A stretch of 61,448 nt of DNA, taken from the IMG/VR virus record IMGVR_UViG_3300044454_000272, positions 1-61,448 of that record. One strand, written 5' to 3'. Positions within the stretch are counted from its first letter, which is position 1; each line of letters begins with the position of its first letter. The notes under the pieces were generated by a model. It had not been told where the DNA came from, did not search any database, and worked only from the letters and a program-made list of their open reading frames with translations. Positions 1-61,448 of this stretch are shown here, in pieces. This stretch comes from a virus (Duplodnaviria > Caudoviricetes). Both the position numbers and the translations under genes were made by a program.

Positions 1-1041
1 CTTCCGATCTATACGTCCCTTGTCCTTGCTACCGCGGCGGCACGCTTTCCGCCACCATTTCAACCCGCCGCACAGCATGCAGCGCCACTGGTTGACGTCG
101 TACTCGCGCCAGTCGTGCTTACCGGCGCGGTGGTGCTCTGCTTCACGCGCTGTTTTGTCGTGGCAGAAGTGGCCCCGTACGTCGTGCTCGCGCCGCCATA
201 CGCCGCCGGTGCCGTACGTCTTGGCAAACAGCGGCTTCGGGTCAAGGTGCAGCCGGATGACAGTGTGCTTCGTCAGCACACTCGGCTTGTTGTGGATCAT
301 AGCGCGGTGCACGCCGACTTCGTCTTGGATCGTTACTTCGCGCGTGCGGTTCAGGAACAGCAGCAGGGCGAGGATGTTGCGCAGGTCGCCCGCCGAACCT
401 AGCATCAGGTTCTCCATTTTGTTGTTCGCTTTTTCCCTGCCCCACAGCCATTCGAACGAGTGATTCGCGCGCAGTGCGTGGCTCAGCTTGGGTCCGCCTG
501 TGCGCTGCTGGTCGGACTCCACAACAGTATGCCACAGCCCGCCCCAGTACCGGTGATCCAAGTTGATAGGGCGTGTTTGCAACTCCTCGCACAGTGCGTG
601 CTCCTCCTCGAGCGTAAACGGCTGGTTGAGGCGGTACACGAAGGGGCTAATCATCGGCTTCATGTTGCTGGCCCTGCTCCCGCGCACGAGCACGTACACG
701 CGTGGACCGTCGACAAAGAAACCGAGGTCTTCATCTGCCGAGCCGTCGCGCGAAGTGGCCTGCACTGCCAAGCCTTCAATGACTTGTACGATGGAGAACT
801 CAATGTACATCGACGGGTACGGCGGAATAGCGAACTGTTGGTCGTGCGCGATTGCTAGTGGGTGAGCCCGCTGCATCTCCCCCGCATACCGGGACGCCGC
901 CGAGTCCAGCACGAACTTGGGCGCGTCGCGCAGCCGCTCACGGATAACAAGCTGCCGGCGTTTTGCCAACTGCTCGGTATCCATGAGCTTCGACGCCAAA
1001 AACTCGTCGACGACAAGCGGACGGCGCTTGATCGTGCTCAC
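1..1041 (-). CDS. Hypothetical phage early protein, >347 aa, runs off left edge (absent from ORF track)
   Basis: Hand translation: GTG at 1041 overlaps the TGA of 1038..1331; open to position 1 (MSTIKRRPLVDEF...REHDVRGHFCH...CMLCGGLKWWRKACRRGSKDKGRIDRK). Confidence 0.75.
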   Translation of the reverse strand, partial: MSTIKRRPLVVDEFLASKLMDTEQLAKRRQLVIRERLRDAPKFVLDSAASRYAGEMQRAHPLAIAHDQQFAIPPYPSMYIEFSIVQVIEGLAVQATSRDGSADEDLGFFVDGPRVYVLVRGSRASNMKPMISPFVYRLNQPFTLEEEHALCEELQTRPINLDHRYWGGLWHTVVESDQQRTGGPKLSHALRANHSFEWLWGREKANNKMENLMLGSAGDLRNILALLLFLNRTREVTIQDEVGVHRAMIHNKPSVLTKHTVIRLHLDPKPLFAKTYGTGGVWRREHDVRGHFCHDKTAREAEHHRAGKHDWREYDVNQWRCMLCGGLKWWRKACRRGSKDKGRIDRK

Positions 1042-1331
1042 GCCGCCCTCGCAACGCGCGCCACAACCCGCAAGCTCTCCACGACATCGCTGGAGTACAG
1101 GTGTGGGTACACCTCAACCGGCAGCAGCTTCTTCGCCGCTGTCGTGTCGAGGCAGACGCGTGAAGCAACGACGAGCGTAGCGCGGAACAGCACGCCCTCC
1201 GCACTCTGCACGCCTTGCGTGAGCAGTTCTTCCTTCACACGATCCGCCAACGCCTTTTCACGTTTGGCGAGTGCTGCTATTTGCGCTTTGACAATGCCCA
1301 GCTGGTCGATTGCTGAAAACTTTGTAGCCAT
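1038..1331 (-). CDS. Hypothetical early protein, 97 aa
   Basis: ATG with AGGAG RBS directly after repeat element E1. Confidence 0.75.
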   Translation of the reverse strand: MATKFSAIDQLGIVKAQIAALAKREKALADRVKEELLTQGVQSAEGVLFRATLVVASRVCLDTTAAKKLLPVEVYPHLYSSDVVESLRVVARVARAA

Positions 1332-1349
1332 AGCAGAACTCCTATAAAC

Positions 1350-1403
1350 GGGTGCAACGTTGCACCAGTGAGCGCCCCGGAGGACGCTCAGTGCTGCGCG
1401 CTG
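1350..1403 (-). repeat. Intergenic structured element E1
   Basis: ggtgcaacgttgcacc-agtgagcg..cgctca-gtgctgcgcgctg. Confidence 0.85.
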
Positions 1404-1406
1404 CTT

Positions 1407-1646
1407 TTACTGCTGCTGCTTCTCCGCGTACTTCTGGAACTCGTCGTCCATGCAGGCACGCTCGCGATTGATTACGTCGATGTCAGCTTGCGACAACTCG
1501 ATGCGGTATGACTCGCGGTCCTTGCTGTATACCACGACCGAGATGTGCGGGCGGTTGCCATCGTACACGTACCCACACGACTCCACGCGCGCGGCGGTAA
1601 CCCGGCGCATCACGAGCCCGCCTACTTTGTGGGTGAAGATGTTCAC
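1407..1646 (-). CDS. Hypothetical early protein, 79 aa
   Basis: GTG start overlapping upstream stop; fills the gap before E1. Confidence 0.65.
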   Translation of the reverse strand: MNIFTHKVGGLVMRRVTAARVESCGYVYDGNRPHISVVVYSKDRESYRIELSQADIDVINRERACMDDEFQKYAEKQQQ

Positions 1647-2143
1647 GGCACCACCTTCTGCTTCCGGTAGTCCTTATACATCTCCGAGTCGCCGCTCAAC
1701 ACCAGCTTCTCGGTCCACAGCGGACGAACGCTCCACAGGAAGGAGCGCCACCGCTCGTTAGTCCACGAGTGCATGCTGCGATCGCTGACGTCGGCAACAA
1801 TCAACCCCTCGCCGAAGTCCATGCCGGGAAGCATTACCGCGTGCGGCCCGGTAAACTTCTCCTCGAGCGTGAAGTTGACCGGAGCCGCGCTGTCGTACCG
1901 CAGCATGTCAACGGGGAACGAGCCGACTCCCGCTACGGTAGCGTAGTGGATGTACTTGAACGACTTGCCTACCGGGTGCGGCGACACCTGATCCACACGG
2001 ATCTCCTCCAACGTGCCGGGGAAACCGGGCACGCGGCGGACCATGATGGTATTGGTCGGCGTCGAGTAGCTCATCGTTTGCGCGATGTGCGAGTACCCGT
2101 CTTTCTGGACGTACACGAGCAGATACGGCTTCAGCTTCTGCAT
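1643..2143 (-). CDS. Hypothetical early protein (FPVDMLRYD motif), 166 aa
   Basis: RBS AAAGGAAAGG after E2. Confidence 0.75.
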   Translation of the reverse strand: MQKLKPYLLVYVQKDGYSHIAQTMSYSTPTNTIMVRRVPGFPGTLEEIRVDQVSPHPVGKSFKYIHYATVAGVGSFPVDMLRYDSAAPVNFTLEEKFTGPHAVMLPGMDFGEGLIVADVSDRSMHSWTNERWRSFLWSVRPLWTEKLVLSGDSEMYKDYRKQKVVP

Positions 2144-2160
2144 TGCCTTTCCTTTGGTTG

Positions 2161-2216
2161 TCAGTGCAACAGTGCACCAGTGAGCACACTCGAGAGCGTG
2201 CTCATGTGCTGCACGT
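2161..2216 (-). repeat. Intergenic structured element E2
   Basis: tcagtgcaacagtgcaccagtgagcacactcgagagcgtgctcatgtgctgc; 52 nt identical to E4. Confidence 0.9.
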
Positions 2217-2220
2217 GCAT

Positions 2221-2302
2221 CGCCAGCGAGTTGGTGATCTACGGCGCTGGTGGCTGGCAGCGCCAGCGAGTTGGTGATCTACGGCGCTGGTGGCTGGCAG
2301 CG
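2221..2302. repeat. Perfect 40-bp tandem duplication
   Basis: cgccagcgagttggtgatctacggcgctggtggctggcag x2. Confidence 0.95.
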
Positions 2303-2494
2303 TTACGGACTGGATGCGGGCTCGCGCACCGTCGACTCCGGGTACTCGGCCAGCATCGTCCTGGCTTGCTGCACAGCCATGAGCATGCGGTTGAACGAGT
2401 ACGTGCCCAGCGATACTTGCTGCTCTTTCAGCCAGCGCTGTCCCTCGATGCTGGCTAGTATTTCTAAAGCATTTGGGTCGCAGATATTTACCAT
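2303..2494 (-). CDS. Hypothetical early protein, 63 aa
   Basis: Start reassigned to ATG 2494 (MVNICDP) with AAGGAGGG RBS after E3. Confidence 0.65.
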   Translation of the reverse strand: MVNICDPNALEILASIEGQRWLKEQQVSLGTYSFNRMLMAVQQARTMLAEYPESTVREPASSP

Positions 2495-2506
2495 GCTTCC
2501 CTCCTT

Positions 2507-2563
2507 AGTGCAACAGTGCACCAGTGAGCGCTCCCGTGTGGAAGCGCTCATGTGCTGCGCTGT
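2507..2563 (-). repeat. Intergenic structured element E3
   Basis: agtgcaacagtgcaccagtgagcgct..agcgctcatgtgctgcgctg. Confidence 0.9.
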
Positions 2564-3021
2564 TACCAAGTGCTGTGTGCGTTCCACGCCGTGCGGCCTT
2601 CGTTGAGGCGGTCGCGCACTTGCATCAGGATGTGACCGAGGTTGTTGCGTCCGTAGCCGCCGCAGACGCCCCAGAACCGGTCATTCCACGTATTGCCTTC
2701 CACGAGGAAGTGTTCGCCTGTGGCGAGCAGTTTCTCCGCTAACACACCGTGGCGTAGAAACTTTTGCTCCACGAGTGTGTGCATTACGGTTACCTTGATC
2801 TGCTCCCAGTCCTCACGCAGCTTCACGCGCTGTCCCAACTGCTTGGCCAGACCGGGCGAGTCGGCGAGGCGGATCTGCTTCTGCTGCAATACGCCGCGCG
2901 TCTTCGCTGCTTGGTACGCGTGCTCGACAGTCGGGTAGTTCAACCCGTCCATCGTGATGACACACGCCCAGAAGTTGGAGAGCCAGCGGTTGTCCGGACA
3001 AAAATCGAAGTCGTCGATCAT
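2563..3021 (-). CDS. NADAR (YbiA-like) family protein
   Basis: LSNFW, YPTVEHAYQAAK, AKQLG, KF..H..LAEKLLATG, EGNTWNDRFWG, GRNNLGHILMQVR; start MIDDF at 3021 with GGAGG. Confidence 0.92.
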   Translation of the reverse strand: MIDDFDFCPDNRWLSNFWACVITMDGLNYPTVEHAYQAAKTRGVLQQKQIRLADSPGLAKQLGQRVKLREDWEQIKVTVMHTLVEQKFLRHGVLAEKLLATGEHFLVEGNTWNDRFWGVCGGYGRNNLGHILMQVRDRLNEGRTAWNAHSTW

Positions 3022-3022
3022 G

Positions 3023-3397
3023 TCAGTGCCTCCGCCGGGTTGCGCGGAAGGACTCGAGCGCCGCGGCGATGTTCTTGTCCAGCGAGAAGCAGGACGGCGC
3101 ACGGCTCAGGAACACGAGTCGCGGGCTAACGTCGTCCATCATGCTGTTGCCGTGCTGCGGCGTGCACGCGATTTCGTTGGATGCGACCGGGCGCGACGTG
3201 CCCTCGATGACGCGCTTCTGCACGAGCATCTCGATGAAGCCGCCATCGAAACCGACGACCATGCCTTCAAGATACTCCGAAGGAATGTGCGAGCCGAAGT
3301 CGTAGGAGCGGATCCGGTCGTACAGCCGCAGCTTCACAGGCTTGGTCTCCGGTACGAATTTCGGCACTGCGGGTGGTTGCTTGCGTTTCGTTGCCAT
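3023..3397 (-). CDS. Hypothetical early protein, 124 aa
   Basis: MATKRK start with GGGAG RBS after E4. Confidence 0.7.
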   Translation of the reverse strand: MATKRKQPPAVPKFVPETKPVKLRLYDRIRSYDFGSHIPSEYLEGMVVGFDGGFIEMLVQKRVIEGTSRPVASNEIACTPQHGNSMMDDVSPRLVFLSRAPSCFSLDKNIAAALESFRATRRRH

Positions 3398-3416
3398 TTG
3401 CTTCTCCCGTTTTGAT

Positions 3417-3474
3417 TCAGTGCAACAGTGCACCAGTGAGCACACTCGAGAGCGTGCTCATGTGCTGCGCTGTT
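3417..3474 (-). repeat. Intergenic structured element E4
   Basis: Same consensus; shares 52 nt with E2 and 45 nt with E7. Confidence 0.9.
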
Positions 3475-4385
3475 TATGCGGCTTCCTGCTCCGCTTCAGC
3501 AGCGGCGGGCTCCGGGTGAACGAAGTCCGCTGCCTTCTGCGCCAGTGCGGCAGCCTTGAAGATTGCCGTGTTGTCCTCCTTGAGCACCTTGATCCAGTGC
3601 CCGAGGTACTCGGCGTGGCGAAGCTGCCCGTCAACGCCGTGCGCTGCACACAGGAACGCGGAGCCCAACTCGGCGATCAACTCCTCGAACGCGTATTCCG
3701 GGCTGGCGAAAAACGTGCCGAGCTTGCGGTCGCAGCGGGAGGGCGCTGACGTCCAGTGCGTCAGTTCGTGGAACGCGGTGCTGTAGTACGCGCCGAGGTC
3801 GACGAACGACTTCTTCCGCGGCAGCATAATCAAGTCGCCCGCGGGCATGTAGAACGCCCGGTCGCCGCCGTGCTTGATCGTTGCCCCGGTTGCTGCAATC
3901 GTTGCCGCTGCGTCGGGGAACGTGTCGTCTTCAACTTCTTCCTGCTCGTCCGTGAGCTGACGCTTGCAGGGATCCTTCTCCCAGTCAGCTTGGGCGATGT
4001 TGAACACGCTGAAGTACCGCAGCAGCGGTACGACGCGCGTTGCACCCGGCTCAGCGCTTTCGCGCTTGTCTTCGACTTCCAGCTTGCCGAAGTAGACAAC
4101 TTCCGTTGCGCGCTCGCCCTTGCGGACTTGGCCGCCGCGCTCCTTGATTTGCTTGTACGTGGCCCACGCGCCGGTCTCGTACCCCTTCATCATTGCCGTG
4201 CCCATAAGTATCAGCACGTTGATGCCGTGGTAATCACGATTGCTCGCGACGTTGTGCGGCATCATGCGCCCGCGCTGTCCCGGAGTAGCCGGGGACGCCG
4301 ACCACGGACGCACCCACGGCGCCACGCCTGCCTCGAGTTGCTTGAGGATGGACGCGGTGACTTTTTCGTAGATCTGCTTGCTCAT
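3474..4385 (-). CDS. ardC: ArdC-like antirestriction protein (DUF1738 ssDNA-binding domain + zincin metallopeptidase domain)
   Basis: IYEKVT..I...LE.GV.PWVRPW, YHGIN, WATYKQ, GGQVRKGE, FSVFNIAQ, FHELTHWT, YAFEELIAELGSAFL. Confidence 0.92.
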   Translation of the reverse strand: MSKQIYEKVTASILKQLEAGVAPWVRPWSASPATPGQRGRMMPHNVASNRDYHGINVLILMGTAMMKGYETGAWATYKQIKERGGQVRKGERATEVVYFGKLEVEDKRESAEPGATRVVPLLRYFSVFNIAQADWEKDPCKRQLTDEQEEVEDDTFPDAAATIAATGATIKHGGDRAFYMPAGDLIMLPRKKSFVDLGAYYSTAFHELTHWTSAPSRCDRKLGTFFASPEYAFEELIAELGSAFLCAAHGVDGQLRHAEYLGHWIKVLKEDNTAIFKAAALAQKAADFVHPEPAAAEAEQEAA

Positions 4386-4406
4386 GCTATGCCCCTTTCA
4401 GGGTTG

Positions 4407-4464
4407 TCAGTGCAACAGTGCACCAGTGAACGCTCCCGAGGAAGCGTTCATGTGCTGCGCTGTT
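4407..4464 (-). repeat. Intergenic structured element E5
   Basis: Stem tgaacgct..agcgttca (compensatory G-C to A-U). Confidence 0.9.
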
Positions 4465-4655
4465 TAGTCGGCGGTGACGTCGACCGTTTCGTTGGCGTGG
4501 GCTTCGATCACCGACACGAGCTTGGCTGCTAGCTCGTCGGCGTCGCTTTCCGTCACGCAATGCAGCACGATATGGCCGCCGCTGTCGCCGTACAGATGCA
4601 GGTTGTACACCTTGGACAAGTCGGTCAGCGTTTCGGTTTTCTTGATAACGTTCAT
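4464..4655 (-). CDS. Hypothetical early protein, 63 aa
   Basis: Exactly fills the E6-E5 interval; GGAAGG RBS. Confidence 0.7.
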   Translation of the reverse strand: MNVIKKTETLTDLSKVYNLHLYGDSGGHIVLHCVTESDADELAAKLVSVIEAHANETVDVTAD

Positions 4656-4669
4656 GGCTTTCCTTCCGT

Positions 4670-4728
4670 TCAGTGCAACAGTGCACCAGTAAGCGCTCCG
4701 CGCGGACGAAGCGCTTAGTGCTGCATGC
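4670..4728 (-). repeat. Intergenic structured element E6
   Basis: Stem taagcgct..agcgctta. Confidence 0.9.
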
Positions 4729-5019
4729 TCAGCGCGGCGCCAGCGGCTCCGCGTCGAGGTTCATCTCCTGCACAACAACAGCAGCCATCAATTGCATGCC
4801 CAGTGGCGACAAGTGCATGAAGCTCGCCGAGTAGACAACGTTCTGCACGTAGTCCGCAGCGTCGTCGCCGGTGATGCCGGAACAGTGGTCTTTATTTTCG
4901 TCGTTGCGCGCGTTCATTATTGTTTGCTCCGCCACCTTTACCGCGCGCTCGGACGTCGTATACACGCCCACGACACCGGTAGCTGGATCGTCTTGCAACA
5001 CCACAGCGAAAAGCTTCAT
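4729..5019 (-). CDS. Hypothetical early protein, 96 aa
   Basis: MKLFAVV start overlapping upstream stop; GGAGGAAGG RBS. Confidence 0.7.
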   Translation of the reverse strand: MKLFAVVLQDDPATGVVGVYTTSERAVKVAEQTIMNARNDENKDHCSGITGDDAADYVQNVVYSASFMHLSPLGMQLMAAVVVQEMNLDAEPLAPR

Positions 5020-5264
5020 ACCTTCCTCCACTTGCTAACGCGCAGGCAGTCCATATACGACGCGAGATTTTGCAGGCCACCAATGCGGCGCTCCAACTCC
5101 TCGGCACCGGCGCTGCTGCTGCCGTCGTAATCGTTAGCCACGGCGTCGATGTCAGCTTGCAGGATTTCAACGTCCCCCGCGTTGGGTGTTAGCTCCGCTG
5201 CTTCGAGCATTTCCACCGCTCGCGTGTACTCTGGCCATGCGATCCATTTTGTTTGCCAAGCCAT
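5016..5264 (-). CDS. Hypothetical early protein, 82 aa
   Basis: MAWQTK start after E7. Confidence 0.7.
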   Translation of the reverse strand: MAWQTKWIAWPEYTRAVEMLEAAELTPNAGDVEILQADIDAVANDYDGSSSAGAEELERRIGGLQNLASYMDCLRVSKWRKV

Positions 5265-5283
5265 TTGCTTCTCCCGTTTTGAT

Positions 5284-5339
5284 TCAGTGCAACAGTGCAC
5301 CAGTAAGCGCTCCGGAGAGCGCTTAGTGCTGCGTGCTGC
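5284..5339 (-). repeat. Intergenic structured element E7
   Basis: Stem taagcgctc-cgga-gagcgctta. Confidence 0.9.
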
Positions 5340-6049
5340 TAGCGCGGGATACGGACAATAATGCCGCCGGTCATGTACGGGTTGATGCGGTTGTTCGGCG
5401 TTGTCTTAACCGTCCAGCCGTTCAGTGCGGCGTGCGCCTTCAACTTCTCCATCAGCGCTTTGTCCGAACTGCGTGCCCGGTAACACTTCACCGTCCAGCA
5501 CTTGTCATAAGTGTTGGTGATGACCGGGTCCTTACCCGCGTCGGACATCAGGCGCCGCACGACTTGCGTGGGCCGGAGCGGTGCAGCGGGTTCCGCCGGC
5601 GGCGCGGGCGTGGCTGGCGCAGCGGCAACGGGCTGCGCGAGCAGCTTGCCCGCAGCTTCCAGTATTGTGTTGCGGTGGTCCTCGTGGTCGGCGTCGAGCA
5701 TTTGGTCGATGAACTCCTCGTCCGGGCCCGCGGCGCCTGGTTCTTCGAAGGACCACATCGCGAGGGCAGCTCTGACGTAGTTGGCTGCCAACGTTTCCAG
5801 CGCGTCCTGCTCCGTGATGTCGCCCCGGATCAACACGACCGGCGGCTCGAGCGCGCCCGCGTAAGCAGCAAAGTCATCGAACAGTTCTTGCGGCGTAAAC
5901 TGATAAACTTGGCTCCACAGATTGCGTCCGTCCTGATGCTCGAATTCGCTCACGTACTCGTCCACGAGCGCGGGATGCGTCGGGTAACGATGCTTGAGCA
6001 TGAGCACCATGACGGTCAAAACGGCGGGATGATTAAGTCCTAGCCTCAT
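5339..6049 (-). CDS. Hypothetical early protein, 236 aa, Pro/Ala linker between domains
   Basis: GGAG RBS after E8. Confidence 0.75.
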   Translation of the reverse strand: MRLGLNHPAVLTVMVLMLKHRYPTHPALVDEYVSEFEHQDGRNLWSQVYQFTPQELFDDFAAYAGALEPPVVLIRGDITEQDALETLAANYVRAALAMWSFEEPGAAGPDEEFIDQMLDADHEDHRNTILEAAGKLLAQPVAAAPATPAPPAEPAAPLRPTQVVRRLMSDAGKDPVITNTYDKCWTVKCYRARSSDKALMEKLKAHAALNGWTVKTTPNNRINPYMTGGIIVRIPR

Positions 6050-6065
6050 GTTTGTTCTCCGTAAC

Positions 6066-6125
6066 GGTGCAACGCTGCACCCTACTGCCGCAACGCCCAG
6101 GGCGCGCGGCAGTAGGCTGAACGCT
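6066..6125 (-). repeat. Divergent structured element E8
   Basis: ggtgcaacgctgcacc + stem cctactgccgc..gcggcagtagg. Confidence 0.75.
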
Positions 6126-6357
6126 ACGACAGTTTGATTTCGATCTCACCGCTGCGCACCCGTTGGAATTGCGTGTTGGCGGTGTGGCGGTTGATCTTAA
6201 GGCTGTCGGCGATCGACAGCACGTCGCCGCGCTTCAGCGACTTGTAACGCTGCGCGACGGCGCGGATCGTGTCACAGGGACCGTACTCGCGGTACGTCTT
6301 CGCGGCAAACGCCTTGGCGCTGCTAACGGTCTTGGAGGCGGAAGTGTGCGTCTTCAT
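6124..6357 (-). CDS. Small basic protein with 'IN..T..TQ' helical (HTH-like) domain
   Basis: TIRAVAQRYKSLKRGDVLSIADSLKINRHTANTQFQRVR; AAAGGA RBS. Confidence 0.7.
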   Translation of the reverse strand: MKTHTSASKTVSSAKAFAAKTYREYGPCDTIRAVAQRYKSLKRGDVLSIADSLKINRHTANTQFQRVRSGEIEIKLS

Positions 6358-6387
6358 GGTGGTTTCCTTTCAGTGAAGTTACGTTAT

Positions 6388-6444
6388 GGTGCGAGAGTGC
6401 GCACCCAACAACGCTCCCGAAGAAGCGTTGTTAGCTAACACTCT
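6388..6444 (-). repeat. Divergent structured element E9
   Basis: ggtgcg-agagtg-cgcacc + aacaacgct..agcgttgtt, cUUCGg loop on minus strand. Confidence 0.75.
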
Positions 6445-6507
6445 ACGGGCAACGTACCCGTGCCCGTCTGTTCGGTCCAACACGTACCGGTAAAATTTGC
6501 TGATACG

Positions 6508-6849
6508 TCATTGCTCCCAACGCTCGAGCGCAACGTCGTCCGCCTGCCCGTACTGGATATAGGCGTCGGATCCGTACGCGGGCCGCGCCGGTTGCCAGTC
6601 ACCGAAGCGCACCGGCAACCATCCGCGACTCGCGCGGACGTTCAGCGCGTCCGCAAGGCGCTCGGCGTGCAGCTTGTTGTCGCACGCTAGCGTGCAGCGG
6701 TCGCCCTGCTCGTTCTCGGCAACAACGTACCACGCTTCGCCGAAAACGTCGCCGCGCGGGTTGCTGATGTCCGCCATCTCCGGGTTCGTCCCGACGACAA
6801 CGAGATCCGACGCAGCGAAGAACGTGGTTGTAGAAGCTTGAAAGCTCAT
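6508..6849 (-). CDS. Hypothetical early protein, 113 aa
   Basis: MSFQAS start with AAGGAG; NPEMAD..NPRG and RPAYGSDAY motifs. Confidence 0.75.
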   Translation of the reverse strand: MSFQASTTTFFAASDLVVVGTNPEMADISNPRGDVFGEAWYVVAENEQGDRCTLACDNKLHAERLADALNVRASRGWLPVRFGDWQPARPAYGSDAYIQYGQADDVALERWEQ

Positions 6850-6865
6850 GCTCGCTCCTTGTAAC

Positions 6866-6923
6866 GGGTGCGGGAGTGCACCGCAATGCGCTCCGCCGAA
6901 GCGAAGCGCATGCCGCTGCAATC
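6866..6923 (-). repeat. Divergent structured element E10
   Basis: ggtgcgggagtgcacc + atgcgct..agcgcat, cUUCGg loop on minus strand. Confidence 0.75.
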
Positions 6924-7731
6924 ACGTGCTGCTGTGCGCGATTCCGTACTGCGTGCTAGCAGTGGAGCGGTTAATGTTCACCGCTGCTGCAACTTCGATG
7001 ATGTCATCCCGCGTGAACGTCGGAAACTTATGCACTGTACTGCGCACTGCTTCGCAAACGCCGTGCTCTTCACGCTGCTGCTCGCAATACTTCACCGCGG
7101 CCTTCTTCTGTGCCTCGGTCGCCGTACTGGCAACCTTCGGTGCACGCGGCGCACGGGGCTTGGGCTGCTTGGGCGCGGCGGGCGTGCTGTCGGACTGCTC
7201 GCCGGCGGGTTTGGGCGCCGTGCCGCCCTTCTTCGCACGCGGCTTGCGCGCTCCTGCGCCCGCCGGGACGAGCGCAGACGTAGCTTGCTGCTCCTTCCAG
7301 CGCGGCAACCGTTGCGCCAACTCGAGCGGGATCATAGTGTCGGTCAGGAAGCATTGTTCTTGCGTGCCGTCCTTGCTGCCCTTCTTGGCGCGCAGCCACA
7401 CACCGTTCAGCGCAACGACTTCCCAGCGGTCGTCGACGTCGGCGAAGTAGCAAACCGTGTCGCCGACTTTGACTTCGTGCATGAGCTTACGTGCCAACGC
7501 GGGCGTCGGCGGTTCAGCTTGCTGCTTTTCGTGCGCGATCACTTGCGCATCCTTCGGCGCTTCCGGCTTCGTTGCTGCCGGCGGCGGTTCAACGGGTGCA
7601 GCGGGCTTCGGCGCAGGCGCTTCCACCGGCTTCTTCGGTGCTGCCTTTTTCTTCGGTGCCGCGGGTGCTGCCTTTTCCTTCTTCGGCGGCGGCCGGAATT
7701 TCGCTTGCTTTGCCGTTTGCTTCTTCGCCAT
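6922..7731 (-). CDS. Lys/Ala/Pro-rich (histone H1-like) protein with C-terminal 'IN..T..TQ' domain
   Basis: MAKKQT start with GGAG; PKKKAAPKK repeats; C-term RDDIIEVAAAVNINRSTASTQY. Confidence 0.8.
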   Translation of the reverse strand: MAKKQTAKQAKFRPPPKKEKAAPAAPKKKAAPKKPVEAPAPKPAAPVEPPPAATKPEAPKDAQVIAHEKQQAEPPTPALARKLMHEVKVGDTVCYFADVDDRWEVVALNGVWLRAKKGSKDGTQEQCFLTDTMIPLELAQRLPRWKEQQATSALVPAGAGARKPRAKKGGTAPKPAGEQSDSTPAAPKQPKPRAPRAPKVASTATEAQKKAAVKYCEQQREEHGVCEAVRSTVHKFPTFTRDDIIEVAAAVNINRSTASTQYGIAHSST

Positions 7732-7752
7732 TGTTACTCCTGTCATGGTGTG

Positions 7753-7808
7753 TCAGTGCAACAGTGCACCAGTGAGCGCTCCGTGAAGCGCTCATGTGCT
7801 GCGCTGTT
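7753..7808 (-). repeat. Intergenic structured element E11
   Basis: Consensus copy, tgagcgct..agcgctca. Confidence 0.9.
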
Positions 7809-7991
7809 TTACAAGCGTACTGCGCTCTTCAGCAAGCGCCAATCAGTGGAGATGCGAACATTCCATTGTGACTCGCCGCACGTTACGAACGCGAACTTGA
7901 GCCCACGCTCAATGAGGTAGTTCTTGACGTCGGCCCATTCGCAGCACTCGACAGCCAGCGTCTGGTTCACGAACACCTTGTAAAAGTTCAT
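7809..7991 (-). CDS. Hypothetical early protein, 60 aa
   Basis: MNFYKV start, AGGAG RBS, ATGA overlap. Confidence 0.6.
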   Translation of the reverse strand: MNFYKVFVNQTLAVECCEWADVKNYLIERGLKFAFVTCGESQWNVRISTDWRLLKSAVRL

Positions 7992-8203
7992 TGCGGGCTC
8001 CTGCGGCAGTGCGCGTACGAACCGACGACAGTGGACAGCGCGTAACCGCCGCGCGGTATCTCGTCCACAGCGTCGAGGCAGTCGGCGAGCCCGCTTTGCA
8101 TGACGTCGGGCTCGCCGGTCCGGGAACGATCGAGGTTGCATGAAGCGATTGCAGCACGTTGATAGTACGGCGCGACGCGGGAGAGTTCAGGGCGTTGGTG
8201 CAT
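7988..8203 (-). CDS. Hypothetical early protein, 71 aa
   Basis: MHQRPE start with AAGGAG after E12. Confidence 0.6.
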   Translation of the reverse strand: MHQRPELSRVAPYYQRAAIASCNLDRSRTGEPDVMQSGLADCLDAVDEIPRGGYALSTVVGSYAHCRRSPQ

Positions 8204-8222
8204 TTGTTTCTCCTTACTGTGG

Positions 8223-8311
8223 CAGTGCAACAGTGCACTAGCCAACGCTCTCACAAACCCGTATAGGTTGCAGTCCATGTGGACCCGGAGAGCGTTGGGT
8301 GCTGCGCTGTT
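8223..8311 (-). repeat. Structured element E12 with enlarged loop
   Basis: cagtgcaacagtgcac + stem ccaacgctctc..(~35 nt)..gagagcgttgg + gtgctgcgctg. Confidence 0.85.
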
Positions 8312-8512
8312 TTACTTCGTGTGGTCAGTAATCGGAACGTGGAAACGTTCGCTCCACTGCTCAGCCAGCACTTCAGCTGCGCGGTGGGAGTCGACGTCGT
8401 GTCGTTGCAGCCGGACGAACCCGGCTGCGTCGGATACATACACCGAGTAACGCAAACGTCCACCCGGCTCGCTCATGTTCTTCACTTCCACCTTGGTGAT
8501 CGACGCAGGCAT
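8312..8512 (-). CDS. Hypothetical early protein, 66 aa
   Basis: GGAG RBS; ends at E12. Confidence 0.65.
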   Translation of the reverse strand: MPASITKVEVKNMSEPGGRLRYSVYVSDAAGFVRLQRHDVDSHRAAEVLAEQWSERFHVPITDHTK

Positions 8513-8514
8513 TT

Positions 8515-8685
8515 TTAACTCCGGTTGTCGTCAATAACAAGGTACACAGCGTTTGGCAGCTCTTCATTTGGACCGACGACATCAACAACGGGTCCGATGT
8601 CTTCATAGTCTTCAGCAAACATGCTAATGACGGGCATGCTGCTCGGTAGCGTTTGCAGCTTGGCAATCAGTTCAGCAACAGTCAT
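8515..8685 (-). CDS. Small 'MTVxEL' family phage protein, 56 aa (absent from ORF track)
   Basis: MTVAELIAKLQTLPSSMPVISMFAEDYED..., AAGGAG RBS; first gene after leader. Confidence 0.7.
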   Translation of the reverse strand: MTVAELIAKLQTLPSSMPVISMFAEDYEDIGPVVDVVGPNEELPNAVYLVIDDNRS

Positions 8686-8702
8686 TGCTCTGCTCCTTGG
8701 TA

Positions 8703-8764
8703 GGTGCGTGAGTGCACCGGGCTGACGGGTATGTAACTACTATACGCGCCAGCCCGCTGCACTC
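8703..8764 (-). repeat. Divergent structured element E13
   Basis: ggtgc-gtgagt-gcacc alternative hairpin; long stem gagtgca/cgggctg..cagcccg/tgcactc with G-G mismatch on minus strand. Confidence 0.7.
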
Positions 8765-9583
8765 GCAGCGGTTATCAATTTTTGGTTCGGAGCATAAGCC
8801 CCGACTCCCGCTCGCACTTGCCACATACGCTTGCAACTTCGTAACGACGCTCCACAGGGAGTCCGGCATCGCTGCCGCTACTTTGCCGATGAACTGGCTA
8901 TTGCTTGTGGTACTGCGCACGCTACCGCTGTTGGTTTATCTCGAACGGGGTTAGGTGTTTCACGCCACGTGAAGGGCGTTGGCCAGTTGCTGATCTGGCC
9001 CGTGTCCCTGCTTACCCGGAGCGATGACGCTGCTTATGTGCGCGAACGCGCACGCCGGGGTCTGCGGAGAGGCAGTAGGACTGACGACGCAATACGACAA
9101 GCGTGGGATAGTGTGCGGATGGGCTCCGGTGCCTTACGTTCGCCACGTGTTTACCACACGGACTTAATACTGCGCACGAACTGGGGCACGCCGAAGCGGT
9201 ACAGCTTACAAGAGTGATGCTGGAGACATCGAGCAGCGCGTAGCGGTGAACTGCTACGCGCCGAGGACGCGTTGAAGCTTGCGCGGCGTGGATGATCCTT
9301 TGGCGTGGAGAACGCGCGTTGAGCGTTGCTTGTGCCGGGTCGACGATGCTGCTGTCGGGGCAGGCTGACTGTGCGTTGTTTGCTGCACTGTCCGCTGGTG
9401 AGCGCAATTCCCGCTTGGCACTTCCGGGCGACTACGTGAACTTGCCCTGCTGTGGGGATCGCATTCTGCCGATCGAGGTTAGTCGCTTCCGGTGCTGCTT
9501 TTTACTTCCCGGACTCCGGAGGGTGAACCCTGACGTTCTGGGCTGGTACTGCCCCTTTCCCGTCCCCTACCGTTGCTGTGCTT
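8765..9583 (-). ncRNA. Candidate long structured leader / non-coding RNA
   Basis: No ORF with credible RBS or protein-like composition; several hairpins; 9-bp long-range inverted repeat 8858-8866/9509-9517. Confidence 0.4.
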
Positions 9584-9589
9584 ACGGCT

Positions 9590-9618
9590 AATGTAGCCCA
9601 TGCAGGGGTACATGGCAA
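9590..9618 (-). promoter_or_regulatory. Sigma70-type early promoter
   Basis: Minus strand TTGCCA-17 nt-TACATT pointing into the early operon. Confidence 0.75.
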
Positions 9619-9648
9619 GCGCTTTCCGGGGCGATTTTCACCCTAAAA

Positions 9649-9661
9649 AATCAATCACTTA
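9649..9661 (+). promoter_or_regulatory. IHF consensus site upstream of early promoter
   Basis: AATCAAtcacTTA matches WATCAANNNNTTR, preceded by an A-tract. Confidence 0.6.
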
Positions 9662-9669
9662 CAGGCGAT

Positions 9670-10026
9670 TTAGGGGGCTACCCAGCGGCAGCGGGACGAA
9701 ACCCGAGCGATTTCCACTGTGCAGCGCGCGACAAGCGCTGTCAGCTGTAGCAGTGGCATAACACCCGGCGAGTCCATGTGGAGTATGTCCGCGGTATAGC
9801 AGCCGAAGGCGGTGCGGAATACGTTGTCAGTTTCCTGCTCGCTGTACAGCAGCCGCACGGCGCGCAGGACGGCACGACGCAACGGCTGCGGCGGAGCAGT
9901 GAAGGCAGCGACTACGATCACGGGCGCGAAATCTGTAGCCTGCGACGGCGAGCCATGCACGGTATAGAGCCAGCGTCCGCGCGCGGGGCTCTTAATGTAG
10001 TACCAGACTTGCGTGCTCGTATCCAC
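9670..10026 (-). CDS. Hypothetical protein, 118 aa
   Basis: ORF track; GTG start, weak RBS. Confidence 0.35.
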   Translation of the reverse strand: MDTSTQVWYYIKSPARGRWLYTVHGSPSQATDFAPVIVVAAFTAPPQPLRRAVLRAVRLLYSEQETDNVFRTAFGCYTADILHMDSPGVMPLLQLTALVARCTVEIARVSSRCRWVAP

Positions 10027-10097
10027 GATGCCAGCAACGCTAACATGGTGCGCTGCGCTGTTTCAAGGCCAAGGTTATGTGGAAGTTAAACAAATTC

Positions 10098-10133
10098 GAC
10101 AGTGGTGACGCGGGTTTTTGCGTCACCACTGTC
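10098..10133. repeat. Perfect 14-bp inverted repeat in divergent intergenic region
   Basis: gacagtggtgacgc-gggttttt-gcgtcaccactgtc. Confidence 0.85.
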
Positions 10134-10485
10134 AGCACGGCGAAGCCGAAAACGTGTTGTGTTCGCTATACGCGCGCGCGTACTAACTAAGGGCTTGTAT
10201 TGCTCCTTACAGTCGCAATACTGCGCCCATGTATAGGTCAATGCTTCGTAAAGCTTACGCTTTACTCGCTTTATTGACCTATAGATAAATGGAAAATCTT
10301 GCGCGCGCGCAGGCGCGTGTACGCGCGCGAGGGCTGCGTCGCGAGGGCTGCGTCGTCTACGCTGGGTTGATTAAGCAGCACACATCTTGCAGCGAGTTCT
10401 TGTGCAGCAAATTTTTTTGCGCTACTGTGCACACCCCCTCGCAGCAAACACGTTTCGAACAAACGATCACCACAACGGGAGCGAC

Positions 10486-11079
10486 ATGGCGATCACTAAG
10501 CGGCAAATCATGGAAGCAATACCTGGCCTTCCGCCACACGACATCGCGGACATCATTGAATGGTGCCACAGCTTCGGCCCGCGCAGCACAAAGCCTGGCG
10601 ACAATGCCGACACAGAGCAGGCGTACAACGAATTAGCTGCCTGCTTCAGTGATTACTTCCGCAAGTCATACCCGACTACCTTCCTCCGCTTCGCCCACTC
10701 CCGTCCTCGTCAGTACAAAGCGCTCATCGCCGCTGCCACGAACGCCATGCAATGCGTGAACGCGTGGTGGCCGAACGAAAGCCGTATAGTTAGGTTAGGG
10801 CTGCTGCGTTACGTGTGCCGGGTTGCGTTCGACGTAAGCACGCGGCGCACTGCACGCCTCACGTGGGCTCGTGTAATCGGGGCCCTGTTGGAAACAGAAG
10901 CGACAATCAACGACGGATTTCCGGGCTGGATCAAGGCGGGCTTGTTTCAGGAGCGCGCCTTAGCCCGCGTCAAAGGGACGGGAGAGCAAAAGCATGTTCG
11001 GGACCAATCCACTGCGGAGACAAGACCTGCAAGCCAACACGCTGCGGGTCGAAAAGGTTTTCTTCACCGTACAAGGTGA
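10486..11079 (+). CDS. Hypothetical protein, first gene of replication operon
   Basis: MAITKRQ start with GGGAG RBS. Confidence 0.7.
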   Translation: MAITKRQIMEAIPGLPPHDIADIIEWCHSFGPRSTKPGDNADTEQAYNELAACFSDYFRKSYPTTFLRFAHSRPRQYKALIAAATNAMQCVNAWWPNESRIVRLGLLRYVCRVAFDVSTRRTARLTWARVIGALLETEATINDGFPGWIKAGLFQERALARVKGTGEQKHVRDQSTAETRPASQHAAGRKGFLHRTR

Positions 11080-11746
11080 AGGACCACTAGCTGGCCTTCC
11101 TGCTGTCTTCATCCGGCTTGCCGGGTGCAACCTTGCGTGCAAGTTCTGTGACACCGAGTTCGAGAGCGGCATCGACAACGTGCGCACGGTCGACGAGGTG
11201 GTGGAAGAGGTGTTCCGCGTGCGCGACCAGGATGGCGACGGCATTACTCGCGGTGCCCCGTTGGCCGTGCTAACCGGAGGCGAGCCGCTGCGGCAAAATG
11301 TGGAGCCGTTGTGTCGTGCACTTGTGGGGTTCGGTTTCCATGTGCAGATCGAAACGGCAGGCACGCTGTGGGTGGCAGGTTTAGCAGAGTTGGTGAGCAC
11401 AGTCAGTACACTACGCCCTAGTGTGACATTAGTGGTTAGTCCCAAGACCGGGCACGTGGTAACTGCAATCGCCATCCTTGCTGCGGCGTGGAAATACGTG
11501 ATTGATGCGCGTGATTTGTACAGTGAGGTGGACGGCCTGCCGGATGTTAGCCCGCAAGCATCTGCATCGCACCAACCGCTGGCTCGTCCTCCCGCTGACG
11601 TAGCTGCCACGAATATCTACCTTAGTCCGTGCGACGCGTACGACGAACGCTTCAACGAAGCAAACCGTCGCGAAGTGTTCCGTCGAGCGCTCTACTACGG
11701 TTATCGAGTCAGTATCCAGCAGCACAAAGTTCTCGGCGTCGAATAG
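10994..11746 (+). CDS. queE: 7-carboxy-7-deazaguanine synthase (radical SAM)
   Basis: FFTVQGEG, FIRLAGCNLACKFCDT, LTGGEP, IETAG, VSPK, SIQQHKVLG. Confidence 0.93.
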   Translation: MFGTNPLRRQDLQANTLRVEKVFFTVQGEGPLAGLPAVFIRLAGCNLACKFCDTEFESGIDNVRTVDEVVEEVFRVRDQDGDGITRGAPLAVLTGGEPLRQNVEPLCRALVGFGFHVQIETAGTLWVAGLAELVSTVSTLRPSVTLVVSPKTGHVVTAIAILAAAWKYVIDARDLYSEVDGLPDVSPQASASHQPLARPPADVAATNIYLSPCDAYDERFNEANRREVFRRALYYGYRVSIQQHKVLGVE

Positions 11747-11770
11747 CAGCCGCTGACAGGAGCGGCTCCC

Positions 11771-13258
11771 GTGCCCGACTTTCGCGGTATACCGGAAGTT
11801 CTGTCTGGTTCACTGCAAGAAAACATTCTCACACTCGTAGCCACGAGTGACGAGTTCTGTAAGACAGTCACGCTTAACATTCCACTCGAGTTGTACAGCA
11901 ATCGGGTGATGCGAGACATTGCGACTCAAGCGTACAACTATGTGCACCAGTACGGAGTCGCGCCGAAGGACCACCTGTTCGACTTGCTCGAGGAGGCGGT
12001 GCAGGACGAAAAGCGCGGCGAACTCGTGCTGGAGATACTGCGCAACGTGCACTCGTTGCAGCACAGCGGGTTCAACGAAGAGTATGTGGTCAACCAGCTA
12101 TCGCACTTCGTCCGGTTGCAGCGGTTGAAGACCGCAGTTGTCTCCATGCTGGATGCCGCCGAGTCGGGCAACGTGGAAGAAGCGGACGAGGCGATCGACA
12201 AGTATCGTCAGGCCACATACGCGCAGTTTTCTCCCGGCTTGACGCTGAAAGAGTACGTCAAGACGCTAGGCAACGATACGCACGACGAGTTGGTTGCTGA
12301 TCTAGGCATCCCAGCCTTCGACCGGCATCGGCTAGGGCCGGCGCGCAAGACAATGCACACCTTCCTTGCTCCACCGAAGCGTGGCAAGACATGGTGGGGG
12401 TTGCACGTAGCCAAGCGCGGACTGTTGCAGCGGCGCAAGGTCGTTATCGTTACGCTCGAGGTGTCAGCACGGGTGATGGCGGCACGATTGCTGCAATCCT
12501 TTTTCAGCATGACGCGCAACGAGGCCAAGGATTTGTACCTGCCGGAAGTAACGCGCGACAACAAAGGCCGCGTGGAAGGGCTGGACCTCGTGGAAGCAGC
12601 GGGACGCCTCGCGCTGTCCAGTGCCGCTGGACAGGCTAAGGTGAAGCGTGCATTCGGGCAGCTGAGCAACAGCAGTGAATACCTGTCAGTGGCGGCGCGC
12701 ACGTCGCAGAACTTAGTGATTCAAGAGTTTCCTACCGGCACGCTGCACATGAAGGATCTGGAGGCGTACCTCGAGAACCTAGTTGCGTCGCTCCGCTTCA
12801 TGCCTGACATGATTGTGCTGGACTACGCGGACCTGATGCACCTTGACACACGTAACTACCGACTAAGTATCGGCATGCTAGGTAAGCAGTTGCGTGGCAT
12901 GGCAGTGGAGCGCAACTTAGCGCTGGTTACGATGTCGCAGTCGAACCGTGGATCGCTGGCGCGCCGCGTTATTACCGAAGGCGACGTGGCGGAGGACTTC
13001 TCCAAGATTGCAATTAGCGACGTGGTGATCTCCTATAACCAGATGCCGAACGAGCGGGAGATGCAGACGGCGCGGCTGTTTGTTCCCGTGGCGCGCGACG
13101 CCCGCGACAAGTTCGGTGTGGTCATAACGCAAGCATACGCACTGGGTCAGTTCTGCCTCGATTCCTTCGAGATTGACCGCAAGTCGTACGAGGCCATGCT
13201 GCCTAAAAGCACCGGGCGCGAGGAAGAAGACGACGACAACGAGCGGGGCGACGAGTAA
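11771..13258 (+). CDS. DnaB/T4 gp41-like replicative helicase
   Basis: Walker A APPKRGKT, TLE, VLDYAD, SQSNR, AEDFSK. Confidence 0.85.
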   Translation: MPDFRGIPEVLSGSLQENILTLVATSDEFCKTVTLNIPLELYSNRVMRDIATQAYNYVHQYGVAPKDHLFDLLEEAVQDEKRGELVLEILRNVHSLQHSGFNEEYVVNQLSHFVRLQRLKTAVVSMLDAAESGNVEEADEAIDKYRQATYAQFSPGLTLKEYVKTLGNDTHDELVADLGIPAFDRHRLGPARKTMHTFLAPPKRGKTWWGLHVAKRGLLQRRKVVIVTLEVSARVMAARLLQSFFSMTRNEAKDLYLPEVTRDNKGRVEGLDLVEAAGRLALSSAAGQAKVKRAFGQLSNSSEYLSVAARTSQNLVIQEFPTGTLHMKDLEAYLENLVASLRFMPDMIVLDYADLMHLDTRNYRLSIGMLGKQLRGMAVERNLALVTMSQSNRGSLARRVITEGDVAEDFSKIAISDVVISYNQMPNEREMQTARLFVPVARDARDKFGVVITQAYALGQFCLDSFEIDRKSYEAMLPKSTGREEEDDDNERGDE

Positions 13259-14823
13259 TGGGCTACCGTCCTCGATACCGGAGCGGTCCCGTTGTTTCAG
13301 CGACAGCGCTGGCGGACTACCTCAACCGTCCGCTCGAGTCGTTCGCGTGGATGAAAAAGTTGCCGCGTGCTGCGTTAGTGGAAGGCTTAGAGCACGACTG
13401 GGGCGACCCGCCGCCGTTCCACAGCCAGCTGGTCTGCTTCAACATCGCGCTCGACTATCCACAATTCTTGTACTTCTTGGATATGGGCGCAGGCAAGACA
13501 CGCATGATCCTGAACGTGGTGCGGTGGAAGAAGAAACACGACGGGGTGCGCCGCGTGCTAGTGCTGGTACCGCAGGAGTTGCACGTTCAAACGTGGGTCG
13601 ACCAAATTGAAGAGCACGCGCCAGAGCTGACGTACACGGCGCTATTGGGTAGAGGGCGGTTCAAGGCATTGGGCGGCGAAGACACCGACCTGTACTTGAT
13701 GAACTACGCTGGCCTTCAGCTGTACATGACGAACTTGGTGCAGGTAAGCAAGCGCAGCAAAAAACGCAGGCGTGAGCTAGACGAAAAGTTGGCCGCCGCC
13801 TTCGCCAAGATTTTCGACATGGCAGTGTTTGATGAGTCGCACCGTATCGGCAACCACGAAGCGTTGGTGTACCGTGAATGCCGGCGATTTACACGCCACT
13901 GCCGTTTCCTGTACGCGTTAACGGGAACGCCGTTCGGCAAGGATCCGACTAAGCTGTGGGCGCAATTCCACATCGTCGACGACGGGGAAACGTTAGGCGG
14001 CTCGCTCGGCATGTACCGTGCTGCGTTCTTTGACGTGCACGATAAGCCGTGGGCGCGAGTGTACGAGTTCGACAAGCGCATGAAGAAGGATCTGCACCGC
14101 ATGATTCAGCACCGCTCCATCCGCTACGAAGAAAAGGAGTTGCAGGACCTGCCCAAGCTGACGATGCGCAAGGTGCGGGTGGCAATGGGTTCGTCCGCGG
14201 AGGAGCAATACGCTAACGTGCTGCGGCGTATCAAGGAATCGCGCGGCGACATGGACGAAATCAAGTACTCGTTCGTGCGGATGCGTATGGTGACGTCCGG
14301 TTTCTTGTCGGTGAAAAGCGATCTCGGCGACCGGCTTACCGTGGAGTTTGAGCATAATCCAAAGCTGGACGCACTCGAGGAGTTGCTGGAGGGGTTGAGC
14401 GAAGACATGAAGGCAGTCATTTTTCACGACTACATAACAACCGGGCAAATAATCCAGCGCATGTTGGCAAAACGTAAGTGGAAATTCGCCGCGGTGAATG
14501 GGCAGGTGAAAGGTACTGCTGTGCAGCTACGCTCATTCTTGCGCGATCCGTCGTGCCGTTTTTTGGTTGCGAACAACGCAGTGGGTGCGGAGGGTGGTAA
14601 TTACCAGAAGGTTTGTCACTACGCGTTCTTTTATGAGTCGCCCACAAGTCCGATCACGCGCAAGCAGGCCATCAAGCGCATCTCCCGCACCGGGCAAGAG
14701 CACCCGACGTTCGTTTATGATTTGGTTGTGCCGAAATCTGTGGACACAGACATCCTGGAATCGATTGCCAGTGGAGAAGACTTGTTCGATGCCGTGTGCA
14801 ACGGACGCAGGAAGATGGCGTGA
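13258..14823 (+). CDS. SNF2-family SF2 helicase
   Basis: DMGAGKT, FDESH, LTGTP, NPKL, QAIKRISRTGQ. Confidence 0.9.
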   Translation: MGYRPRYRSGPVVSATALADYLNRPLESFAWMKKLPRAALVEGLEHDWGDPPPFHSQLVCFNIALDYPQFLYFLDMGAGKTRMILNVVRWKKKHDGVRRVLVLVPQELHVQTWVDQIEEHAPELTYTALLGRGRFKALGGEDTDLYLMNYAGLQLYMTNLVQVSKRSKKRRRELDEKLAAAFAKIFDMAVFDESHRIGNHEALVYRECRRFTRHCRFLYALTGTPFGKDPTKLWAQFHIVDDGETLGGSLGMYRAAFFDVHDKPWARVYEFDKRMKKDLHRMIQHRSIRYEEKELQDLPKLTMRKVRVAMGSSAEEQYANVLRRIKESRGDMDEIKYSFVRMRMVTSGFLSVKSDLGDRLTVEFEHNPKLDALEELLEGLSEDMKAVIFHDYITTGQIIQRMLAKRKWKFAAVNGQVKGTAVQLRSFLRDPSCRFLVANNAVGAEGGNYQKVCHYAFFYESPTSPITRKQAIKRISRTGQEHPTFVYDLVVPKSVDTDILESIASGEDLFDAVCNGRRKMA

Positions 14824-15143
14824 AGCAGCGCAGGGACAAGCGTCGCAATCACCGTACTGGCAAGGGCGACAAAAACTGTTCTTGCTCTGCTTACCGCCAC
14901 ACGCACCGTCTGTTTGGCGGGCGTTGCAGCTTGTTGCGGTGGGTGAAAACGTTTTTCGATCCGTACAAGAAGGAATGCCTCGAGTGCATTAACTTGGACG
15001 AAGACAGCCAGTGCCAGGTTGTGCAGCAGGTGGAGGCAGTGTGGCATTGCCCTGCGCTGCGCGATTACATTCGTTTCGAAGGGATCCAATTGTATGGTCG
15101 CGCTGCTGAACAGCGTGCAGAGTCAGAAAGGACAGCAGGATGA
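14820..15143 (+). CDS. Cys-rich hypothetical protein
   Basis: GTGA overlap with helicase stop; multiple Cys (CSCS, ECLEC, HCP). Confidence 0.55.
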   Translation: MKQRRDKRRNHRTGKGDKNCSCSAYRHTHRLFGGRCSLLRWVKTFFDPYKKECLECINLDEDSQCQVVQQVEAVWHCPALRDYIRFEGIQLYGRAAEQRAESERTAG

Positions 15144-15310
15144 CATTTTGGAAACGCTTACAATTTTTGGCGCAGATGGATAGGACATTTGTGCAGGCCG
15201 CGTGCGAGCAAATTCCGCCCACGGTGTTGTGGGACAGTGTCGCTGCTGCGTACGCCACGGTGTTGTGGGACATTGTCGCTGCTGCGTACTTCATGGGCGA
15301 TGAGCTATAG
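15140..15310 (+). CDS. Small protein, 56 aa, containing an in-frame 36-bp duplication
   Basis: ATGA overlap; MTFWKRLQF..TVLWDSVAAAYATVLWDIVAAAY. Confidence 0.45.
   Translation: MTFWKRLQFLAQMDRTFVQAACEQIPPTVLWDSVAAAYATVLWDIVAAAYFMGDEL
15219..15289. repeat. 36-bp tandem duplication (1 mismatch)
   Basis: ccacggtgttgtgggaca(g/t)tgtcgctgctgcgtac x2. Confidence 0.9.
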
Positions 15311-15311
15311 C

Positions 15312-15581
15312 ATGTTCAATTGGCGTCCCGACGCTGAGCTGTTGCCGCTGTTGTGCCCGCCAGGGTACAACCGGAACACTCACGACGTGGTGCGCAAATT
15401 CAAATATGTAGTGTCGCTGATTGTGCGCAATCCTGCGTTGCCTATGTCTCACTTCGTGACGCGGTGCGGAGTCTCGAAGTTCTTGATGGACTACTGGATA
15501 GAGAAGGATTACATCGTGGTGGGCAAAGGGGATATGAGCAAAGAGCGTTTTCGCAACGCCAACGCAGCGATGTTCAAATGA
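15312..15581 (+). CDS. Hypothetical protein, possible HTH
   Basis: MFNWRP...; LPMSHFVTRCGVSKFLMDYW resembles an HTH. Confidence 0.5.
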   Translation: MFNWRPDAELLPLLCPPGYNRNTHDVVRKFKYVVSLIVRNPALPMSHFVTRCGVSKFLMDYWIEKDYIVVGKGDMSKERFRNANAAMFK

Positions 15582-16654
15582 ATTTTTCTTGGCAGCAATT
15601 CTGCCGCACGAATCGGGTGCCCTTTGTGGAGCAGGGTCCGAACGTTGGCAAGAACAACATCGGCATCCACTGCCCGCTCTGCGGTCCCGGCGATCCGTCA
15701 GAGCATATGGTGCTGTCGTTGGACACGCGCAAGCCGTTCTGGTACTGCTGGCGCAATCCCGAGCATAAAGGGCGCCATCCGGCGCGCCTCATCGCTGCGC
15801 TGTTGTCTTGCTCCACAGTGATGGCGGAACAGATTGTAGATGCGGGTGACACCGGACGGTTGGACGAGTACGAAGCGCGCGCCGCGGCGTGGTTCGCTCG
15901 AGGACAGCAGCAGGTGCAGCAAGTGCAGGAACGGCGCCAGCCTGTGAGCTTGCCGTTGCCGCGGGAGTTTAAGGCCATCTCTTTTGATGGTGTTTATGCT
16001 AGGCGCTTTGCGCTCTACTTGCAGCAGACGCGCGGATTTGACTCGCCGTTGAAGGTCGCGCGCGCGTATAACCTGCGGTACTGTTTAGTGGGTTACTTTG
16101 CTCAGCGCCTCGTGCTGCCGGTGTACCGCAATGGAAACCTAGTCAGCTGGACAGCACGCGACGTATCGGGGCAGTCCCAGATGCGTTACAAGACGCTTTC
16201 CGATGATGCAGAAAAGGCGAGCAAGCAAGGCTACCCGCCGGCTCTGATAAACATTAAGTCGACAGTGTTCAACATCGACAAGGCAGCGCAAGGCGGAGAT
16301 ACGCTGTTTGTGCACGAGGGTCCGTTCGACGCGTTGAAAGTGGACTGGTATGGATCCGATGAAGGTGCGGTAGCGGTTGCGGTGTTCGGTATGCCGGGAG
16401 AGGAGCAAGTCGCAGCGATCGCCGCCGTAGCGTCGCGCTTCAAGCGTGTTGCTGTTGTGTTGGATTACGCGGCGTCGGGTAATGCCATGCGCTTCGTGCG
16501 AGAGTTGGAGGACCACGTACCCGGTCCGTGCGGTTGGGTGCCGTTGCCGTCCGGTGTTAAGGATCCGGGCGAGTTAACTCAAGCACAGGTTGGTGTGTTA
16601 TGTAGGGATGCACGAAAACTTCTTGACGTGCGCAAAGCGGTGCGTTTAATGTAG
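15578..16654 (+). CDS. DNA primase (Zn-finger + TOPRIM)
   Basis: CPLC..D.SEH..CWR, YLQQTRG, RLVLP, WTAR, EGPFDAL, KDPGEL. Confidence 0.88.
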   Translation: MNFSWQQFCRTNRVPFVEQGPNVGKNNIGIHCPLCGPGDPSEHMVLSLDTRKPFWYCWRNPEHKGRHPARLIAALLSCSTVMAEQIVDAGDTGRLDEYEARAAAWFARGQQQVQQVQERRQPVSLPLPREFKAISFDGVYARRFALYLQQTRGFDSPLKVARAYNLRYCLVGYFAQRLVLPVYRNGNLVSWTARDVSGQSQMRYKTLSDDAEKASKQGYPPALINIKSTVFNIDKAAQGGDTLFVHEGPFDALKVDWYGSDEGAVAVAVFGMPGEEQVAAIAAVASRFKRVAVVLDYAASGNAMRFVRELEDHVPGPCGWVPLPSGVKDPGELTQAQVGVLCRDARKLLDVRKAVRLM

Positions 16655-16735
16655 CTGTGCAATTCGCAGCAGCATAAAAAACGAAGTAACACCCACCGAG
16701 AGTTTTCCATTTTCCTTTTTGCTTGAGGGAGAGCA

Positions 16736-17212
16736 ATGCCTTCCGTTCGCCGCCGTGCGCGTCCACGTTTGGCGTTTCAGCCTACGTGGAATAAAGCCAT
16801 CCGGGGTTACGCGTACAACCTGACCCGCAGCTTTTGGCCGCAGTTGCAACCGTTCCACGAGTGGGAAGATTTAACACAGGAGTCTTACCTCGTATTCGAC
16901 ACCTGCGCACGCAGGTACAAGAACAAGGTAGACAACGGCGCGTGGTTTATGGCGCTGTTCAAGATTGCTTTGCGCAACCGGCTGCTTGACCTAGTTGCAC
17001 GCGCGCCCAAATATAGTTTGGTGGAAGATGTAGGGCTGCTTGTGGAGTTGGGCGCGCCTGACCAGCTGTGTGCGCTGTACGAAGTGCTGGAAGGTGTGCC
17101 GGCGGCGGAGAAACTAGTGCTGTGGGACCTCTGTCGCACTGTGCCGCGGCACAAGGTTTCGCGGCAAGCCGCAGCCCAGGCTCGCGCCGCCTTAGTGGGA
17201 GCGCACGCATGA
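16736..17212 (+). CDS. Short sigma-factor-like protein (ECF region 2)
   Basis: EWEDLTQESYLVF...Y...F..LF..ALRNRLLDL. Confidence 0.6.
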   Translation: MPSVRRRARPRLAFQPTWNKAIRGYAYNLTRSFWPQLQPFHEWEDLTQESYLVFDTCARRYKNKVDNGAWFMALFKIALRNRLLDLVARAPKYSLVEDVGLLVELGAPDQLCALYEVLEGVPAAEKLVLWDLCRTVPRHKVSRQAAAQARAALVGAHA

Positions 17213-17763
17213 GCGCCTCCGTTTTAACGGAGATCCAACACGCGCTGGGTACGCGTTGCCCGCCTGCTGACTCTGACCCCCAGCGGTACTGGGCTGCGGT
17301 CGTGTACGCAATCTCTGGACCGGAGTCGGAGTTCAGCGACGACGAGTACAACAAACTGAGTCCGGCTGCGCACAAGTGGATTGACGCAGCCGTGGCGGCA
17401 GTGCAGAAGGGCGACCTCATTCCAGGCGTGCTGGCGCCTGTGGAGCAGCTGACGTCTACGCCTGCAAAAAAGAAGGCGACGAAAGTAGATGCACCGTCTG
17501 CCAGTGACAACAAAGCAGCGGCGGCGCGAAAGGTTAAACCACGGCGCAAAAACTTGGACAGCGCAAGTTTTCAAGTGCGTAAGCTGATCTGTGCCAACCT
17601 GCATTTGCGATTGCGTGATGTTCGTGTGGAAGTCAAAGCGAAGCGGATCCGGTTAGCGGTGTCGGAAGTCAACAGCATCTATTACAACGTGCGCAAGGTA
17701 GTGACAGCGTTGATCGCAGTAGGCATAGACATACCGGGCGGACAACGGGAGGAAGAGGCATGA
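17209..17763 (+). CDS. Hypothetical protein with basic C-terminal helical domain
   Basis: MSASVL, ATGA overlap, GGGAG RBS. Confidence 0.65.
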   Translation: MSASVLTEIQHALGTRCPPADSDPQRYWAAVVYAISGPESEFSDDEYNKLSPAAHKWIDAAVAAVQKGDLIPGVLAPVEQLTSTPAKKKATKVDAPSASDNKAAAARKVKPRRKNLDSASFQVRKLICANLHLRLRDVRVEVKAKRIRLAVSEVNSIYYNVRKVVTALIAVGIDIPGGQREEEA

Positions 17764-18443
17764 GGGTCGATGGTGTAATTACTTGTTTTACTTGTCCTGT
17801 TTGCGGACGCGAAACGTCGTGGCCGTCCCGTTGCGCTGAGCATTCGGTGACTGTGCAGCCAGTACAGATGCCGTTTGAAGAATTGATCCAGCGCTTGTTG
17901 AAATGTACCGGTGACGATTCTAATCGGGAAGGGTTGAAGGATACACCTGCGCGCGTGTCGCGTGCATACCGGGAGTGGTTCTCCGGCTACGGCAGCGATG
18001 TGAGTTCGTTGTTGCGCGTGTTTGAGGACGGCGCGGAAGGCTGCGACGAGATGGTGAGCGTTTGCAACATTCCCGTCTACAGCCATTGCGAACACCACAT
18101 GGCGCCATTCTTCGGGTTGGCTCACATTGGGTACGTGCCGGCGCAGCGCATTCTCGGCCTCTCCAAGTTTGCGCGGGTGGTGGAAGTGTTCGCGCGGCGC
18201 TTGCAAGTGCAAGAGCGGATGACTAATCAAATCGCCACCGCGTTGTTCGAGGGGCTCGAGCCATTAGGTGTAGGCGTCATGCTCGAGTGCCGCCACTTGT
18301 GCATGGAGAGTCGCGGCGTCGGTGTGCGCGGGTGCATTACAACCACGACAGCGTTGCGCGGCGTGCTGCGCACGGACTCCGCTGCCCGCAGCGAGTTCTT
18401 ATCCATGGTTAAGACTGCATCGCAGGCGCGCGAGGGCGTATGA
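17760..18443 (+). CDS. folE: GTP cyclohydrolase I (start may be ATG 17868)
   Basis: REGLKDTPARV, SHCEHHMAPFFG, GLSKFAR, RRLQVQER, HLCMESRG. Confidence 0.96.
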   Translation: MRVDGVITCFTCPVCGRETSWPSRCAEHSVTVQPVQMPFEELIQRLLKCTGDDSNREGLKDTPARVSRAYREWFSGYGSDVSSLLRVFEDGAEGCDEMVSVCNIPVYSHCEHHMAPFFGLAHIGYVPAQRILGLSKFARVVEVFARRLQVQERMTNQIATALFEGLEPLGVGVMLECRHLCMESRGVGVRGCITTTTALRGVLRTDSAARSEFLSMVKTASQAREGV

Positions 18444-18468
18444 CGATAAACCAGGTTTGGAGATAAGT

Positions 18469-19092
18469 ATGCAAGCAACGCGCCGTCCGCGGTTAACTAA
18501 GGACGCACTCACGCTGGCACGTGAGGCAATGTTCGAGAACGTGCGATGGCCTAAGATTGCGCGCATGGGTCGTGAAGACTTGGGACCTGCTGCGCGCTTC
18601 TACCTCGGCGACGACGTTTGCCGCGGCAAGCGGCTGGGGTTAGCAACGTTGTTCGTGCGTGGCAAGCAAACGCTCAACGACATCGGGCGTGAAGTGCACC
18701 GCCGCCGCTACAACAGCAAGACGGTTCAGCAAATCTATCTCGGAGCGCAAGGCAGCTTCGACGAAGAGGACTGCCTTTCCTACTACGACCTCGCCACGGC
18801 GCTGTTGAACATCGGCCACTGCGTATCGTTGGAAGTGCCGTTTGAGTACGCGCGCCGGCGTTGCGCGCAGGAGATTCCGGCGGAGTTGTTAACGAACGAT
18901 CGATTCACACTGGTCGTGCGTTTGGATTGGCCGCGGTTGCGCGCGCTCGGTCCGCAAACAGAAGTACGGTTGGCGGACGCGTTCCTCGGTGATAACGGCG
19001 GCATGTGGACTGTGCCGTTGCCTACGCTGACAGCAGATGAGCGGTACAGCCCGTGGCGTTGGTTTGCTAAAGACGAAGCGTTGCAAACGTAG
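18469..19092 (+). CDS. Hypothetical protein next to folE; candidate deazaguanine-tailoring enzyme
   Basis: G..TLFV.G, IYLGA..SF, D....NGGMW, YSPW..F.KDE motifs; context. Confidence 0.65.
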   Translation: MQATRRPRLTKDALTLAREAMFENVRWPKIARMGREDLGPAARFYLGDDVCRGKRLGLATLFVRGKQTLNDIGREVHRRRYNSKTVQQIYLGAQGSFDEEDCLSYYDLATALLNIGHCVSLEVPFEYARRRCAQEIPAELLTNDRFTLVVRLDWPRLRALGPQTEVRLADAFLGDNGGMWTVPLPTLTADERYSPWRWFAKDEALQT

Positions 19093-19104
19093 GAGGGAAA
19101 AATC

Positions 19105-19443
19105 ATGCCAACACAGTTGAAAGTGTGGGAGTTCTTGTGCGAGCACGGTCCGGCGAGGGCGAGGGACGTCGCCGCGTATTTCAATTGCAGCCGGTGCAGC
19201 GCCGCCGCAGCGCTTCGCCGAGTGCTGGCCAAGAAGAGCGCAGCGCGGCGTGGCAGGGGGCGCGCTTACTTTGCGCGCAAGACCCGCCCGCCGGTGGATG
19301 CACGCGGTAAGCATCCCGCAATCGTTGACAACCTTGCCAAAGGGCGTCCAGTCGGTTTGGTAGCGATCGCGCAAAAGCGCGGGCGGTTGTTGGTGCCGCG
19401 TGCTAAGCACCCGTTGGATGCAGCGATGCGGGCGTGGCGATGA
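19105..19443 (+). CDS. Winged-HTH DNA-binding protein
   Basis: VWEFLCEHGPARARDVAAYFNCSRCSAAAALRRV; GGAGG RBS. Confidence 0.65.
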   Translation: MPTQLKVWEFLCEHGPARARDVAAYFNCSRCSAAAALRRVLAKKSAARRGRGRAYFARKTRPPVDARGKHPAIVDNLAKGRPVGLVAIAQKRGRLLVPRAKHPLDAAMRAWR

Positions 19444-19616
19444 ACGAAGCTACGCAGCTGATTGAGGACTGTGAAGCCCGCGAATCGCGCTTGACAGATT
19501 GGGAGCGCAAGTTCATCGACAACGTTAAGCAACAGCTGGAGAGCGGACGCGGGTTGTCGCCCAGGCAAAGTGAACTACTAGACACAATGTGGGAGCGGGT
19601 AACCGCGAAGGGGTAG
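19440..19616 (+). CDS. Small conserved-type phage protein (LTDWE..F...LS.RQ..L)
   Basis: ATGA overlap; motif composition. Confidence 0.65.
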   Translation: MNEATQLIEDCEARESRLTDWERKFIDNVKQQLESGRGLSPRQSELLDTMWERVTAKG

Positions 19617-19802
19617 AGGTAAAAACCGTGAAGGGGGCCATTATGAGCAGCAGGCTAAAGCGCGATACAGTAATTCGTAAAGGGCAGGAAGTGTGGACCA
19701 GAACCCGGGGCCACCGACAAGTGCAGGTGGATCATTTAACAATGTTTGTCTCCTCGAGCGACGTGCCTAAATCCGCTCCTCACTGTTAGCAGAGTCGGAC
19801 GA

Positions 19803-20840
19803 ATGAACATTCACCTAGCAGTGGACAGCGGAGCGTTCAGTTTGTACCGGAAGCGTGTAGGCGCGGAGAAGGTATCCGGCTCGAGTATCAGCGCGAAGAT
19901 TGCAGGGCAGCGGCGCAAGAACAACGACTTCTACGACACCGATGAGTTGACCCAGTACCTTATGGATTATGCGGCGTATGTGAAGCAGTACGCGCCGCTG
20001 CTCGACTTCTACGTCACCGTCGATGCCATGTTCGACGCCAAGCGCTCGTGGGAGTTGTTGCTACGGCTGGAGAAGCTAGGGCTCAAGCCCATGCCAGTGT
20101 TCCATTGCGGCGGTGACGAGGACTTTGTGTGGTTGAAGAAGTACATGGACCGTTACGAGTACATCGGTGCGGGTGGTATCGCGCGCAGCATGGGGCTCGC
20201 TCGGCGTATGGCGTTCCTGCGCCGCATGTTCGCGTACATGCGTGGTAAAGACGGACACATGAAGTGGAAAACGCACGGCTTCGGTGTAACGTCCGGCGAA
20301 GTGATGGCTGCGTTCCCGTGGTACTCCTGCGACTCGTTTAGTGCGCTGACAATGGCGTTGAATGGGCGCATGCAGTTGCCAATGGTTGTATTCAAGGGCA
20401 AGAAAATTGTTGGCTTCCGCTTCGACAAGCTGGGATCCAACATCAGTGTAAGCGCGCGGCGGCAGCACGATCAGGGGTCTTACTCCAAACTGGGCCCAAG
20501 CGCTCGTGCTGCCGTCGACGCGTACCTCGAGTCTATCGGCACCAGCTTTGAAGCAGTGTGCAACGACGACAAGGAGCGTATCTTCGCGTCTTACTACTTC
20601 TACGCCAAAATGGCGATCGAGTTGTCGGCAGTGCGACCGGAACATGACCCGCTGCGGCTGTACTTCGCCGGCACAATCGACAAGTGGATCTACCCGTTGC
20701 TGCCCCGGCTGGAGAAGGTAGGCATCAAGGACTTTCGGGTGCTGGGCAGCTTCTTCACCGACCGCAAGTTCATCGATCTGTTTCCCAACGGCAAGGTACC
20801 GCGCGTCAAGGTGTCGTCGCCAGCTTTGGAGGCAGCATGA
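19803..20840 (+). CDS. TGT-fold DNA transglycosylase, DpdA-like
   Basis: VDSGAFS, PMPVFH, YIGAGG, THGFG, FPWYSCDS; co-occurs with folE/queD/queE. Confidence 0.72.
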   Translation: MNIHLAVDSGAFSLYRKRVGAEKVSGSSISAKIAGQRRKNNDFYDTDELTQYLMDYAAYVKQYAPLLDFYVTVDAMFDAKRSWELLLRLEKLGLKPMPVFHCGGDEDFVWLKKYMDRYEYIGAGGIARSMGLARRMAFLRRMFAYMRGKDGHMKWKTHGFGVTSGEVMAAFPWYSCDSFSALTMALNGRMQLPMVVFKGKKIVGFRFDKLGSNISVSARRQHDQGSYSKLGPSARAAVDAYLESIGTSFEAVCNDDKERIFASYYFYAKMAIELSAVRPEHDPLRLYFAGTIDKWIYPLLPRLEKVGIKDFRVLGSFFTDRKFIDLFPNGKVPRVKVSSPALEAA

Positions 20841-21007
20841 CTGTTAAAGAGTTGGTTGTTGCGCTCACCGCGCTGGATCCTAAAAAGACAGTTATGATCT
20901 GCGGGGACGCGCAAGAGTTGTACCACATCAAGCCGCCCGTAGACTTCGTGCGTGAAGTCGGCGTGGTGGTAATCACACCGGAGTACAACAACCCGAGGCA
21001 GGCATGA
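20837..21007 (+). CDS. Small 'MTVxEL' family protein, 56 aa
   Basis: MTVKELVVALTALDPKKTVMI; GGAGG RBS. Confidence 0.65.
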   Translation: MTVKELVVALTALDPKKTVMICGDAQELYHIKPPVDFVREVGVVVITPEYNNPRQA

Positions 21008-22062
21008 AAAAGGAAGATCTAGAATTTGCGTTCAAGCTAGCGAACCCCTGTCTTGTTAGCAGCAACTTTATCCCGGTGCTGAATCACTTCTGCTTTGCCG
21101 AGGAGTTGGTTTACGCGTACGACGACGTGTCTGCCATCATTGTCGGGCTCGAGTCGGGGCTCAGCTGCGCGATGCACGGCGGCACGCTGTCCAAGCTCGT
21201 GTCGCTGGCAGCGGCGGAAGTCAAGCTCACCAAGAGCAAGGAGGGTGTGAGCTTTTCGTCTGGCTCCACGAAGGCTGAGTTGCCGTGCTTGGGTCCCGAT
21301 GAGTTCTTGTTCTCCCTGCCGGAAGAAGACTTTGGCAACGAGTTTGTTTTCACGGACGAGCTGTTAGAGGCGCTCGAGATTTGTACTGCGGGAGTCAGCC
21401 AAGACCCGTTGTTGAACAAGGCATGGACGGCGGTCGCAGTAACGCTAGGCACGTCGCCGACGCTGTTCGCCTACGACAACGTTGGGCTCGTGCAGTGCAC
21501 GCCGTCCACACCGTTGGGCAAGAAGGCGCGCAAAGTGCTGATTGCAGAATCCACTTGTGCGCAGATCGTCAGCATTGCCAAAGCGCTTGACATTGAGGCG
21601 GAGAGCATATGCTTTCAATCCTCGGAGAACTACATCCGGGTGGACTTCGAAGGCGAGCGCGAGGTGTATTTGATTGGGAAGTTGCTGCCCGAGAAGGCGC
21701 CCGACTACAGTGCGCTAATCAGCAAGTTGGGTATTACCGGCAAACCGTTCAAGTTGCCCGCAGACTTTGGTAAGGCGGTGGAGCAGGTGTCCGTTGTGCT
21801 GAGCGAGGAAACGGAGCCGGCATGTGTCGTAAACGTGTCAGGGCAGGAGATGCGCGTCAGCGGCAGTGGCAAGTTGGGCGCGGCCGAGTCCAAGTTGAAG
21901 TTGGACAAGCCGGTGAAGGACGCAGGCGCCTCCGTTGATCCCGGCCATCTGCTGCGCTACCGCGGCAAGTTCGACCGCGCTGTGATTGACGACGGCGGCA
22001 TTGTGTTGTACGGGGAAGGCATCAGCTATTACATCGGCCCGGTATGGGAAGAGGGCAAGTAA
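21004..22062 (+). CDS. Beta sliding-clamp-like protein
   Basis: 352 aa; N-term 'FIPVLNHF', 'YD' strand repeats, PDY motif; adjacent to polymerase and clamp loader. Confidence 0.65.
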   Translation: MKKEDLEFAFKLANPCLVSSNFIPVLNHFCFAEELVYAYDDVSAIIVGLESGLSCAMHGGTLSKLVSLAAAEVKLTKSKEGVSFSSGSTKAELPCLGPDEFLFSLPEEDFGNEFVFTDELLEALEICTAGVSQDPLLNKAWTAVAVTLGTSPTLFAYDNVGLVQCTPSTPLGKKARKVLIAESTCAQIVSIAKALDIEAESICFQSSENYIRVDFEGEREVYLIGKLLPEKAPDYSALISKLGITGKPFKLPADFGKAVEQVSVVLSEETEPACVVNVSGQEMRVSGSGKLGAAESKLKLDKPVKDAGASVDPGHLLRYRGKFDRAVIDDGGIVLYGEGISYYIGPVWEEGK

Positions 22063-22065
22063 GCT

Positions 22066-24636
22066 GTGGGCAAGTGGGACATTCTAGTTGAGAAGAAGGC
22101 GCCGCCCGCAAAAGCAGCACGCGGGCGGATACGCGAAGCAAAGCAGGAATCGCAGATCGCCACGCTCGCGGCGCGCGGTTGCAAAGGCTGCACGTTAAAC
22201 AACGCTAGTCTGCGCCATCCGAAGATGCTGCCGACGGGACCCGCCGACGCGGACGTCTACATTCTCGGGGAAGCACCCGGAGCGGACGAGGACGAGCAGG
22301 GCGAGCAGTTCGTCGGGAAAGCCGGGCGGACGCTGCGCCGTGCGCTGCCGTCGCAGTGGGACGGGCGCATCCGGCTGAATAACACGATCCGCTGCCGCCC
22401 GCCGGGTAACCGCGAGCCGTCCGCGCTCGAGGTAGCTTGCTGCAAGCGGCTGCAAGTTGAAGACATCGAGCGCACGAAGCCCAAGCTGCTGCTGGCAGTG
22501 GGTGGCGTTCCTACGGAGTGGCTAGTAGGCAGCAGCATTAAGATCACCGCGTGGCGCGGGCGTTTTATGCCGGTACAGGTTGGCAAGCACAAATGCTGGG
22601 CCGCGCCTATGTATCATCCCTCATATGTCAACTACTCCGGCAACCAAAGCAACGGTGAAGCGATTAGGCATGTGTTCGAGCATGACTTCGACGTTGCCGC
22701 CGCGAAGCTGCCCACGTTGCCAGAGCCGCACGTAGAAGATCCGGCCGACAAAGATGTAGGCGTGCATTGTTTGACAACACTAGGCGCAGTGCTGGACGCG
22801 CTGGCGGACGTTGCTATGTGGCCCGACTACGCCATCGACATAGAGACCAAGGGACTGCGCCCGTACGGCAAAGACGCGCGCATCCTTTCCGTGGCAGTCT
22901 CCAACTATGAATGCACGTACTCGTGGCTCGTCGAGCACCGCGAAGCTGCGTGGGATCCACGTGCACTGAAAAAGATAAAGGACGGGCTAGCTGACTTGCT
23001 GTTGCAGAACCAGCAGCAAGTCATTGCGCACAATTCCAAGTTCGAGATCGAGTGGCTGCTGCACTGTTACGGGTTCGCTGTTGCCTTCGAAGTCGATTGG
23101 CAGGACACGATGGCGCAAGCCTACGTGCTGGACGAACGGGAAGGCGCCAAAGCGTTGGAAGCGTTGAGCTTGCTGCACCTCGGCATGGACGTTAAGCAGT
23201 TGAGCAAGGTGGACGCTGCAAACCTTGATCAAGAACCGGCCGCGGACGTACTGTCGTACAACGCGTACGATGCCAAGTACGAGTACCTGCTGTACCACGT
23301 GTTAGCGCAGCAGCTGGAGCAGGAAGGGCTGGCAGACGTTTACGCAAGGCACAACGCACGCGCGTCTGTCATTGCTGTTGCGCAGTCGTTAGGGTTGCAC
23401 GTGGACCAAGCATTAGCTACCGCCTTGGAGAAGGATTTCGCCGACAAGGCCAAGGAAGCGGACGCAGCCATCCTCGCCGACCCGGACGTCGCCGCCTACG
23501 TCGCCAAGCACGGCAAGTTCAACCACGATAGTTCGAAAGACATGGTGGGGCTGTTCTACCGCACGCTGCACTTCAAAGAGTGCGTGGTCGGCGAAAACAA
23601 ATACAGCACCGACGAATCCGTGCTGGCGCAAATTAAGCACCCGGTCGCTGAGTTGGTGCTGCGCTCGCGGCAAGTAAAAAAGCTGCACGGCACCTACACT
23701 GTGCCGTTGGTCGCCACTTCCAAAAAGACAGTGATATGGCCGGATGGCAAGGTACACACTAACCTCAACCACAACCGCACCGGCACCGGAAGGTTGAGTT
23801 CGGACGATCCGAACTTGCAGAACCTGCCCGTGCGCACGGAGGAAGGTAAGCGCATCCGCGGTGTGTTCGCTGCGCCGTCCGGGCACTGGTTCGTGTCGTT
23901 CGACTACGGGCAGATAGAGTTTCGCGTCATCGGCATGGCGTCGCGCGATAAGGTACTGTGCGACTCCTGCTGGGACGGTTACGACGTGCACGGGGAGTGG
24001 GCGGAGAAGATTGCGTACGTGTGGCCTGCTGTTGTCGGCGGCAAGCGGTACCTCAAAGACAAAGCAGCGCTGAAGAAATTCCGCACCAGCATCAAGAATG
24101 GATGGACATTCCCCTTGTTCTACGGCAGCGCGCAGAAGAGCGTGGAGGATAACCTGCAAGTGCCGCGCGGCAAGCTCGCCCGGCTGTACAACGAGTTCTG
24201 GGATATGTTTGGCGGTGTGCACGGTTGGCAAGATAAGACGGTCAAGTTTTACCACCGTAACGCGTACGTGGAGACATTGACGCGCCGCCGCCGCCACGGT
24301 CCGTTGAAGTACAACGAAATCATCAACACGCCGATCCAAGGCACAGCGAGCGACATCGTCGTGGACGCGTCCGTGGACCTCGCGGACCTAGCCTACAGCA
24401 CCGAACGCGACCATTTGTACTGGCGGCTGAACGTGCACGACGAGTTAGATTTCTTGCTGCCGGACAACGCGCTCGAGGAGTCCATCGACACCATTGGGCG
24501 CCTAATGGTTTCGCGGCATGAAACGTATAGTTTTGTAAACGTCCCGCTAATTGTCGAAGTAAAAGTCGGCCATAGCTGGTCAACGCAAGAAGAAGTCGCA
24601 GTCTTCACGAGCAAGGATTATGGACACACAAGATGA
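22066..24636 (+). CDS. polA: Family A DNA polymerase with N-terminal uracil-DNA-glycosylase-like domain (SPO1-type)
   Basis: GEAPGADED..FVGKAG, CRPPGNREP, YHPS; exonuclease DIET, HNSKFE, YNAYD; TGRLSSDDPNLQN, DYGQIEFR, FYG, NTPIQGTASD, VHDEL. Confidence 0.95.
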   Translation: MGKWDILVEKKAPPAKAARGRIREAKQESQIATLAARGCKGCTLNNASLRHPKMLPTGPADADVYILGEAPGADEDEQGEQFVGKAGRTLRRALPSQWDGRIRLNNTIRCRPPGNREPSALEVACCKRLQVEDIERTKPKLLLAVGGVPTEWLVGSSIKITAWRGRFMPVQVGKHKCWAAPMYHPSYVNYSGNQSNGEAIRHVFEHDFDVAAAKLPTLPEPHVEDPADKDVGVHCLTTLGAVLDALADVAMWPDYAIDIETKGLRPYGKDARILSVAVSNYECTYSWLVEHREAAWDPRALKKIKDGLADLLLQNQQQVIAHNSKFEIEWLLHCYGFAVAFEVDWQDTMAQAYVLDEREGAKALEALSLLHLGMDVKQLSKVDAANLDQEPAADVLSYNAYDAKYEYLLYHVLAQQLEQEGLADVYARHNARASVIAVAQSLGLHVDQALATALEKDFADKAKEADAAILADPDVAAYVAKHGKFNHDSSKDMVGLFYRTLHFKECVVGENKYSTDESVLAQIKHPVAELVLRSRQVKKLHGTYTVPLVATSKKTVIWPDGKVHTNLNHNRTGTGRLSSDDPNLQNLPVRTEEGKRIRGVFAAPSGHWFVSFDYGQIEFRVIGMASRDKVLCDSCWDGYDVHGEWAEKIAYVWPAVVGGKRYLKDKAALKKFRTSIKNGWTFPLFYGSAQKSVEDNLQVPRGKLARLYNEFWDMFGGVHGWQDKTVKFYHRNAYVETLTRRRRHGPLKYNEIINTPIQGTASDIVVDASVDLADLAYSTERDHLYWRLNVHDELDFLLPDNALEESIDTIGRLMVSRHETYSFVNVPLIVEVKVGHSWSTQEEVAVFTSKDYGHTR

Positions 24637-25588
24637 CGTGCCGCTGCATTTGAAGTACCGCCCACAAGCGTGGAAAGAAGTGCTGGGGCAGGACCAGGTT
24701 GTGCGCTCGCTGGAGCAAGCGCTCAAGAAGTCAGTGCCGCACGCGTTCTTGTTCGTCGGTCCTAGTGGCTGCGGCAAAACGACGCTGGCGCGCATCCTTG
24801 CGGGCGCTGTTGGCAGTTCGCCGGAAGGCGTTATGGAAGTGGACGGCGCATCGTTGGTCGGTGACGCGGGCCGCACTGGATCGAACGCCATCCGGCAGTT
24901 GCTCGAGAACTTGCGGTACCGTGCGCTCGCGGAGAGCCCCATCAAGTTCGTCATCCTCGACGAGTGCCATGCGTTGTCCAAAGCAGCGTGGCAGCCGTTG
25001 CTGAAAGCAGTAGAGGAGCCGCCAGCCCACGTGTACTGGGCGTTGTGCACCACGGAAGTGGATAAGGTTCCGCAAACAATCAAGACGCGTTGCCAGACGT
25101 ACAACGTGCGCAGTGTGCCGCCCAACGACCTGTTCGACTACTTGGAAAAGATTGCGCGCAAGGAAAAGCTCAGCGTGGATCCCGACATCATCCAAGCTTG
25201 CGTCAAGGAGTCGGGCGGCAGCGTGCGTCAAGCACTGGTGAACTTGAACGCAACGCGTGCCTGTGCCGACGCGCGCGAGGCGCAGCAGTTGCTCGCCGGC
25301 ATGGCGAGTAACGAGGGCGACGTTATCAAGTTCGTCAAAATGCTCGTTGAGGGCAGGTTGACATGGCCCGCTGCCGTACAGCACATAGAAGCGCTCGTGC
25401 AAACGGAATCCGCCGAGAGTGTGCGTCTAGTAACCGTCAACTACACCGCTAAAGTGTTGTTGGGTACCAAGGACGAGCGCAAGGCGCAAAAGCTGTTGGC
25501 AGTGTTGGATGCATTCGACAAGCCGTTCTATGGAAATGAGAAGGCAGCGCCGCTGCTGTTGGCGGTAGGCCGGTTGCTGTTTACTTAG
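24620..25588 (+). CDS. dnaX: Clamp loader, DNA Pol III gamma/tau-like AAA+
   Basis: LKYRP, GQD, GPSGCGKTT, ILDECHAL, LLKAVEEPP, TIKTRC. Confidence 0.9.
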   Translation: MDTQDDVPLHLKYRPQAWKEVLGQDQVVRSLEQALKKSVPHAFLFVGPSGCGKTTLARILAGAVGSSPEGVMEVDGASLVGDAGRTGSNAIRQLLENLRYRALAESPIKFVILDECHALSKAAWQPLLKAVEEPPAHVYWALCTTEVDKVPQTIKTRCQTYNVRSVPPNDLFDYLEKIARKEKLSVDPDIIQACVKESGGSVRQALVNLNATRACADAREAQQLLAGMASNEGDVIKFVKMLVEGRLTWPAAVQHIEALVQTESAESVRLVTVNYTAKVLLGTKDERKAQKLLAVLDAFDKPFYGNEKAAPLLLAVGRLLFT

Positions 25589-25596
25589 GAGAGCAC

Positions 25597-26157
25597 ATGG
25601 TTACAAAGAAACCTGTTGCAAAACTGCTTACACCCGCGCCTGCGGAGGATCACCAGCAAACGTTGCGCGAGTTGCGCGGTAGCTTGCGCATCGATCGCAA
25701 CGCGCTGGATGAGGAAATTGCGGAGCAGCCGGATCTATTCTACCGCGCAGCTGAGGCACACGCGTTCGCAGTTTCCCGCCGCGACGAAGCCAAAGCTAGC
25801 ATGGACGAAGCTTTCGCGCTGGCGTCCGACCACATTCGCCGCATGCACGAGAAGAACAACGCCAAGCTCACCGAAGCAATGGTGAAGGAATTGGCCAATC
25901 AGGATGCGGACTACAACGAGGCGGTAAATCTGTACCTCGAGGCGAAGAAGACGGCCGACCTTTACGCCGGGTTGCGGGAGTCGCTTGACCAGCGAGGGAA
26001 GATGTTGCGGGAGATGGCGCAGCTCTACTGCGCTGGGTATTACCAAGTCGTCAGTGTCGGCGGCGGCGTGCGCAGCAAGGTAAACGAGGACGCGTTGCAG
26101 CGAAGCAGGCAGGCATTGAACGAGTCGCGGCAAGCACGAGCACGCAATGTCGGTTAA
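25597..26157 (+). CDS. UvsY-like recombination mediator (helical)
   Basis: L.ID...LDEE..EQP.L, KLTEAMV; context near SSB/RecA. Confidence 0.55.
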   Translation: MVTKKPVAKLLTPAPAEDHQQTLRELRGSLRIDRNALDEEIAEQPDLFYRAAEAHAFAVSRRDEAKASMDEAFALASDHIRRMHEKNNAKLTEAMVKELANQDADYNEAVNLYLEAKKTADLYAGLRESLDQRGKMLREMAQLYCAGYYQVVSVGGGVRSKVNEDALQRSRQALNESRQARARNVG

Positions 26158-26383
26158 CGATCAGCCGCAGGTCGGCGGGGACCATTACCGCAAGTATGGG
26201 AGCGACTTGCAAGTGTGGGATCTGTGGATGCTGTGGAACCTTAACCCGTTCCAAGCAATCATAATTAAGCACGTAGTCCGCTACCGCGTTAAACTGGGCC
26301 TCGAGGATTTGCTCAAGGCACGTCAGTACCTCGACAAGTTGATCGAGTATGAGCAGGGCGAGCAGAGGTTAAAGAAGGGGTAA
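26147..26383 (+). CDS. DUF3310/SaV-like protein
   Basis: QVGGDHY, IIKHVVRY..K.GLEDLLKARQYLDKLIE. Confidence 0.85.
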   Translation: MSVNDQPQVGGDHYRKYGSDLQVWDLWMLWNLNPFQAIIIKHVVRYRVKLGLEDLLKARQYLDKLIEYEQGEQRLKKG

Positions 26384-26418
26384 GGTGCAGTAATCTTTTC
26401 ACATAAAGGAGCAAGCAC

Positions 26419-27549
26419 ATGGCATTCAAAAAGCCAGCAGGGAAGAAGACCGGAGTCGGTGGGTTCGAATACAAGAAGCGCACCAAGGAAGATTACGATC
26501 GCCGCGCCACCGCGGGGGCGGGACGCGAAGGCTTTTTGGCCGAGGGCGTCACCATGTTCTCGCCCAAAGCTGGCGACCACAGCATCCGCATTCTGCCGCC
26601 CACATGGGATGAAGCCGAGCACTATGGGTTCGACGCGTACGCACACTACGACATCGGTCCGGATGGCGGCGCGTACCTGTGCCTCGACCGGATGAAGGGT
26701 GAGCCGTGTCCGATCTGCGAGGCGCGGTCGAAGGCAATCGCGGATGGTGAAGAGGAGTTGCAGGAGAAGCTGAAGTGGCGGCGCCGTGTGCTGTGTTACG
26801 TCATCGACCGCGACAACGAAAAGGAAGGGCCCTTGCTGTGGTCAATGCCGCAATCGCTGGATAAGGAAATTAGCTCGGTCTGCCAAGACAAGAAGACGGG
26901 CGAAGTTTATGACCCGGACGATCCTTCGGAAAACGGTTACGACGTTTCGTTTACGCGCGAAGGCGAAAAGCTCAAGACCAAGTACGTCTCTGTGCAGGTC
27001 GATCGCCGCTCCTCCCCGCTCAGCGAAGACGAGGACCAGGCTACTGAGTGGCTCACGTACATTCAAGAGAATCCTGTTCCCGACCAACTCGTGTTCCCCG
27101 ATCCGGACCACATCGCACGGCTCGTGGAAGGCGGGCTCACCTCGGTCAAGGGTGCACGCGACAAGGCCAAGGATGACAAGGACGATGACGACAAGAAGGG
27201 CCGCGGCGGCAAGTTCGGCAGCAAGCGCAAGGAAAAGGAACCGGAGCCGGAGGCGGACGCGGAAGGGCTGACGTGGGATGACGTGCATGCGCTCGAGGAG
27301 GGCGACTTGCAAGCGTTGGCCGACGAGCACGACGTCGACATCAGCGGCTGCGAGTCCGAGGAAGAAGCAGCGGATCTGATTTGCAGCAGCCTCGAGATCG
27401 AAGCACCGGAAGGCGAAGAAGCGGAGCCGGAAGAGGAGGAGAAGCCGGCGCGGAAACCTGTCAAGAAGTCAACGCCGGTCAAGAAGACCGTGACGCCGGT
27501 CAAGAAGTCTTCGCGCTTGGACCAGCTGCGCAAGAAGAGCGGCAAGTAG
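26419..27549 (+). CDS. Single-stranded DNA-binding protein, T4 gp32-like
   Basis: IRILPP, HY, C......CPICE, GYD, TKY; acidic tail. Confidence 0.78.
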   Translation: MAFKKPAGKKTGVGGFEYKKRTKEDYDRRATAGAGREGFLAEGVTMFSPKAGDHSIRILPPTWDEAEHYGFDAYAHYDIGPDGGAYLCLDRMKGEPCPICEARSKAIADGEEELQEKLKWRRRVLCYVIDRDNEKEGPLLWSMPQSLDKEISSVCQDKKTGEVYDPDDPSENGYDVSFTREGEKLKTKYVSVQVDRRSSPLSEDEDQATEWLTYIQENPVPDQLVFPDPDHIARLVEGGLTSVKGARDKAKDDKDDDDKKGRGGKFGSKRKEKEPEPEADAEGLTWDDVHALEEGDLQALADEHDVDISGCESEEEAADLICSSLEIEAPEGEEAEPEEEEKPARKPVKKSTPVKKTVTPVKKSSRLDQLRKKSGK

Positions 27550-27550
27550 G

Positions 27551-28633
27551 ATGGCGCAGCGCCGCGCAGTGCTGGTGCCGAAGAAGAAGGCGCGCCCCGA
27601 AACGGACACGCCTGTTTCGCCGCCGGATGATGCCCCTCGCACAAAGCAAAAGGGCACCGCCGGCGGTTCTTACTTCGCAGCACCCTCTACAGAGCTGGAG
27701 TTCTTCTCCTCCGGCTCTGCATTGTTAGATTGCGTCCTCGGCGGCGGTTATCCGCTGGGGCGCGTCGTCAACATCGTTGGTGATAAGAGCACCGGCAAGA
27801 CATTATTGGCAATCGAGGCTTGCGCCAACTTTGCCCGCCGCTTTGCCAAAGGTCGCATTGACTATGACGAAGCAGAGTCGGCGTTCGACAAGCCCTACGC
27901 GGCAGCGCTAGGGATGCCAATTAGCCGTGTGCGCTTCCCGCCGACAGCGCATGAGACAGTAGAAGACGTGTTCGAGCATCTGAACAAGTGGGTGGAGAAG
28001 GACTCCGGCGAGCCGGGGTTGTACATCCTCGACAGCTTGGATGCACTGTCCGACCGTGCTGAGCTTGCGCGCAACGTGGACGAAGGCAGCTACGGCACGG
28101 GCAAGGCTAAGCAGATGTCGCGCCTGTTCCGCGAGTTGGTGCGGCGCATTACCGAGCGCCGTGTATGCGTCATTATCATTAGCCAGGTGCGGGACAACAT
28201 CGGCGTAACGTTTGGCCGCAAGACTACGCGCAGTGGCGGGCGCGCATTGGACTTCTACGCCAGCCAAGTGCTGTACCTTGCACAAATCAAGACGCTGAAG
28301 AAAACGGTCAGCGGCGTGCAGCGCGCAATCGGGCTGGAAATCAAAGCCAAGTGCGACAAGAACAAGGTGGGGCTGCCGCTGCGCGAGTGCGTGTTCCCGA
28401 TCCGGTTTGGCTACGGCATTGATGACATTGCAGCGAGCGTGCACTGGTTAGAAGAAGTAGGCAAGCTGGACGCAGCCGGACTCAACAAAGCTAAGCTTCC
28501 CGGCTTCTTGAAGGGGCTGGAGAACGCAACGCCGGAAGAAGTGGCGAAGCAGCGCGCCGAGTTGGATGCTGTTGTGCGCGAGCAGTGGTACGTCATCGAA
28601 AAGGACTTCCTGCCGACACGGCGCAAGTATTAA
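27551..28633 (+). CDS. recA: RecA/UvsX recombinase
   Basis: SSGS.LLD..LGGGYP.GR, GDKSTGKT, LDSL, SQVRDNIG, GGRALDFYAS, KNKVG. Confidence 0.93.
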   Translation: MAQRRAVLVPKKKARPETDTPVSPPDDAPRTKQKGTAGGSYFAAPSTELEFFSSGSALLDCVLGGGYPLGRVVNIVGDKSTGKTLLAIEACANFARRFAKGRIDYDEAESAFDKPYAAALGMPISRVRFPPTAHETVEDVFEHLNKWVEKDSGEPGLYILDSLDALSDRAELARNVDEGSYGTGKAKQMSRLFRELVRRITERRVCVIIISQVRDNIGVTFGRKTTRSGGRALDFYASQVLYLAQIKTLKKTVSGVQRAIGLEIKAKCDKNKVGLPLRECVFPIRFGYGIDDIAASVHWLEEVGKLDAAGLNKAKLPGFLKGLENATPEEVAKQRAELDAVVREQWYVIEKDFLPTRRKY

Positions 28634-28648
28634 AGTAGGGGGACAGGC

Positions 28649-29023
28649 GTGCTTGATATAATGTTTACCCAAGAGCATGTGGTGCGGGCTATCGATGCGT
28701 TTCTTGAATACGGCGAGCAACTGTGGAAAGAAAACCGATTGCTCGACGGTGACCGTGTCAAGGGCAGTTTCTTCGCGGAGAGCATGGGTGGATGGGCGGC
28801 ACGCTGCTTGCGTTTTCACCGCGAGCAGCTCGTCAATCCGCCGCCTTCGCTGAGCGCTGCTGCGCTGCGACGAGCGGAAATGGTGGGTTACATAAATGGG
28901 TTGCAGTATGCGGGAAACCTGAAAACAAGAGTTCAGCGTGGGGATGAAGGTTCCCGTGTCCTGAATGACATTCGCGCTCAAATCGACGCTGCAATTACCG
29001 CCGCGTATGAGGAAGCAAAATGA
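28649..29023 (+). CDS. Hypothetical protein
   Basis: ORF in operon. Confidence 0.55.
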   Translation: MLDIMFTQEHVVRAIDAFLEYGEQLWKENRLLDGDRVKGSFFAESMGGWAARCLRFHREQLVNPPPSLSAAALRRAEMVGYINGLQYAGNLKTRVQRGDEGSRVLNDIRAQIDAAITAAYEEAK

Positions 29024-29162
29024 AGCGGTCGGTTTTCCTGTGGATTGCGTGGTGCTTGTGGGCAGTAACCAACTTCTCGCTCGGCGTGTGGTTTGACCAT
29101 TCCTTCTTGCAGCACTGTGCGCGCCTGCAATTTCTCCAGCAGCAATTCATAGAGGTGCAGCT

Positions 29163-29498
29163 ATGAGTGAAGAGCGATCTATATTCGGTAAGCACTTGCG
29201 GGCGTGGCGGCACGGTTTCAGCAGCTCTGTTTACCTGACCTACTACGAGGTACAGGGCAGCGGACAAGTTATGGCGGGCAAGAAGCTCGTCATGGAAGCG
29301 GTTGAAGAAGGCGAGGAATATGAAAACTTCACCTTGCTGCCGCGCACCGCAGCGCAAGAACTGATGGACGACTTGTGGCAGTGCGGTGTGAGGCCGTCCG
29401 AGGGCTCCGGCAGCGCGGGCTCGCTCGCCGCCACCGAGCGGCACTTGCACGACATGCGTGCGCTGGTGTTCAAGAATAAAGTGGAGCCAAAAAAGTGA
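29163..29498 (+). CDS. Conserved-type phage protein (AQELMDDLWQCGVRP..G.GSAG.L.AT..HL.DMR)
   Basis: Motif and GAGG RBS. Confidence 0.7.
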   Translation: MSEERSIFGKHLRAWRHGFSSSVYLTYYEVQGSGQVMAGKKLVMEAVEEGEEYENFTLLPRTAAQELMDDLWQCGVRPSEGSGSAGSLAATERHLHDMRALVFKNKVEPKK

Positions 29499-29601
29499 AG
29501 CTGAGTCGCGGGGTGAAGGGTGATCTCGTTTACGTCGTGGTGCTCATTGTGGGGCTCGCTGCAATGATAGGCACTGTGCTTCATTACACGGGGCACCTGT
29601 A

Positions 29602-30129
29602 ATGCGCGCCGGTGGCGGTAAGCAGAAAGGCAGCAGCTTTGAGCGGGAAGTGTGCCGCGACTTGTCGCTGTGGGTTTCGCGCCAGCGCAGTGACGATCTG
29701 TTCTGGCGCTCCGCAATGAGTGGCGGACGCGCAACGGTGCGGCTGAAGAAGGGCAAGAAGACGGCGCACCAAGCTGGAGACATTTGTGCCGTGCACCCGG
29801 ACGGCAACATACTCACTGATATGTTTTTCATCGAGTGTAAGTTCTACGCGGACTTGCAGGCAGCGTCACTGCTGTTTGGCGGCGCAGGCAAAATCATATC
29901 GTTTTGGCAGGTCTGTTGTCAGCAAGCGCAAGCGCATGGCAAGTTGCCCATGCTTATCCTGCGCCAGAACCGTTACCCAGCGTTAATTGGTTTGGATAAG
30001 CGGGGCTTGGGCAAAATGGATGGGGCGTCAGCAGATTTAGTCGAGGGCTCTGTGGTCTGGACGAAGCCGGTTGCAATACACCTCGTGCCCTATAACGTTT
30101 TTATCAACTCGCGCTGCCGTTTGTGGTAG
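29602..30129 (+). CDS. Holliday junction resolvase-like PD-(D/E)xK nuclease
   Basis: KGSSFEREVC, R...SGG, GDI, IECK, W.....QA, PMLI. Confidence 0.82.
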   Translation: MRAGGGKQKGSSFEREVCRDLSLWVSRQRSDDLFWRSAMSGGRATVRLKKGKKTAHQAGDICAVHPDGNILTDMFFIECKFYADLQAASLLFGGAGKIISFWQVCCQQAQAHGKLPMLILRQNRYPALIGLDKRGLGKMDGASADLVEGSVVWTKPVAIHLVPYNVFINSRCRLW

Positions 30130-30148
30130 CGCATAACCGGAGGCAACA

Positions 30149-30445
30149 ATGAGAGTAAACGTGTACGCGGAGGAAATGACGGACCGCGTTGAAGTTATCA
30201 GCAAGCAGATCAACGGGCAGTGGTTCACCGGGTTGCGCATCTACCTCGAGTTACCGGTAACGATCCCGGCAACAATCGGCACCGGGTATATGGTGCACAA
30301 GGGGCCGTTCATGCACGGTCCCGACGACGACGACTCGGCGGCAGTCACGTTCTGGGGCAAGCAGGATCTGCGTGCGGTGCTGCGTAAAGCGCTCCAAGCG
30401 TTGGATGATCACTATGGAGTTGGACCGGGACCGAGAAGGGAGTAA
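30149..30445 (+). CDS. Hypothetical protein
   Basis: GGAGG RBS; MRVNVYAEE..DDDSAAVTFW. Confidence 0.7.
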   Translation: MRVNVYAEEMTDRVEVISKQINGQWFTGLRIYLELPVTIPATIGTGYMVHKGPFMHGPDDDDSAAVTFWGKQDLRAVLRKALQALDDHYGVGPGPRRE

Positions 30446-30455
30446 CGCTATGAGC
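30421..30455 (+). repeat. 35-bp exact direct repeat, copy 1 (copy 2 at 47095-47129)
   Basis: tggaccgggaccgagaagggagtaacgctatgagc. Confidence 0.9.
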
Positions 30456-30836
30456 CTAGACGAACAGGAAGATGCAGAGTTGTGCCGGACCTTACGGTTT
30501 ATCGCACACAGCATGGGGTATCAAGCGCCGGAACAAGCCGCTGTTCGCATCGAATCGCAAGCCGCTGCGCTAGTAGCCCTACAGGAGCAGGTTGCGCGGA
30601 TGACGCGGGAGAATGAATCGCTGCGCGCAGAGTGTGGCTTGCGGCAAATTCGGGGCTACCGCGAAGGGAAAGAAGCCGCCGCGAAACTGTGCGACGTAGA
30701 GGCCGAACGAGCCGCATCATCAATGGACCGACACGACAACACCGCGTACATGAGCGGCTGCGAAAACTGCGCTGAAATTATCCGCGCCGCTATTGTTGAC
30801 GCTGCTATGGCAGAGCGCAAGGGAGAGGGCAAATGA
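30450..30836 (+). CDS. Hypothetical coiled-coil protein
   Basis: MSLDEQ start, GGGAG RBS. Confidence 0.6.
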   Translation: MSLDEQEDAELCRTLRFIAHSMGYQAPEQAAVRIESQAAALVALQEQVARMTRENESLRAECGLRQIRGYREGKEAAAKLCDVEAERAASSMDRHDNTAYMSGCENCAEIIRAAIVDAAMAERKGEGK

Positions 30837-31036
30837 GCGAATCACTCGGCGAAGCATTTCCGAAAGAACAGGAGCGGCTGCGCGAGTTGCTGCAAGCCTA
30901 CCGCGACATCGGTCCTGCGGGAGCCTTCGGGTACATGGCGATTTCAGCGGTCGCCAAGCGTGCGGACGAGGCGGCTATCAGCGGCGACCCAGTTGCGATG
31001 CTGCGCGCCTATCAGGAAATGAAAGGTTGCGAGTGA
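30833..31036 (+). CDS. Hypothetical protein, 67 aa
   Basis: ATGA overlap, GGAGAGG RBS. Confidence 0.7.
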   Translation: MSESLGEAFPKEQERLRELLQAYRDIGPAGAFGYMAISAVAKRADEAAISGDPVAMLRAYQEMKGCE

Positions 31037-31073
31037 TGCCTGACCCTTTATCCGTGCGGGACCGGGCGAAGCT

Positions 31074-32138
31074 GTGAAGTACACGCTGCTGCTGTCGGAT
31101 CTTCACCTAACGTCCGCGCCGCGCGACGAGTACCGCTGGCAGGTGTTCGATCAGGTTGTCGATTTCGTGCAGCGGCAGCGCGTGGATCGAATCATCATCC
31201 TCGGCGATTTGACGGACGCGAAGGACGGGCACCCGGCGCGTCTAGTCAACCGTATTGTTGATCAGCTGACACGTCTGCGCGGTACGAAAGTTGCGAAGGT
31301 GGTGCAAGCGTTTCACCCCGACATCATTATTTTGCGCGGTAACCACGACGGTATCGACCCGGAGTGGCCCTACTTCAAGTTCCTAAGCTGCATTGAAGGC
31401 ATCGCGTTCATTAGCAGTCCCGTGTGGGTGAAGCTTCCTGACGCGCAGGTGTTGGCGCTACCGCACAGCCGCACGCCGCGCGTGGAGTGGGCAAAGTATT
31501 TGGTGGAGGCGGAAAAGAAGGCCGACTACATCTTGATGCACGCGACGGTGCGTGGTGCAGAGAGTGAGTCCGGGCGCGAGCTAGATTCGGAAGTAACGCT
31601 CAGCATGTTCAAGCGTTTGAACTGCCCCGTGCTTAGTGGTGACGTGCACGTACCGCAGCGCATGGGTACTGTGACGTATGTGGGCAGCCCCTACCACGTG
31701 CATTACGGCGACAAGTTTTCTCCGCGCATGCTGTACTTGGACAAGGAATGCGCGCAGCACTCGATACCGCTGACAAACATCCGGCGGTGGATGCTGGACG
31801 TAAAGGACGCGGCAGCGATCCGCAAATCAGCTGCCAAAGCCGGCGATCAAGTTAAGGTGCGCGTGCACGTCGCGGAAGCAGACTTGAGTCGATGGCAGCA
31901 GTTGCGGCAAGCCGTTGTCACCACATGCCGCATCAAGCAGCTAGACGTGGCAGCCGTGGAGTTGGTGCGGGAGGAGTCGGCGACTGTGCTGCAAGAACCC
32001 GGCGCAGTGCAGCAGCCGGAGCAAATCTTAAAGGTCTACATGCTCGAGAATAAAACGCCCGTTGCTTACGCCGCAACGGGCAACGCGTTGTTGGACGCCG
32101 CCCGAAAATCGTTACGGGCGCAGCAAGGACGGGGCTGA
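31074..32138 (+). CDS. SbcD/Mre11 (gp47-like) metallophosphoesterase nuclease
   Basis: SDLH, LGDLTD, GNHD, SGDVHVPQ, YVGSP. Confidence 0.9.
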   Translation: MKYTLLLSDLHLTSAPRDEYRWQVFDQVVDFVQRQRVDRIIILGDLTDAKDGHPARLVNRIVDQLTRLRGTKVAKVVQAFHPDIIILRGNHDGIDPEWPYFKFLSCIEGIAFISSPVWVKLPDAQVLALPHSRTPRVEWAKYLVEAEKKADYILMHATVRGAESESGRELDSEVTLSMFKRLNCPVLSGDVHVPQRMGTVTYVGSPYHVHYGDKFSPRMLYLDKECAQHSIPLTNIRRWMLDVKDAAAIRKSAAKAGDQVKVRVHVAEADLSRWQQLRQAVVTTCRIKQLDVAAVELVREESATVLQEPGAVQQPEQILKVYMLENKTPVAYAATGNALLDAARKSLRAQQGRG

Positions 32139-32151
32139 TGCGAGGCGCGCC

Positions 32152-33942
32152 GTGCTAATACAGTTCAGGACCCTTACAATCGCCGGATTCAGGTCCTTCA
32201 AGCAGGAAACGGTGATTGACCTAGAAGGCGCGGGCGGACTCGTGTCGTTGGTGGGGCGCAACGACGTGGAGCCTGCGCTAGGCGCTAACGGCGCAGGCAA
32301 GAGCACTCTCTTTGAAGCGTTGTACTGGTGCCTGTTCGGATCCACGTCGCGCAGCTTGCGTGCGGGGGATATCGCATCGTGGGACCACGACGAAAGCCCG
32401 CGTGTCGCAGTGGAGTTTCAGTGGGGCACACGACCAAGCGTTTTGGAGCGCACGTGGAATCCCAACACGTTGACGCTAGGCGGCTCGCCGGTAAGCCAGA
32501 ACGACGTGGAGCAGACGCTGGGTTACACCGCGGACACGTTCCTCTGCGCAGTGTTTCACGCACAGTTCGGCCAATACTTTGCTGATCTGCCTGCCGCGCA
32601 GCAACTCGCCGTCTACACCGACGTTCTCCGCCTCGACTTGTGGGACTTGCTCTCTGATATGGCGGCGGAGCAAGCGTTGGCAGCAGAAAAGGAAATGCAG
32701 CAGATCGAAGTACGCGCTGCTAACGCTAAAGGTCGCCTGCTGGAAGTGCGCAAAGTCGTGGACGAGCTAGCAGAGAAAGAACATACGTGGTACCGCAAGC
32801 GGTTGGCGAGCGCTAAGGTGAACAAGCGGCAACTCGTGGAATTAAAGGCAGCGCTCACTAAGCACCAGCGCAAGCTGCGCGTGGTGGAAGCGCAGCCTAA
32901 GGCCAAACTCGGCGCCAAGCAAAGCAAGCTAGACGAATTGTTGCTGCTGGAGACTGCACCCGGGCTGCGCGCGCTCGAGTTGTCGGGCACGCTGGAGAAG
33001 CTTCAGCAAGTGTTGCGCAACTTGCGCGGCATGACGCGGTGCCCTACGTGCTACCAACCCGTCAAAGCGGCTGTTGTGGAGAAAGAGGCGCGGGAGCAGC
33101 ACGACGCAGTGGAGCGGGATTTGGCAGCGGTGCGCGCCCGACTGGAAAAGCTCGTGGCTAGGCGCACCGCGTTCCAGCAAGAAGTGGCGGCAGAGCTGAA
33201 AGCATTCGGCGCCGCCGACCAGGCTCGGATGCAAGCGATCAATGCAGCCGAGAATGCGGTTCTATCTGTAGAGCGCGACGTGCGGGAAGTGTCTGCGGCG
33301 ATGCGTATCGCGGCAACGCAGGACTGCCCCTACGATACGGCAGGCAAGCAGCAAGAGTTGAGCAAGCTGGAGCAAGAGCATGCGCGCCTGTACGCGCAAC
33401 TGCAAACCACGCAAGCGGAAGCAGCCAGCAACCGGTATTGGGTGACAGCGTTCCGGGAAATACGCTTGTCGCTAATCCAGAAGTCGCTTGCCCAGTTTGA
33501 AATCACTACCAACAACGCATTGCGCGCGCTCGGGCTCGAGGAGTGGGCAGTAGAGTACGCAGTTGAAGCGGAGACAAAGTCCGGCAAGCTGAAACGCGGG
33601 TTCTCCATCGCCGTCCGCAGCCCGTACAACAGCGAGCCCGTGCCGTTCGCAGCATGGAGCGGCGGCGAGTCGCAGCGCCTGCGGTTAGCTATCGCGTTGG
33701 GCTTGTCGGACTTGATACAGGACTTTGCCGGCAATGCGTGCAACGTGGAAATCTTCGACGAACCGACGGCGCACCTCTCGGAGCAGGGCATCGTGGATTT
33801 GCTGGCCGCGCTCGAGCAGCGCGCACGGGAGCGGCAGCGCACTATTTGGTTGGCGGACCACCGCAGTTTGGATTACGGCGGGTTCGCTCGTATAGTTACT
33901 GTGCGCAAAACGGCGCAGGGCAGTGAGCTAATGGAGGGATAA
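32152..33942 (+). CDS. SbcC/Rad50 (gp46-like) ATPase
   Basis: GFRSF, NGAGKSTL, Zn-hook CPTC, WSGGE, IFDEP; GTG start. Confidence 0.9.
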   Translation: MLIQFRTLTIAGFRSFKQETVIDLEGAGGLVSLVGRNDVEPALGANGAGKSTLFEALYWCLFGSTSRSLRAGDIASWDHDESPRVAVEFQWGTRPSVLERTWNPNTLTLGGSPVSQNDVEQTLGYTADTFLCAVFHAQFGQYFADLPAAQQLAVYTDVLRLDLWDLLSDMAAEQALAAEKEMQQIEVRAANAKGRLLEVRKVVDELAEKEHTWYRKRLASAKVNKRQLVELKAALTKHQRKLRVVEAQPKAKLGAKQSKLDELLLLETAPGLRALELSGTLEKLQQVLRNLRGMTRCPTCYQPVKAAVVEKEAREQHDAVERDLAAVRARLEKLVARRTAFQQEVAAELKAFGAADQARMQAINAAENAVLSVERDVREVSAAMRIAATQDCPYDTAGKQQELSKLEQEHARLYAQLQTTQAEAASNRYWVTAFREIRLSLIQKSLAQFEITTNNALRALGLEEWAVEYAVEAETKSGKLKRGFSIAVRSPYNSEPVPFAAWSGGESQRLRLAIALGLSDLIQDFAGNACNVEIFDEPTAHLSEQGIVDLLAALEQRARERQRTIWLADHRSLDYGGFARIVTVRKTAQGSELMEG

Positions 33943-33944
33943 GC

Positions 33945-34382
33945 GTGGACAAAATAAAGGACACAGCAACACGGTATCACGACTTCAGTTGCGGTCACCG
34001 TGTCGTAGGGCACGAGGGGAAGTGTGCGCTGCTGCACGGGCATAACTATCGCATCCACTTCAAGTGCCGCGCGGAAAAGCTCGATAGTGTAGGGCGCGTT
34101 ATCGATTTTAGTGTCATCAAGCGGTTGGGTATTTGGTTGGAGGAGAATTGGGACCATAAGTTCTTGGCGTGGAATCAGGACCGGCCCTTGCGCTACTTGG
34201 TAGACGGCAGCGAGTTCGTTGACTCCATTGTGTGGGTACCGTTCAACCCCACGGCGGAAAATATTGGGCGGCACTTGCTGGTAGAGGTGGGGCCGAAGGT
34301 GCTGTGGGGCACCGGCGCCACGCTCGTCAAAGTAAAGGTGGAAGAGACGCGCAAGTGCAGCGCGACAGCCGCCCTCTATTAA
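33945..34382 (+). CDS. queD: 6-carboxy-5,6,7,8-tetrahydropterin synthase
   Basis: GHR...H.GKC..LHGHNY, VIDF, WDHKFL, NPTAEN, EET. Confidence 0.93.
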   Translation: MDKIKDTATRYHDFSCGHRVVGHEGKCALLHGHNYRIHFKCRAEKLDSVGRVIDFSVIKRLGIWLEENWDHKFLAWNQDRPLRYLVDGSEFVDSIVWVPFNPTAENIGRHLLVEVGPKVLWGTGATLVKVKVEETRKCSATAALY

Positions 34383-34387
34383 AAATT

Positions 34388-34684
34388 ATGGAGACACGAA
34401 CACGACGGGAGATGCTCTACGTCTGGAAGAAGGCGGAGGACGGCCTGTGGTACTGGATGCTCGTGTCCAGCAATGGCCGGCCCAAAGCACAAAACCCCAT
34501 CGGATTTACTCGTGCTCACACCGCACTAGGCGCGTTCCGTTCGCTGTTCGGAGCGCGTGCCCGTGACCTAGTTCCAATTTACGAGCCGCCGCCGCTTCCG
34601 CCGACGAGTTACTTGGTGCGGGGTGCGCGGCGAGCGCCAGGCTTTGCGTCGTTGGGTGCACTGTTGCAGCAAGGGATACGTTAA
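34388..34684 (+). CDS. DUF1508/YegP-like protein
   Basis: KAEDGLWYWMLVSSNG...GF. Confidence 0.5.
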   Translation: METRTRREMLYVWKKAEDGLWYWMLVSSNGRPKAQNPIGFTRAHTALGAFRSLFGARARDLVPIYEPPPLPPTSYLVRGARRAPGFASLGALLQQGIR

Positions 34685-34698
34685 CCACTGGAGGCACA

Positions 34699-35028
34699 AT
34701 GAAAGTAGGAATGAACGCCGAAGCACCAAAGAAGATCCACCGTTACTGGATCCATTACCGCGCCGCACTGGATCTCAACGTGCCCGGTGAAAGCAATCCG
34801 GAGAAGGTGCTGGACTTCGAAGCTGAGATTGGCCTCGAGCGGGATGCGCCGATCTGTACGTTCCCGCACATTGGGCAGGTGGCACAGTACCTGCAACGAG
34901 TCGTGGGGCAGCAGCGCGAAATTGCTCCGGAGCGCGTGTCCATTGCCATCAAAGGCTGGACGAAGCTGGAGGAGGAAGAGGACGCGCCACGTGTCGTTGT
35001 GCCGACACTCGCGCTGCGGCCAAACTAA
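34699..35028 (+). CDS. Hypothetical protein
   Basis: GGAGG RBS. Confidence 0.6.
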   Translation: MKVGMNAEAPKKIHRYWIHYRAALDLNVPGESNPEKVLDFEAEIGLERDAPICTFPHIGQVAQYLQRVVGQQREIAPERVSIAIKGWTKLEEEEDAPRVVVPTLALRPN

Positions 35029-35034
35029 AGGTTT

Positions 35035-35238
35035 ATGTCAGCCGCGAAACTGGAAATCGCGATTGTCGCTCTTGTGCGGCGAGCTACGAAGGAAGGAATG
35101 AGTCCGCAGCAATTCTTGAAGCTGGTTGGCGAAGCGTGGCTGTGGACTTGCGGTTGCGGGGAAGAGAACACTTATTGGACGACGCGCTGCACCCGCTGCA
35201 AGGTGCAGCGCCAAACTCGAGAGGAGGGAATCAGATGA
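35035..35238 (+). CDS. Small RanBP2-like Zn-ribbon protein
   Basis: WTCGCGEEN.....CTRC. Confidence 0.55.
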   Translation: MSAAKLEIAIVALVRRATKEGMSPQQFLKLVGEAWLWTCGCGEENTYWTTRCTRCKVQRQTREEGIR

Positions 35239-35260
35239 ACGCCGCCGCGCGAGGCACGCC

Positions 35261-35773
35261 ATGACTTGTTGCATCGTCCACGGTAAGGCGTGCGAGTGCC
35301 AGCCCGACGAGGGCTTATGGTGCCCGTACTACAAGCCGGATTGGTATGTGCGATGTCTCATGCGAGCCATTGACGAGCTTCGCGCCGAGAGGGCCGCGCT
35401 AGAGCCGCCCGCGCCCGTGGATGCGCTGATTGCACGGCTGGACCCAGCAGAGCCGCCCGCGCCGCCGCGAGGAGAAAATATGCCAAAGAAGTGCGAGCAT
35501 GGATTGACGCTCAAGGAGTGCCACGTCTGCGCCAGCCCAAAGTACGGCGAGCGTGCCGCAGCAGATGCGCGGGATGCGCTGCACGACGCAGAACTTTTGC
35601 GCGGCCTCGCCAAGAATGATTTGCTCAAGAACGCTCCGCTAGCTGTGTTTGTAGTCACGAAAGCTGCCGCAACCATCGAAGCGTTGTATTGGAATATCAG
35701 CATAGTTAAACGCGCAATAGCAGAGCAGGAGAGCGCAGGAGCAGCCGCCCGCCGCAAACGGGAGCCAGAATAA
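35261..35773 (+). CDS. Cys-rich hypothetical protein
   Basis: MTCCIVH..CEC; KCEHG...ECHVC. Confidence 0.5.
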   Translation: MTCCIVHGKACECQPDEGLWCPYYKPDWYVRCLMRAIDELRAERAALEPPAPVDALIARLDPAEPPAPPRGENMPKKCEHGLTLKECHVCASPKYGERAAADARDALHDAELLRGLAKNDLLKNAPLAVFVVTKAAATIEALYWNISIVKRAIAEQESAGAAARRKREPE

Positions 35774-35995
35774 ATGAGCGTCTGCTGCAAATTTAGCAGT
35801 GGTGCCAGCATCTACGTGGGTCCGTTACCGCACCGCAAGCGCATTGTCTTGTACACGTTGCGCGGCTCCATGCTGGAAGTGCTGGCATATTTCCCGTCGG
35901 AGACACAGGCAGCCGACTTCTGCCGTATCATGTGGAACGTAACTTATCCCGACGCGCTGCCGTACGCTGAGACAATAGCGGATCCGCAACCATGA
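35774..35995 (+). CDS. Hypothetical protein
   Basis: Abuts upstream stop. Confidence 0.5.
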   Translation: MSVCCKFSSGASIYVGPLPHRKRIVLYTLRGSMLEVLAYFPSETQAADFCRIMWNVTYPDALPYAETIADPQP

Positions 35996-36198
35996 TAATT
36001 GGCGGCTACACGGTGCACCTGTGTTGCGACGGTGATCCACACTGCCTGCGGCGCAAATCGTATTGGTGGCAGCAAGAGTTTACGGGCCCGACGGAAGGAA
36101 ATTGCTATTACCAAGCACGCAAAGCCGGGTGGAAGCTGCGCACAGCACGGGGTAAGGCAATGTGCCCGGAATGCGTAAAGAAGGGATACAAGCTATGA
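35992..36198 (+). CDS. Small Zn-finger protein
   Basis: L.CD...C, AR.AGW, CPEC. Confidence 0.65.
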   Translation: MIIGGYTVHLCCDGDPHCLRRKSYWWQQEFTGPTEGNCYYQARKAGWKLRTARGKAMCPECVKKGYKL

Positions 36199-36383
36199 TG
36201 AATGAGAAGTTGCACGCCAGCGTGTTGGAGAGGAGCCTGGACAACATCCTAGCTGGCGTTGGCTGGTATGCATTCCACACCGATGAAAAGGGAGTGCTGA
36301 ACGCCATCCAAGTTGACGGGACAGTTACGTGTGAGCAATGGGAAGCTGTGGCAAAGCTTCTTCGCGAGCGCACGGATGCATGA
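36195..36383 (+). CDS. Hypothetical protein
   Basis: ATGA overlap. Confidence 0.5.
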   Translation: MMNEKLHASVLERSLDNILAGVGWYAFHTDEKGVLNAIQVDGTVTCEQWEAVAKLLRERTDA

Positions 36384-36420
36384 CTACATTTTGGTACCAT
36401 GAAACTGTGGGTGCCAAAAA

Positions 36421-36615
36421 ATGCGGCAAGGTGACGTTGAACTAATGTGGAAACCGCCACGCGATGAAGCTGCGCGCTTAGTGCAGGAGTTGCGCACGAT
36501 TGCGGACGCGTTGGAGAAAGGTCAGCTGGCAGTGCTGAAATGGCAAGCAAAAAGACGAGCTAGGGTTGCCCACGCGACAGCGAACCTGGGAGCTAAAATT
36601 CCGGGTGATTGTTAG
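36421..36615 (+). CDS. Hypothetical protein
   Basis: Last ORF before late intergenic region. Confidence 0.4.
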   Translation: MRQGDVELMWKPPRDEAARLVQELRTIADALEKGQLAVLKWQAKRRARVAHATANLGAKIPGDC

Positions 36616-36727
36616 TCCACGAGAGCCCGCTGATTCCTCGCGATGTAGAGAGTGATAAGCCACTACTGCCGCCGCAGGTGTAAGTTGCAGCAAGCCGCGG
36701 GGTAGATCCGGCACCCGGCGCAAGTGC

Positions 36728-36756
36728 TTGTTGACACATTGCGCCCCCTGTATAAA
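36728..36756 (+). promoter_or_regulatory. Candidate promoter upstream of terminase genes
   Basis: TTGTTG-17-TATAAA (overlapping TTGACA is only 14 nt from TATAAA). Confidence 0.4.
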
Positions 36757-36970
36757 AGCCACGCTCGGGGTGCATTGCTGTCCCCGTAGACATGACGTGT
36801 TTAGCGCTCGTTACTTGATACGTGGAGGCACGCTATGCTCTAAGCTTACTTGACCACTGTTCCCCCGATAAGGGCTGCGCGTGTAGTGTTTAGAAGAGGC
36901 GCGCAGCCCAGCAGCCCCGCCCCATAGTAGGAATGCTCACCCTATCACGTGTATCAAGTAGCTATTTTGT

Positions 36971-37621
36971 ATGTCAACTACCCGCCCCCGACTTACAGCT
37001 GACCCGCGCATAGCTGCGGGGAAGAAAATCCCGCCCAAGATTCCGAAGGCGCTAGATGCCGGCAACGTCGGCACGAGGCGCGGCGCTGCGAAGGATGAGG
37101 ACAACGCGCCCAAGAAGAAGAAGCGTTGGATAGCGCCGCCTGAACACATATGGAAGAAAGGGCGCTCGGGCAATCCCAAGTTCAACAAAGCGACGCTCGA
37201 CGTACTGCTCACGAAGCGTCAGCAAGCGCTCGAGGAGAAGCGTCGTTTCCTGGCTGCCGAAGGGCTGTCCCCGCTCGAGTTCTTGCTCAGCGTCATGCGC
37301 GACGGCGCAGAGAGCAAAAAGAACCGCATCACTGCCGCGCGCGCCGCCGCACCCTACTTGCACCGCAAGATGCCCATCGCCATTGAAGGCGGCGACCCGA
37401 ATCGGCCCATCGTGTTCGAAGCCAACATGCTGGCAGGGCTTACAGTGGAGGAAAAGGTTTCGTTGCTCGGCATTGTGGAGAAGATGGCACAGATGCAGCA
37501 AATGCCCAGTACAGTAGCCGCAGGCAAGCAGTTGATAGCGGGCGTTGCAACGCGGGAAGCAGATTCCGACGACGCAGACGAGCTTAACGACGACGACGAG
37601 GAAGGGAGTGACGACGCATGA
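36971..37621 (+). CDS. terS: Terminase small subunit
   Basis: WKKGRSGNP, SPLEFLLSVMRD, RITAARAAAPYLH; upstream of TerL. Confidence 0.75.
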   Translation: MSTTRPRLTADPRIAAGKKIPPKIPKALDAGNVGTRRGAAKDEDNAPKKKKRWIAPPEHIWKKGRSGNPKFNKATLDVLLTKRQQALEEKRRFLAAEGLSPLEFLLSVMRDGAESKKNRITAARAAAPYLHRKMPIAIEGGDPNRPIVFEANMLAGLTVEEKVSLLGIVEKMAQMQQMPSTVAAGKQLIAGVATREADSDDADELNDDDEEGSDDA

Positions 37622-38031
37622 GCAAGCTACTGGAGAAGCTGCAAGCAGGGTTGGGCGTAGGCGCGATGCTGTACAAGGGCGACAAGCCAGGGCACGAGTT
37701 TCACGGCAACCAGTACAAAGGCGGAGAAGGTGGGGGTTCGCCGCAGGAACGCAGCAAGCAAGCAGAAGCAGCGGAGCGAGTCGCGGCGAGCGCATCCAGT
37801 TTGGCGCGCAACAGCCCAAGCAAGGAAACCCACGCTGCTGCTGCGAAGGAGCACCGCACAGCACAGGCAGCGCATGAAACCGCATCCGAAGCACACCGCG
37901 GCGCCAACAACTCACTAGAGCAGTACCACCACCGTATGGCAGCAGACACACATCGCCAGTCGGCAGAGCACCACGAGCGGGAAGCTAACAGCCGGAGTGG
38001 GGCAGCGAGCGGCGGCAAGTTCAAGGGCTAA
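37618..38031 (+). CDS. Putative virion cargo protein: GHEFHGNQY tag + His/Ala helical repeats
   Basis: LYKGDKPGHEFHGNQYKGGEGGG; HAAAAKEH..AAHE..EAH..HH..TH..EHH. Confidence 0.75.
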   Translation: MSKLLEKLQAGLGVGAMLYKGDKPGHEFHGNQYKGGEGGGSPQERSKQAEAAERVAASASSLARNSPSKETHAAAAKEHRTAQAAHETASEAHRGANNSLEQYHHRMAADTHRQSAEHHEREANSRSGAASGGKFKG

Positions 38032-38037
38032 GGCCAA

Positions 38038-39552
38038 GTGACACCCGCGCTCCAACTCGTCGACCCGGTAGGTGCCGCTGCACTGCGGGACCTGCTGCGC
38101 TATGACATCGAAGTGTTGGAGCCGGCGCGGCAGTCCTTCGGCGCGTACTGGAAGTTGACCAAGCCGGATATGGCATGGAATTGGTTTAACGATGTCATCG
38201 CCGCCGAGTTGCAGCAGTTCTACGAAGACGTGTACGCGGGCAAGCAGCCGCGCCTCATGTTGTTTGCTCCGCCCCGCCACGGCAAGTCGGAAGGCACGTC
38301 ACGGCGTTTCCCCTCGTGGGTGTTCGGCCAACGTCCCAACGCGCACATCATGGCCTGCTCGTACGCAGCCAGCCTGGCTCAGCGCATGAACCGCGACGTG
38401 CAGCGCATCATGGACACGCCGCTGTACACGCAGCTATTTCCCAACACCCGGCTCAACGTGCAGAACGTCGCCACGCTTGCTGGTCAGCCACTGCGCAACA
38501 GCGACATCTTCGAGATCGTCGACCACCTCGGCAGCTACCGCAGCGCTGGTGTGGGTGGCGGCATCACAGGGCAGGGCTTCGAGATCGGCATCATTGACGA
38601 CCCGGTCGCCAACGCGCAGGACGCCAACAGCGACGCAGTAATGACAGGATTGTGGGAGTGGTACCAGCAAGTGTTCTACAACCGGCAAGCGCCAATGGCC
38701 GGCATCGTTGTCATTATGACGCGGTGGGTGACGGACGACCTAGCAGGCCGTTTGCTGGAGGAAATGAAGACCGGCGGCGAGCAGTGGAAAGTGGTGCGCT
38801 TCCCTGCTGTAGCCGAAGAAGACGAGAAGTACCGCAAGGCCGGCGACGCGTTGTGTCCGGCGCGTTATCCCATCGAGCGGCTAAAGACGATGGAGCGGGC
38901 GAGCGGCTCCTATACGTGGGCAGCACTGTACCAGCAGCGTCCCGGTCCGAAGGGCGGCATCATTTTCAACCGCAAGCATTGGAAGTATTGGAAGGTGCTG
39001 CCCGAGTTCGAAGAGGTCATCCTCAGTGTGGACTGCACGTTCAAGGATTTGCAGTCCAATGACTACGTGGCAATTGGCGTGTGGGGACGCACCGGCGCCA
39101 ACAAGTATCTGTGCAAGCGGTTGCGGGAGCGGATGGGCTTCGCCGCAACCGTGTTGGCAATCCGTTCGGTGCACGCGTTGTTTCCCGCTTGCTCAGCTAT
39201 CCTGATCGAGGACAAGGCGAACGGCAGCGCTGTGATTGAAACGCTCAAGGAGCAGTTGTCGGGAGTGCTGGCCGTCGAACCGCTGGGCGGAAAGGTCGCG
39301 CGTGCTTATGCCATGCAACCGGAGCAGGAGGCGGGTAACCTCTACTTGCCTGACCCGGAAGTAGATAACGATATTGAAACGTTCTTGTCAGAGGCGAGCG
39401 CATTCCCGGGCGGCCATCACGACGATGAAGTGGACGAGATGACGCAAGCCGTTAATTGGTTCCGCACGCGCAGCAGTACGCTGGGCATGTTGCAATACCT
39501 GCAACAGCAAGCAGCCGAGGCGCGTGCTAAACAAGAGAAGGAGGCAGCATGA
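38038..39552 (+). CDS. terL: Terminase large subunit
   Basis: PPRHGKS, GVGGGITG, IIDDP, MTRW..DDL, YQQRP, SVD, IEDKANG, HDDEVD. Confidence 0.95.
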   Translation: MTPALQLVDPVGAAALRDLLRYDIEVLEPARQSFGAYWKLTKPDMAWNWFNDVIAAELQQFYEDVYAGKQPRLMLFAPPRHGKSEGTSRRFPSWVFGQRPNAHIMACSYAASLAQRMNRDVQRIMDTPLYTQLFPNTRLNVQNVATLAGQPLRNSDIFEIVDHLGSYRSAGVGGGITGQGFEIGIIDDPVANAQDANSDAVMTGLWEWYQQVFYNRQAPMAGIVVIMTRWVTDDLAGRLLEEMKTGGEQWKVVRFPAVAEEDEKYRKAGDALCPARYPIERLKTMERASGSYTWAALYQQRPGPKGGIIFNRKHWKYWKVLPEFEEVILSVDCTFKDLQSNDYVAIGVWGRTGANKYLCKRLRERMGFAATVLAIRSVHALFPACSAILIEDKANGSAVIETLKEQLSGVLAVEPLGGKVARAYAMQPEQEAGNLYLPDPEVDNDIETFLSEASAFPGGHHDDEVDEMTQAVNWFRTRSSTLGMLQYLQQQAAEARAKQEKEAA

Positions 39553-39686
39553 TTTACCGCAAGATGCGCAAGCGAGTGGCAAAGGCCGCATAGTGATCGG
39601 AGCGCTGAAAACGTTGCTCGTCACCGCAGCGTTGGCAGTGCAGATCGTTGTGCTGTTGTTGTTCTGGACTACGTGGGAGTGTAGCG

Positions 39687-39977
39687 ATGGACGACGTGAC
39701 GCAGCAGTACCTGAAACAATTTCCGCGTGGCTCCGCGGGTTATAGGCTGCGGCAGGAGCGGGCGCGTATTGCCAAGCAGGTAGCCTGCCAAGGCTGTGAC
39801 GGCGAGGGCCTGCCGGGTTGCGCTGGATGCAACGGTACAGGAGTGCGGATCCGTCCGGAGCGGCGTCCGCCGTTGTGGTGGCGCATGCAGTGTGCGCTTG
39901 TAGAGCCGATGACACCGATGCAGTTCGTTGTCGCGGTGGCAGTGTTTGGCGTCTACGTGTGGTGGCTGCTGCGATGA
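39687..39977 (+). CDS. DnaJ-type Zn-finger protein with C-terminal TM helix
   Basis: CQGCDGEG..GCAGCNGTG; hydrophobic tail. Confidence 0.6.
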   Translation: MDDVTQQYLKQFPRGSAGYRLRQERARIAKQVACQGCDGEGLPGCAGCNGTGVRIRPERRPPLWWRMQCALVEPMTPMQFVVAVAVFGVYVWWLLR

Positions 39978-40243
39978 CAACGATGGAGGCGCCTGTTGTC
40001 ACTGTTGGCTATAACGTCGACCACGAAATCGCGTTCGTGCGCGGGCTGGGAACGTACTCCTACTCGTGCCGGCTGCCGCGGCTGCGCTTGCTGCTGAACT
40101 ACCGCGTCGCCTTGAACAAGCGGGCGCAAGGTTTCAAGGGCAACCCGTTAAACGAAGCAGACCGGCAACAGATCCTCCAAGTCGTGGACCGCTGCATCAT
40201 CCTCGAGCAATCGCCCAAGCTGCACCCGGAGACAAGACAATGA
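39974..40243 (+). CDS. Hypothetical protein
   Basis: ATGA overlap. Confidence 0.55.
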   Translation: MTTMEAPVVTVGYNVDHEIAFVRGLGTYSYSCRLPRLRLLLNYRVALNKRAQGFKGNPLNEADRQQILQVVDRCIILEQSPKLHPETRQ

Positions 40244-40734
40244 GGCACCGGCATCACGATCCTTCTTTCACGCGCGCATTGCGCGAGATCCTGCGTGCGC
40301 TTCTGTGTTGTCCAGATGGTGACGACGAGAAGCTGCGCATTACCGCCCGTTTCAAGGGCTTTACTTGCACTGCAACTGGAGAACTATCCATGGACTTCAA
40401 AGACACCGATCTACCCGGCACCGTCACTCTCAGCGTAGCCGCGCCCGTTGACGCCAAGGGGCACACTGCCAAGCTAGACGGCATCCCGGTCTGGGAATTG
40501 GACGACGAGAGCAATGCGCAGATCGTTTCCCAAGCGGACGACGGCCTGTCGTGCGTCGTGCACCTCGACGACACCCCGAGCGCCACACAGGTGCGGGTAA
40601 GCGCAGATGCCGACCTCGGCGATGGTGTGCGGGAGATCGTCGCGGTTGCTGTGCTCAACGTCGTGCCCGGCGACGCAGTGGGCTTCGGTGACATTCAAGT
40701 CAGCCCGGTCACGCCCGATCCTTCCAACCCGTAA
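40240..40734 (+). CDS. Ig-like beta-sandwich protein (alternative start ATG 40390)
   Basis: VDAKGH.A.LDG.P.W, DGLSC, V.ADADLGDG. Confidence 0.6.
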   Translation: MRHRHHDPSFTRALREILRALLCCPDGDDEKLRITARFKGFTCTATGELSMDFKDTDLPGTVTLSVAAPVDAKGHTAKLDGIPVWELDDESNAQIVSQADDGLSCVVHLDDTPSATQVRVSADADLGDGVREIVAVAVLNVVPGDAVGFGDIQVSPVTPDPSNP

Positions 40735-40747
40735 AAGGAATCCAAGC

Positions 40748-42010
40748 GTGAGCAACCTCGAGCGGCTGAGCAAGTTTCTGGCGGCGCCATCCTTGTCACC
40801 GCACATTGACTTGCAGCAGGTGCGTCTCGCCGCAGCGGCAGCAGCCAAGCAACAAGTGGTTGCTGTTGTTGCGGAGTCGCTCGCCCTGTCGCCGCTCGAG
40901 TTCGCCAAGCTAGCAGAGCAAGTGCGGAAGGAGTGGGACGAATCCAAGCACCCGCGCGACGACCGCGGGCGCTTCTCGGACGGCGGTGGTGGCGGTGGCA
41001 GCAGCGCACACGAGCCCGAGCCAGGTCCCGCGGCGCCGCTCATCGCGGACCACGTGACGCTAGCTACGCTCACGCTGGGGCAGCACCTCGGCTCTGGCAA
41101 GAACGTGACCGCAGCCATCCGCGCTACTGCACTCGCGCACCCGGACATTGACGCGCGCCACTTGGTGGCAGCAGGCAAAGCACATGGGCTGAACCCTAGC
41201 ACTGTCCGCATTCAAGTGGCCACGGCTCGAGGCAATCCGTGGAAGCCGGGTGACGCGAAACCGAAGCCGCCTGAAGATAAGCCGCTCACGCCCAAGCCGC
41301 CTGAGGACACAAGGCCGATCGCGCCGCCCCCTCCACCGACGCCGCCCACAACGCCCGCAACGCCGGCCGAACCGAAGCCGGCGCCGTATGACACGCTGCA
41401 CGGGCAAGCGTCGCGGCGCATCGACTTCTCCAAGTATCCCAATAGCGGGTACGCGCTTATCCCGACTGATAACAAAGCGGAGCGTGCGCGCATCGTCAAG
41501 GACGTCGTGAAGTCGCAACTTGCGGCACTGGGCATGGCAAGCCAACGCGTTACTGTTTCCACCGGTGCGTACGAGTTCAAGGTAGGCGAGAAGTCGTGCA
41601 AAGCAGCAGGACAGTTTAGCCCTAGCACCAAGCGCATCTCGGTCTACTTAGATGCCAACCTTGGCACACCGCGCGACTTAGCTGGACTGGTGCGGCATGA
41701 AGCACTGCATGCACGCTTCGCAAACGCTGACAAAGGCTGGATGCAACCGACCCGCGTAAAGAATTTCGTCATTGCCAACTTCGACAAGCTCAAGGCAGAG
41801 GACGGTACAACGAACTATTCCAAGGCGTATTGGACTAAGGCAAATTCTGCAATGACTACTGGCGGCGCAGCAGTTGACAGTTTCATCGCCCGTAGCGCCG
41901 TCAATGAGTCGCTGGCAGAGATGCATAACGCGGGCTATGTAACGCCGACGTACCAGAAGCTCAACAGCCTGATCGACCGGGCATGGCAGCGGAAAGCAAA
42001 GTATGGCTGA
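40748..42010 (+). CDS. Putative virion cargo: HPRD..GRF tag, HTH-like domain, Pro linker, zincin metallopeptidase-like domain
   Basis: RKEWDESKHPRDDRGRFSDGGGGG; RHEALH; TNYSKAYW; NESLAE. Confidence 0.75.
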   Translation: MSNLERLSKFLAAPSLSPHIDLQQVRLAAAAAAKQQVVAVVAESLALSPLEFAKLAEQVRKEWDESKHPRDDRGRFSDGGGGGGSSAHEPEPGPAAPLIADHVTLATLTLGQHLGSGKNVTAAIRATALAHPDIDARHLVAAGKAHGLNPSTVRIQVATARGNPWKPGDAKPKPPEDKPLTPKPPEDTRPIAPPPPPTPPTTPATPAEPKPAPYDTLHGQASRRIDFSKYPNSGYALIPTDNKAERARIVKDVVKSQLAALGMASQRVTVSTGAYEFKVGEKSCKAAGQFSPSTKRISVYLDANLGTPRDLAGLVRHEALHARFANADKGWMQPTRVKNFVIANFDKLKAEDGTTNYSKAYWTKANSAMTTGGAAVDSFIARSAVNESLAEMHNAGYVTPTYQKLNSLIDRAWQRKAKYG

Positions 42011-42212
42011 CAAGCAACTCGTGCAAACGCTGGAGGACGGAAGCTTGGCCGTGTTTCTGGATGAAGACATGGAGCCGGTGTTTCAGGACGATCCCCGCGC
42101 TAAGTACGTGCGGATCAACAGGCCGGATGGCGGTTCAGTGTTCGGCGAACTCGTGCAGCCGGGACAGGAAGGGGGGTTGAGGGGCGATGTACAAAACGTA
42201 CGGAACGCATAG
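42003..42212 (+). CDS. Small acidic protein overlapping zincin gene end
   Basis: VFLDEDMEPV...AKYVRI..PDG. Confidence 0.6.
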   Translation: MADKQLVQTLEDGSLAVFLDEDMEPVFQDDPRAKYVRINRPDGGSVFGELVQPGQEGGLRGDVQNVRNA

Positions 42213-42834
42213 GCAAACCGCTGAAGGCGGGCTTGGACGCGGCCCCGAGTGCGCGGACACGCAGGCGCCCGTCCAATCTGTCCGCCGTCCCAACGAAGGC
42301 GGACTAGGCAGCCGCATCGTCGCCTTGCTGGTCATAGGGGCGGATCCCTTCCTCAGCAAGGGTGACGTGCCCGGACACGAGTTTCACGGGAATCAATACA
42401 AGGATGGCAGCGGCTCGAGCAAGGACACTAACGAGCAGCGGCGGCTGAAAGTTGAACGCGCGCTGGCAACGCACAAGCCGTCCACACAGGAGAAGCAGCG
42501 CAAGGCGGACGCAGCGGAGCGGAGCGTGGCAGCGATTGTCAGCGGAACCCGCACCGACAACAACAACCCCGTTGACGTGACAGTAGGTAAGCGGGTGGGC
42601 GTGGAAGTCAAAGCCGTGATGGATAACGGCAACAACAAAATCACGATGCACCCGGAGAGTAAGGCACGCAAGGAAGCGTGGGCAAAGGAGAACAAGGCGT
42701 CGCTGCACACCGTCGTGGTCGACACGCGCAGCGGGAAGATGTATTACCGCGAAGGCGTGGGCAGCTTCCGGATCCACAACATGACTCCGGTGACGGCAAA
42801 GGAATTGAAGTCGCTGCTAAAGGGGAAGAAATGA
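42187..42834 (+). CDS. Putative virion cargo: GHEFHGNQY tag + PD-(D/E)xK nuclease-like domain (start uncertain)
   Basis: PFLSKGDVPGHEFHGNQY; AAE, NNPVDV..G..VEVK. Confidence 0.65.
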   Translation: MYKTYGTHRQTAEGGLGRGPECADTQAPVQSVRRPNEGGLGSRIVALLVIGADPFLSKGDVPGHEFHGNQYKDGSGSSKDTNEQRRLKVERALATHKPSTQEKQRKADAAERSVAAIVSGTRTDNNNPVDVTVGKRVGVEVKAVMDNGNNKITMHPESKARKEAWAKENKASLHTVVVDTRSGKMYYREGVGSFRIHNMTPVTAKELKSLLKGKK

Positions 42835-43034
42835 GAGCTTGCATTGCCGTCGACAGCTGGAAGCTCGACATCTTCAAGGAGCATCTAGCGACTGCGGGCT
42901 ACACGTACGAGCAAGGACCGGGATTGTCGGAAGGCACGGCGCTGCTTTACGTGGAAGCGGCCAGCGCGTCGACGCTCGAGCCTGTGGTACGCGCAGCCAA
43001 CAACGAAGCAGCACGCATGAAACAGGGGCATTGA
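42831..43034 (+). CDS. Hypothetical protein
   Basis: ATGA overlap; IAVDSWKL.IF..HL. Confidence 0.6.
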   Translation: MRACIAVDSWKLDIFKEHLATAGYTYEQGPGLSEGTALLYVEAASASTLEPVVRAANNEAARMKQGH

Positions 43035-43036
43035 AC

Positions 43037-43510
43037 ATGAGCTTGACGACAGACCCAAACGATCCGCGCCTCGTACGCAAAGGCCCTGACCAGGAACCCG
43101 TGCCGCAGAACGAAGTCTACCTTGTGCTCTCGGAAGCAGAGCGCGCCAAAGGGTTCGTGCGCCCCTACCGCGCCGTCTACGTGCACGTGGGCAGGCCGGG
43201 ACCAGAGTATCCGCTGCGGGATCTCACCCCGGAGGAGCAAGGGTGTTACCACAGCTATAAGTACGTCAAGTACGAGGAGTACCCGGTGGAAATGCACCCG
43301 CGCCTTGGTCGTTACTGGACGCAGGAGGATCTCGACAACATCGGCAACGGCTGCGGTTCGGAAACGAAGATGAGTCCCGAGCTGGCGGAAACCTACGCGC
43401 GCGAGCCGCACTTCTATGGCGCGACGTACTGCGTCCGCTGCCGCATGCATCGGCCGGTGGGAGAGGTAGGCGAGTTCGTGTGGCGTGACGGCAGTCGCGT
43501 CGGTACGTAG
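43037..43510 (+). CDS. Conserved-type Zn-binding phage protein
   Basis: YLVLSEAERAKGFVRPYR, CG..T.M...AETYAR.P.FYGATYC..C..H. Confidence 0.75.
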   Translation: MSLTTDPNDPRLVRKGPDQEPVPQNEVYLVLSEAERAKGFVRPYRAVYVHVGRPGPEYPLRDLTPEEQGCYHSYKYVKYEEYPVEMHPRLGRYWTQEDLDNIGNGCGSETKMSPELAETYAREPHFYGATYCVRCRMHRPVGEVGEFVWRDGSRVGT

Positions 43511-43527
43511 TTCAAAGGAGCAGCAAA

Positions 43528-43689
43528 ATGATTTCACTGACCACAGTCTTGTTCGTTATCCTAGTCATCGTGCTCATCGGCGCGCTGCCCGTGTACCCGC
43601 ATTCGTCAGAGTGGGGGTGGTCCCCGGCTGCGGTAATCGTCACTGTGCTGGTCGTGCTGCTGTTGCTGCGGGTGTTCCACGTACTGTGA
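43528..43689 (+). CDS. DUF3309-like small membrane protein (absent from ORF track)
   Basis: MISLTTVLFVILVIVLIGALPVYPHSSEWGWSP...; AAGGAG RBS. Confidence 0.75.
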   Translation: MISLTTVLFVILVIVLIGALPVYPHSSEWGWSPAAVIVTVLVVLLLLRVFHVL

Positions 43690-43691
43690 AG

Positions 43692-43973
43692 ATGAAGGGC
43701 CGCCGCGTGTACCCCGACATGCTGGGTTTCTTGCCGCCGCTCGAGCCGGGCGACTACGGGCGCGCTACCGCGAAGCAGTTTGCGGAGCGCCACCCCAGTA
43801 TGTTGTGGTGGCAGGTGTGTGCGCCGGATGCGACGCAGGGCTCGCTCAACCCGGCAATCCACATCGTGGACGAGCACCCGGATGGAACGATTACTGTGTC
43901 ACCGTCGATCGACTTTTCGCAGCGGCGGATCGGCGGTTACCACGGCTACCTTGTAAAAGGGGAGTGGTCGTAA
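43692..43973 (+). CDS. DUF6527-like protein
   Basis: TITVSPSI....YHGYL..GEW. Confidence 0.6.
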   Translation: MKGRRVYPDMLGFLPPLEPGDYGRATAKQFAERHPSMLWWQVCAPDATQGSLNPAIHIVDEHPDGTITVSPSIDFSQRRIGGYHGYLVKGEWS

Positions 43974-44162
43974 ATGCTGCGCATCACTGCACCGCACTTC
44001 GTTGCTGGCATCGAGCCAGGCAAGGTGTGTGCACCGATCATCCGTTACATGCTGCCGTGGAGTGAAAAGCGTATCCGCCAGTTCTGCGCAATGAAAGGCT
44101 GGCGTGTCAGCAACATTTCTTTTCTCGAGAGGAGACTAAAAAGTGGCAACTCGCACCATTAA
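43974..44162 (+). CDS. Small conserved-type phage protein
   Basis: I.APHFVAG, APIIRYM..W...I..FC..KGW. Confidence 0.65.
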   Translation: MLRITAPHFVAGIEPGKVCAPIIRYMLPWSEKRIRQFCAMKGWRVSNISFLERRLKSGNSHH

Positions 44163-44793
44163 GCCGCCGGGTGGCGGTGGACGTATCGAAATGTTCGGTC
44201 GTGTCTATCAAGCTGCGGACGGTGTGTCTGTTTCCAACGTGCCGCTGGATGACGCACTGATTGCAGCCGCCAATGGGTGGACTATTGTATTGGAAGAAGC
44301 GGCTGCGGCACTGCTGCACAGCCGTTACACCCTCGCGCTCGCCGGTACGTACGCGCACCTGAAGGCGGATCTCGGCGTGGCAGCGCTGACTGCTTTGCCT
44401 CCTGCTGTCGCTGTGGAAGAGGAGGAGATCGCCGTGGAGCAAGCCGCAGCAAATGCTCGAGCCGAGGAGTTGCGGACGATCCTAGCTGCGCACATGCTGG
44501 GAGTCGGCAACTCGACCACTGACGGCTTCCACAAGGCTGCGGACTCGGCGCGCCGCACGACGCTACTCGCGATCGCCGCAGCTACCGACCTCGCGTCGTG
44601 CATCACGTTGGTCAACGGTCTCAAGACTGCGTTCGCCCACGGTTCGCAAGCGGGCGTCCACTTTACGAACGATGCAGCGCTCGCAGCGGCGACCATTACA
44701 ACGGACCCGCCGACAACGCTCGCGCACTGCACCACCGATCTTAACGACGTACTCGCAGCGTTGACGGCGCACTTCGCGTTGGCGACTCCGTAA
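44143..44793 (+). CDS. Ala-rich protein, possible head decoration
   Basis: AGGAG RBS; repeated L...N.L..A..AH motifs. Confidence 0.65.
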   Translation: MATRTIKPPGGGGRIEMFGRVYQAADGVSVSNVPLDDALIAAANGWTIVLEEAAAALLHSRYTLALAGTYAHLKADLGVAALTALPPAVAVEEEEIAVEQAAANARAEELRTILAAHMLGVGNSTTDGFHKAADSARRTTLLAIAAATDLASCITLVNGLKTAFAHGSQAGVHFTNDAALAAATITTDPPTTLAHCTTDLNDVLAALTAHFALATP

Positions 44794-44923
44794 GTTACAT
44801 GAAGCACCGATTGTGGCGGTGGTGGTGGAGGCGGACTGCAAAGAGGCTGGGTTGCCGCGCGATCGACTGTCAGTGCACGTGGAAGCGGCTGCGCTTTAGC
44901 TGGTCGGTTTGGTGGATGACGCG

Positions 44924-45214
44924 ATGAGTTACTACGCCTATGATGTACACGGCTATCTCGGCGATGTGGCGAGCGGGCCGGGGTGGCACGATTTCACACT
45001 ATGGGCAGCAACGCAAGGCGGCGCGCTAGCACAGCTGGCGAAGAACGGCTACGTGTACCAGACCAACGTGCTCGCTGCGGAAGCTGCTCGCGCTACCGCT
45101 CCCAACGCCAGCGCTGCTAGTATCTTGTCCAACCTCATTCAGCTGGCGCGCAAGGCGGAGGATTGTTTGCTCGTGTCGGACGGGTGGGAAGGAGATGGGA
45201 GGCAAGCCGCATGA
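44924..45214 (+). CDS. Small protein directly upstream of ART gene
   Basis: MSYYAYD..GY.GD.AS..GW; ATGA overlap with next gene. Confidence 0.65.
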   Translation: MSYYAYDVHGYLGDVASGPGWHDFTLWAATQGGALAQLAKNGYVYQTNVLAAEAARATAPNASAASILSNLIQLARKAEDCLLVSDGWEGDGRQAA

Positions 45215-47127
45215 TAGGTGTAGGTACTCTGCTGTTGTACGAGACGGACCTGCTGCTCAAGGACAAGGGCAATCAGTGCCACATGCCGGCAGGCACACCT
45301 GAGGGTGGACAGTTTTGCTCGAGCGAAGGCGGCGGTAGCAGTGAGGAGAGCAAGCCCGTACCGAAAGAGCACGCGGACAAAGTCTACCAAGAGAAGTTGA
45401 ACTCAGCACTCGAGACACTGCGCGGGCACGCGGAGACTGCTGCTATTAGCGGCGGCAAGGTAGCGGACCAGCACCTCCTAGCGTTTAAGGAGGCACGCGC
45501 GCAGGCGCAAGCGGAGTGGAAAGCGTCGCAGACCGGGAGCAAGCCGGAGCCGATCGCCCCGCAAAAAGTTTTCCAGGCCGACCGCAACTTGTACGACCGG
45601 CTGCGCGAAGGGGTTAGTCCTAAGACTGCTTACCAACAATGGCGGCAAGACACGAGCAACGAGAAGGCAGGCAAGGACGTCACGCCCAAGGCGCCGGAAG
45701 AAGCAAAACCCGTTGTCACTGCGCCGCCGCAAGACATAACGGGAGCAGGCAAGCCCGTTGCCATCACACCGCCTACGCCACCGGGAACAATCCCGAAAGG
45801 TGTCAACCCGGATCTGTACGCACAGATGCACGCAACAATGGCGCAGCACTTGGCAACGATGCCCAAGACCGCTGCTATCCGGGAAACGGCGAAGGCGCAC
45901 CCGGAAGCAGACATGAAGCACATGCTGGCGGTAGGCGCAGCACACGGACTCAACGCCAGCACCGTGCGCATTCAGACTGCTACCGCGCGCGGCAACCCGT
46001 GGATGCCGGGACCCAAGACGGTGCCCGTTCCCATTGGCACCAACGAGTTGAACGCCGGTAGCTTCAACAAGGAAGGGGAAGGGCCGGGCAAGTTCTCCCA
46101 GAACAACAGCAAGCTTCAAGATCTGATCGAGAAAGAAGGAAATGCCCATACTTCAGGGCAGCTTAAGGCAAACAACGCAACACGACTGGCGCAAACGCTT
46201 GCGGGTAACGAGGCGTGGCAGAAGATGGCAGCGGTTGGCGGCACTAGCACCTACACCAAAGACAAGAGCGAAGGACTTGCTGCGCGGATCATCAGTAACT
46301 GGGCAAGCCAAAGCGGGGACCACGACAACCTAGCACGGGCGATGCAGCTAGCGGCGCGGGACGAATTTGAGATGAAGGATGCCAAGCTATCGCACATGGG
46401 AATTCACAGCGTGGCCGACGAAGAAAAGATTTGGCGCGACGCCTTTGTGCACGTTACCGGATCTTACAATGACATGCACAACAAAGATTCGATAGCTACC
46501 TTTAAGGAAGCAATGCGCGCCTATACGCGCGCGGAGTACGAAGTCACGCAAGCGTACTTCAAGGAGAAGGGCATCACCGAGGTCAGCGTGTTCCGCGGCG
46601 TGCAGGATGGTGGCGGGGGCAAGCCGAAGGTGGCCTCGTTCCAAGGCCAGCCGCTGTCCTCGTTCAGTTCAAACTACAACACGGCGCGCGCCTTCGGCAG
46701 CACGATCCACATGGCAACTTTCCCGATCACCCATGTACTCGGCAGCACACTGACTGGACGCGGCTGCTTGAGCGAGCGTGAGTTGGTAATACTCGGGCAC
46801 CCGATCAAAACGGTGCAAGCGTCGGGCAGTCATTTCCCGTTGGGCAAGCAAAGCGTCGACGACGTTGGCCGTGCGGCATTCGCACCCAAGATGAAGAAGA
46901 GCCACCTCATCAAAATGCGCAGCAATAATTGGGATGAAGACATCGAGAACGCCGACTGGACAAAGCAGTCGTGGGACCTGCCGCCGTACAAGAGCAAACA
47001 GTTTATGGAGTTACTACAGGTAGACCTCGATCACTTCCGTACCCTGCCCGTGTACAAGAACGCGGTGGCGCGGGGAGCAATTAAAGACGACGCATGGACC
47101 GGGACCGAGAAGGGAGTAACGCTATGA
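45211..47127 (+). CDS. Putative virion cargo: H.PAG..GGQF tag, HTH-like domain, R-S-E ADP-ribosyltransferase-like domain
   Basis: KGNQCHMPAGTPEGGQFCSSEGGG; VFRG, PLSSFS, A.AF, ERELV. Confidence 0.72.
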   Translation: MIGVGTLLLYETDLLLKDKGNQCHMPAGTPEGGQFCSSEGGGSSEESKPVPKEHADKVYQEKLNSALETLRGHAETAAISGGKVADQHLLAFKEARAQAQAEWKASQTGSKPEPIAPQKVFQADRNLYDRLREGVSPKTAYQQWRQDTSNEKAGKDVTPKAPEEAKPVVTAPPQDITGAGKPVAITPPTPPGTIPKGVNPDLYAQMHATMAQHLATMPKTAAIRETAKAHPEADMKHMLAVGAAHGLNASTVRIQTATARGNPWMPGPKTVPVPIGTNELNAGSFNKEGEGPGKFSQNNSKLQDLIEKEGNAHTSGQLKANNATRLAQTLAGNEAWQKMAAVGGTSTYTKDKSEGLAARIISNWASQSGDHDNLARAMQLAARDEFEMKDAKLSHMGIHSVADEEKIWRDAFVHVTGSYNDMHNKDSIATFKEAMRAYTRAEYEVTQAYFKEKGITEVSVFRGVQDGGGGKPKVASFQGQPLSSFSSNYNTARAFGSTIHMATFPITHVLGSTLTGRGCLSERELVILGHPIKTVQASGSHFPLGKQSVDDVGRAAFAPKMKKSHLIKMRSNNWDEDIENADWTKQSWDLPPYKSKQFMELLQVDLDHFRTLPVYKNAVARGAIKDDAWTGTEKGVTL

Positions 47128-47129
47128 GC
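47095..47129 (+). repeat. 35-bp exact direct repeat, copy 2
   Basis: Identical to 30421-30455. Confidence 0.9.
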
Positions 47130-48251
47130 TTCGACAAGCTGAGCAAGACATTGCAGGAGCCGCTGTTCGGCAAAGCGGCGGATGTTGCTGCACTCCGCGC
47201 GATGGGCACGCCGATCGCAGTAGGCTCGGCAACGGATGCAGCGGCGCACGCTGCGGCAACGAGCCCACTCAACCTGCGCGACCATCCAACGGACGGGCAG
47301 AAGGACGCGGGCAATTACAAGAAGGGCCACGTGCGCATCAGCGGACTGCACATCGCCATCGAGAACCCGCAGGGCAGCATCCGTTACAGTCACGCCAACG
47401 TCGATCCGCCGTGGGAGTCGGAGATCAAGAATGCGCATTACGGGTACTTCAAGGGCGTGATGGGTCAGGACAAGGACCACCTCGACGTATTCCTCAAGCC
47501 GTCCACACCCGCCGACTTTTCCGGCGACGTGTACGTCATCGAGCAGGTCGACCAGCAGAGCGGCGAGTTCGACGAGCACAAGGTAATGCTGGGGTACGAC
47601 AGCGAGGACGAGGCGCGCAACGCGTACATGGCGAACTACCCGGACGGGTGGAAGCTGGGCCCGTTCTTGACGATGACACTGCCGGAGTTCAAGGCGTGGA
47701 TTGCTAAAGGTAGCGTGGTGCAGCGCCTGTACGGCAGCGGGCGCGCCGTGTCGTTCGTGCAGCCGCAACCGTTCCTCAGCAAAGGGGACACACCGGGTCA
47801 CGAGTTTCACGGCAATCAATATGGCGGTGGAGGCGGGGGCGGTGCAAAAGAAAAATACGAAGCGGCGATGAAACACTTTCGGGAAGTAAGTGAGGCGCAC
47901 CGAGCAGTAACTATGCAATACCGTGCGCGTGCAGTGGGAGACAAGGAGTTTTTGGAATCGAAGGCCAAGCTGAACGCGGCTTCAAAGGAGGCTGATGCGG
48001 CGGAAGCTGCGCTTTCGCACGAGAAAATGCTTGTCAGCAAGGACGTCACAACCAGCACCGGGCTGATGACACCGCAGGCAGGTGTAACGCACTACGACCG
48101 CCGTGGGGCGCAAGGTCTTGCCAACAAGGCGCAAGGCGTGGACAGTCGCACACCATTCGAAGAATTCGTGGCACGGGAGATCGCAGCCGGCAGACCGCGC
48201 GATCAAGCAGTAGCAATAGCGTATGCCAAGCAAAGGAGCGGCGAGCTATGA
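47124..48251 (+). CDS. Polyvalent-protein-type inorganic pyrophosphatase (InPase) domain + internal GHEFHGNQY tag + QAVAIAY tail
   Basis: PT.GQK.AGNYKKGH, IENP.GS.R, HYGY, D.DHLDVF, FDEHKVMLG; PFLSKGDTPGHEFHGNQYGGGGG. Confidence 0.85.
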   Translation: MSFDKLSKTLQEPLFGKAADVAALRAMGTPIAVGSATDAAAHAAATSPLNLRDHPTDGQKDAGNYKKGHVRISGLHIAIENPQGSIRYSHANVDPPWESEIKNAHYGYFKGVMGQDKDHLDVFLKPSTPADFSGDVYVIEQVDQQSGEFDEHKVMLGYDSEDEARNAYMANYPDGWKLGPFLTMTLPEFKAWIAKGSVVQRLYGSGRAVSFVQPQPFLSKGDTPGHEFHGNQYGGGGGGGAKEKYEAAMKHFREVSEAHRAVTMQYRARAVGDKEFLESKAKLNAASKEADAAEAALSHEKMLVSKDVTTSTGLMTPQAGVTHYDRRGAQGLANKAQGVDSRTPFEEFVAREIAAGRPRDQAVAIAYAKQRSGEL

Positions 48252-48427
48252 AGACAGCAAACGAAGCGCGGTCCGGCATCTTTGCAGAGCCGGCCATGTT
48301 GCTTCGCGGTGCAAACTACCAAGCACCACAACCTGCCACTGCGGAGAAGGCAGCGCTCGTGGATCCCAAGTTCGCTAAGGCCGGCGAACAAGTACCTGTT
48401 GGGTTGACCAAGAGCAGCAAGCCATGA
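48248..48427 (+). CDS. Small protein, 59 aa (absent from ORF track)
   Basis: ATGA overlaps at both ends; MKTANE..FAKAG..LTKSS. Confidence 0.5.
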   Translation: MKTANEARSGIFAEPAMLLRGANYQAPQPATAEKAALVDPKFAKAGEQVPVGLTKSSKP

Positions 48428-48627
48428 CGTGGAGTGCGTTCCGCCGCGGCTCCTTAAGGGCGCTGCTCGTGCTCGAGACAGTGCTGACGATGCCCTTCTT
48501 CCTACTGTCGTGGATGCTGTGCGGCATCGTGTTTGCTGCCATTGCTGGCTACCGTGTAGCGTCCGCATTCGACCAAGAAGAAAAGAAAGACGTGCTCGAG
48601 AAAATTTTCGATTGCGAGGATGAGTGA
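48424..48627 (+). CDS. Small membrane protein
   Basis: Long hydrophobic segment. Confidence 0.5.
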   Translation: MTWSAFRRGSLRALLVLETVLTMPFFLLSWMLCGIVFAAIAGYRVASAFDQEEKKDVLEKIFDCEDE

Positions 48628-50297
48628 ACCCTTTCGCGTTGACTAAGGCCATCGGTGTCAAGCAGACGCTAGGCCAGGAAACAATCGCCCGCGCAGTAAC
48701 CGGCGACGTGCGCACGACTGTCTCCGGCGTGGGACCCACCAACCAAACAGTGTTCATGGGTCCCGGCCAGCCGTTGCAGCCGATGGCGCAAGACACGGCG
48801 TACGGACGGCAGTTCGATTACCCGTGGGGCACCAACCTCGGCTTTACGCCACGGCAGTACGAGCCCATATCGTTCTCCCAGCTGCGCGCGCTGGCCGACT
48901 CCTACGACTTGGTGCGGTTGCTAATCGAAACGCGCAAGGATCAAATGGTCAAGTTCGAATGGGCCATTACTCCGCGCGATCCGGAAGCCAAGCCGGATCA
49001 ACGTTGTAAGGACTTCGCGCAATTCCTCGAGTTTCCCGACCGCCGCAACAACTGGCAAACGTGGTTGCGGGTGCTGCTCGAGGAGTTGCTAGTGACGGAC
49101 GCTGCGTGCCTGCAACCGGTGATGACAGTAGGCGGCGACCTGTACGCGCTTGACTGGTTCGACGGCACGACGCTGCATCTGGTAATTGACGAGACGGGGC
49201 GCGTGCCGCTCCCGCCCGACGTAGCATACCAGCAAATCATTAAAGGCGTGCCTGCCGTGGACTACAGCTCAGACGAGCTGCTGTACATGCCGCGCAACCG
49301 CCGCGTCAACCGCTTGTACGGGTTCAGTCCGGTGGAACAGATTGTAATGACGGTGAACATTGCACTGCGCCGGCAACTCAACCAACTGCAATACTTTACT
49401 GAAGGCAACATACCCGAAGCGCTGATATCGGTGCCGAAGGAATGGAACCCGGCACAGATTAAAGCTTACCAGGAAATGTGGGATACGGACTATGTGGGCA
49501 ACACGGCAGCGCGGCGTAAGCTCAGGTTCATTCCCGATGGTACCAAGTATTACCCAACCAAAGACGAAATATTGAAAGACGTGTTTGATGAGTGGCTCGC
49601 GCGCGTGTGTTGCTATGCCTTCTCCCTGCCGGCGGCACCGTTCATACGTGACCAGAACCGTGCGACTGCGGAATCGGCGAAGGAGGCGGCGCTCGAGGAG
49701 GGTTTGCACCCGCTGATGATGTGGATCCGCGACAACATGAACACGGTGTTGTGGAAATATAAAGGCTGGTATGACTTGCATTTCGTGTGGAGCGAGCAAG
49801 AGCCAACCACACCGATGGACTTAATGACAATCAACACCGGGTACGTCAAGAGCGGTGTGATGAGTATCGACGAAGCGCGCAAAGACATCGGCAAGGAGCC
49901 GGTCGGCATGCCCAACGCAATCATTACGGGCAGCGGCGCGGTGCTAATCCGCGACGTGCTCAATCCACCGGAGCCCGCACCCGTACCGGGAATGCCCGGA
50001 GCAATGCCCGGAGAGCCGGGCGCTCCGTTCCCAGGCGAAGAAGGCAAGAAGAAGGAAGAACAACCGGGCAAGCGCAGCGAGCAGACTGAAGGTAAGGTAC
50101 CGGACGGGGACGCGCCCGCAACTAAGATGTTCGATTTGCACGTACACCTGCCGAAGCAAGACGTGCTCGTGGACAACCCGGTAACGATCAACAACGTTAC
50201 GCGTCAGCTTACCAAGCGCACAGTGCGCGCCAAGCGTGGAGAAAATGGCGAACTCACTGCTGTTGTAGAAGAGGATCCCTTGAAAGGTAACGAATGA
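48624..50297 (+). CDS. Portal protein
   Basis: GPGQPL.P, F.QLRALAD, YQQI.KG.P, YGFSPVEQ, FTEGNIP, NRATAE, SIDEAR; head-module context. Confidence 0.88.
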   Translation: MNPFALTKAIGVKQTLGQETIARAVTGDVRTTVSGVGPTNQTVFMGPGQPLQPMAQDTAYGRQFDYPWGTNLGFTPRQYEPISFSQLRALADSYDLVRLLIETRKDQMVKFEWAITPRDPEAKPDQRCKDFAQFLEFPDRRNNWQTWLRVLLEELLVTDAACLQPVMTVGGDLYALDWFDGTTLHLVIDETGRVPLPPDVAYQQIIKGVPAVDYSSDELLYMPRNRRVNRLYGFSPVEQIVMTVNIALRRQLNQLQYFTEGNIPEALISVPKEWNPAQIKAYQEMWDTDYVGNTAARRKLRFIPDGTKYYPTKDEILKDVFDEWLARVCCYAFSLPAAPFIRDQNRATAESAKEAALEEGLHPLMMWIRDNMNTVLWKYKGWYDLHFVWSEQEPTTPMDLMTINTGYVKSGVMSIDEARKDIGKEPVGMPNAIITGSGAVLIRDVLNPPEPAPVPGMPGAMPGEPGAPFPGEEGKKKEEQPGKRSEQTEGKVPDGDAPATKMFDLHVHLPKQDVLVDNPVTINNVTRQLTKRTVRAKRGENGELTAVVEEDPLKGNE

Positions 50298-50707
50298 AAA
50301 AAGTTACGACCAGCGACCTTGCCAAGCGGTTGATGACGCAGGCGCTTGCGCAGGCAGTGCGCGCCGGTGGTTCGGTCAACATTTACGGCGGCGAGCGCGT
50401 AGGCAGGAGTGAGCCGGCAAGCTTGATGTCGCTGCTGTGCGCTGCCAAAGTCAAATCGTGCGACATGCTTGACGGTACAACGACGCTCAAGATTGCGCTC
50501 GAGTCTGCTTACGTTGTGCAGGACGGCGAACCCAAGTGGTTCCGCGTAGCGGCTGCGGACGGCAGCGGCTTGTGGGACGGCGAAGCAGGACTGGAGAAGG
50601 ACGATCCAGACTTGGTCGTGCCCGCTGAGCGCCTCGTTAAAGGTATCCGCGTGGAGTTCGAGATGTTCGAACACTCTCTGTTCTTCTTGCAGCCGGAAGA
50701 GGAGTAG
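50294..50707 (+). CDS. Putative structural protein
   Basis: G.P.WFRV...DG..WDG motif typical of virion accessory proteins. Confidence 0.6.
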   Translation: MKKVTTSDLAKRLMTQALAQAVRAGGSVNIYGGERVGRSEPASLMSLLCAAKVKSCDMLDGTTTLKIALESAYVVQDGEPKWFRVAAADGSGLWDGEAGLEKDDPDLVVPAERLVKGIRVEFEMFEHSLFFLQPEEE

Positions 50708-50778
50708 TAAAGGTACCAGCCTGTTCTTGACGCTGGTGCTGGGCTTATTGCAGCATTGGCTTAAATAAAAGGGATATT

Positions 50779-51267
50779 ATGACTACATTCACGGCGCCGC
50801 AGCTTACGGCTATCAAAGCGGAAATCCTCGGCGATCCCACGCTTTCGTCGCAGCCCAACGATGGCAACGGCTTGGGTTTTATCGCCGACGCTCTTAATGC
50901 TGTAGTACCTTCCTTCATCGTCTGGAAGTCACTGGTATCTATTGCTGCAACGGGGCAAGCCTTCAACGGCACCGAATTGGCAAACATGACTACAGGCAAT
51001 CTGACGCGATTGCAGACCATCGCGATGTATCTAGCTGGCGGATACAACCCGTCCATCACCGACGTGCGGCAAATGTTCAACGATATCTATTCCGGCGCAG
51101 GAGGGCAGATTACGAGGGCGGCGCTGCTTGTGTTGTGGAAGCGCAGCGCCCTGCGCATTGAGAAGATACTCGTAGTCGGCGGCGCCGGCACCGACGCCTC
51201 TCCGGCAACCCTTGGTTACGAAGGGCGCATCACGCCGACTGAGGTTGACATCGCTCGGAGAAGCTGA
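50779..51267 (+). CDS. Putative structural protein
   Basis: AAGGGA RBS; QL..IKAEI..DP, KR.A.R.EK. Confidence 0.7.
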   Translation: MTTFTAPQLTAIKAEILGDPTLSSQPNDGNGLGFIADALNAVVPSFIVWKSLVSIAATGQAFNGTELANMTTGNLTRLQTIAMYLAGGYNPSITDVRQMFNDIYSGAGGQITRAALLVLWKRSALRIEKILVVGGAGTDASPATLGYEGRITPTEVDIARRS

Positions 51268-51779
51268 TGAGCGTGCAGAACATCTCGTACGGATCGTACA
51301 CCCCGATGACGGTGACGAATCTACAGTCACTGGCAAACGATGCTACAGATCCCTATGCCGGTTGGCAGTCGGCGCGCGTGGACAACACCAGCGTGCTCGC
51401 GCTCGACTACGAGGTGCAGGTTCTGCTGTCTACTGCGGCCACCGCCCCCGCTAACGATCAGTCGGTGTACGTCTACGTTGTGCCGTGGATGAAAGACGGC
51501 AGTAATGTGTGGACGCCAATGGCGAACTTCGGCACGACGACAAGGCCAACCGGAAGCGAGGGCACGGCGAGCATATCTGATCCGAACTCCATGCTCGGGC
51601 CGCTCACGTTGTACTACAAGATCACGTCGCAGCCGTTTGACGGGTTCCTGAGTATTGCGCAGATGTGCGCAGGGATCGTGCCGGACGGCTGGAGCCTTGC
51701 TCTGCGTAATTGCTGCGGCGCCGCTCTCGGCACCGGCTGCGTTGTCGCTTATAGAGCGATTACTGTGACGCAAGCCTAA
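51267..51779 (+). CDS. Putative beta-rich structural protein
   Basis: L.SLA.....GWQS..VDN; Thr/Ser-rich. Confidence 0.7.
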   Translation: MSVQNISYGSYTPMTVTNLQSLANDATDPYAGWQSARVDNTSVLALDYEVQVLLSTAATAPANDQSVYVYVVPWMKDGSNVWTPMANFGTTTRPTGSEGTASISDPNSMLGPLTLYYKITSQPFDGFLSIAQMCAGIVPDGWSLALRNCCGAALGTGCVVAYRAITVTQA

Positions 51780-51781
51780 AG

Positions 51782-52618
51782 ATGACCTCGGTAGGTTACA
51801 ACCCGACCGGCTTCACGGTAAATTGGGACGACCCACTAACCGACGGGCTGGGTGGTTTGTGGATAGGCTATCACGGGATTTTTTACGACATCACAGGGCA
51901 GTGCTCGCCGCTGTACCCGATTAACGGAACCTCATCTGTTACGGTGCGCAACAACGTCATCAACGAAACTCACTATTCGCCAAGAGCTAGTAACGTCATC
52001 TACAGCAACAAGACGCCGTTCTCGCTCAATGGCGCACATGCGCGCTCGATAGCAGCGTGGTACACGGCAGGGTACGCAGTAACGCCGTTCCAGATTTTAG
52101 TGGGATGCTTTGCGCTCAATCGAGACGATGGCGGTGTCCCAGAAGATTACATACAGATGATCCCGTCTGATGCTGGCGTTGACTCAAACAAAATGCGCGC
52201 CGTTTCGTACGAAGGCATCAATACAATCATAGGCAACGCCGGTTCTACGGCCACGACAGGTTGGGAGTTCGTGGCAATGGCGTCGGCACCCGGCCGCACC
52301 GCGCTCTACGATTACGGTGGAACCGCAACCGGCACCGGCTCTACCGGCAACTGGACGCCCATCCAGTATATGTCGATCGGAGGGTTTTGCCTTTGGAATT
52401 ATCCGACTGGAAGGGCGGGTACGACCACGCAAACGTGGAATGGTTACTATGCAATGCCGATGCTTTGGACGCGCGAAATATCGTATGGCGAATTTAGCGC
52501 GATGAGAAATAACCCTCGGAGAATTCTTGTCCCTAAGCGCACGAAGCGGCGTCGTTTGTTTGATATGGGTGCAGCAAACACGACCGGTTTCGGTCGGTTC
52601 ATCGCGGCCACGCAATGA
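51782..52618 (+). CDS. LamG/concanavalin-like lectin-fold protein
   Basis: NW.DPLT.GL, WEFVAM, W.R..S..E...M..NP. Confidence 0.55.
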   Translation: MTSVGYNPTGFTVNWDDPLTDGLGGLWIGYHGIFYDITGQCSPLYPINGTSSVTVRNNVINETHYSPRASNVIYSNKTPFSLNGAHARSIAAWYTAGYAVTPFQILVGCFALNRDDGGVPEDYIQMIPSDAGVDSNKMRAVSYEGINTIIGNAGSTATTGWEFVAMASAPGRTALYDYGGTATGTGSTGNWTPIQYMSIGGFCLWNYPTGRAGTTTQTWNGYYAMPMLWTREISYGEFSAMRNNPRRILVPKRTKRRRLFDMGAANTTGFGRFIAATQ

Positions 52619-52870
52619 GCATCGTATCCTCGACGCACACGGTAGGCACGATTCAGATCGACGGACGCCGATGGGTCAGAGAAGATCACCTCGACAACAT
52701 CGGGCTGCCTCGCGACGCTCATCCTCAATCGCATCGACTCGGGATGGGTGACGGATACGCAGGTACGCAACGCTTTCGGTTTGACTGCGGGGCAGTGGAC
52801 CACACTCAAGGCCAAGATGACGACGTGGCGCACCGAGTACCTCGACGTGCAAGCCGCGGTGGGGGAATAA
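52615..52870 (+). pseudogene. Frameshifted or deletion-fused gene(s)
   Basis: MSIVSSTHTVG..DHLDNIG in one frame, then start-less +1 frame LATLILNRID..QVRNAFGLTAGQWTTLKAKM..AAVGE-stop. Confidence 0.6.
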
Positions 52871-52924
52871 TGAGTAGGCTCCCAACAAAACCGGCTTCGG
52901 CTAATTACACCACACGGTGACACC

Positions 52925-53284
52925 ATGACATTTATTCGCGGAATAGGCACTCCGAACACCAAGGGCGCGGGCTACTACCGCAACGACGACACAGCCAGCG
53001 GAGGCAGCAAAGTAGAGGCTGATATCAAGACTTGTTCGCACTGCCAAGCAATTATCAAGCTGCAAACGTGGAAAGAGCAGGGTAACTTCTGCAACCGCTG
53101 CATGGCTCCGATCTGCGAACGATGCGGGATCGAGATGGACACACTTGGATGTGTCCCCTTCCTCAAGCGGCTGGAGCAGCAAGTTGACTCGATCGTAAAG
53201 TACAGGCAGTATTTGAAGGTGGCGGGGCTGGAGCCGGGGGCCGCGCCGCAACAGTCTCCCGGCATTCTCATCAGCAGGAGTTAA
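52925..53284 (+). CDS. Zn-finger protein
   Basis: CSHC, CNRC..PICERC, C.PF. Confidence 0.7.
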   Translation: MTFIRGIGTPNTKGAGYYRNDDTASGGSKVEADIKTCSHCQAIIKLQTWKEQGNFCNRCMAPICERCGIEMDTLGCVPFLKRLEQQVDSIVKYRQYLKVAGLEPGAAPQQSPGILISRS

Positions 53285-53287
53285 ATC

Positions 53288-53758
53288 ATGGCTCAGTTCT
53301 CTGCACAAAACGGCGCGTTCACGCCGGCCGCCCACGCGACGAACATGAACAACTGGACGTTGGAAGCGGATACACTCGGCGATATCGGCCGGGTCAAGAT
53401 GTTTTCGTGGGGCGGTCGCGGCACGACTTCGACGGGATATCGCACCCGCTGGGCAAGGGCTACGACGAACGGGACGTCTACGTTCACGTCGCTGACGGGC
53501 AATGCGACCAATCCGAGCGCGACAGCCCTGTGCCGGTGCGGCACCTTCGTCACGGCATCAATTGGTGGCGCGGACCCTGCGGCCAATCTGTTTGCGCAAG
53601 ACTGGAACGTGCTGGGCGGCGGCGGCGTTATCATCCTGCCCATCGGCGGGGAGTGGATGGTCGCTGGCGTGTCAGCACCTTATGCGCAAGTGTCTTGCGG
53701 CAACATCGCCGGCGCGGACGCGAATCTGTCGTCCTACGGCGTGACTTGGGAAGAATAA
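53288..53758 (+). CDS. Putative structural protein
   Basis: AGGAG RBS; Gly/Thr-rich; ends WEE. Confidence 0.7.
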   Translation: MAQFSAQNGAFTPAAHATNMNNWTLEADTLGDIGRVKMFSWGGRGTTSTGYRTRWARATTNGTSTFTSLTGNATNPSATALCRCGTFVTASIGGADPAANLFAQDWNVLGGGGVIILPIGGEWMVAGVSAPYAQVSCGNIAGADANLSSYGVTWEE

Positions 53759-53791
53759 GCTGCGCACATTTTGCGTGGTCTAGTCCATCTC

Positions 53792-53829
53792 AAAAAGCCC
53801 GGGGAGCCCATGCGAGCCCCTCGGGCTTT
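53792..53829. terminator. Candidate (bidirectional) intrinsic terminator
   Basis: aaaaagcccgggg..cccctcgggcttt. Confidence 0.5.
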
Positions 53830-53855
53830 CACGCACACACTTGGCGGGATAAAAA

Positions 53856-54434
53856 ATGAGTAGACAGTTTTGGAACGAGACACTGGCGTGGGCTACCGCG
53901 AGCGGATCGGCGGTTGCGAACACGACGACGGAAACGATCCTGTTCCCGAACATCGTCGTCCCGGCCAACTACATGCAGGACGGGCGTTGCCTGCGCGGCC
54001 GCGGCTTCGGTGCGTACGGCACGACGAGCACACCAAGCTTGATCTTCTCGCTGCGGTGGGGTGGTGTTTCGGGGACCGTGATCGCCAAGAGCGCGACCAA
54101 CGTCACCACTTCCGGCGTCGGTGGTGGTGCGTCGATGACTGCGATGTGGGAATTCGAGTTCATCATCCAGACGCGCTCCAATGGGGCAGTCGGCACGTTG
54201 ATGGCGAATGGCTCTACCATCCTCTACACGAGCACGCTGCTTACCGCAGGCACGGTGACGAACTATGGTCAGCCGTCGCCGCTCGCTTCCGGCTCGACGG
54301 GAGGCACCACGCCGGTTGCGGTGACTTGCGATCTGACGACAGATACCTCGTTGTCGTTCACCGCGACGTGGGGCACGCCAAGCGCATCGAACAGCATCCA
54401 AGGATTGCAATACACGCTCGAATCGTTGAACTGA
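53856..54434 (+). CDS. Putative Thr/Gly-rich structural protein
   Basis: VANTTTET, PANY...GR, W...SASN. Confidence 0.7.
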   Translation: MSRQFWNETLAWATASGSAVANTTTETILFPNIVVPANYMQDGRCLRGRGFGAYGTTSTPSLIFSLRWGGVSGTVIAKSATNVTTSGVGGGASMTAMWEFEFIIQTRSNGAVGTLMANGSTILYTSTLLTAGTVTNYGQPSPLASGSTGGTTPVAVTCDLTTDTSLSFTATWGTPSASNSIQGLQYTLESLN

Positions 54435-54435
54435 A

Positions 54436-54867
54436 ATGACAACCACCACCAATCGCTATCTGGCGTACCCGGCAGCGGCGGCAGGTATCTCGCGCGCCTC
54501 GTCAGGCAGCACCGCGTGGTCGTTCTCGGCGTACACCGAGATCGTTCCGGTCAACACGATCACCGCCGACTTTTACCTTGCGGGACTCACCTGGGCGTGG
54601 CACACGCCCGTCGCGGCGGTCGACACGACCTACGAGTGGATCATCGAATTGGCGACTGGTGCAGCCGCATCCGAAGTGCTGATCGCGCAGGTGCCGTGCT
54701 CGATTCGAGGCGACACCCTCGTCGGGTACGTCCCGAGCAACTACGTCATCTTCCCCGAGCCGAAGTTCGTCGCCGCGAACACTCGCATCAGCACCCGCGT
54801 TGCCTACTCGCTGGCGACGACGAGCAACACGCTGACCGGCATCAAGATTCTCTATCAAATACCGTGA
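54436..54867 (+). CDS. Putative structural protein (paralogue of next gene)
   Basis: DTT.E, AQVP.S.R.DT.VGY, FPEP. Confidence 0.7.
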   Translation: MTTTTNRYLAYPAAAAGISRASSGSTAWSFSAYTEIVPVNTITADFYLAGLTWAWHTPVAAVDTTYEWIIELATGAAASEVLIAQVPCSIRGDTLVGYVPSNYVIFPEPKFVAANTRISTRVAYSLATTSNTLTGIKILYQIP

Positions 54868-55385
54868 CCACTTCGACAGGGCGCATTCGTTCGTGGCCTG
54901 AAATAGCGGGCGGTGGGTCGGCAACTGGCCCCGGCACCGCTTGGTCATTCGGCAACACAAGCGCCGATCTTGGTCAGGCCAATTACGACATGCTGGTGCT
55001 TGGGGTCCAATTTCAGGCGAACAATGTCCCGGCGCTAGACACCACGCAGGAAGTGCTGCTCAATGTTCGGGTCGGGCAAGATTCTTCCTACTGGCGGGCA
55101 AACGACATCAGAGCACAGGTGCCGGGGTCGCTCAGGAACGACACCCAGGTTGGGTATTACTTCACACAACCAATGTCCCTGTTTTTTCCTGAACCTTGGC
55201 TCATCTACTACGGCGAGCTTGTCTTTGTGGAGGTGGTCGACAGCATAGGGAGTGTCGTTGCCTATAACGGGATCAAATTGACCGTCATGGATAGAGCTTC
55301 CTCGAACTCAAAAGCAACGCTGGCATTCAACAACTACCTGTTTGTGAACACGACAGAGGACGAGTCAGCGGGGTCGGTGGGCTGA
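54864..55385 (+). CDS. Putative structural protein (paralogue of previous gene)
   Basis: GTGA overlap; same motifs. Confidence 0.7.
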   Translation: MTTSTGRIRSWPEIAGGGSATGPGTAWSFGNTSADLGQANYDMLVLGVQFQANNVPALDTTQEVLLNVRVGQDSSYWRANDIRAQVPGSLRNDTQVGYYFTQPMSLFFPEPWLIYYGELVFVEVVDSIGSVVAYNGIKLTVMDRASSNSKATLAFNNYLFVNTTEDESAGSVG

Positions 55386-55684
55386 TGGCTGCTGGGCAAA
55401 AATGGTTGGAGGCGAAGTTCAGCAATATCATTCGGACTCCATCGCAAACTTGGGTAACGGTGCGCCTGTACGCGATGCAGGAAGCGAATCAACCAGACGC
55501 TGGTGGCAACCCAGTCTACAACCGCATCCTGCTAGGCACGCTATCGAACGTGCGCCTCGACGCTGGCGAGTACGCAGCACAGATCGTCGCGCTAATTAAA
55601 ACAAAGATGCAAGAAGAAAACGTGCGTGGCAATCATGGCTACACGCTGGATCAATTCCTTTGCGACTTTCCAGATGGCGTGTAA
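55385..55684 (+). CDS. Hypothetical protein
   Basis: TGATG overlap. Confidence 0.6.
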   Translation: MAAGQKWLEAKFSNIIRTPSQTWVTVRLYAMQEANQPDAGGNPVYNRILLGTLSNVRLDAGEYAAQIVALIKTKMQEENVRGNHGYTLDQFLCDFPDGV

Positions 55685-56696
55685 TCGCAAGCATTGGCTC
55701 GCGTTCAACCGCCGATGGTTTGAAAACCATCAGGGTGAACTGTTGTACCTTGGCAAGCAGGCTTGGTTCCGCCGGTTGATGGGCATTGAAGGCGACGGGC
55801 AACTGGTGAGCATCGCCCCTGACTCCTACATCATTGACCGCGCCGACGATTTCCAAGCGACGTTTTACTCAGGCCACGCGATGTCGCGGGCGCTCTACAA
55901 GCGATTCTGCCCGCTCTGGTGGGGAATGCACGCCTGGGATTGGGCCGTTGCTGATCGCTTCCAATTGATGCGCCACCTCAGTTTCAATTTCTCGACGCTG
56001 ACCGCGTATCCCGATCCTGACCCGGAAGTGACTACGGTGGACGGTCGGATCGTGAGCAATCATGCGACAGGCATTTTGTGGGCGACGTTACGCTCTGGAA
56101 CGGGAACGGGAGTAACACTCACCGCGTCACCGTCAGTCACGAGCGGTGCTGCGCCTTGGGTTCAGGGTTCGACAAGCAACAAGGATTGGGGAACGAACAT
56201 CGGTCGCGGGTTTTGCTTGTTCGACTGCTCCCCGTTGTCGGTTGAATTTACTTGCACCGCCGCCTCTCTCAGATGGTCCAACGGCGCCGGTACTGACGGC
56301 ATAGGAAACTGCCTTATCAATGTTTTTGAATCGACCCCGGCATCGGATACCAATCTGACGACCGCTGATTGGGCGGCATTCGTAATGACCACCAGTTTTT
56401 GCGCCAGCAGCAAGAAAATCAACGACTACATCAACCCCTTCGACTTCAATTCGAATGGCATTGCTTTCATCAAAGACGGCATCGTGAGGCTAGGGATGCT
56501 GGAAGTTACGCACGACGTTGGCAATACCGCTTTCAATTTTGCTACCGGCAGCCAAGGGTTCACAACGCCAGCTTTCGCAGAGGGCGGCAATACAAGCACA
56601 ATGCCGCAACTGAAAGTGACGTACACGCTACCAGGGACCTCGTTCAAGCCAATACCCATGCGCCCGCGTCCCTTCGCTCCCGGCATAGCGCGATAG
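55674..56696 (+). CDS. Putative receptor-binding/fibre protein
   Basis: WF..HQ..L, W..MH.WDW, TLT.YPD.DPE.TTVDG N-module; beta-rich C-term ending PQLKVTY. Confidence 0.65.
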   Translation: MACNRKHWLAFNRRWFENHQGELLYLGKQAWFRRLMGIEGDGQLVSIAPDSYIIDRADDFQATFYSGHAMSRALYKRFCPLWWGMHAWDWAVADRFQLMRHLSFNFSTLTAYPDPDPEVTTVDGRIVSNHATGILWATLRSGTGTGVTLTASPSVTSGAAPWVQGSTSNKDWGTNIGRGFCLFDCSPLSVEFTCTAASLRWSNGAGTDGIGNCLINVFESTPASDTNLTTADWAAFVMTTSFCASSKKINDYINPFDFNSNGIAFIKDGIVRLGMLEVTHDVGNTAFNFATGSQGFTTPAFAEGGNTSTMPQLKVTYTLPGTSFKPIPMRPRPFAPGIAR

Positions 56697-56702
56697 AAGA
56701 AA

Positions 56703-57341
56703 ATGTCATTCCTTCGGCGCGGATCGTCTGGTCCGTTTAAGCTCGAATCACCTAGTGTCGTAGTAGCGGTTGATGATCCCGTCCCGAGCACTATAGTCGC
56801 CTCGGGCAATCTGTTTTCGCGCATAGGTAATGTTGTTGGAGTCGTCGGCGCCGCCGCAGTGTTTGTGGCGGCAGCGATCTTGTCTGCACCAGCGCCAGCA
56901 TCGCCAGCGCCACAGACGATAGTTGCTGCACCTCAGGGCGAACTGCACCAACCCGCTCCGCGGCTATTTGGTCCGCATCCCTTCGAGGTAACTCCGTTAG
57001 TTTCTGCGCTAACTGCGCGACCGCAAGCCGACCCGACCGGGCCACAACCGCAGCTGATTGGACCGGTTCCGCGAGAAGTTGTACCGCTAGCTGGCGCTCT
57101 AACCGCCAAGCCGCAGACTGACCCGAGCGTTCTTGCACCGCAAGTTATCGGCCAAACGCCGCGCGAGCCGGTGCCCCTGCACGCGACTGCGGTCGCCGCG
57201 CCGCAATCGGATCCAAGCCAGCAACCCGCACGCCTGTCGTCCGCGCAACCGCCGAGTTTTGATGCACCGCCCGGGCGACCGGGCATCGTTGCTACGCCGC
57301 AAACGGACTCGACGCAGCCTCGAGCGGCTATTACGGGCTAG
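56703..57341 (+). CDS. Pro-rich repeat protein, 5' part (ends at in-frame TAG)
   Basis: PQxDP..PAP.L.G repeats. Confidence 0.7.
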   Translation: MSFLRRGSSGPFKLESPSVVVAVDDPVPSTIVASGNLFSRIGNVVGVVGAAAVFVAAAILSAPAPASPAPQTIVAAPQGELHQPAPRLFGPHPFEVTPLVSALTARPQADPTGPQPQLIGPVPREVVPLAGALTAKPQTDPSVLAPQVIGQTPREPVPLHATAVAAPQSDPSQQPARLSSAQPPSFDAPPGRPGIVATPQTDSTQPRAAITG

Positions 57342-59660
57342 CTGCCGTTTGGTCCGGTTCCGCTTGCTCCGACCAGCTTTGTCGCGCCGCAGGTTGACGG
57401 GAGTGTCCCGCAGCCGCAGCTGACCGGGCCGAGACCGCCCAGCTTTGATTCGCCGTTGCCGGGAAGTGTAAAGACCGAGCAGCAACCCGAGCGCCAGCGT
57501 GCGCCTGCGTTGTTCGGCACTCAGCCGCTGGAGATTACGCCGCTTGTCCCGATCCGGTTCAGTGCCGGGCAGCGTGAAGGGGACCGCTTTGCCGCGGTGT
57601 TCAGTGCGCCGCCTGTTGTTGCGCCTGTTGTTACGGATAGACCGCCGCCGCTGATTGTCGCGTCCCCGCAGCTGGAGCCGGAACGCGCCCCGGTCGTAAG
57701 CAAGTCCACAGTCTACCCCGACCAGCCAATCCTCCAAGAGCCGTGGTTTGGTGGAGCAACTCAGCGGGCACCGCACCTCCAAGGTCGCGCGACTGTTTTC
57801 CAGCCGTTCCCAACGAGCGTCGTTGCTGATACGGTTCCGCTGCGGCAAATAATTGCCGCGCCAGCACAGCAGCTTGACCAACCAAGCGCGGAGATTATTG
57901 GGCAGGCGCCACGCGAGGCAACGCCGCTCGGACCAACCAATAACTGGCGTCCGCAGATCGACGCGAGTGTGCCGGCTCCGAGCATCTTCGGAACCAAGCC
58001 GCCCAGCCTCGACGCGCCAATACCGGGGAGAGTTGGCACAGCCGAACAGGCAGAGGCACAACGGCAAGCTGTTGTCTTTGGGACAAAGCCGTCGCAAGCA
58101 ACACCACTGGGACCGACTGCACTCACCAGTGGACAAGCCGAGCGTGACCGCACGCCGGTTATCTTCCGCCAGCCGTCGCCGAGTCTCGACAGTCCGCAGC
58201 CAAGCACTGTCAGCACTATTGGTCAGGTTGAGCGCGACAGAGCGGCCCTCGTCGTCGGCCAAACGCCGCCGAGTTACGATTTACCGCCGGCGCGGCCGAG
58301 CCTTGTTGCTGCACCACAAGAGCGGCGCGATGTTGCACCCACACTGTTCGCGCCGTTCTTCAAGCCTGCGGATGTTGTACAGACGCCGCTCACGTTAGCA
58401 GCACCGCAGCCGGATCTGACCCAACCGGCTCCGAGGCTCGCCGGCCAATTGCCGTTCGGTCCGGTGCCGTTGCGTCCGGCTACCGTCGCCGCTCCGCAAA
58501 CGGATCCGAGTCAGCTTGCTGCGCGCGTCTACGCGCAGGTCCCGCCGAGCCTCGACAGCGTAAGCATTGCTGGGTACGTCCGTACGGACGCGCAGCCGGA
58601 AAGGGAACGCACACCGCTCGTCTTTGGTACAACCCCGCCCAGTTATGATCAACCGCCTAACAGGTCGATCGTCAGTGCAGCGCCTGTGCTGGGCGTGCAA
58701 CCTGCGGCAGTGGTGTTTGGTGCCACGCCGCCGAGTTTAGACCGCACGTTTGGTCTAGTTGCCGCAACGCCGCAACAGGATCCAACACAGCTTCCACCGG
58801 TAGTTATCGGCTCGGCGCTGCTACCTAGCGCCAATTACCCGCCGCTAACTTCCACGCGCCAGTATGTGCCACAACGGGATCCAACGCAGCTTCCGGCGGT
58901 AGTCATCGGCTCGCCGCTGTTGCCGAGCGCAGTGGCGCCGCCGTTGCGTCCGGCGATTGTCCGCAACCCGACTGACTACGAGTCGCTGAATCCGCTGCCT
59001 GCGTTGGTCTACGGCAGCCCGCTCCTGCCCAGTGTCGAGCGTCCGCCCGAGCCGCCTGTTGTCAGCGAGGAGATGGATGGCGGGTTTTATTTCCTGCCAC
59101 CCGCCCGTTCAGTTAGGTTCGCATGCCGTAGTCAGCAGCAAGTTGTTGCGCAATCCCGCGCAGTTGCTACAACTGTGGCGGACAGCGGCATTGCTCTATC
59201 AGTATCCACGCGGCAGGACCTGTTCCTCTATGCAAAGGATGGTGGACGCGTCGCGCTGACAGACAGCGCGCTCGAGGTATCCGCAGTTACCAAGCAACGC
59301 ATAACGGCTGCGGAGCGTGCAACAGCGGGCATGATAGTAGAGGCCCGCATGAACCCGCAGGTGTTGGAGGCGGGTTGTTTCACTAAAGCTATAGCGGAAA
59401 CCGCTGTCTCAGTGCGGGGTACAAGCAAGGTCTTGTTCAAAGCGGAGACTTGTGCAAATCTTGAATCTGCCGGTTACCTGCTTGCGTCGTTTACCAAGGT
59501 TGACGTAGTGTCAGACACCGGTGGCATAACGAAGATGGCAGCAATCGCAGTGTGCAGAGGGAGCAGCACGTTGGTGAAATGTTCCACTGCTTCGGTTGTG
59601 CGCGACACCGAGCTAGATGACTTTGCGGCCTTCGTCCAGCGCTTAGATTTGGAATCGTGA
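57342..59660 (+). CDS. Pro-rich repeat protein, 3' part (same frame, continues after TAG)
   Basis: Frame open from 57342; same repeats; no good RBS for TTG 57456. Confidence 0.7.
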   Translation: MPFGPVPLAPTSFVAPQVDGSVPQPQLTGPRPPSFDSPLPGSVKTEQQPERQRAPALFGTQPLEITPLVPIRFSAGQREGDRFAAVFSAPPVVAPVVTDRPPPLIVASPQLEPERAPVVSKSTVYPDQPILQEPWFGGATQRAPHLQGRATVFQPFPTSVVADTVPLRQIIAAPAQQLDQPSAEIIGQAPREATPLGPTNNWRPQIDASVPAPSIFGTKPPSLDAPIPGRVGTAEQAEAQRQAVVFGTKPSQATPLGPTALTSGQAERDRTPVIFRQPSPSLDSPQPSTVSTIGQVERDRAALVVGQTPPSYDLPPARPSLVAAPQERRDVAPTLFAPFFKPADVVQTPLTLAAPQPDLTQPAPRLAGQLPFGPVPLRPATVAAPQTDPSQLAARVYAQVPPSLDSVSIAGYVRTDAQPERERTPLVFGTTPPSYDQPPNRSIVSAAPVLGVQPAAVVFGATPPSLDRTFGLVAATPQQDPTQLPPVVIGSALLPSANYPPLTSTRQYVPQRDPTQLPAVVIGSPLLPSAVAPPLRPAIVRNPTDYESLNPLPALVYGSPLLPSVERPPEPPVVSEEMDGGFYFLPPARSVRFACRSQQQVVAQSRAVATTVADSGIALSVSTRQDLFLYAKDGGRVALTDSALEVSAVTKQRITAAERATAGMIVEARMNPQVLEAGCFTKAIAETAVSVRGTSKVLFKAETCANLESAGYLLASFTKVDVVSDTGGITKMAAIAVCRGSSTLVKCSTASVVRDTELDDFAAFVQRLDLES

Positions 59661-60580
59661 ATCGCTTCTACGTAACAGTGCACTCTAGCCCGACTTGCAT
59701 TCGGGTTGACCTGCCGCTACTTTTGAAAAGGCGCGGCAAGGGTGCTGTCCTCCCCTCACTTACCATTGCGCGGCCTGCGGCCCGCATTGCGCAAAAGAAA
59801 TTGGAGCGAGTGCTGATTAAGTTTTTCGACCACGCTCGAGGCGTGTTGCTAAAGCAGCTCACGAAGCAGTTGGCCAAAGCTGGGTTCACGAAGGCAACGT
59901 TCGACACAGGTATGGTGGACGAAGTAATGGGCGGTATTGACCTCACTGTATTCAATCAGTTGCCAGCGAAGACGAAGCCCATTCTCCAAGACTTGTATTC
60001 GGATGCAGGCAAGCAGACGTTGCGCACCGTCATGGTCGCTGTAGACGCTGCGAAGCCCGGTGCTGCGCCCGAACTGCCCGCAGGCGCGTGGAACCAAGTA
60101 GACAAAGGCGCGGTTGAGTTTGCGTCCCTGCGCTCTGCGGAAATGGTAGGCATGCGGTTTGACAAGAGCACGGGTGCGCTGACGCCTAACCCGGATGCGA
60201 AGTGGGCTATCAGTGAAACGACACGGGACGGGATCCGATCCTTGGTAACGCAAACAGTCAAAGGCGAGATGTCGGTATTGGATCTGCCGAAGGCACTCGA
60301 GAACAGCTACGGTTTTTCCGCCTCGCGCGCATCGATGATTGCGCGTACCGAAGTACGCATCGCCAACGGCGAAGGCATGCTGGGAGGATTGATTGCTTCC
60401 GGCAACGTGCAGCAGAAGGTGTGGATCACGCAAGAGGACGACCTTGTTTCGGATATTTGTCAGGAAAACGCCGACGCAGGTCCGATCGATTTAATGGACG
60501 ATTTCCCTAGTGGAGATCAAGTTGAGCCCGCGCATCCAAACTGTCGGTGCACTGTCACTGGCTACGTGGACTGGGACTAA
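59657..60580 (+). CDS. Head morphogenesis protein, MuF/SPP1 gp7 family (short form)
   Basis: ISETTR, RASMIARTE, K.W, C.EN, F.SG...PAHPNCRC. Confidence 0.9.
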   Translation: MNRFYVTVHSSPTCIRVDLPLLLKRRGKGAVLPSLTIARPAARIAQKKLERVLIKFFDHARGVLLKQLTKQLAKAGFTKATFDTGMVDEVMGGIDLTVFNQLPAKTKPILQDLYSDAGKQTLRTVMVAVDAAKPGAAPELPAGAWNQVDKGAVEFASLRSAEMVGMRFDKSTGALTPNPDAKWAISETTRDGIRSLVTQTVKGEMSVLDLPKALENSYGFSASRASMIARTEVRIANGEGMLGGLIASGNVQQKVWITQEDDLVSDICQENADAGPIDLMDDFPSGDQVEPAHPNCRCTVTGYVDWD

Positions 60581-60602
60581 CCGAAGGAAGGAGTTTTCAG
60601 AC

Positions 60603-61448
60603 ATGCAGATGTTCGCCCGTATCACCAAGGTCGACGAAGAACGGCGTCTCGTGTACGGGCGCCTGGCGCAAGAAGTGCCGGACCGCTCCGGTGAAATACT
60701 TGACTACGCGTCAAGCAAGCCGTATTTCAAGCAGTGGTCGGAGGAGTTTCAAAAAGCGACGACTGCCTCGGGCCAAGAAGTGTCGTACGGCAACGTCCGC
60801 GCCATGCACGGCAAGATTGCAGCCGGCAAGCTGGTCGCGTTCGATTGTAACGACGCGGAGAAGGCGTTCGACATTGGCGCCAAAATCGTCGACGACAACG
60901 AGTGGAAGAAGTGCCTCGAGGGCGTCTACACCGGCTTCTCCATCGGCGGCGATTACGTCGGCAGCAAGCGGGCGGAGAAGATCGACGGGCGCAACTTCAT
61001 GCGCTACACCGGCAAGCCCGGCGAAGCATCGCTGGTCGACTCGCCGTGCATTCCCTCCGCCAAGTTCTTCGAGGTGATGAAGGTGGACGGGTCGCTGCAA
61101 AAGGTGGCGTTCGCTGCTAAGCCGCTCACCGTCGAAGAGCAAAACGCGAAGGTGGAGAAGGTTGCCCGCCGGCTCGCGCGCAAAGCGTTTTGGCCACAAC
61201 CGCTCGGTGTGCGCCTGCACGTTACCGACGACGTGTTGGCGAAGATGACCGACGCAGACAAGACATCACAAGCTGCCAAGTACCCGCCGGACGCGGATTG
61301 GCAATCGCACGTTCTCGAGGCCATCCGCATCGTCAAAGCGGACGATTACGAAGAGGAAGAGGACGAACTCGAGAAGCCGGATGAAATCGAGTGGGATGAG
61401 TGGGACGAAATGACCTACGAGGAAAAGCTCGAGGCGATCGACGAGTAC
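60603..61448 (+). CDS. Prohead maturation protease (HK97-type), truncated at right edge (absent from ORF track)
   Basis: Hand translation MQMFARITKVDEERRLVYG..E.PDRSGE..NVRAMH..AAGK..YTGFSIGG..EASLVDSPC; AAGGAG RBS. Confidence 0.85.
   Translation, partial: MQMFARITKVDEERRLVYGRLAQEVPDRSGEILDYASSKPYFKQWSEEFQKATTASGQEVSYGNVRAMHGKIAAGKLVAFDCNDAEKAFDIGAKIVDDNEWKKCLEGVYTGFSIGGDYVGSKRAEKIDGRNFMRYTGKPGEASLVDSPCIPSAKFFEVMKVDGSLQKVAFAAKPLTVEEQNAKVEKVARRLARKAFWPQPLGVRLHVTDDVLAKMTDADKTSQAAKYPPDADWQSHVLEAIRIVKADDYEEEEDELEKPDEIEWDEWDEMTYEEKLEAIDEY

Follow-up and report, generated by a model that had tools for sequence, protein, structure and literature searches.

The locus analyzed here raises the question of why an early phage operon should carry the same structured RNA element 13 times between its genes, and what the element does there. 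The window, which is the whole 61,448-nt record IMGVR_UViG_3300044454_000272, derives from an incomplete, uncultured phage (completeness about 63%), with about 37% of the genome absent from the record. The element-bearing operon occupies 1..10026 on the minus strand and runs off the left end of the record; in our own gene model, on which all junction counts are based, it comprises 20 minus-strand genes and 19 junctions. These genes are mostly ORFans. A Pfam scan of g1–g19 (19 genes) assigned a family only to an ArdC-like gene (3474-4385, minus strand) and a NADAR gene (2563-3021, minus strand), and g0 was scanned with PHROGs only. The C terminus of g5 and the protein g7, both encoded in the operon, are paralogous small helical domains (E 1e-10) with weak HTH leads among their Atlas structure neighbors. 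The same phage has a T4-like replication module with gp32-like, UvsX/RecA-like, clamp, clamp loader, and SbcCD proteins. Judging from the sequence, the operon transcript is probably polycistronic, with no promoter- or terminator-like site at the elements.

Copies and placement of the element

All 13 copies (E1–E13) read on the minus strand. The canonical form is found in E2 (2163-2219; 72.7 bits in the covariance model described below), E3 (2507-2566; 79.2 bits), E4 (3419-3476; 83.4 bits; downstream of the ArdC-like gene), E5 (4409-4468; 84.4 bits; upstream of that gene), and E11 (7755-7809; 82.2 bits; our numbering reference), and the base of E12 (8224-8318; 32.9 bits) is canonical as well. 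A 40-nt tandem repeat precedes E2. In E6 (4672-4733; 64.9 bits; upper stem of 12 bp) and E7 (5286-5340; 71.6 bits) the 3' half is canonical and the 5' strand is variant. E1 (1351-1412; 59.1 bits), located between g17 and g18, consists of a long hairpin and the small 3' hairpin GGUGCA-ACGU-UGCACC. The divergent copies are E8 (6066-6122; 13.3 bits), which has an unrelated upper stem of 16 bp, E9 (6388-6446; 23.5 bits), E10 (6867-6926; 26.1 bits), and E13 (8703-8767; 20.0 bits), the first copy in the operon.

Searching with the motif GGTGCANNNNTGCAC, allowing at most one mismatch, gave 27 matches against 2.69 expected, a number reached by none of 100 shuffles. Twenty-four of these are two-strand read-outs of 12 elements, E9 being missed by the pattern because its loop is longer, and the other 3 matches fall at one site at 34655/34656 and another at 43979. 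A covariance model trained on 8 copies, with self-scores of 59–84 bits, recovered all 5 held-out copies (E8, E9, E10, E12, and E13) on the minus strand at the scores given above, the match to E8 being partial (E 0.23); a further scoring gave 16.7 bits for E8 and, with that copy held out, 28.5 bits for E13. The best match outside the elements scored 13.8 bits (E 0.17), the model recovering nothing else in the remaining 52 kb, and 9 weaker plus-strand matches of at most 23.5 bits are echoes of the elements themselves. When a 17-mer from the element was compared with bacterial species genomes, only 17 single matches were found in 17 genomes, never more than one per contig, which we read as chance.

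Placement is strict. Every junction of at least 68 nt contains one element (13/13), and none is found in the overlapping or abutting junctions of at most 2 nt (0/6), so that the sequence-only reading of 13 intergenic copies is borne out by coordinates, covariance model, and position alike. The 5' edge of the element lies -7 to +1 nt from the upstream stop codon in 10 of 13 copies; the distance is 84 nt for E2, 65 nt for E9, and 903 nt for E13. On the other side the next start codon follows 12–30 nt past the end of the small hairpin, with 2 to about 19 nt between this hairpin and the Shine-Dalgarno sequence by our reading. The shortest spacing is that of E3, where the small hairpin adjoins the Shine-Dalgarno sequence and is 12 nt from the start codon.

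Two folds sharing one strand

The predicted long hairpins are imperfect, with 14–24 pairs and small internal loops, and their irregularities comprise a 1x1 G-G, a 1x1 C-A, and an asymmetric CA/C loop. The lower stem contains, besides the asymmetric internal loop, a conserved G-opposite-G mismatch with an A-U and a C-G pair on either side, and its 3' strand can alternatively pair into a small hairpin, GGUGC-loop-GCAC(C/U). The minus-strand consensus proposed earlier is right, and so is the statement that neither the alternative 3' hairpin nor the G-G mismatch has been lost from the divergent copies; E8 retains the two despite its divergence. The lower stem is AGAGUG/CACUCU in E9, where the small hairpin has 6 bp and a 6-nt loop, and GAGUGCA/UGCACUC in E13. 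The apical loop of E12 has gained a branched insert of about 40 nt, and this copy has CUAG instead of CUGG. A distant phage contig, L159, with a helicase of only 38% identity, has two related copies in its early operon. Relative to the helicase gene the L159 operon has the opposite orientation; the copies are nonetheless in mRNA sense (2/2, as are 13/13 in the window). When all 15 copies are compared, nothing is invariant except the core of the small hairpin and the A-U/G-G/C-G motif, and the 5' strand varies freely.

Covariation is strongest in the upper stem. In an alignment of 11 copies to the model, paired cells make up 91.4%, compared with 78.2% in shuffles, and 10 of 19 pairs show changes on both sides. 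Neither value was reached in 500 shuffles, although such tests are inflated by the paralogy of the copies and by an alignment made to fit the structure. For the upper helix in this alignment 100% of cells are paired and 7 of 9 pairs are compensatory, and the compensating inner stems listed in the sequence-only reading proved right on checking. The lower helix reaches 83.6% with 3 of 10 pairs compensatory. Unaided, RNAalifold predicted 14 pairs, of which 8 are compensatory. In the upper stem the best-matching arm comes from the same copy in 14 of 15 cases. In the lower stem this is so for only 4 of 15, and covariation there is modest. For the small hairpin by itself it is weak, with 3 of 6 pairs showing no variation and the covariation score reached by 27 of 500 shuffles in a test that omitted E9, whose longer loop was misplaced by MAFFT. 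The loop of the small hairpin does covary with the far 5' strand in the divergent copies, as AACAG/CUGUU, as GAG/CUC in E13, and as AGAGUG/CACUCU in E9, and the corresponding pair in L159 copy 1 is GAGUCCUCA/UGGGGAUUU.

Several features distinguish the two strands. The minus-strand RNA has the more stable fold in 11 of 13 copies, and cUNCGg loops occur in 4 of 13, as cUUCGg in E9 and E10, where folding confirmed the earlier assignment, and as cUCCGg in E1 and E7. The suggestion that the non-Watson-Crick stem positions are G-U on the minus strand is correct only in part: G-U accounts for 25 of 295 predicted pairs, but E3, E4, E5, E11, and E12 also contain a C-A mismatch, which on the plus strand would be G-U. 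Covariation, UNCG loops, and orientation with transcription in both the window and L159 support selection on the structure of the mRNA-sense strand.

The two folds are mutually exclusive and differ by 0–9.3 kcal/mol. In the intact RNA the probability of the small hairpin is about 0 in 9 of 13 copies, and only in E10 is the small-hairpin fold that of minimum energy. In isolated 3' fragments this probability rises to at least 0.49 for 10 of the 13 copies, but E11 and E12 are among those whose fragments do not favor the small hairpin (0.15 and 0.06). When the 5' strand is blocked by the footprint of a terminating ribosome it is at least 0.64 in 8 of 10. These models predict that the small hairpin forms only once the 5' strand has been removed or occupied.

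Such behavior would also suit an RNA operator, in which a trans-acting protein of phage or host recognizes the small hairpin or the G-G helix. This protein could repress translation of the early genes, or it could serve in antitermination or loading. The element would then be a translation-coupled switch, its site hidden or shown by the ribosome terminating upstream, and not a cleavage site. The proximity of the stop codon to the 5' strand and the effect of the ribosome footprint fit this mechanism, as does the position of the small hairpin close to every start codon, and sequence itself is conserved, with a stretch of 19 nt identical among 7 copies and the GGUGC...GCAC core and A-U/G-G/C-G motif common to the window copies and L159 copy 1. 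The predicted accessibility of the Shine-Dalgarno sequence, however, shows no consistent shift between the two folds, its distance from the hairpin is variable, 13 sites exceed the needs of antitermination loading, and the Pfam scan of g1–g19 revealed no RNA-binding protein. We consider an operator of this kind unlikely, if still a serious contender.

Known signals and repeated phage cassettes

Standard transcription signals do not account for the elements. In a scan of 1-11000, no sigma-70-like site was found at the elements, the single promoter-like site being at 9618-9590, and by our reading of the leaders there is no -10-like hexamer between small hairpin and Shine-Dalgarno sequence. Intrinsic (Rho-independent) terminators were rejected, as no terminator-like site (GC-rich hairpin followed by a U-run) coincides with an element on the minus strand, where such sites occur only at 10134-10097 and 970-954. 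A sigma-54 promoter has GG at -24 and GC at -12 with a fixed spacing that requires 11 positions. In the canonical element the second G of GG and the G of GC are 10 positions apart, and the arrangement is wholly absent from E9 and L159 copy 1; this candidate also appears to be unsuitable. Rfam gave no match at gathering score in the whole window, and in 1-10500 at E <=1 just two irrelevant eukaryotic families below threshold, in agreement with the earlier impression that this is not a described RNA family, known self-cleaving ribozymes, nut/put, and leader elements included. The element is a real RNA motif, new and with a well-supported structure absent from Rfam, whose function we infer.

Self-cleavage as a small ribozyme, or cutting by a dedicated phage endoribonuclease with a Cas6/Csy4-like logic in place of host RNase III, would fit an intergenic phage element with a conserved base containing non-canonical pairs and a variable apical stem able to tolerate the 40-nt insertion of E12. 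A ribozyme would have to be of a new family. The invariant parts of the 15 copies are too little for the core of a typical ribozyme, and no candidate nuclease was found among the genes scanned, making both variants very improbable.

A composite of DNA and RNA functions was also considered, with the hairpin as a generic RNA stabilizer or attenuator and the small palindrome as a double-stranded DNA site, either an operator or stoperator-like site for early shut-off or a promoter for another polymerase or a sigma factor other than sigma-70. That the palindrome is mainly conserved with little covariation would be expected of such a site, the paralogous domains of g5 and g7 offer candidate regulators, others could be encoded in the part of the genome outside the record, and repeated intergenic promoter/operator cassettes are known from phage early regions (PeSLs, as described in the available part of PMC2839356). 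Against this, the loop and 5' arm of the palindrome covary with a strand 40–80 nt upstream, for which a double-stranded DNA site cannot account. The half-site spacing varies (loops of 4 or 6 nt, with E9 at 6 bp plus a 6-nt loop), which a dimeric DNA-binding protein would not easily accommodate; the sigma-70 search was negative and the GG-GC spacing is 1 base short of sigma-54; in E3 the 12 nt from palindrome to ATG leave no room for a start site before the Shine-Dalgarno sequence; and a scan of about 40 of the 69 plus-strand ORFs turned up neither a phage RNA polymerase nor a sigma factor. This combination appears rather improbable.

The promoter-early stem-loops (PeSLs) of T4-type phages resemble the elements in several respects. 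According to the available part of PMC2839356, they are repeated intergenic cassettes of about 60–100 nt with a stable stem-loop, occur on either side of ORFans in hyperplastic early regions, and extend as far as the Shine-Dalgarno sequence and start codon; their copies, like ours, recombine among themselves (available parts of PMC2839356 and PMC4122927). PeSLs are, however, defined by a consensus sigma-70 promoter, which is present in 0 of the 13 elements, and we do not identify the two although the stem-loop cassette is common to both. PeSL-mediated shuffling, documented in the same two sources as far as available, suggests that the elements might be recombination linkers or selfish repeats, homologous cassettes that let ORFan modules shuffle, with the hairpins just generic insulators; this is compatible with other functions. 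The copies are indeed mosaic, in that E2 and E4 have identical upper stems, the leaders of E4 and E7 are identical through to the ATG, and E3, E4, E5, E11, and E12 have the same 5' strand in common, and they flank ORFan and anti-defense genes in a variable early region. Recombination alone leaves unexplained the compensatory stem changes, the retention of the G-G motif in divergent copies and L159, and the placement of one element per junction, and as the whole explanation we regard it as quite improbable.

Membership in the SAS/ESAS family (start-associated and extended start-associated sequences) of Cluster K mycobacteriophages was rejected. In the available part of PMC3203893, their function is still unknown, and they are described as a start-associated sequence of 13 bp with inverted-repeat arms of 17 bp, all of them conserved, whereas the main arms of the elements vary with compensation and it is the second, overlapping hairpin that is conserved. 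The two also differ in host phylum and have no similarity in sequence. The elements belong to a broader class of short, oriented intergenic signals, which in plastids is represented by the intercistronic expression element (available part of PMC2230500). Stoperators of Cluster A mycobacteriophages and the intercistronic hairpins and REP sequences of bacterial operons also belong here, and what unites the class is an effect on transcription elongation or on how stable individual stretches of a polycistronic RNA are. Unlike the elements, stoperators are asymmetric 13-bp repressor sites on DNA with no covarying hairpin, and REP sequences are chromosomal and found in many genomic contexts.

A putative intercistronic processing signal

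RNase III cuts RNAs of T7, T3, and lambda (available part of PMC5371410). The closest parallel is provided by the T7/T3 sites R0.3, R0.5, R1, R1.1, and R1.3. Like the elements, these are a paralogous family of intercistronic hairpins, and in both cases the early operon is transcribed by the host and has an anti-restriction gene first. We folded the five T7 gaps in the RefSeq record, used without annotation of the sites, at what we take to be their positions, and obtained the same kind of family, so the earlier comparison with T7 early mRNA is apt. In both systems the base and internal loop are conserved and the top varies, a stop codon is in or beside the 5' strand, and the next start codon follows 20–35 nt past the end of the hairpin. 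In contrast to these likenesses, there is no sequence similarity, the density is 13 sites in 7.4 kb compared with 5 in 7 kb, the G-G mismatch is conserved only in the elements, whose cleavage is predicted, and the 3' strand of the elements can refold into a conserved small hairpin that would cap the RNA downstream, whereas the T7 downstream products had no 5' hairpin in our folds. The upstream product of RNase III in T7 reportedly retains a 3' hairpin, as is said by Dunn and Studier in 1983 and in Nicholson's reviews. For the downstream 5' hairpin we know of no precedent.

We tentatively favor, at somewhat less than an even chance, a signal between cistrons for processing and stability of the mRNA, comparable with the RNase III sites of T7 but with a refolding hairpin that would protect the new 5' end. 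The elements would act in cis as punctuation within the polycistronic early mRNA, each folding first, during transcription, into one long imperfect hairpin with a variable upper and a conserved lower stem. A host double-strand-specific endonuclease of the RNase III class would cut in or near the internal loops, for which the geometry of the long hairpin is suitable. The upstream cistron would keep a stable 3' hairpin that blocks 3' exonucleases, and the freed 3' strand of the lower stem would pair with the downstream GCAC(C/U) to form the small hairpin at the extreme 5' end of the downstream cistron, shielding it from 5'-end-dependent decay and leaving the Shine-Dalgarno sequence free. Alternatively, a ribosome stopping on the element might free the 3' strand for refolding. 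Copies, placement, covariation, competing folds, and the lack of promoter, terminator, and Rfam signals are directly supported, and in the earlier proposal of a processing or switch element the structural premises stood up to computation; cleavage, its dependence on RNase III, the stabilizing effect, and a switch in vivo are what we infer from them. RNase III needs little sequence, which leaves the 19-nt identity in 7 copies and the core shared with L159 unexplained; these could stem from recent gene conversion or from a sequence-specific factor instead.

Such a factor is part of a further possibility, a new class of bistable RNA punctuation in which the long hairpin is the resting state, a terminating ribosome, or a cut by a dedicated factor or by the RNA itself in place of housekeeping RNase III, flips it to the conserved GGUGC-loop-GCAC, and a specific factor reads this hairpin or the G-G helix. 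We hold it to be distinctly improbable; if true, each gene of the anti-defense operon would have its own setting of stability and translation, in a natural counterpart to synthetic Csy4/ribozyme insulators. Even under another function the motif stays a well-supported RNA structure. If processing is its role, the 13 sites would be the densest known punctuation of a phage operon and would follow a simple design rule by which one and the same strand takes part first in processing and then in protecting the 5' end. The motif could also be put to use in synthetic operons as a compact natural insulator. The operon would be a tractable system for phage control of the stoichiometry and lifetime of anti-defense proteins, and the covariance model would flag early or anti-defense operons in uncultured phages, as with the ArdC-like and NADAR genes here and with L159, where the motif flanks a DUF932 gene.

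Arrangement of the element in the minus-strand operon

The 13 copies proposed from the sequence alone (E1-E13) were all recovered, every one within the minus-strand interval 1351-8767. Their palindromic core is over-represented in the window, with 27 matches against 2.69 expected and none of 100 shuffles reaching 27; 24 of these matches correspond to 12 elements, each counted on both strands. Covariance model R1, derived from the eight copies most alike, was run with filters off on both strands of the window and recovered all five held-out copies (E12, 32.9 bits; E10, 26.1; E9, 23.5; E13, 20.0; E8, 13.3), and held-out E13 reached 28.5 bits with a second model, derived from 11 copies. Outside the elements the top model score in the whole window was 13.8 bits (E 0.17), the remainder being weaker plus-strand echoes of the elements. 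A possible degenerate 14th copy, itself weak, lies at 34620-34673 on the plus strand, at the end of the ORF 34232-34684 and just before the next ribosome-binding site. Its core differs from the canonical small hairpin at a single position, and its model score is only 9.6 bits (E 2.3).

In our own gene model, 20 small genes (g0-g19) are read on the minus strand from 10026 to 1. An element is found in each of the 13 junctions of at least 68 nt, out of 19 in total, and in none of the six where genes overlap or abut. The element starts -7 to +1 nt from the stop codon in 10 of the 13 copies, and 12-30 nt separate its small hairpin from the next start codon, so that element and ribosome-binding site together occupy the entire gap, which measures 68-78 nt in nine cases. 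The copies are mosaics: the upper hairpins of E2 and E4 are identical, and the leaders at E4 and E7 match perfectly past the start codon and as far as base two of the second codon, with unrelated genes following. This mosaic pattern points to probable recombination or gene conversion between elements. That the element itself serves as a recombination linker, a role compatible with the other readings, is quite improbable.

With the canonical copy E11 as the numbering reference, the 5' part of the element after the stop codon consists of AACAG, an unpaired C, GCA, an unpaired G, CA, and an unpaired CA. The upper stem comprises 9-16 bp with a loop of 3-7 nt, replaced in E12 by a branched 40-nt insertion, and the 3' part runs through an unpaired C, UG, an unpaired G, UGC, an unpaired A, and CUGUU into GCAC(U/C). 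The resulting long hairpin has 14-24 predicted pairs and is the fold of lowest energy in 14 of 15 copies (the 13 of the window and two from the metagenome contig L159). The G-G mismatch, previously described as kept even in divergent copies, is present with its A-U and C-G flanks in 12 of the 13 window copies and in L159 copy 1, the exception being E12, where both G's fall inside a 4x4 loop because a G has changed to A; L159 copy 2 adopts a different register at this site. In the alternative fold the 3' strand G-GUGCA-CUGU pairs with the following UGCAC(U/C) to give a hairpin of 5-6 bp, which, when forced, costs 0-9.3 kcal/mol above the minimum. The probability of this small hairpin is approximately 0 in 9 of 13 copies of the intact RNA and at least 0.49 in 10 of 13 isolated 3' fragments; when a ribosome at the stop codon is modeled as blocking the 5' strand, it is at least 0.64 in 8 of 10 copies.

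Covariation and the RNA strand

The structure of the upper stem is clearly under selection. The compensatory variation noted there earlier was borne out, with 100% pairing and compensatory changes in seven of nine pairs among 11 copies aligned to the model, an alignment that is fitted to the structure and composed of paralogues. Over the whole long hairpin of these 11 copies, 91.4% of cells are paired compared with 78.2% in shuffles, and 10 of 19 pairs have changed on both sides, neither value being reached in 500 shuffles. RNAalifold, unaided, returned 14 pairs, 8 of them compensatory, and in a partner-swap test the best 3' arm for a given 5' arm of the upper stem was its own in 14 of 15 copies. 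The lower stem varies less (83.6% paired, three of ten pairs compensatory), and there a copy's own partner was best in only 4 of 15 cases, these four being the informative divergent copies. Among these four the small-hairpin loop reads CUGU, CUCA, CACUCU, and GGAUUU, and the matching far 5' strand AACAG, GAG, AGAGUG, and GAGUCC(UCA), respectively, the last with three G-U pairs. The small hairpin taken alone is mostly conserved, with 96.7% of cells paired and three of six pairs invariant, and its covariation score was reached in 27 of 500 shuffles (14 copies; E9 was left out, as MAFFT misaligned the two additional bases of its loop). Its pairing-preserving changes comprise C-G to G-C in L159 copy 1, an outer pair that is G-C, G-U, or A-U, and, by direct reading, A-U to G-C in E9.

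The orientation of the element matches that of the genes in all 13 window copies and in both L159 copies, even though operon and helicase run in the same direction in L159 and diverge in the window. Non-Watson-Crick stem positions had been described as G-U on the minus strand, which is partly right: 25 of 295 predicted pairs are G-U, but five copies carry a C-A mismatch that would pair on the other strand, and these count against a clean picture. Four of the 13 copies (E1, E7, E9, and E10) have cUNCGg loops, and the minus-strand RNA is more stable than the plus-strand RNA in 11 of 13. The shared orientation, the G-U pairs, the cUNCGg loops, and the minus-strand stability favor an RNA in the mRNA sense, and very probably the element acts as an RNA structure within the mRNA. 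The spacing between the palindrome half-sites varies by 2 nt and the loop covaries with a distant strand, both of which argue against a purely double-stranded DNA site; a composite DNA site is unlikely.

Known families and related phages

The motif is genuine, occurs at unusual density, and has no counterpart in Rfam: in line with the sequence-only reading, which did not recognize a described RNA family, the whole window gave no Rfam match at the gathering score, and a permissive scan of 1-10500 returned only mir-33 and TrkB IRES, both below threshold. No sigma-70 promoter or intrinsic terminator occurs at any element, a PeSL in the defined sense would need a promoter that is missing here, and the spacing does not fit the consensus of a sigma-54 promoter. 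The CTGGTG of the element resembles the Escherichia coli Chi octamer, but the octamer occurs 3 times in the window against 3.05 expected; CTGGTGC occurs 19 times against 13.8 expected, with 12 of 100 shuffles reaching 19, and is missing from the divergent copies, so that a Chi array was rejected. A separate 40-nt tandem repeat at 2217-2302, between g15 and E2, has 2.2 copies with 97% matches; each unit can form a hairpin, and each full unit holds the Chi octamer on the plus strand. A host REP element or prophage repeat was rejected as well, a 17-mer of the element giving 17 single matches in the genomes of 17 unrelated species, where the model found no full elements.

The element was not found in cultured phages: megablast with the operon gave no matches, and blastn with one element gave only a 22-nt match, read as chance. 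In other viral contigs the 17-mer had two coding-sequence matches, also read as chance, a gapped pattern had 44 matches, all single, and a 14-base pattern matched at least 119 stretches, with single matches throughout among the matches listed. The R1 model returned nothing at E ≤1 in 100 ArdC and DnaB loci, and in other pattern loci gave weak hits only, driven by the search pattern itself. Among approximately 300 fetched loci, the element occurs only in L159, a 65.6-kb contig whose DnaB helicase is 38% identical to that of the window. Its two intergenic copies lie on either side of a DUF932 gene, whose protein returned no viral relatives in a search. The one at 4189-4245 was detected by the covariance model at 27.0 bits (E 1.6e-4); the other, at 3049-3106, scored only 13.8 bits (E 0.54) and was recognized by reading, as it shares 11 bases running into the small hairpin with E1-E4 and E11 and retains both the G-G motif and the pair of competing folds. 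Contig L093 (DnaB 35% identical) carries three intergenic copies of a different repeat, unrelated in sequence to the element and read on the minus strand (6216-6278, 7234-7296, and 7876-7938). Its layout is that of the element, with a variable covarying hairpin, a conserved short hairpin competing for the same strand, an AU-rich stretch, and then the Shine-Dalgarno sequence. The L159 copies and the L093 layout indicate that the design, and part of the sequence, predate the window genome, and the known family of the element is still tiny. Contigs L092 and L160, also among the closest by DnaB, contain no elements. Neither does the whole record of L091, the closest by DnaB (55% identity), which ends before any early operon; its positions 1-400 hold a dense array of short palindromes on one repeated core, unrelated in sequence to the element and possibly an origin, an operator array, or a packaging site.

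Possible mechanism and genomic setting

Intergenic hairpins in repeated copies are no rarity in the early regions of phages, and the nearest precedent for the element is provided by the RNase III sites of T7 early mRNA. Five T7 early intergenic gaps, which we take to contain the five RNase III sites (the T7 record used carries no such annotation), fold into hairpins of one paralogous family: the base and internal loop are conserved, the top varies, and the stop codon lies within or adjoins the 5' strand. This is the same design as that of the window element; what distinguishes the latter from the known strategy is the overlapping, refolding hairpin and the conserved G-G helix. PMC5371410 reports several targets of RNase III in the RNAs of T7, T3, and lambda, and work cited there demonstrates stabilization of mRNA by a 5'-terminal stem-loop. 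By analogy, the leading though tentative reading of the element is a processing and stabilization signal of the T7 kind. The long hairpin would fold as the RNA is transcribed and would be cleaved by a double-strand-specific nuclease near the internal loops, whereupon the covarying upper hairpin would stay at the 3' end of the upstream cistron and the downstream cistron would begin with the small hairpin, formed by the released 3' strand. A ribosome terminating at the abutting stop codon would unzip the long hairpin likewise, and since the effect would be the same, a protein-read, translation-coupled switch stays a serious rival; a protein operator or switch is rated somewhat unlikely. A look-up of RNA runs covering 1-9600 listed none. 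Neither RNase, RNA polymerase, sigma factor, nor RNA-binding families were found by Pfam or PHROGs among the 20 minus-strand genes and approximately 40 of the 69 plus-strand ORF calls, and a ribozyme or the substrate of a dedicated nuclease is extremely improbable.

The window record is linear, with a CheckV-estimated completeness of approximately 63% and a GC content of 56-61%. From approximately 10.3 kb the plus strand carries a replication and recombination module encoding a DnaB-like helicase, a second helicase, a primase, a family-A DNA polymerase (only 30-33% identical to that of the best cultured relatives), a sliding-clamp-like protein, a clamp-loader-like ATPase, a gp32-like protein, a RecA/UvsX-like protein, a PDDEXK nuclease, a Mre11-like phosphoesterase, and an SbcC-like protein; terminase, portal, and head-morphogenesis genes are also on this strand. 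Family assignments were obtained for only two of the 20 minus-strand genes, those at 3474-4385 (ArdC-like anti-restriction protein) and 2563-3021 (NADAR domain protein). From this gene content, which also suggests the timing, the minus-strand genes look like an early, anti-defense operon. Two minus-strand genes located between divergent copies of the E8-E11 group encode paralogous small helical domains, which make up the C terminus of g5 (6922-7731) and all of g7 (6124-6357) and are 34% identical across 41 residues (E 1e-10); the N-terminal half of g5 is rich in Lys, Pro, and Ala, and an Atlas structure look-up with g7 gave weak helical or HTH-like leads only. On the plus strand, a radical-SAM protein and a queuine tRNA-ribosyltransferase-like (DpdA/TGT-like) protein, encoded at 10994-11746 and 19746-20840, suggest a possible 7-deazaguanine modification of the phage DNA.

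At the head of the operon, approximately 0.9 kb between g0 (9670-10026) and E13 (8770-9670, minus strand) lacks codon-position GC periodicity, the differences between codon positions being 0.04-0.16 compared with 0.2-0.45 in the genes checked, and the ORFs within it have no family matches. This stretch could represent an RNA gene or a long leader that is not translated, and the sole sigma-70-like site of 1-11000 lies at its upstream edge (9618-9590). Upstream of the first gene of the operon, a strong terminator-like hairpin (10097-10134, minus strand; 15 pairs and then a T-run) is followed, just ahead of the g0 start, by a partial copy limited to the element's 5' half (10047-10063, minus strand), and the two together may form an attenuator or antitermination arrangement.

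Follow-up and report, generated by a model that had tools for sequence, protein, structure and literature searches.

Short peptide modules common to unrelated putative cargo proteins encoded among the head genes of a tailed phage

Introduction

Why should five unrelated proteins, encoded amid the head genes of one phage, carry short peptides of similar kind? The question is raised by a window of 61,448 nucleotides which represents an entire 61-kb phage contig. The run of head genes (terS, terL, portal, MuF and protease) is broken by an island of effector genes that stand alone and encode a His-rich helical protein, a zincin-like protein, a nuclease, an ART-like protein and an InPase protein. 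Each of the five contains a short linear peptide module, here called a tag, in a disordered N-terminal leader or an inter-domain linker. The modules are conserved at the peptide level, are widespread in uncultured phages, interchange ahead of homologous payloads and are associated with head genes, and the payload types of the window occur elsewhere fused to virion proteins. The tag probably marks proteins which travel inside the virus particle. No description of the module was found in the literature searched.

Head genes of the window

All features of the window described below are on the + strand. A preliminary description of this DNA had placed the tagged genes in the packaging module, and they do lie between terS/terL and the portal gene. 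The terminase small subunit-like gene (36971–37621) matches phrog_641, terminase small subunit (E 7.8e-6), and no Pfam family. The large subunit (38038–39552) contains Terminase_6N (3.1e-17) and Terminase_6C (3.7e-12) domains and matches phrog_38 (2.3e-103). The portal protein (48624–50297; Phage_portal, 1.2e-19) has no fused MuF; portal-MuF fusions make up, by hand count, 60 of the 120 relatives listed. MuF is present in its short form, as had been described, and is without a toxin: in this 307 amino acid protein the Phage_Mu_F domain (2.8e-9, above the cut-off) covers residues 192–300 and no C-terminal extension follows. It lies, however, at 59657–60580, 9.3 kb beyond the portal gene. It resembles the C-terminal part of the Polewnik portal-MuF protein. 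A protease/scaffold-like ORF (60510–61448) runs off the end of the contig; its match to Peptidase_S78_2 (E 0.0015, 19 bits) falls below the 24-bit cut-off, its N-terminus is homologous to Polewnik hyp593, and its C-terminal part is acidic.

Tagged proteins of the island

The first tagged protein (tag1; 37618–38031, 137 amino acids) consists of a 24-residue leader, a class-1 tag (KGDKPGHEFHGNQY, 37675–37716), a Gly linker and a His-rich three-helix bundle. Its AlphaFold2 model, built on a 19-row alignment, has a helix at residues 2–11, coil at 12–41 (pLDDT about 51) and helices at 42–64, 69–95 and 102–130 (pLDDT above 90).

The zincin-like protein (40748–42010) has 420 residues from its likely start, a GTG at 40748 with an AAGGA Shine-Dalgarno sequence. 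A 60-residue leader is followed by a class-2 tag (KEWDESKHPRDDRGRF, 40928–40975), a Gly6 linker, a 60-residue domain (41072–41251), a Pro-rich linker and a domain with the sequence HEALH. No Pfam family was matched, and the Atlas clusters ATLF/Peptidase_M90 score 0.89, under the 0.9 threshold for a lead. A second copy of the 60-residue domain, with 65% identity over 60 residues (BLASTP, E 3e-20), lies at 45835–46011 in the ART-like protein.

The tag2 protein (42187–42834, 215 amino acids) has a disordered leader containing a class-1 tag (KGDVPGHEFHGNQY, 42358–42399) and a payload of residues 81–215; pLDDT is above 90 for the payload and below 57 for residues 1–80. The payload is supported by sequence and model as a predicted PD-(D/E)xK nuclease, a fold defined by an alpha-beta-beta-beta-alpha-beta core and a D ... 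(D/E)-x-K catalytic motif. Foldseek against the PDB returned the SPARDA nuclease as well as Hjc resolvases and restriction enzymes, the latter two at E 4.5e-5 to 1e-3, and the putative catalytic residues D130, E140 and K142 are invariant in 42 homologues.

The ART-like protein (45211–47127) has 638 residues from its likely start, an ATG at 45211 which forms an ATGA start/stop overlap. Residues 17–36 are a class-4 tag (KDKGNQCHMPAGTPEGGQFC, 45259–45318), with KDKGNQCHMPAGTPEGGQF at 45259. The Pfam DRAT match (E 0.021, 14.5 bits) is below the cut-off of 25; in the Atlas 14 DRAT clusters were returned (0.91, TM 0.46), one structural neighbour being a MuF+DRAT virus cluster, and a candidate catalytic triad of the R-S-E type was picked out by eye only.

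The InPase protein (47124–48251, 375 amino acids) carries an InPase domain (PF18823, residues 58–193, E about 1.5e-46), followed by a class-1 tag (KGDTPGHEFHGNQY, 47781–47822), a Gly7 linker and a helical tail. Its start at ATG 47124 was inferred from a duplicated 41-nt ribosome-binding region, and its PHROG matches are to DarB-like, minor head and virion structural families. Of the four domain identities proposed at the outset, InPase is confirmed (Pfam, 1.6e-46) and PD-(D/E)xK is supported (D130/E140/K142, Foldseek); ART and zincin are to be taken as leads only.

Conservation of the class-1 tag

Six-frame translation of the window revealed exactly three occurrences of GHEFHGNQY, at 37690, 42373 and 47796, all on the + strand, one per gene and each within KGD(K/V/T)PGHEFHGNQY; in 30 first-order Markov simulations of the window, 0–3 repeated 9-mers of any kind were seen per simulation. 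Any two copies differ by synonymous changes in 6–7 of the 14 codons and a non-synonymous change in one (8–9 of 42 bases). Because of these synonymous changes the tag is conserved as peptide, which agrees with the preliminary description, as do the existence of the other two tags at 40928 and 45259 and the Gly/Ser-rich stretch seen after every tag. The umbrella pattern H-x(n)-G-x-[QR]-[FY], under which all five had been united, is too loose when used alone, having 26 matches in the six frames of the window. The tags of tag2 and the InPase protein have in common a 23-base stretch with one mismatch.

Distribution of the class-1 core

A motif search across phages, suggested earlier as a check on head linkage and payload diversity, bore out both. 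The principal module has a core of 22 residues, [VIL]-x-K-G-D-[VL]-x-G-H-x-F-[HRN]-G-N-Q-[YW]-x-x-G-x-G-G, which as far as its [YW]-x-x-G is found in at least 406 copies in at least 119 viral-contig stretches (101 contigs by hand count). K-5, G-4 and D-3, which were absent from the search pattern, are present in 107, 130 and 129 of 135 unique instances. Eight of 119 tagged ORFs come from genome-contig matches; of these matches several are without the KGD context and have probably arisen by chance. Of 1.84 billion proteins searched, 2279, 494 and 90 representatives contained the core at E up to 1e-3, 1e-10 and 1e-30, respectively. The motif-bearing phages come from MAGs of many phyla; only two of 50,697 cultured-phage records matched at E up to 10, and no solved structure contained the motif.

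The core always lies upstream of a Gly-rich linker and then a domain, either 12–33 residues from the N-terminus or repeated, up to nine times, within giant multi-domain proteins. In 100 of 180 complete tagged ORFs the first copy is 12–33 residues from the start, and 41 of the 180 contain 2–5 copies. AlphaFold models the tag regions as disordered leaders beside well-folded payloads. N-terminal copies possess an extra conserved leader which internal copies lack; such leaders also occur without the motif (L046, L036). Among the matches listed, 118 of the 119 stretches have all copies on one strand and 62 have two or more tagged ORFs, which may form tandem arrays (five genes in L010, four in L037). 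Among 222 payload segments a His-rich helical domain is the most frequent (51 segments, 33 loci), a family detected in only 38 of 120 loci. In one giant protein (L016) a copy at residue 37 precedes an ART domain (99–241) and one at 1113 a kinase (1161–1293); in another (L078) a copy at 690 is followed by ART-PolyVal and then MuF.

The commonest families among 148 neighbouring ORFs at 62 loci are Portal_Mu (7), Phage_Mu_F (6), Phage_portal (3) and Peptidase_S78_2 (3), together with terminases and capsid proteins. Fusions to head proteins include portal-tag-payload (L011), Mu-like protease-tag-helical domain (L002, L121) and DUF2213-tag (L062). Since class 1 is present in none of 80 loci (1.01 Mb) related by portal, no portal lineage goes with it.

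Sister classes

The sequences HPRDxxGRF and CHx(n)GGQFC are sister classes of the class-1 core, and all classes have Gly-x-(x)-aromatic followed by Gly-rich sequence. Class 2 is itself widespread, [WF]-DE-x-x-HPRD-x-x-GRF plus a Gly-rich linker being present in 79 viral stretches. Six tag classes occupy the same place among the 42 homologues of the tag2 nuclease, namely class 2 (8), class 3 (7), class 5 (5), class 4 (2), class 6 (2) and class 1 (1), with none in 17, classes 3, 5 and 6 having been defined after inspection of these same proteins. The two with class 4 (P0385, P0395) have it at the same place as the ART-like protein, and it was seen once in the motif-2 loci. Among the homologues, P0372 is an InPase-tag-nuclease fusion and P0386 a MuF C-terminus-linker-nuclease fusion. 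Elsewhere, homologues of the ART and zincin payloads of the window lie behind a class-1 tag inside giant proteins, the ART-like protein being homologous to segments behind such tags in L100, L045 and L032 (E 1e-17 to 1e-19). Exchange goes both ways: different payloads follow one kind of junction, and different junction classes precede one kind of payload. The window mixes three classes, and class preference differs between phage sets.

The tags are, as had been proposed, modular peptides common to unrelated payloads. The second proposal, that the window holds a split polyvalent protein system with modular tags, is well supported as a reading of the sequence, because of the interchangeable tag classes, the InPase and MuF fusions of the same nuclease, and the head-gene neighbours.

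Comparison with known systems

In phage T4, internal proteins carry a capsid targeting sequence, and P1 DarB has an N-terminal packaging signal; such a short N-terminal peptide sends otherwise unrelated proteins into the prohead, which in T4 is afterwards cut off by the prohead protease. In tag1 and the ART-like protein the tag is likewise N-terminal, and targeting is putative. There is, however, no sequence likeness, and the present module is also found internally (the InPase copy) and repeated, shows much stronger conservation, and comes in several classes that can be interchanged. Secreted effectors are flagged in a similar way by MIX (type VI effectors) and by the VENN and PT-TG junctions of polymorphic toxins, where a short conserved sequence marks diverse effector domains for one delivery route as well as a cassette boundary; these differ in sequence and serve a secretion system instead of a phage head. 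Encapsulin cargo-loading peptides are likewise short and linear, on a flexible linker, and load unrelated enzymes into an HK97-fold shell. They mostly sit at the C-terminus and dock in a known pocket of the shell, whereas the phage tags are N-terminal or internal and their loading role is putative.

Another parallel is provided by the polyvalent proteins of phages and conjugative elements, whose repertoire, in the main text of Iyer, Burroughs, Anand, de Souza and Aravind (2017, PMC5512222), comprises InPase, ART, zincin-like peptidase, kinases, methylases, SNF2 and ParB, with head-module context, predicted virion delivery and predicted proteolytic processing. That main text, to which our search of the paper was confined, mentions no conserved junction or leader peptide. 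Polyvalent proteins combine 2–15 unrelated effector domains per polypeptide; in the window the domains are separate genes, each protein carrying one recognisable effector domain. Relatives with the same tag are multi-domain, and P0372 unites InPase and nuclease. The polyvalent signature is present in the window through InPase PF18823, ART and zincin being leads.

The MuF polymorphic toxins (Jamet et al. 2017, PMC5576092), in the available text, have variable toxin-type payloads tied to MuF, comparable to the nuclease behind a MuF C-terminus in P0386 and to the MuF+DRAT neighbour of the ART-like protein. The window MuF is a "short MuF" in the sense of that text, its domain ending at residue 300 of 307 without a C-terminal toxin extension, and the payloads carry short tags instead of a MuF fusion. 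The same text contains no mention of a conserved motif, linker or cleavage.

Possible function of the module

We give a probability of roughly one half to the reading that the module is a recognition signal for cargo handling in head assembly, within a split polyvalent system of carriage and release. The tag module would be the signal by which head assembly recognises cargo. The payload would enter the procapsid by means of an N-terminal leader helix or an upstream carrier domain; the flexible linker, with its conserved core, would be the site of payload recognition and, probably, of release by cleavage; and the separated effector domains would exit with the DNA. Different phage sets do favour different classes, as a phage-specific recognition step would lead one to expect. 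Against this, the core is near-invariant across phages with differing portal and protease families, a strange property in a site that rapidly evolving head proteins would read, and all three classes in the window would need to be accepted by a single receptor or protease. An address is redundant in the portal-tag-payload fusions, and the presence of the motif downstream of portal and protease domains, which reach the head unaided, argues against a simple equation of tag with address. The extra conserved leader of the N-terminal copies, not the tag, may be the real address.

These leaders also bear on an alternative which we consider unlikely, namely that the core is only a proteolytic processing site, at which a prohead protease or zincin-like peptidase cuts polyproteins into domains and removes leaders, while entry into the head is left to other parts such as helical tails, N-terminal leaders or carrier domains. 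Each domain is preceded by the motif in a disordered linker; the motif is also found after portal and protease domains, which need no address, and shares Gly-x-(x)-aromatic and Gly-rich sequence with the other classes; the extra leader is confined to N-terminal copies and can occur without the motif; and peptidase processing of polyvalent proteins was predicted in the main text of Iyer et al. 2017 (PMC5512222). However, at least 13 near-invariant residues are far beyond the needs of known prohead-protease sites, and several families (Mu-like_Pro, DUF2213, S78_2) are represented among the associated proteases. The T4 site is L/I-x-E and that of phiKZ S/A/G-x-E. As for a zincin-like cutter, homologues of the window zincin were present in just two of the 119 class-1 stretches among the matches listed (L005, L112), and the 25 most frequent neighbour families include no peptidase M family.

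It is improbable that the motifs act after injection, docking effector modules on a conserved host component or localising them in the infected cell. Near-invariance across phages from MAGs of so many phyla would be easier to explain by a conserved partner than by a structural protein of the phage, and the motifs are disordered linear peptides; but the gene context is head assembly, class preference differs by phage set, and the motifs are also found ahead of helical domains, seemingly structural or scaffold-like, in fusions with prohead proteases. Nor was any host protein found with the motif, 185,579 species genomes giving 23 matches, 6 with GD context, all on MAG contigs.

Equally hard to favour is the notion of cassette boundaries kept mainly for domain shuffling and flexible joining, with no recognition role. 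The reciprocal swapping of payloads and junctions, the tandem arrays and the 23-base stretch noted above would fit it, yet synonymous sites of the copies differ freely, so that the DNA is poorly suited to homologous exchange; the invariant G, H, F, G, N, Q and aromatic residue are not needed for a mere joint; and stand-alone genes keep the motif 12–33 residues from the start. Finally, Gly/His/Asn/Gln/aromatic patches on flexible spacers, up to nine per chain, in several degenerate classes alike in composition rather than sequence, with a His-rich helical domain as commonest payload, could suggest multivalent stickers by which cargo co-assembles with itself, with His-rich helical proteins or with DNA into a head-enclosed internal body, but strict class-1 conservation is atypical of stickers and the helical family was detected in less than a third of the loci (38/120), and we think this improbable too.

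The recognition signal for cargo handling might have a wider form, tentative at present, in which a small set of portable, interchangeable peptide codes would enable tailed phages to bring any protein into the head and to free it for injection. Such codes would be the KGD-GHxFxGNQ[YW] core, HPRDxxGRF, GSGNxGHxGRPG, CHx(n)GGQFC and GG[QE]W. If this were true, phages would have an equivalent of encapsulin cargo-loading peptides, thousands of unknown virion-delivered effectors could be recognised by the tag alone, and the tag would be usable for engineered cargo delivery.

Organization of the head genes

The window, a single contig of 61,448 bases, makes up the entire record of this genome; a comparison with 50,697 cultured phage records met no near-identical DNA. 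Beyond about 10 kb the + strand carries nearly all of the genes. A terminase small subunit-like gene (36971–37621; phrog_641) is followed by the gene of a 137-aa protein (37618–38031), the terminase large subunit gene (38038–39552; Pfam and PHROG) and, some 9 kb further on, behind genes that mostly resist annotation, the portal gene (48624–50297). A MuF gene without a C-terminal extension (59657–60580; Pfam, 2.8e-9) lies 9.3 kb beyond the portal. The ORF behind it (60510–61448), which is protease/scaffold-like, is cut short by the end of the contig; its likeness to XkdF-type prohead proteases is weak (E 0.0015, below the cut-off). With this last ORF unfinished and the first contig ORFs unannotated, the record is probably incomplete or circularly permuted. 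The candidate capsid genes (55626–56696 and 51782–52618) had no match in phages, and a major capsid protein was not found in the window.

By portal, the nearest cultured relative is the Brevundimonas phage Polewnik (45% identity), in which portal and MuF are fused in one protein directly 3' of terL and 29 kb of which hold no tags; such fusions make up 60 of the 120 portal relatives among the matches listed. Given this compact arrangement in the relatives, the head module of the window contains two large insertions, the tagged genes lying in the first. Between terL and the zincin-like gene, that region also holds two ORFs without a family: 39648–39977 encodes a small protein that is rich in Cys and has a hydrophobic tail, and 40066–40734 is a 222-aa ORF with what looks like a beta-rich domain as its C-terminal half. 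The second insertion (50294–59660, roughly 9 kb) separates portal from MuF; its ORFs lack any family and include 212-aa and 734-aa proteins in which Pro/Gln-rich repeats such as APQxDPTQ abound. A 32–66 nt repeat (core AGTGCAACAGTGCACCAGTGAGCGCTCC) has nine copies, 260–2500 bases apart, at 1348–8252, where the strand bias is opposite; it resembles a regulatory element present in multiple copies (operator, promoter or terminator).

Peptide tags in the window

The preliminary description had reported KGD(K/V/T)PGHEFHGNQY (hereafter class 1) in three proteins of this region, and this was confirmed: GHEFHGNQY has three matches in the six frames and none elsewhere. Pairs of copies differ synonymously at 6–7 of 14 codons and non-synonymously at one, so that selection acts on the peptide, as had been claimed, and not on a DNA repeat; a repeat or recombination artefact as the origin of the tags is ruled out by these differing synonymous sites. 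The two further tags, KEWDESKHPRDDRGRF and KDKGNQCHMPAGTPEGGQF(C), were found as described, and a Gly/Ser-rich stretch lies 3' of all five. The umbrella pattern offered for the whole set, H-x(n)-G-x-[QR]-[FY], fared less well, since with 26 matches it is too loose to carry meaning alone. The mixture of three tag classes in one window is unusual.

The zincin-like gene likely starts at GTG 40748 (AAGGA eight bases upstream) and the ART-like gene at ATG 45211 (ATGA overlap). A 41-nt stretch comprising a Shine-Dalgarno sequence and ATG is duplicated at 95% identity (30421–30461 and 47095–47135), before a gene near 30450 and the InPase gene, which on this ground probably starts at ATG 47124. The zincin-like (41072–41251) and ART-like (45835–46011) proteins also have in common a 60-residue domain (65% identity, E 3e-20) that lies between the tag and the catalytic part; it has no family match and could be a further shared adaptor.

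In AlphaFold2 models of the two stand-alone window proteins the tag falls in coil of low confidence, preceded by a short helix at the N-terminus and followed by a payload folded with confidence: a three-helix bundle in the 137-aa protein and residues 81–215 in the nuclease protein (42187–42834; 215 aa). The bundle had nothing below E 0.1 in a Foldseek search of BFVD, and complex prediction of it against the tag peptide alignment, run without controls (score 0.00, mark 0.32), favoured neither binding nor its absence.

Distribution of the class-1 tag

IMG/VR DNA was scanned for coding of G-H-x-F-H-G-N-Q-Y, which was found in at least 119 stretches from at least 101 contigs; a relaxed pattern (H/R/N and Y/W/F/H allowed) has at least 406 copies, 271 of them unique, in the same stretches. 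Conservation extends to positions outside the search pattern: among the 135 unique instances listed, K occupies -5 in 107, G -4 in 130, D -3 in 129, an aliphatic residue -7 in 113 and G +11 in 85. A profile of 100 tag instances matched 2279 of 1.84 billion representative proteins at E<=1e-3, 494 at 1e-10 and 90 at 1e-30. The top matches have 5–9 copies each in chains of 1300–3500 residues, and the figure of 2279 is a lower bound, since proteins with a single copy mostly miss the threshold. No chain in the PDB matched this profile, even with E values up to 10 allowed, and the tag regions have no Pfam or PHROG family.

The strict pattern is rare in species-representative prokaryote genomes, with 23 matches. 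As 11 of the 23 lack a surrounding ORF of at least 60 aa and just six, all on MAG contigs, have the GD context, chance matches are commoner than expected from the first estimate of about 39 bits for the pattern. An ATP-grasp payload derives from one of these probable chance matches (L131).

In cultured phages the pattern is all but missing at the sensitivity reached: short tblastn queries, a search insensitive for 14-residue motifs, returned 2 and 6 records at E up to 10. The cultured Xanthomonas phage Rb1 (6796–18060) carries GDFSGHPFRGNQH, a variant of the tag; it starts at residue 740 in an 'internal head protein' of 1222 aa that adjoins an M12B-like peptidase, a DarA-N gene and a SNF2-type giant gene, and is a possible experimental model. 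The InPase match in Achromobacter phage CF418P1 is without a tag.

Architecture, payloads and neighbours

Among the matches listed, the first copy lies 12–33 residues from the start in 100 of 180 complete tagged ORFs, and 41 of the 180 have 2–5 copies. In giant proteins every copy stands some tens of residues ahead of a domain: in L016 the copy at 37 precedes ADPrib_exo_Tox (99–241) and the copy at 1113 a HipA/PI3K-like kinase (1161–1293), in L104 the copy at 256 precedes HipA_2 (316–440), and in L078 the copy at 690 is followed by ART-PolyVal (701–833) and MuF (836–945). At least two tagged ORFs occur in 62 of the 119 stretches listed, often side by side without a break (five in L010, four each in L037 and L092), and in 118 of the 119 all copies are on one strand. 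The core from -7 to +14 is identical in pattern between 122 internal and 52 N-terminal unique copies among the matches listed. Internal copies show no conservation upstream of -8; N-terminal copies divide into a small number of leader families, such as MSGFTTNELLYPLTKGD and MTNPFSTDALLKSxSNYPVAKGD, which are also found without the core (L046, L036).

The sequence after each tag gave, among the matches listed, 222 unique segments in 95 clusters, the largest (51 segments, 33 loci) being a helical domain rich in His, in which an A-H-x-x-A-A-x-x-H helix recurs. This domain also occurs 3' of a Mu-like prohead protease domain (L002, L121) and may therefore be scaffold-like; the payload of the 137-aa window protein is weakly like it (E 6e-4; His column in common). 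A family of 140–190 aa consists of leader, class-1 tag and this domain (L023, L036, L047, L064, L067, L096 and others). Among 119 small tagged ORFs, eight of which derive from genome-contig matches, several of these probably chance, about 100 have no Pfam family, and the families present number just 16, each in 1–3 members. They include pentapeptide repeats, ADP-ribosyltransferases, PI3/PI4-like and HipA-like kinases, DUF5872, Mu-like prohead protease, DUF2213, portal, MuF and others. Other fusions include portal(74–438)–tag(504)–144 aa (L011) and DUF2213–tag–basic tail (L062).

The neighbourhood was surveyed as 148 same-strand ORFs within 5 kb at 62 loci. The commonest families were Portal_Mu (7), Phage_Mu_F (6), Phage_portal, Peptidase_S78_2 and N6_N4 methylase (3 each), and terminase, capsid/linocin, SNF2, ParB, PD-(D/E)xK and GNAT (2 each), so the head-module linkage claimed in the preliminary description is not confined to the window.

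Related tags and their interchangeability

A second tag, D-E-x-x-H-P-R-D-x-x-G-R-F (class 2), occurs in 79 viral stretches, with W or F immediately before it and Gly-rich sequence after it; it is N-terminal or internal, frequently in several copies per locus. Classes 1 and 2 co-occur in six loci and once in the same chain (L065). Phage sets differ in the classes that they use: class-1 loci hold, among the matches listed, 405 class-1 copies versus 4 of class 2, and class-2 loci 119 class-2 copies versus 7 of class 1.

The window nuclease has 42 homologues (33–62% identity) in which D130, E140 and K142 are invariant. When tags were scored 20–60 residues upstream of the conserved payload start, class 2 was found in 8, GSGNxGHxGRPG in 7, GG[QE]W in 5, CHx(n)G[QR]FC and HGNW in 2 each, class 1 in 1 (the window itself) and none of these in 17, the GSGNxGHxGRPG, GG[QE]W and HGNW classes having been defined from the same homologues after inspection. 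The two closest homologues retain the leader ending of the window (LLYKG, LLSKG), followed by GPGSGRHP and not by DxPGHEFHGNQY. Tags are thus interchangeable between homologous payloads, and this comparison is the decisive one. GGPGSGN[FWY]GHxGRPGxxGGS is another recurrent leader motif (P0368, P0370, P0376, P0384, P0398), present also in one locus each of L002–L120 and L145–L221, and hybrids such as KGGPGSGxxPGHxFNGNQY connect it with class 1.

Tagged payloads stand in fusion-fission relations with InPase, MuF, portal and protease. The nuclease occurs in one chain behind InPase and EARDNKGEW (P0372) and behind a MuF C-terminus and a Gly-rich linker (P0386). Segments that follow class-1 tags in giant proteins are matched by the ART-like payload in three cases (E 1e-17 to 1e-19) and by the zincin-like payload in two (about 1e-8). 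The InPase protein matches PHROGs for minor head protein, virion structural protein and DarB-like antirestriction. A structural neighbour of the ART-like protein in the Atlas is a virus cluster with MuF in 99% of members and DRAT in 37%. In 80 portal-related loci (1.01 Mb) there were no class-1 tags, five class-2 matches and four of the GGG[QE]W type; tags being independent of portal lineage, the island of tagged genes was probably acquired by the window phage.

Proposed role of the tags

The tag is a conserved, portable and disordered peptide module ahead of effector domains and linked to head genes. The fusion of each window payload type to a virion protein elsewhere is the strongest argument at hand that the tagged window proteins are virion cargo and that the window has a split version. 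The payload would be brought into the prohead by a leader helix at the N-terminus or by a carrier domain upstream (portal, MuF, protease or a preceding cargo domain are candidates); it would be recognised and probably cut free at the conserved core of the linker, and the Gly-rich stretch would act as a spacer. Such an arrangement suits all architectures with a single role for each part.

That the tags are a recognition signal in head assembly is given a probability of about one half. The presence of three classes in one phage is a weakness of this reading, as are the 13 or more conserved residues of the core, an excessive number for a protease site, and a phage receptor that evolves fast is hard to square with near-invariance despite differing portal and protease families; four less probable rivals are kept for these reasons. 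The tags may dock to the host after injection. The class-1 core may be a cleavage site only. The tags may serve as multivalent stickers, or mark a cassette boundary only.

Relation to known systems and significance

In domain content and context the window system is like polyvalent proteins and MuF toxins, but it lacks their defining single-chain architecture; in manner of working the nearest systems would be capsid-targeting or pre-toxin junction signals. In T4, a capsid targeting sequence is followed by a protease site, which the proposed leader and core would resemble. Processing of polyvalent proteins was predicted by Iyer et al. 2017 (PMC5512222), and the class-1 core is a concrete candidate for it; the main text of that paper contains neither 'GNQ' nor an inter-domain motif, which its supplements may mention. 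The text of Jamet et al. 2017 (PMC5576092) does not refer to linker, motif or cleavage. Across 8.4 million open full texts, supplements apart, the exact strings HGNQY and GHPFRGNQ are absent, shorter tag strings gave unrelated literature only among the matches listed, and topic searches returned works on T4, SPN3US, P1 and nanocages, none on the motif. No earlier description of the tag was therefore found in Pfam, PHROGs, PDB or that literature.

If the tags are a handle for the entry of cargo into heads and its exit, a plain sequence search would list the injected effectors of uncultured phages, on a scale indicated by the 95 payload clusters in a small sample and the large share of small tagged ORFs without Pfam. 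The processing long predicted for polyvalent proteins would gain a site open to testing, and laboratory phage-host systems a short peptide with which proteins of choice could be loaded into the particles. The comparative result alone shows the same tag-linker-domain units to be the building blocks of both giant polyvalent proteins and stand-alone genes of the head module.
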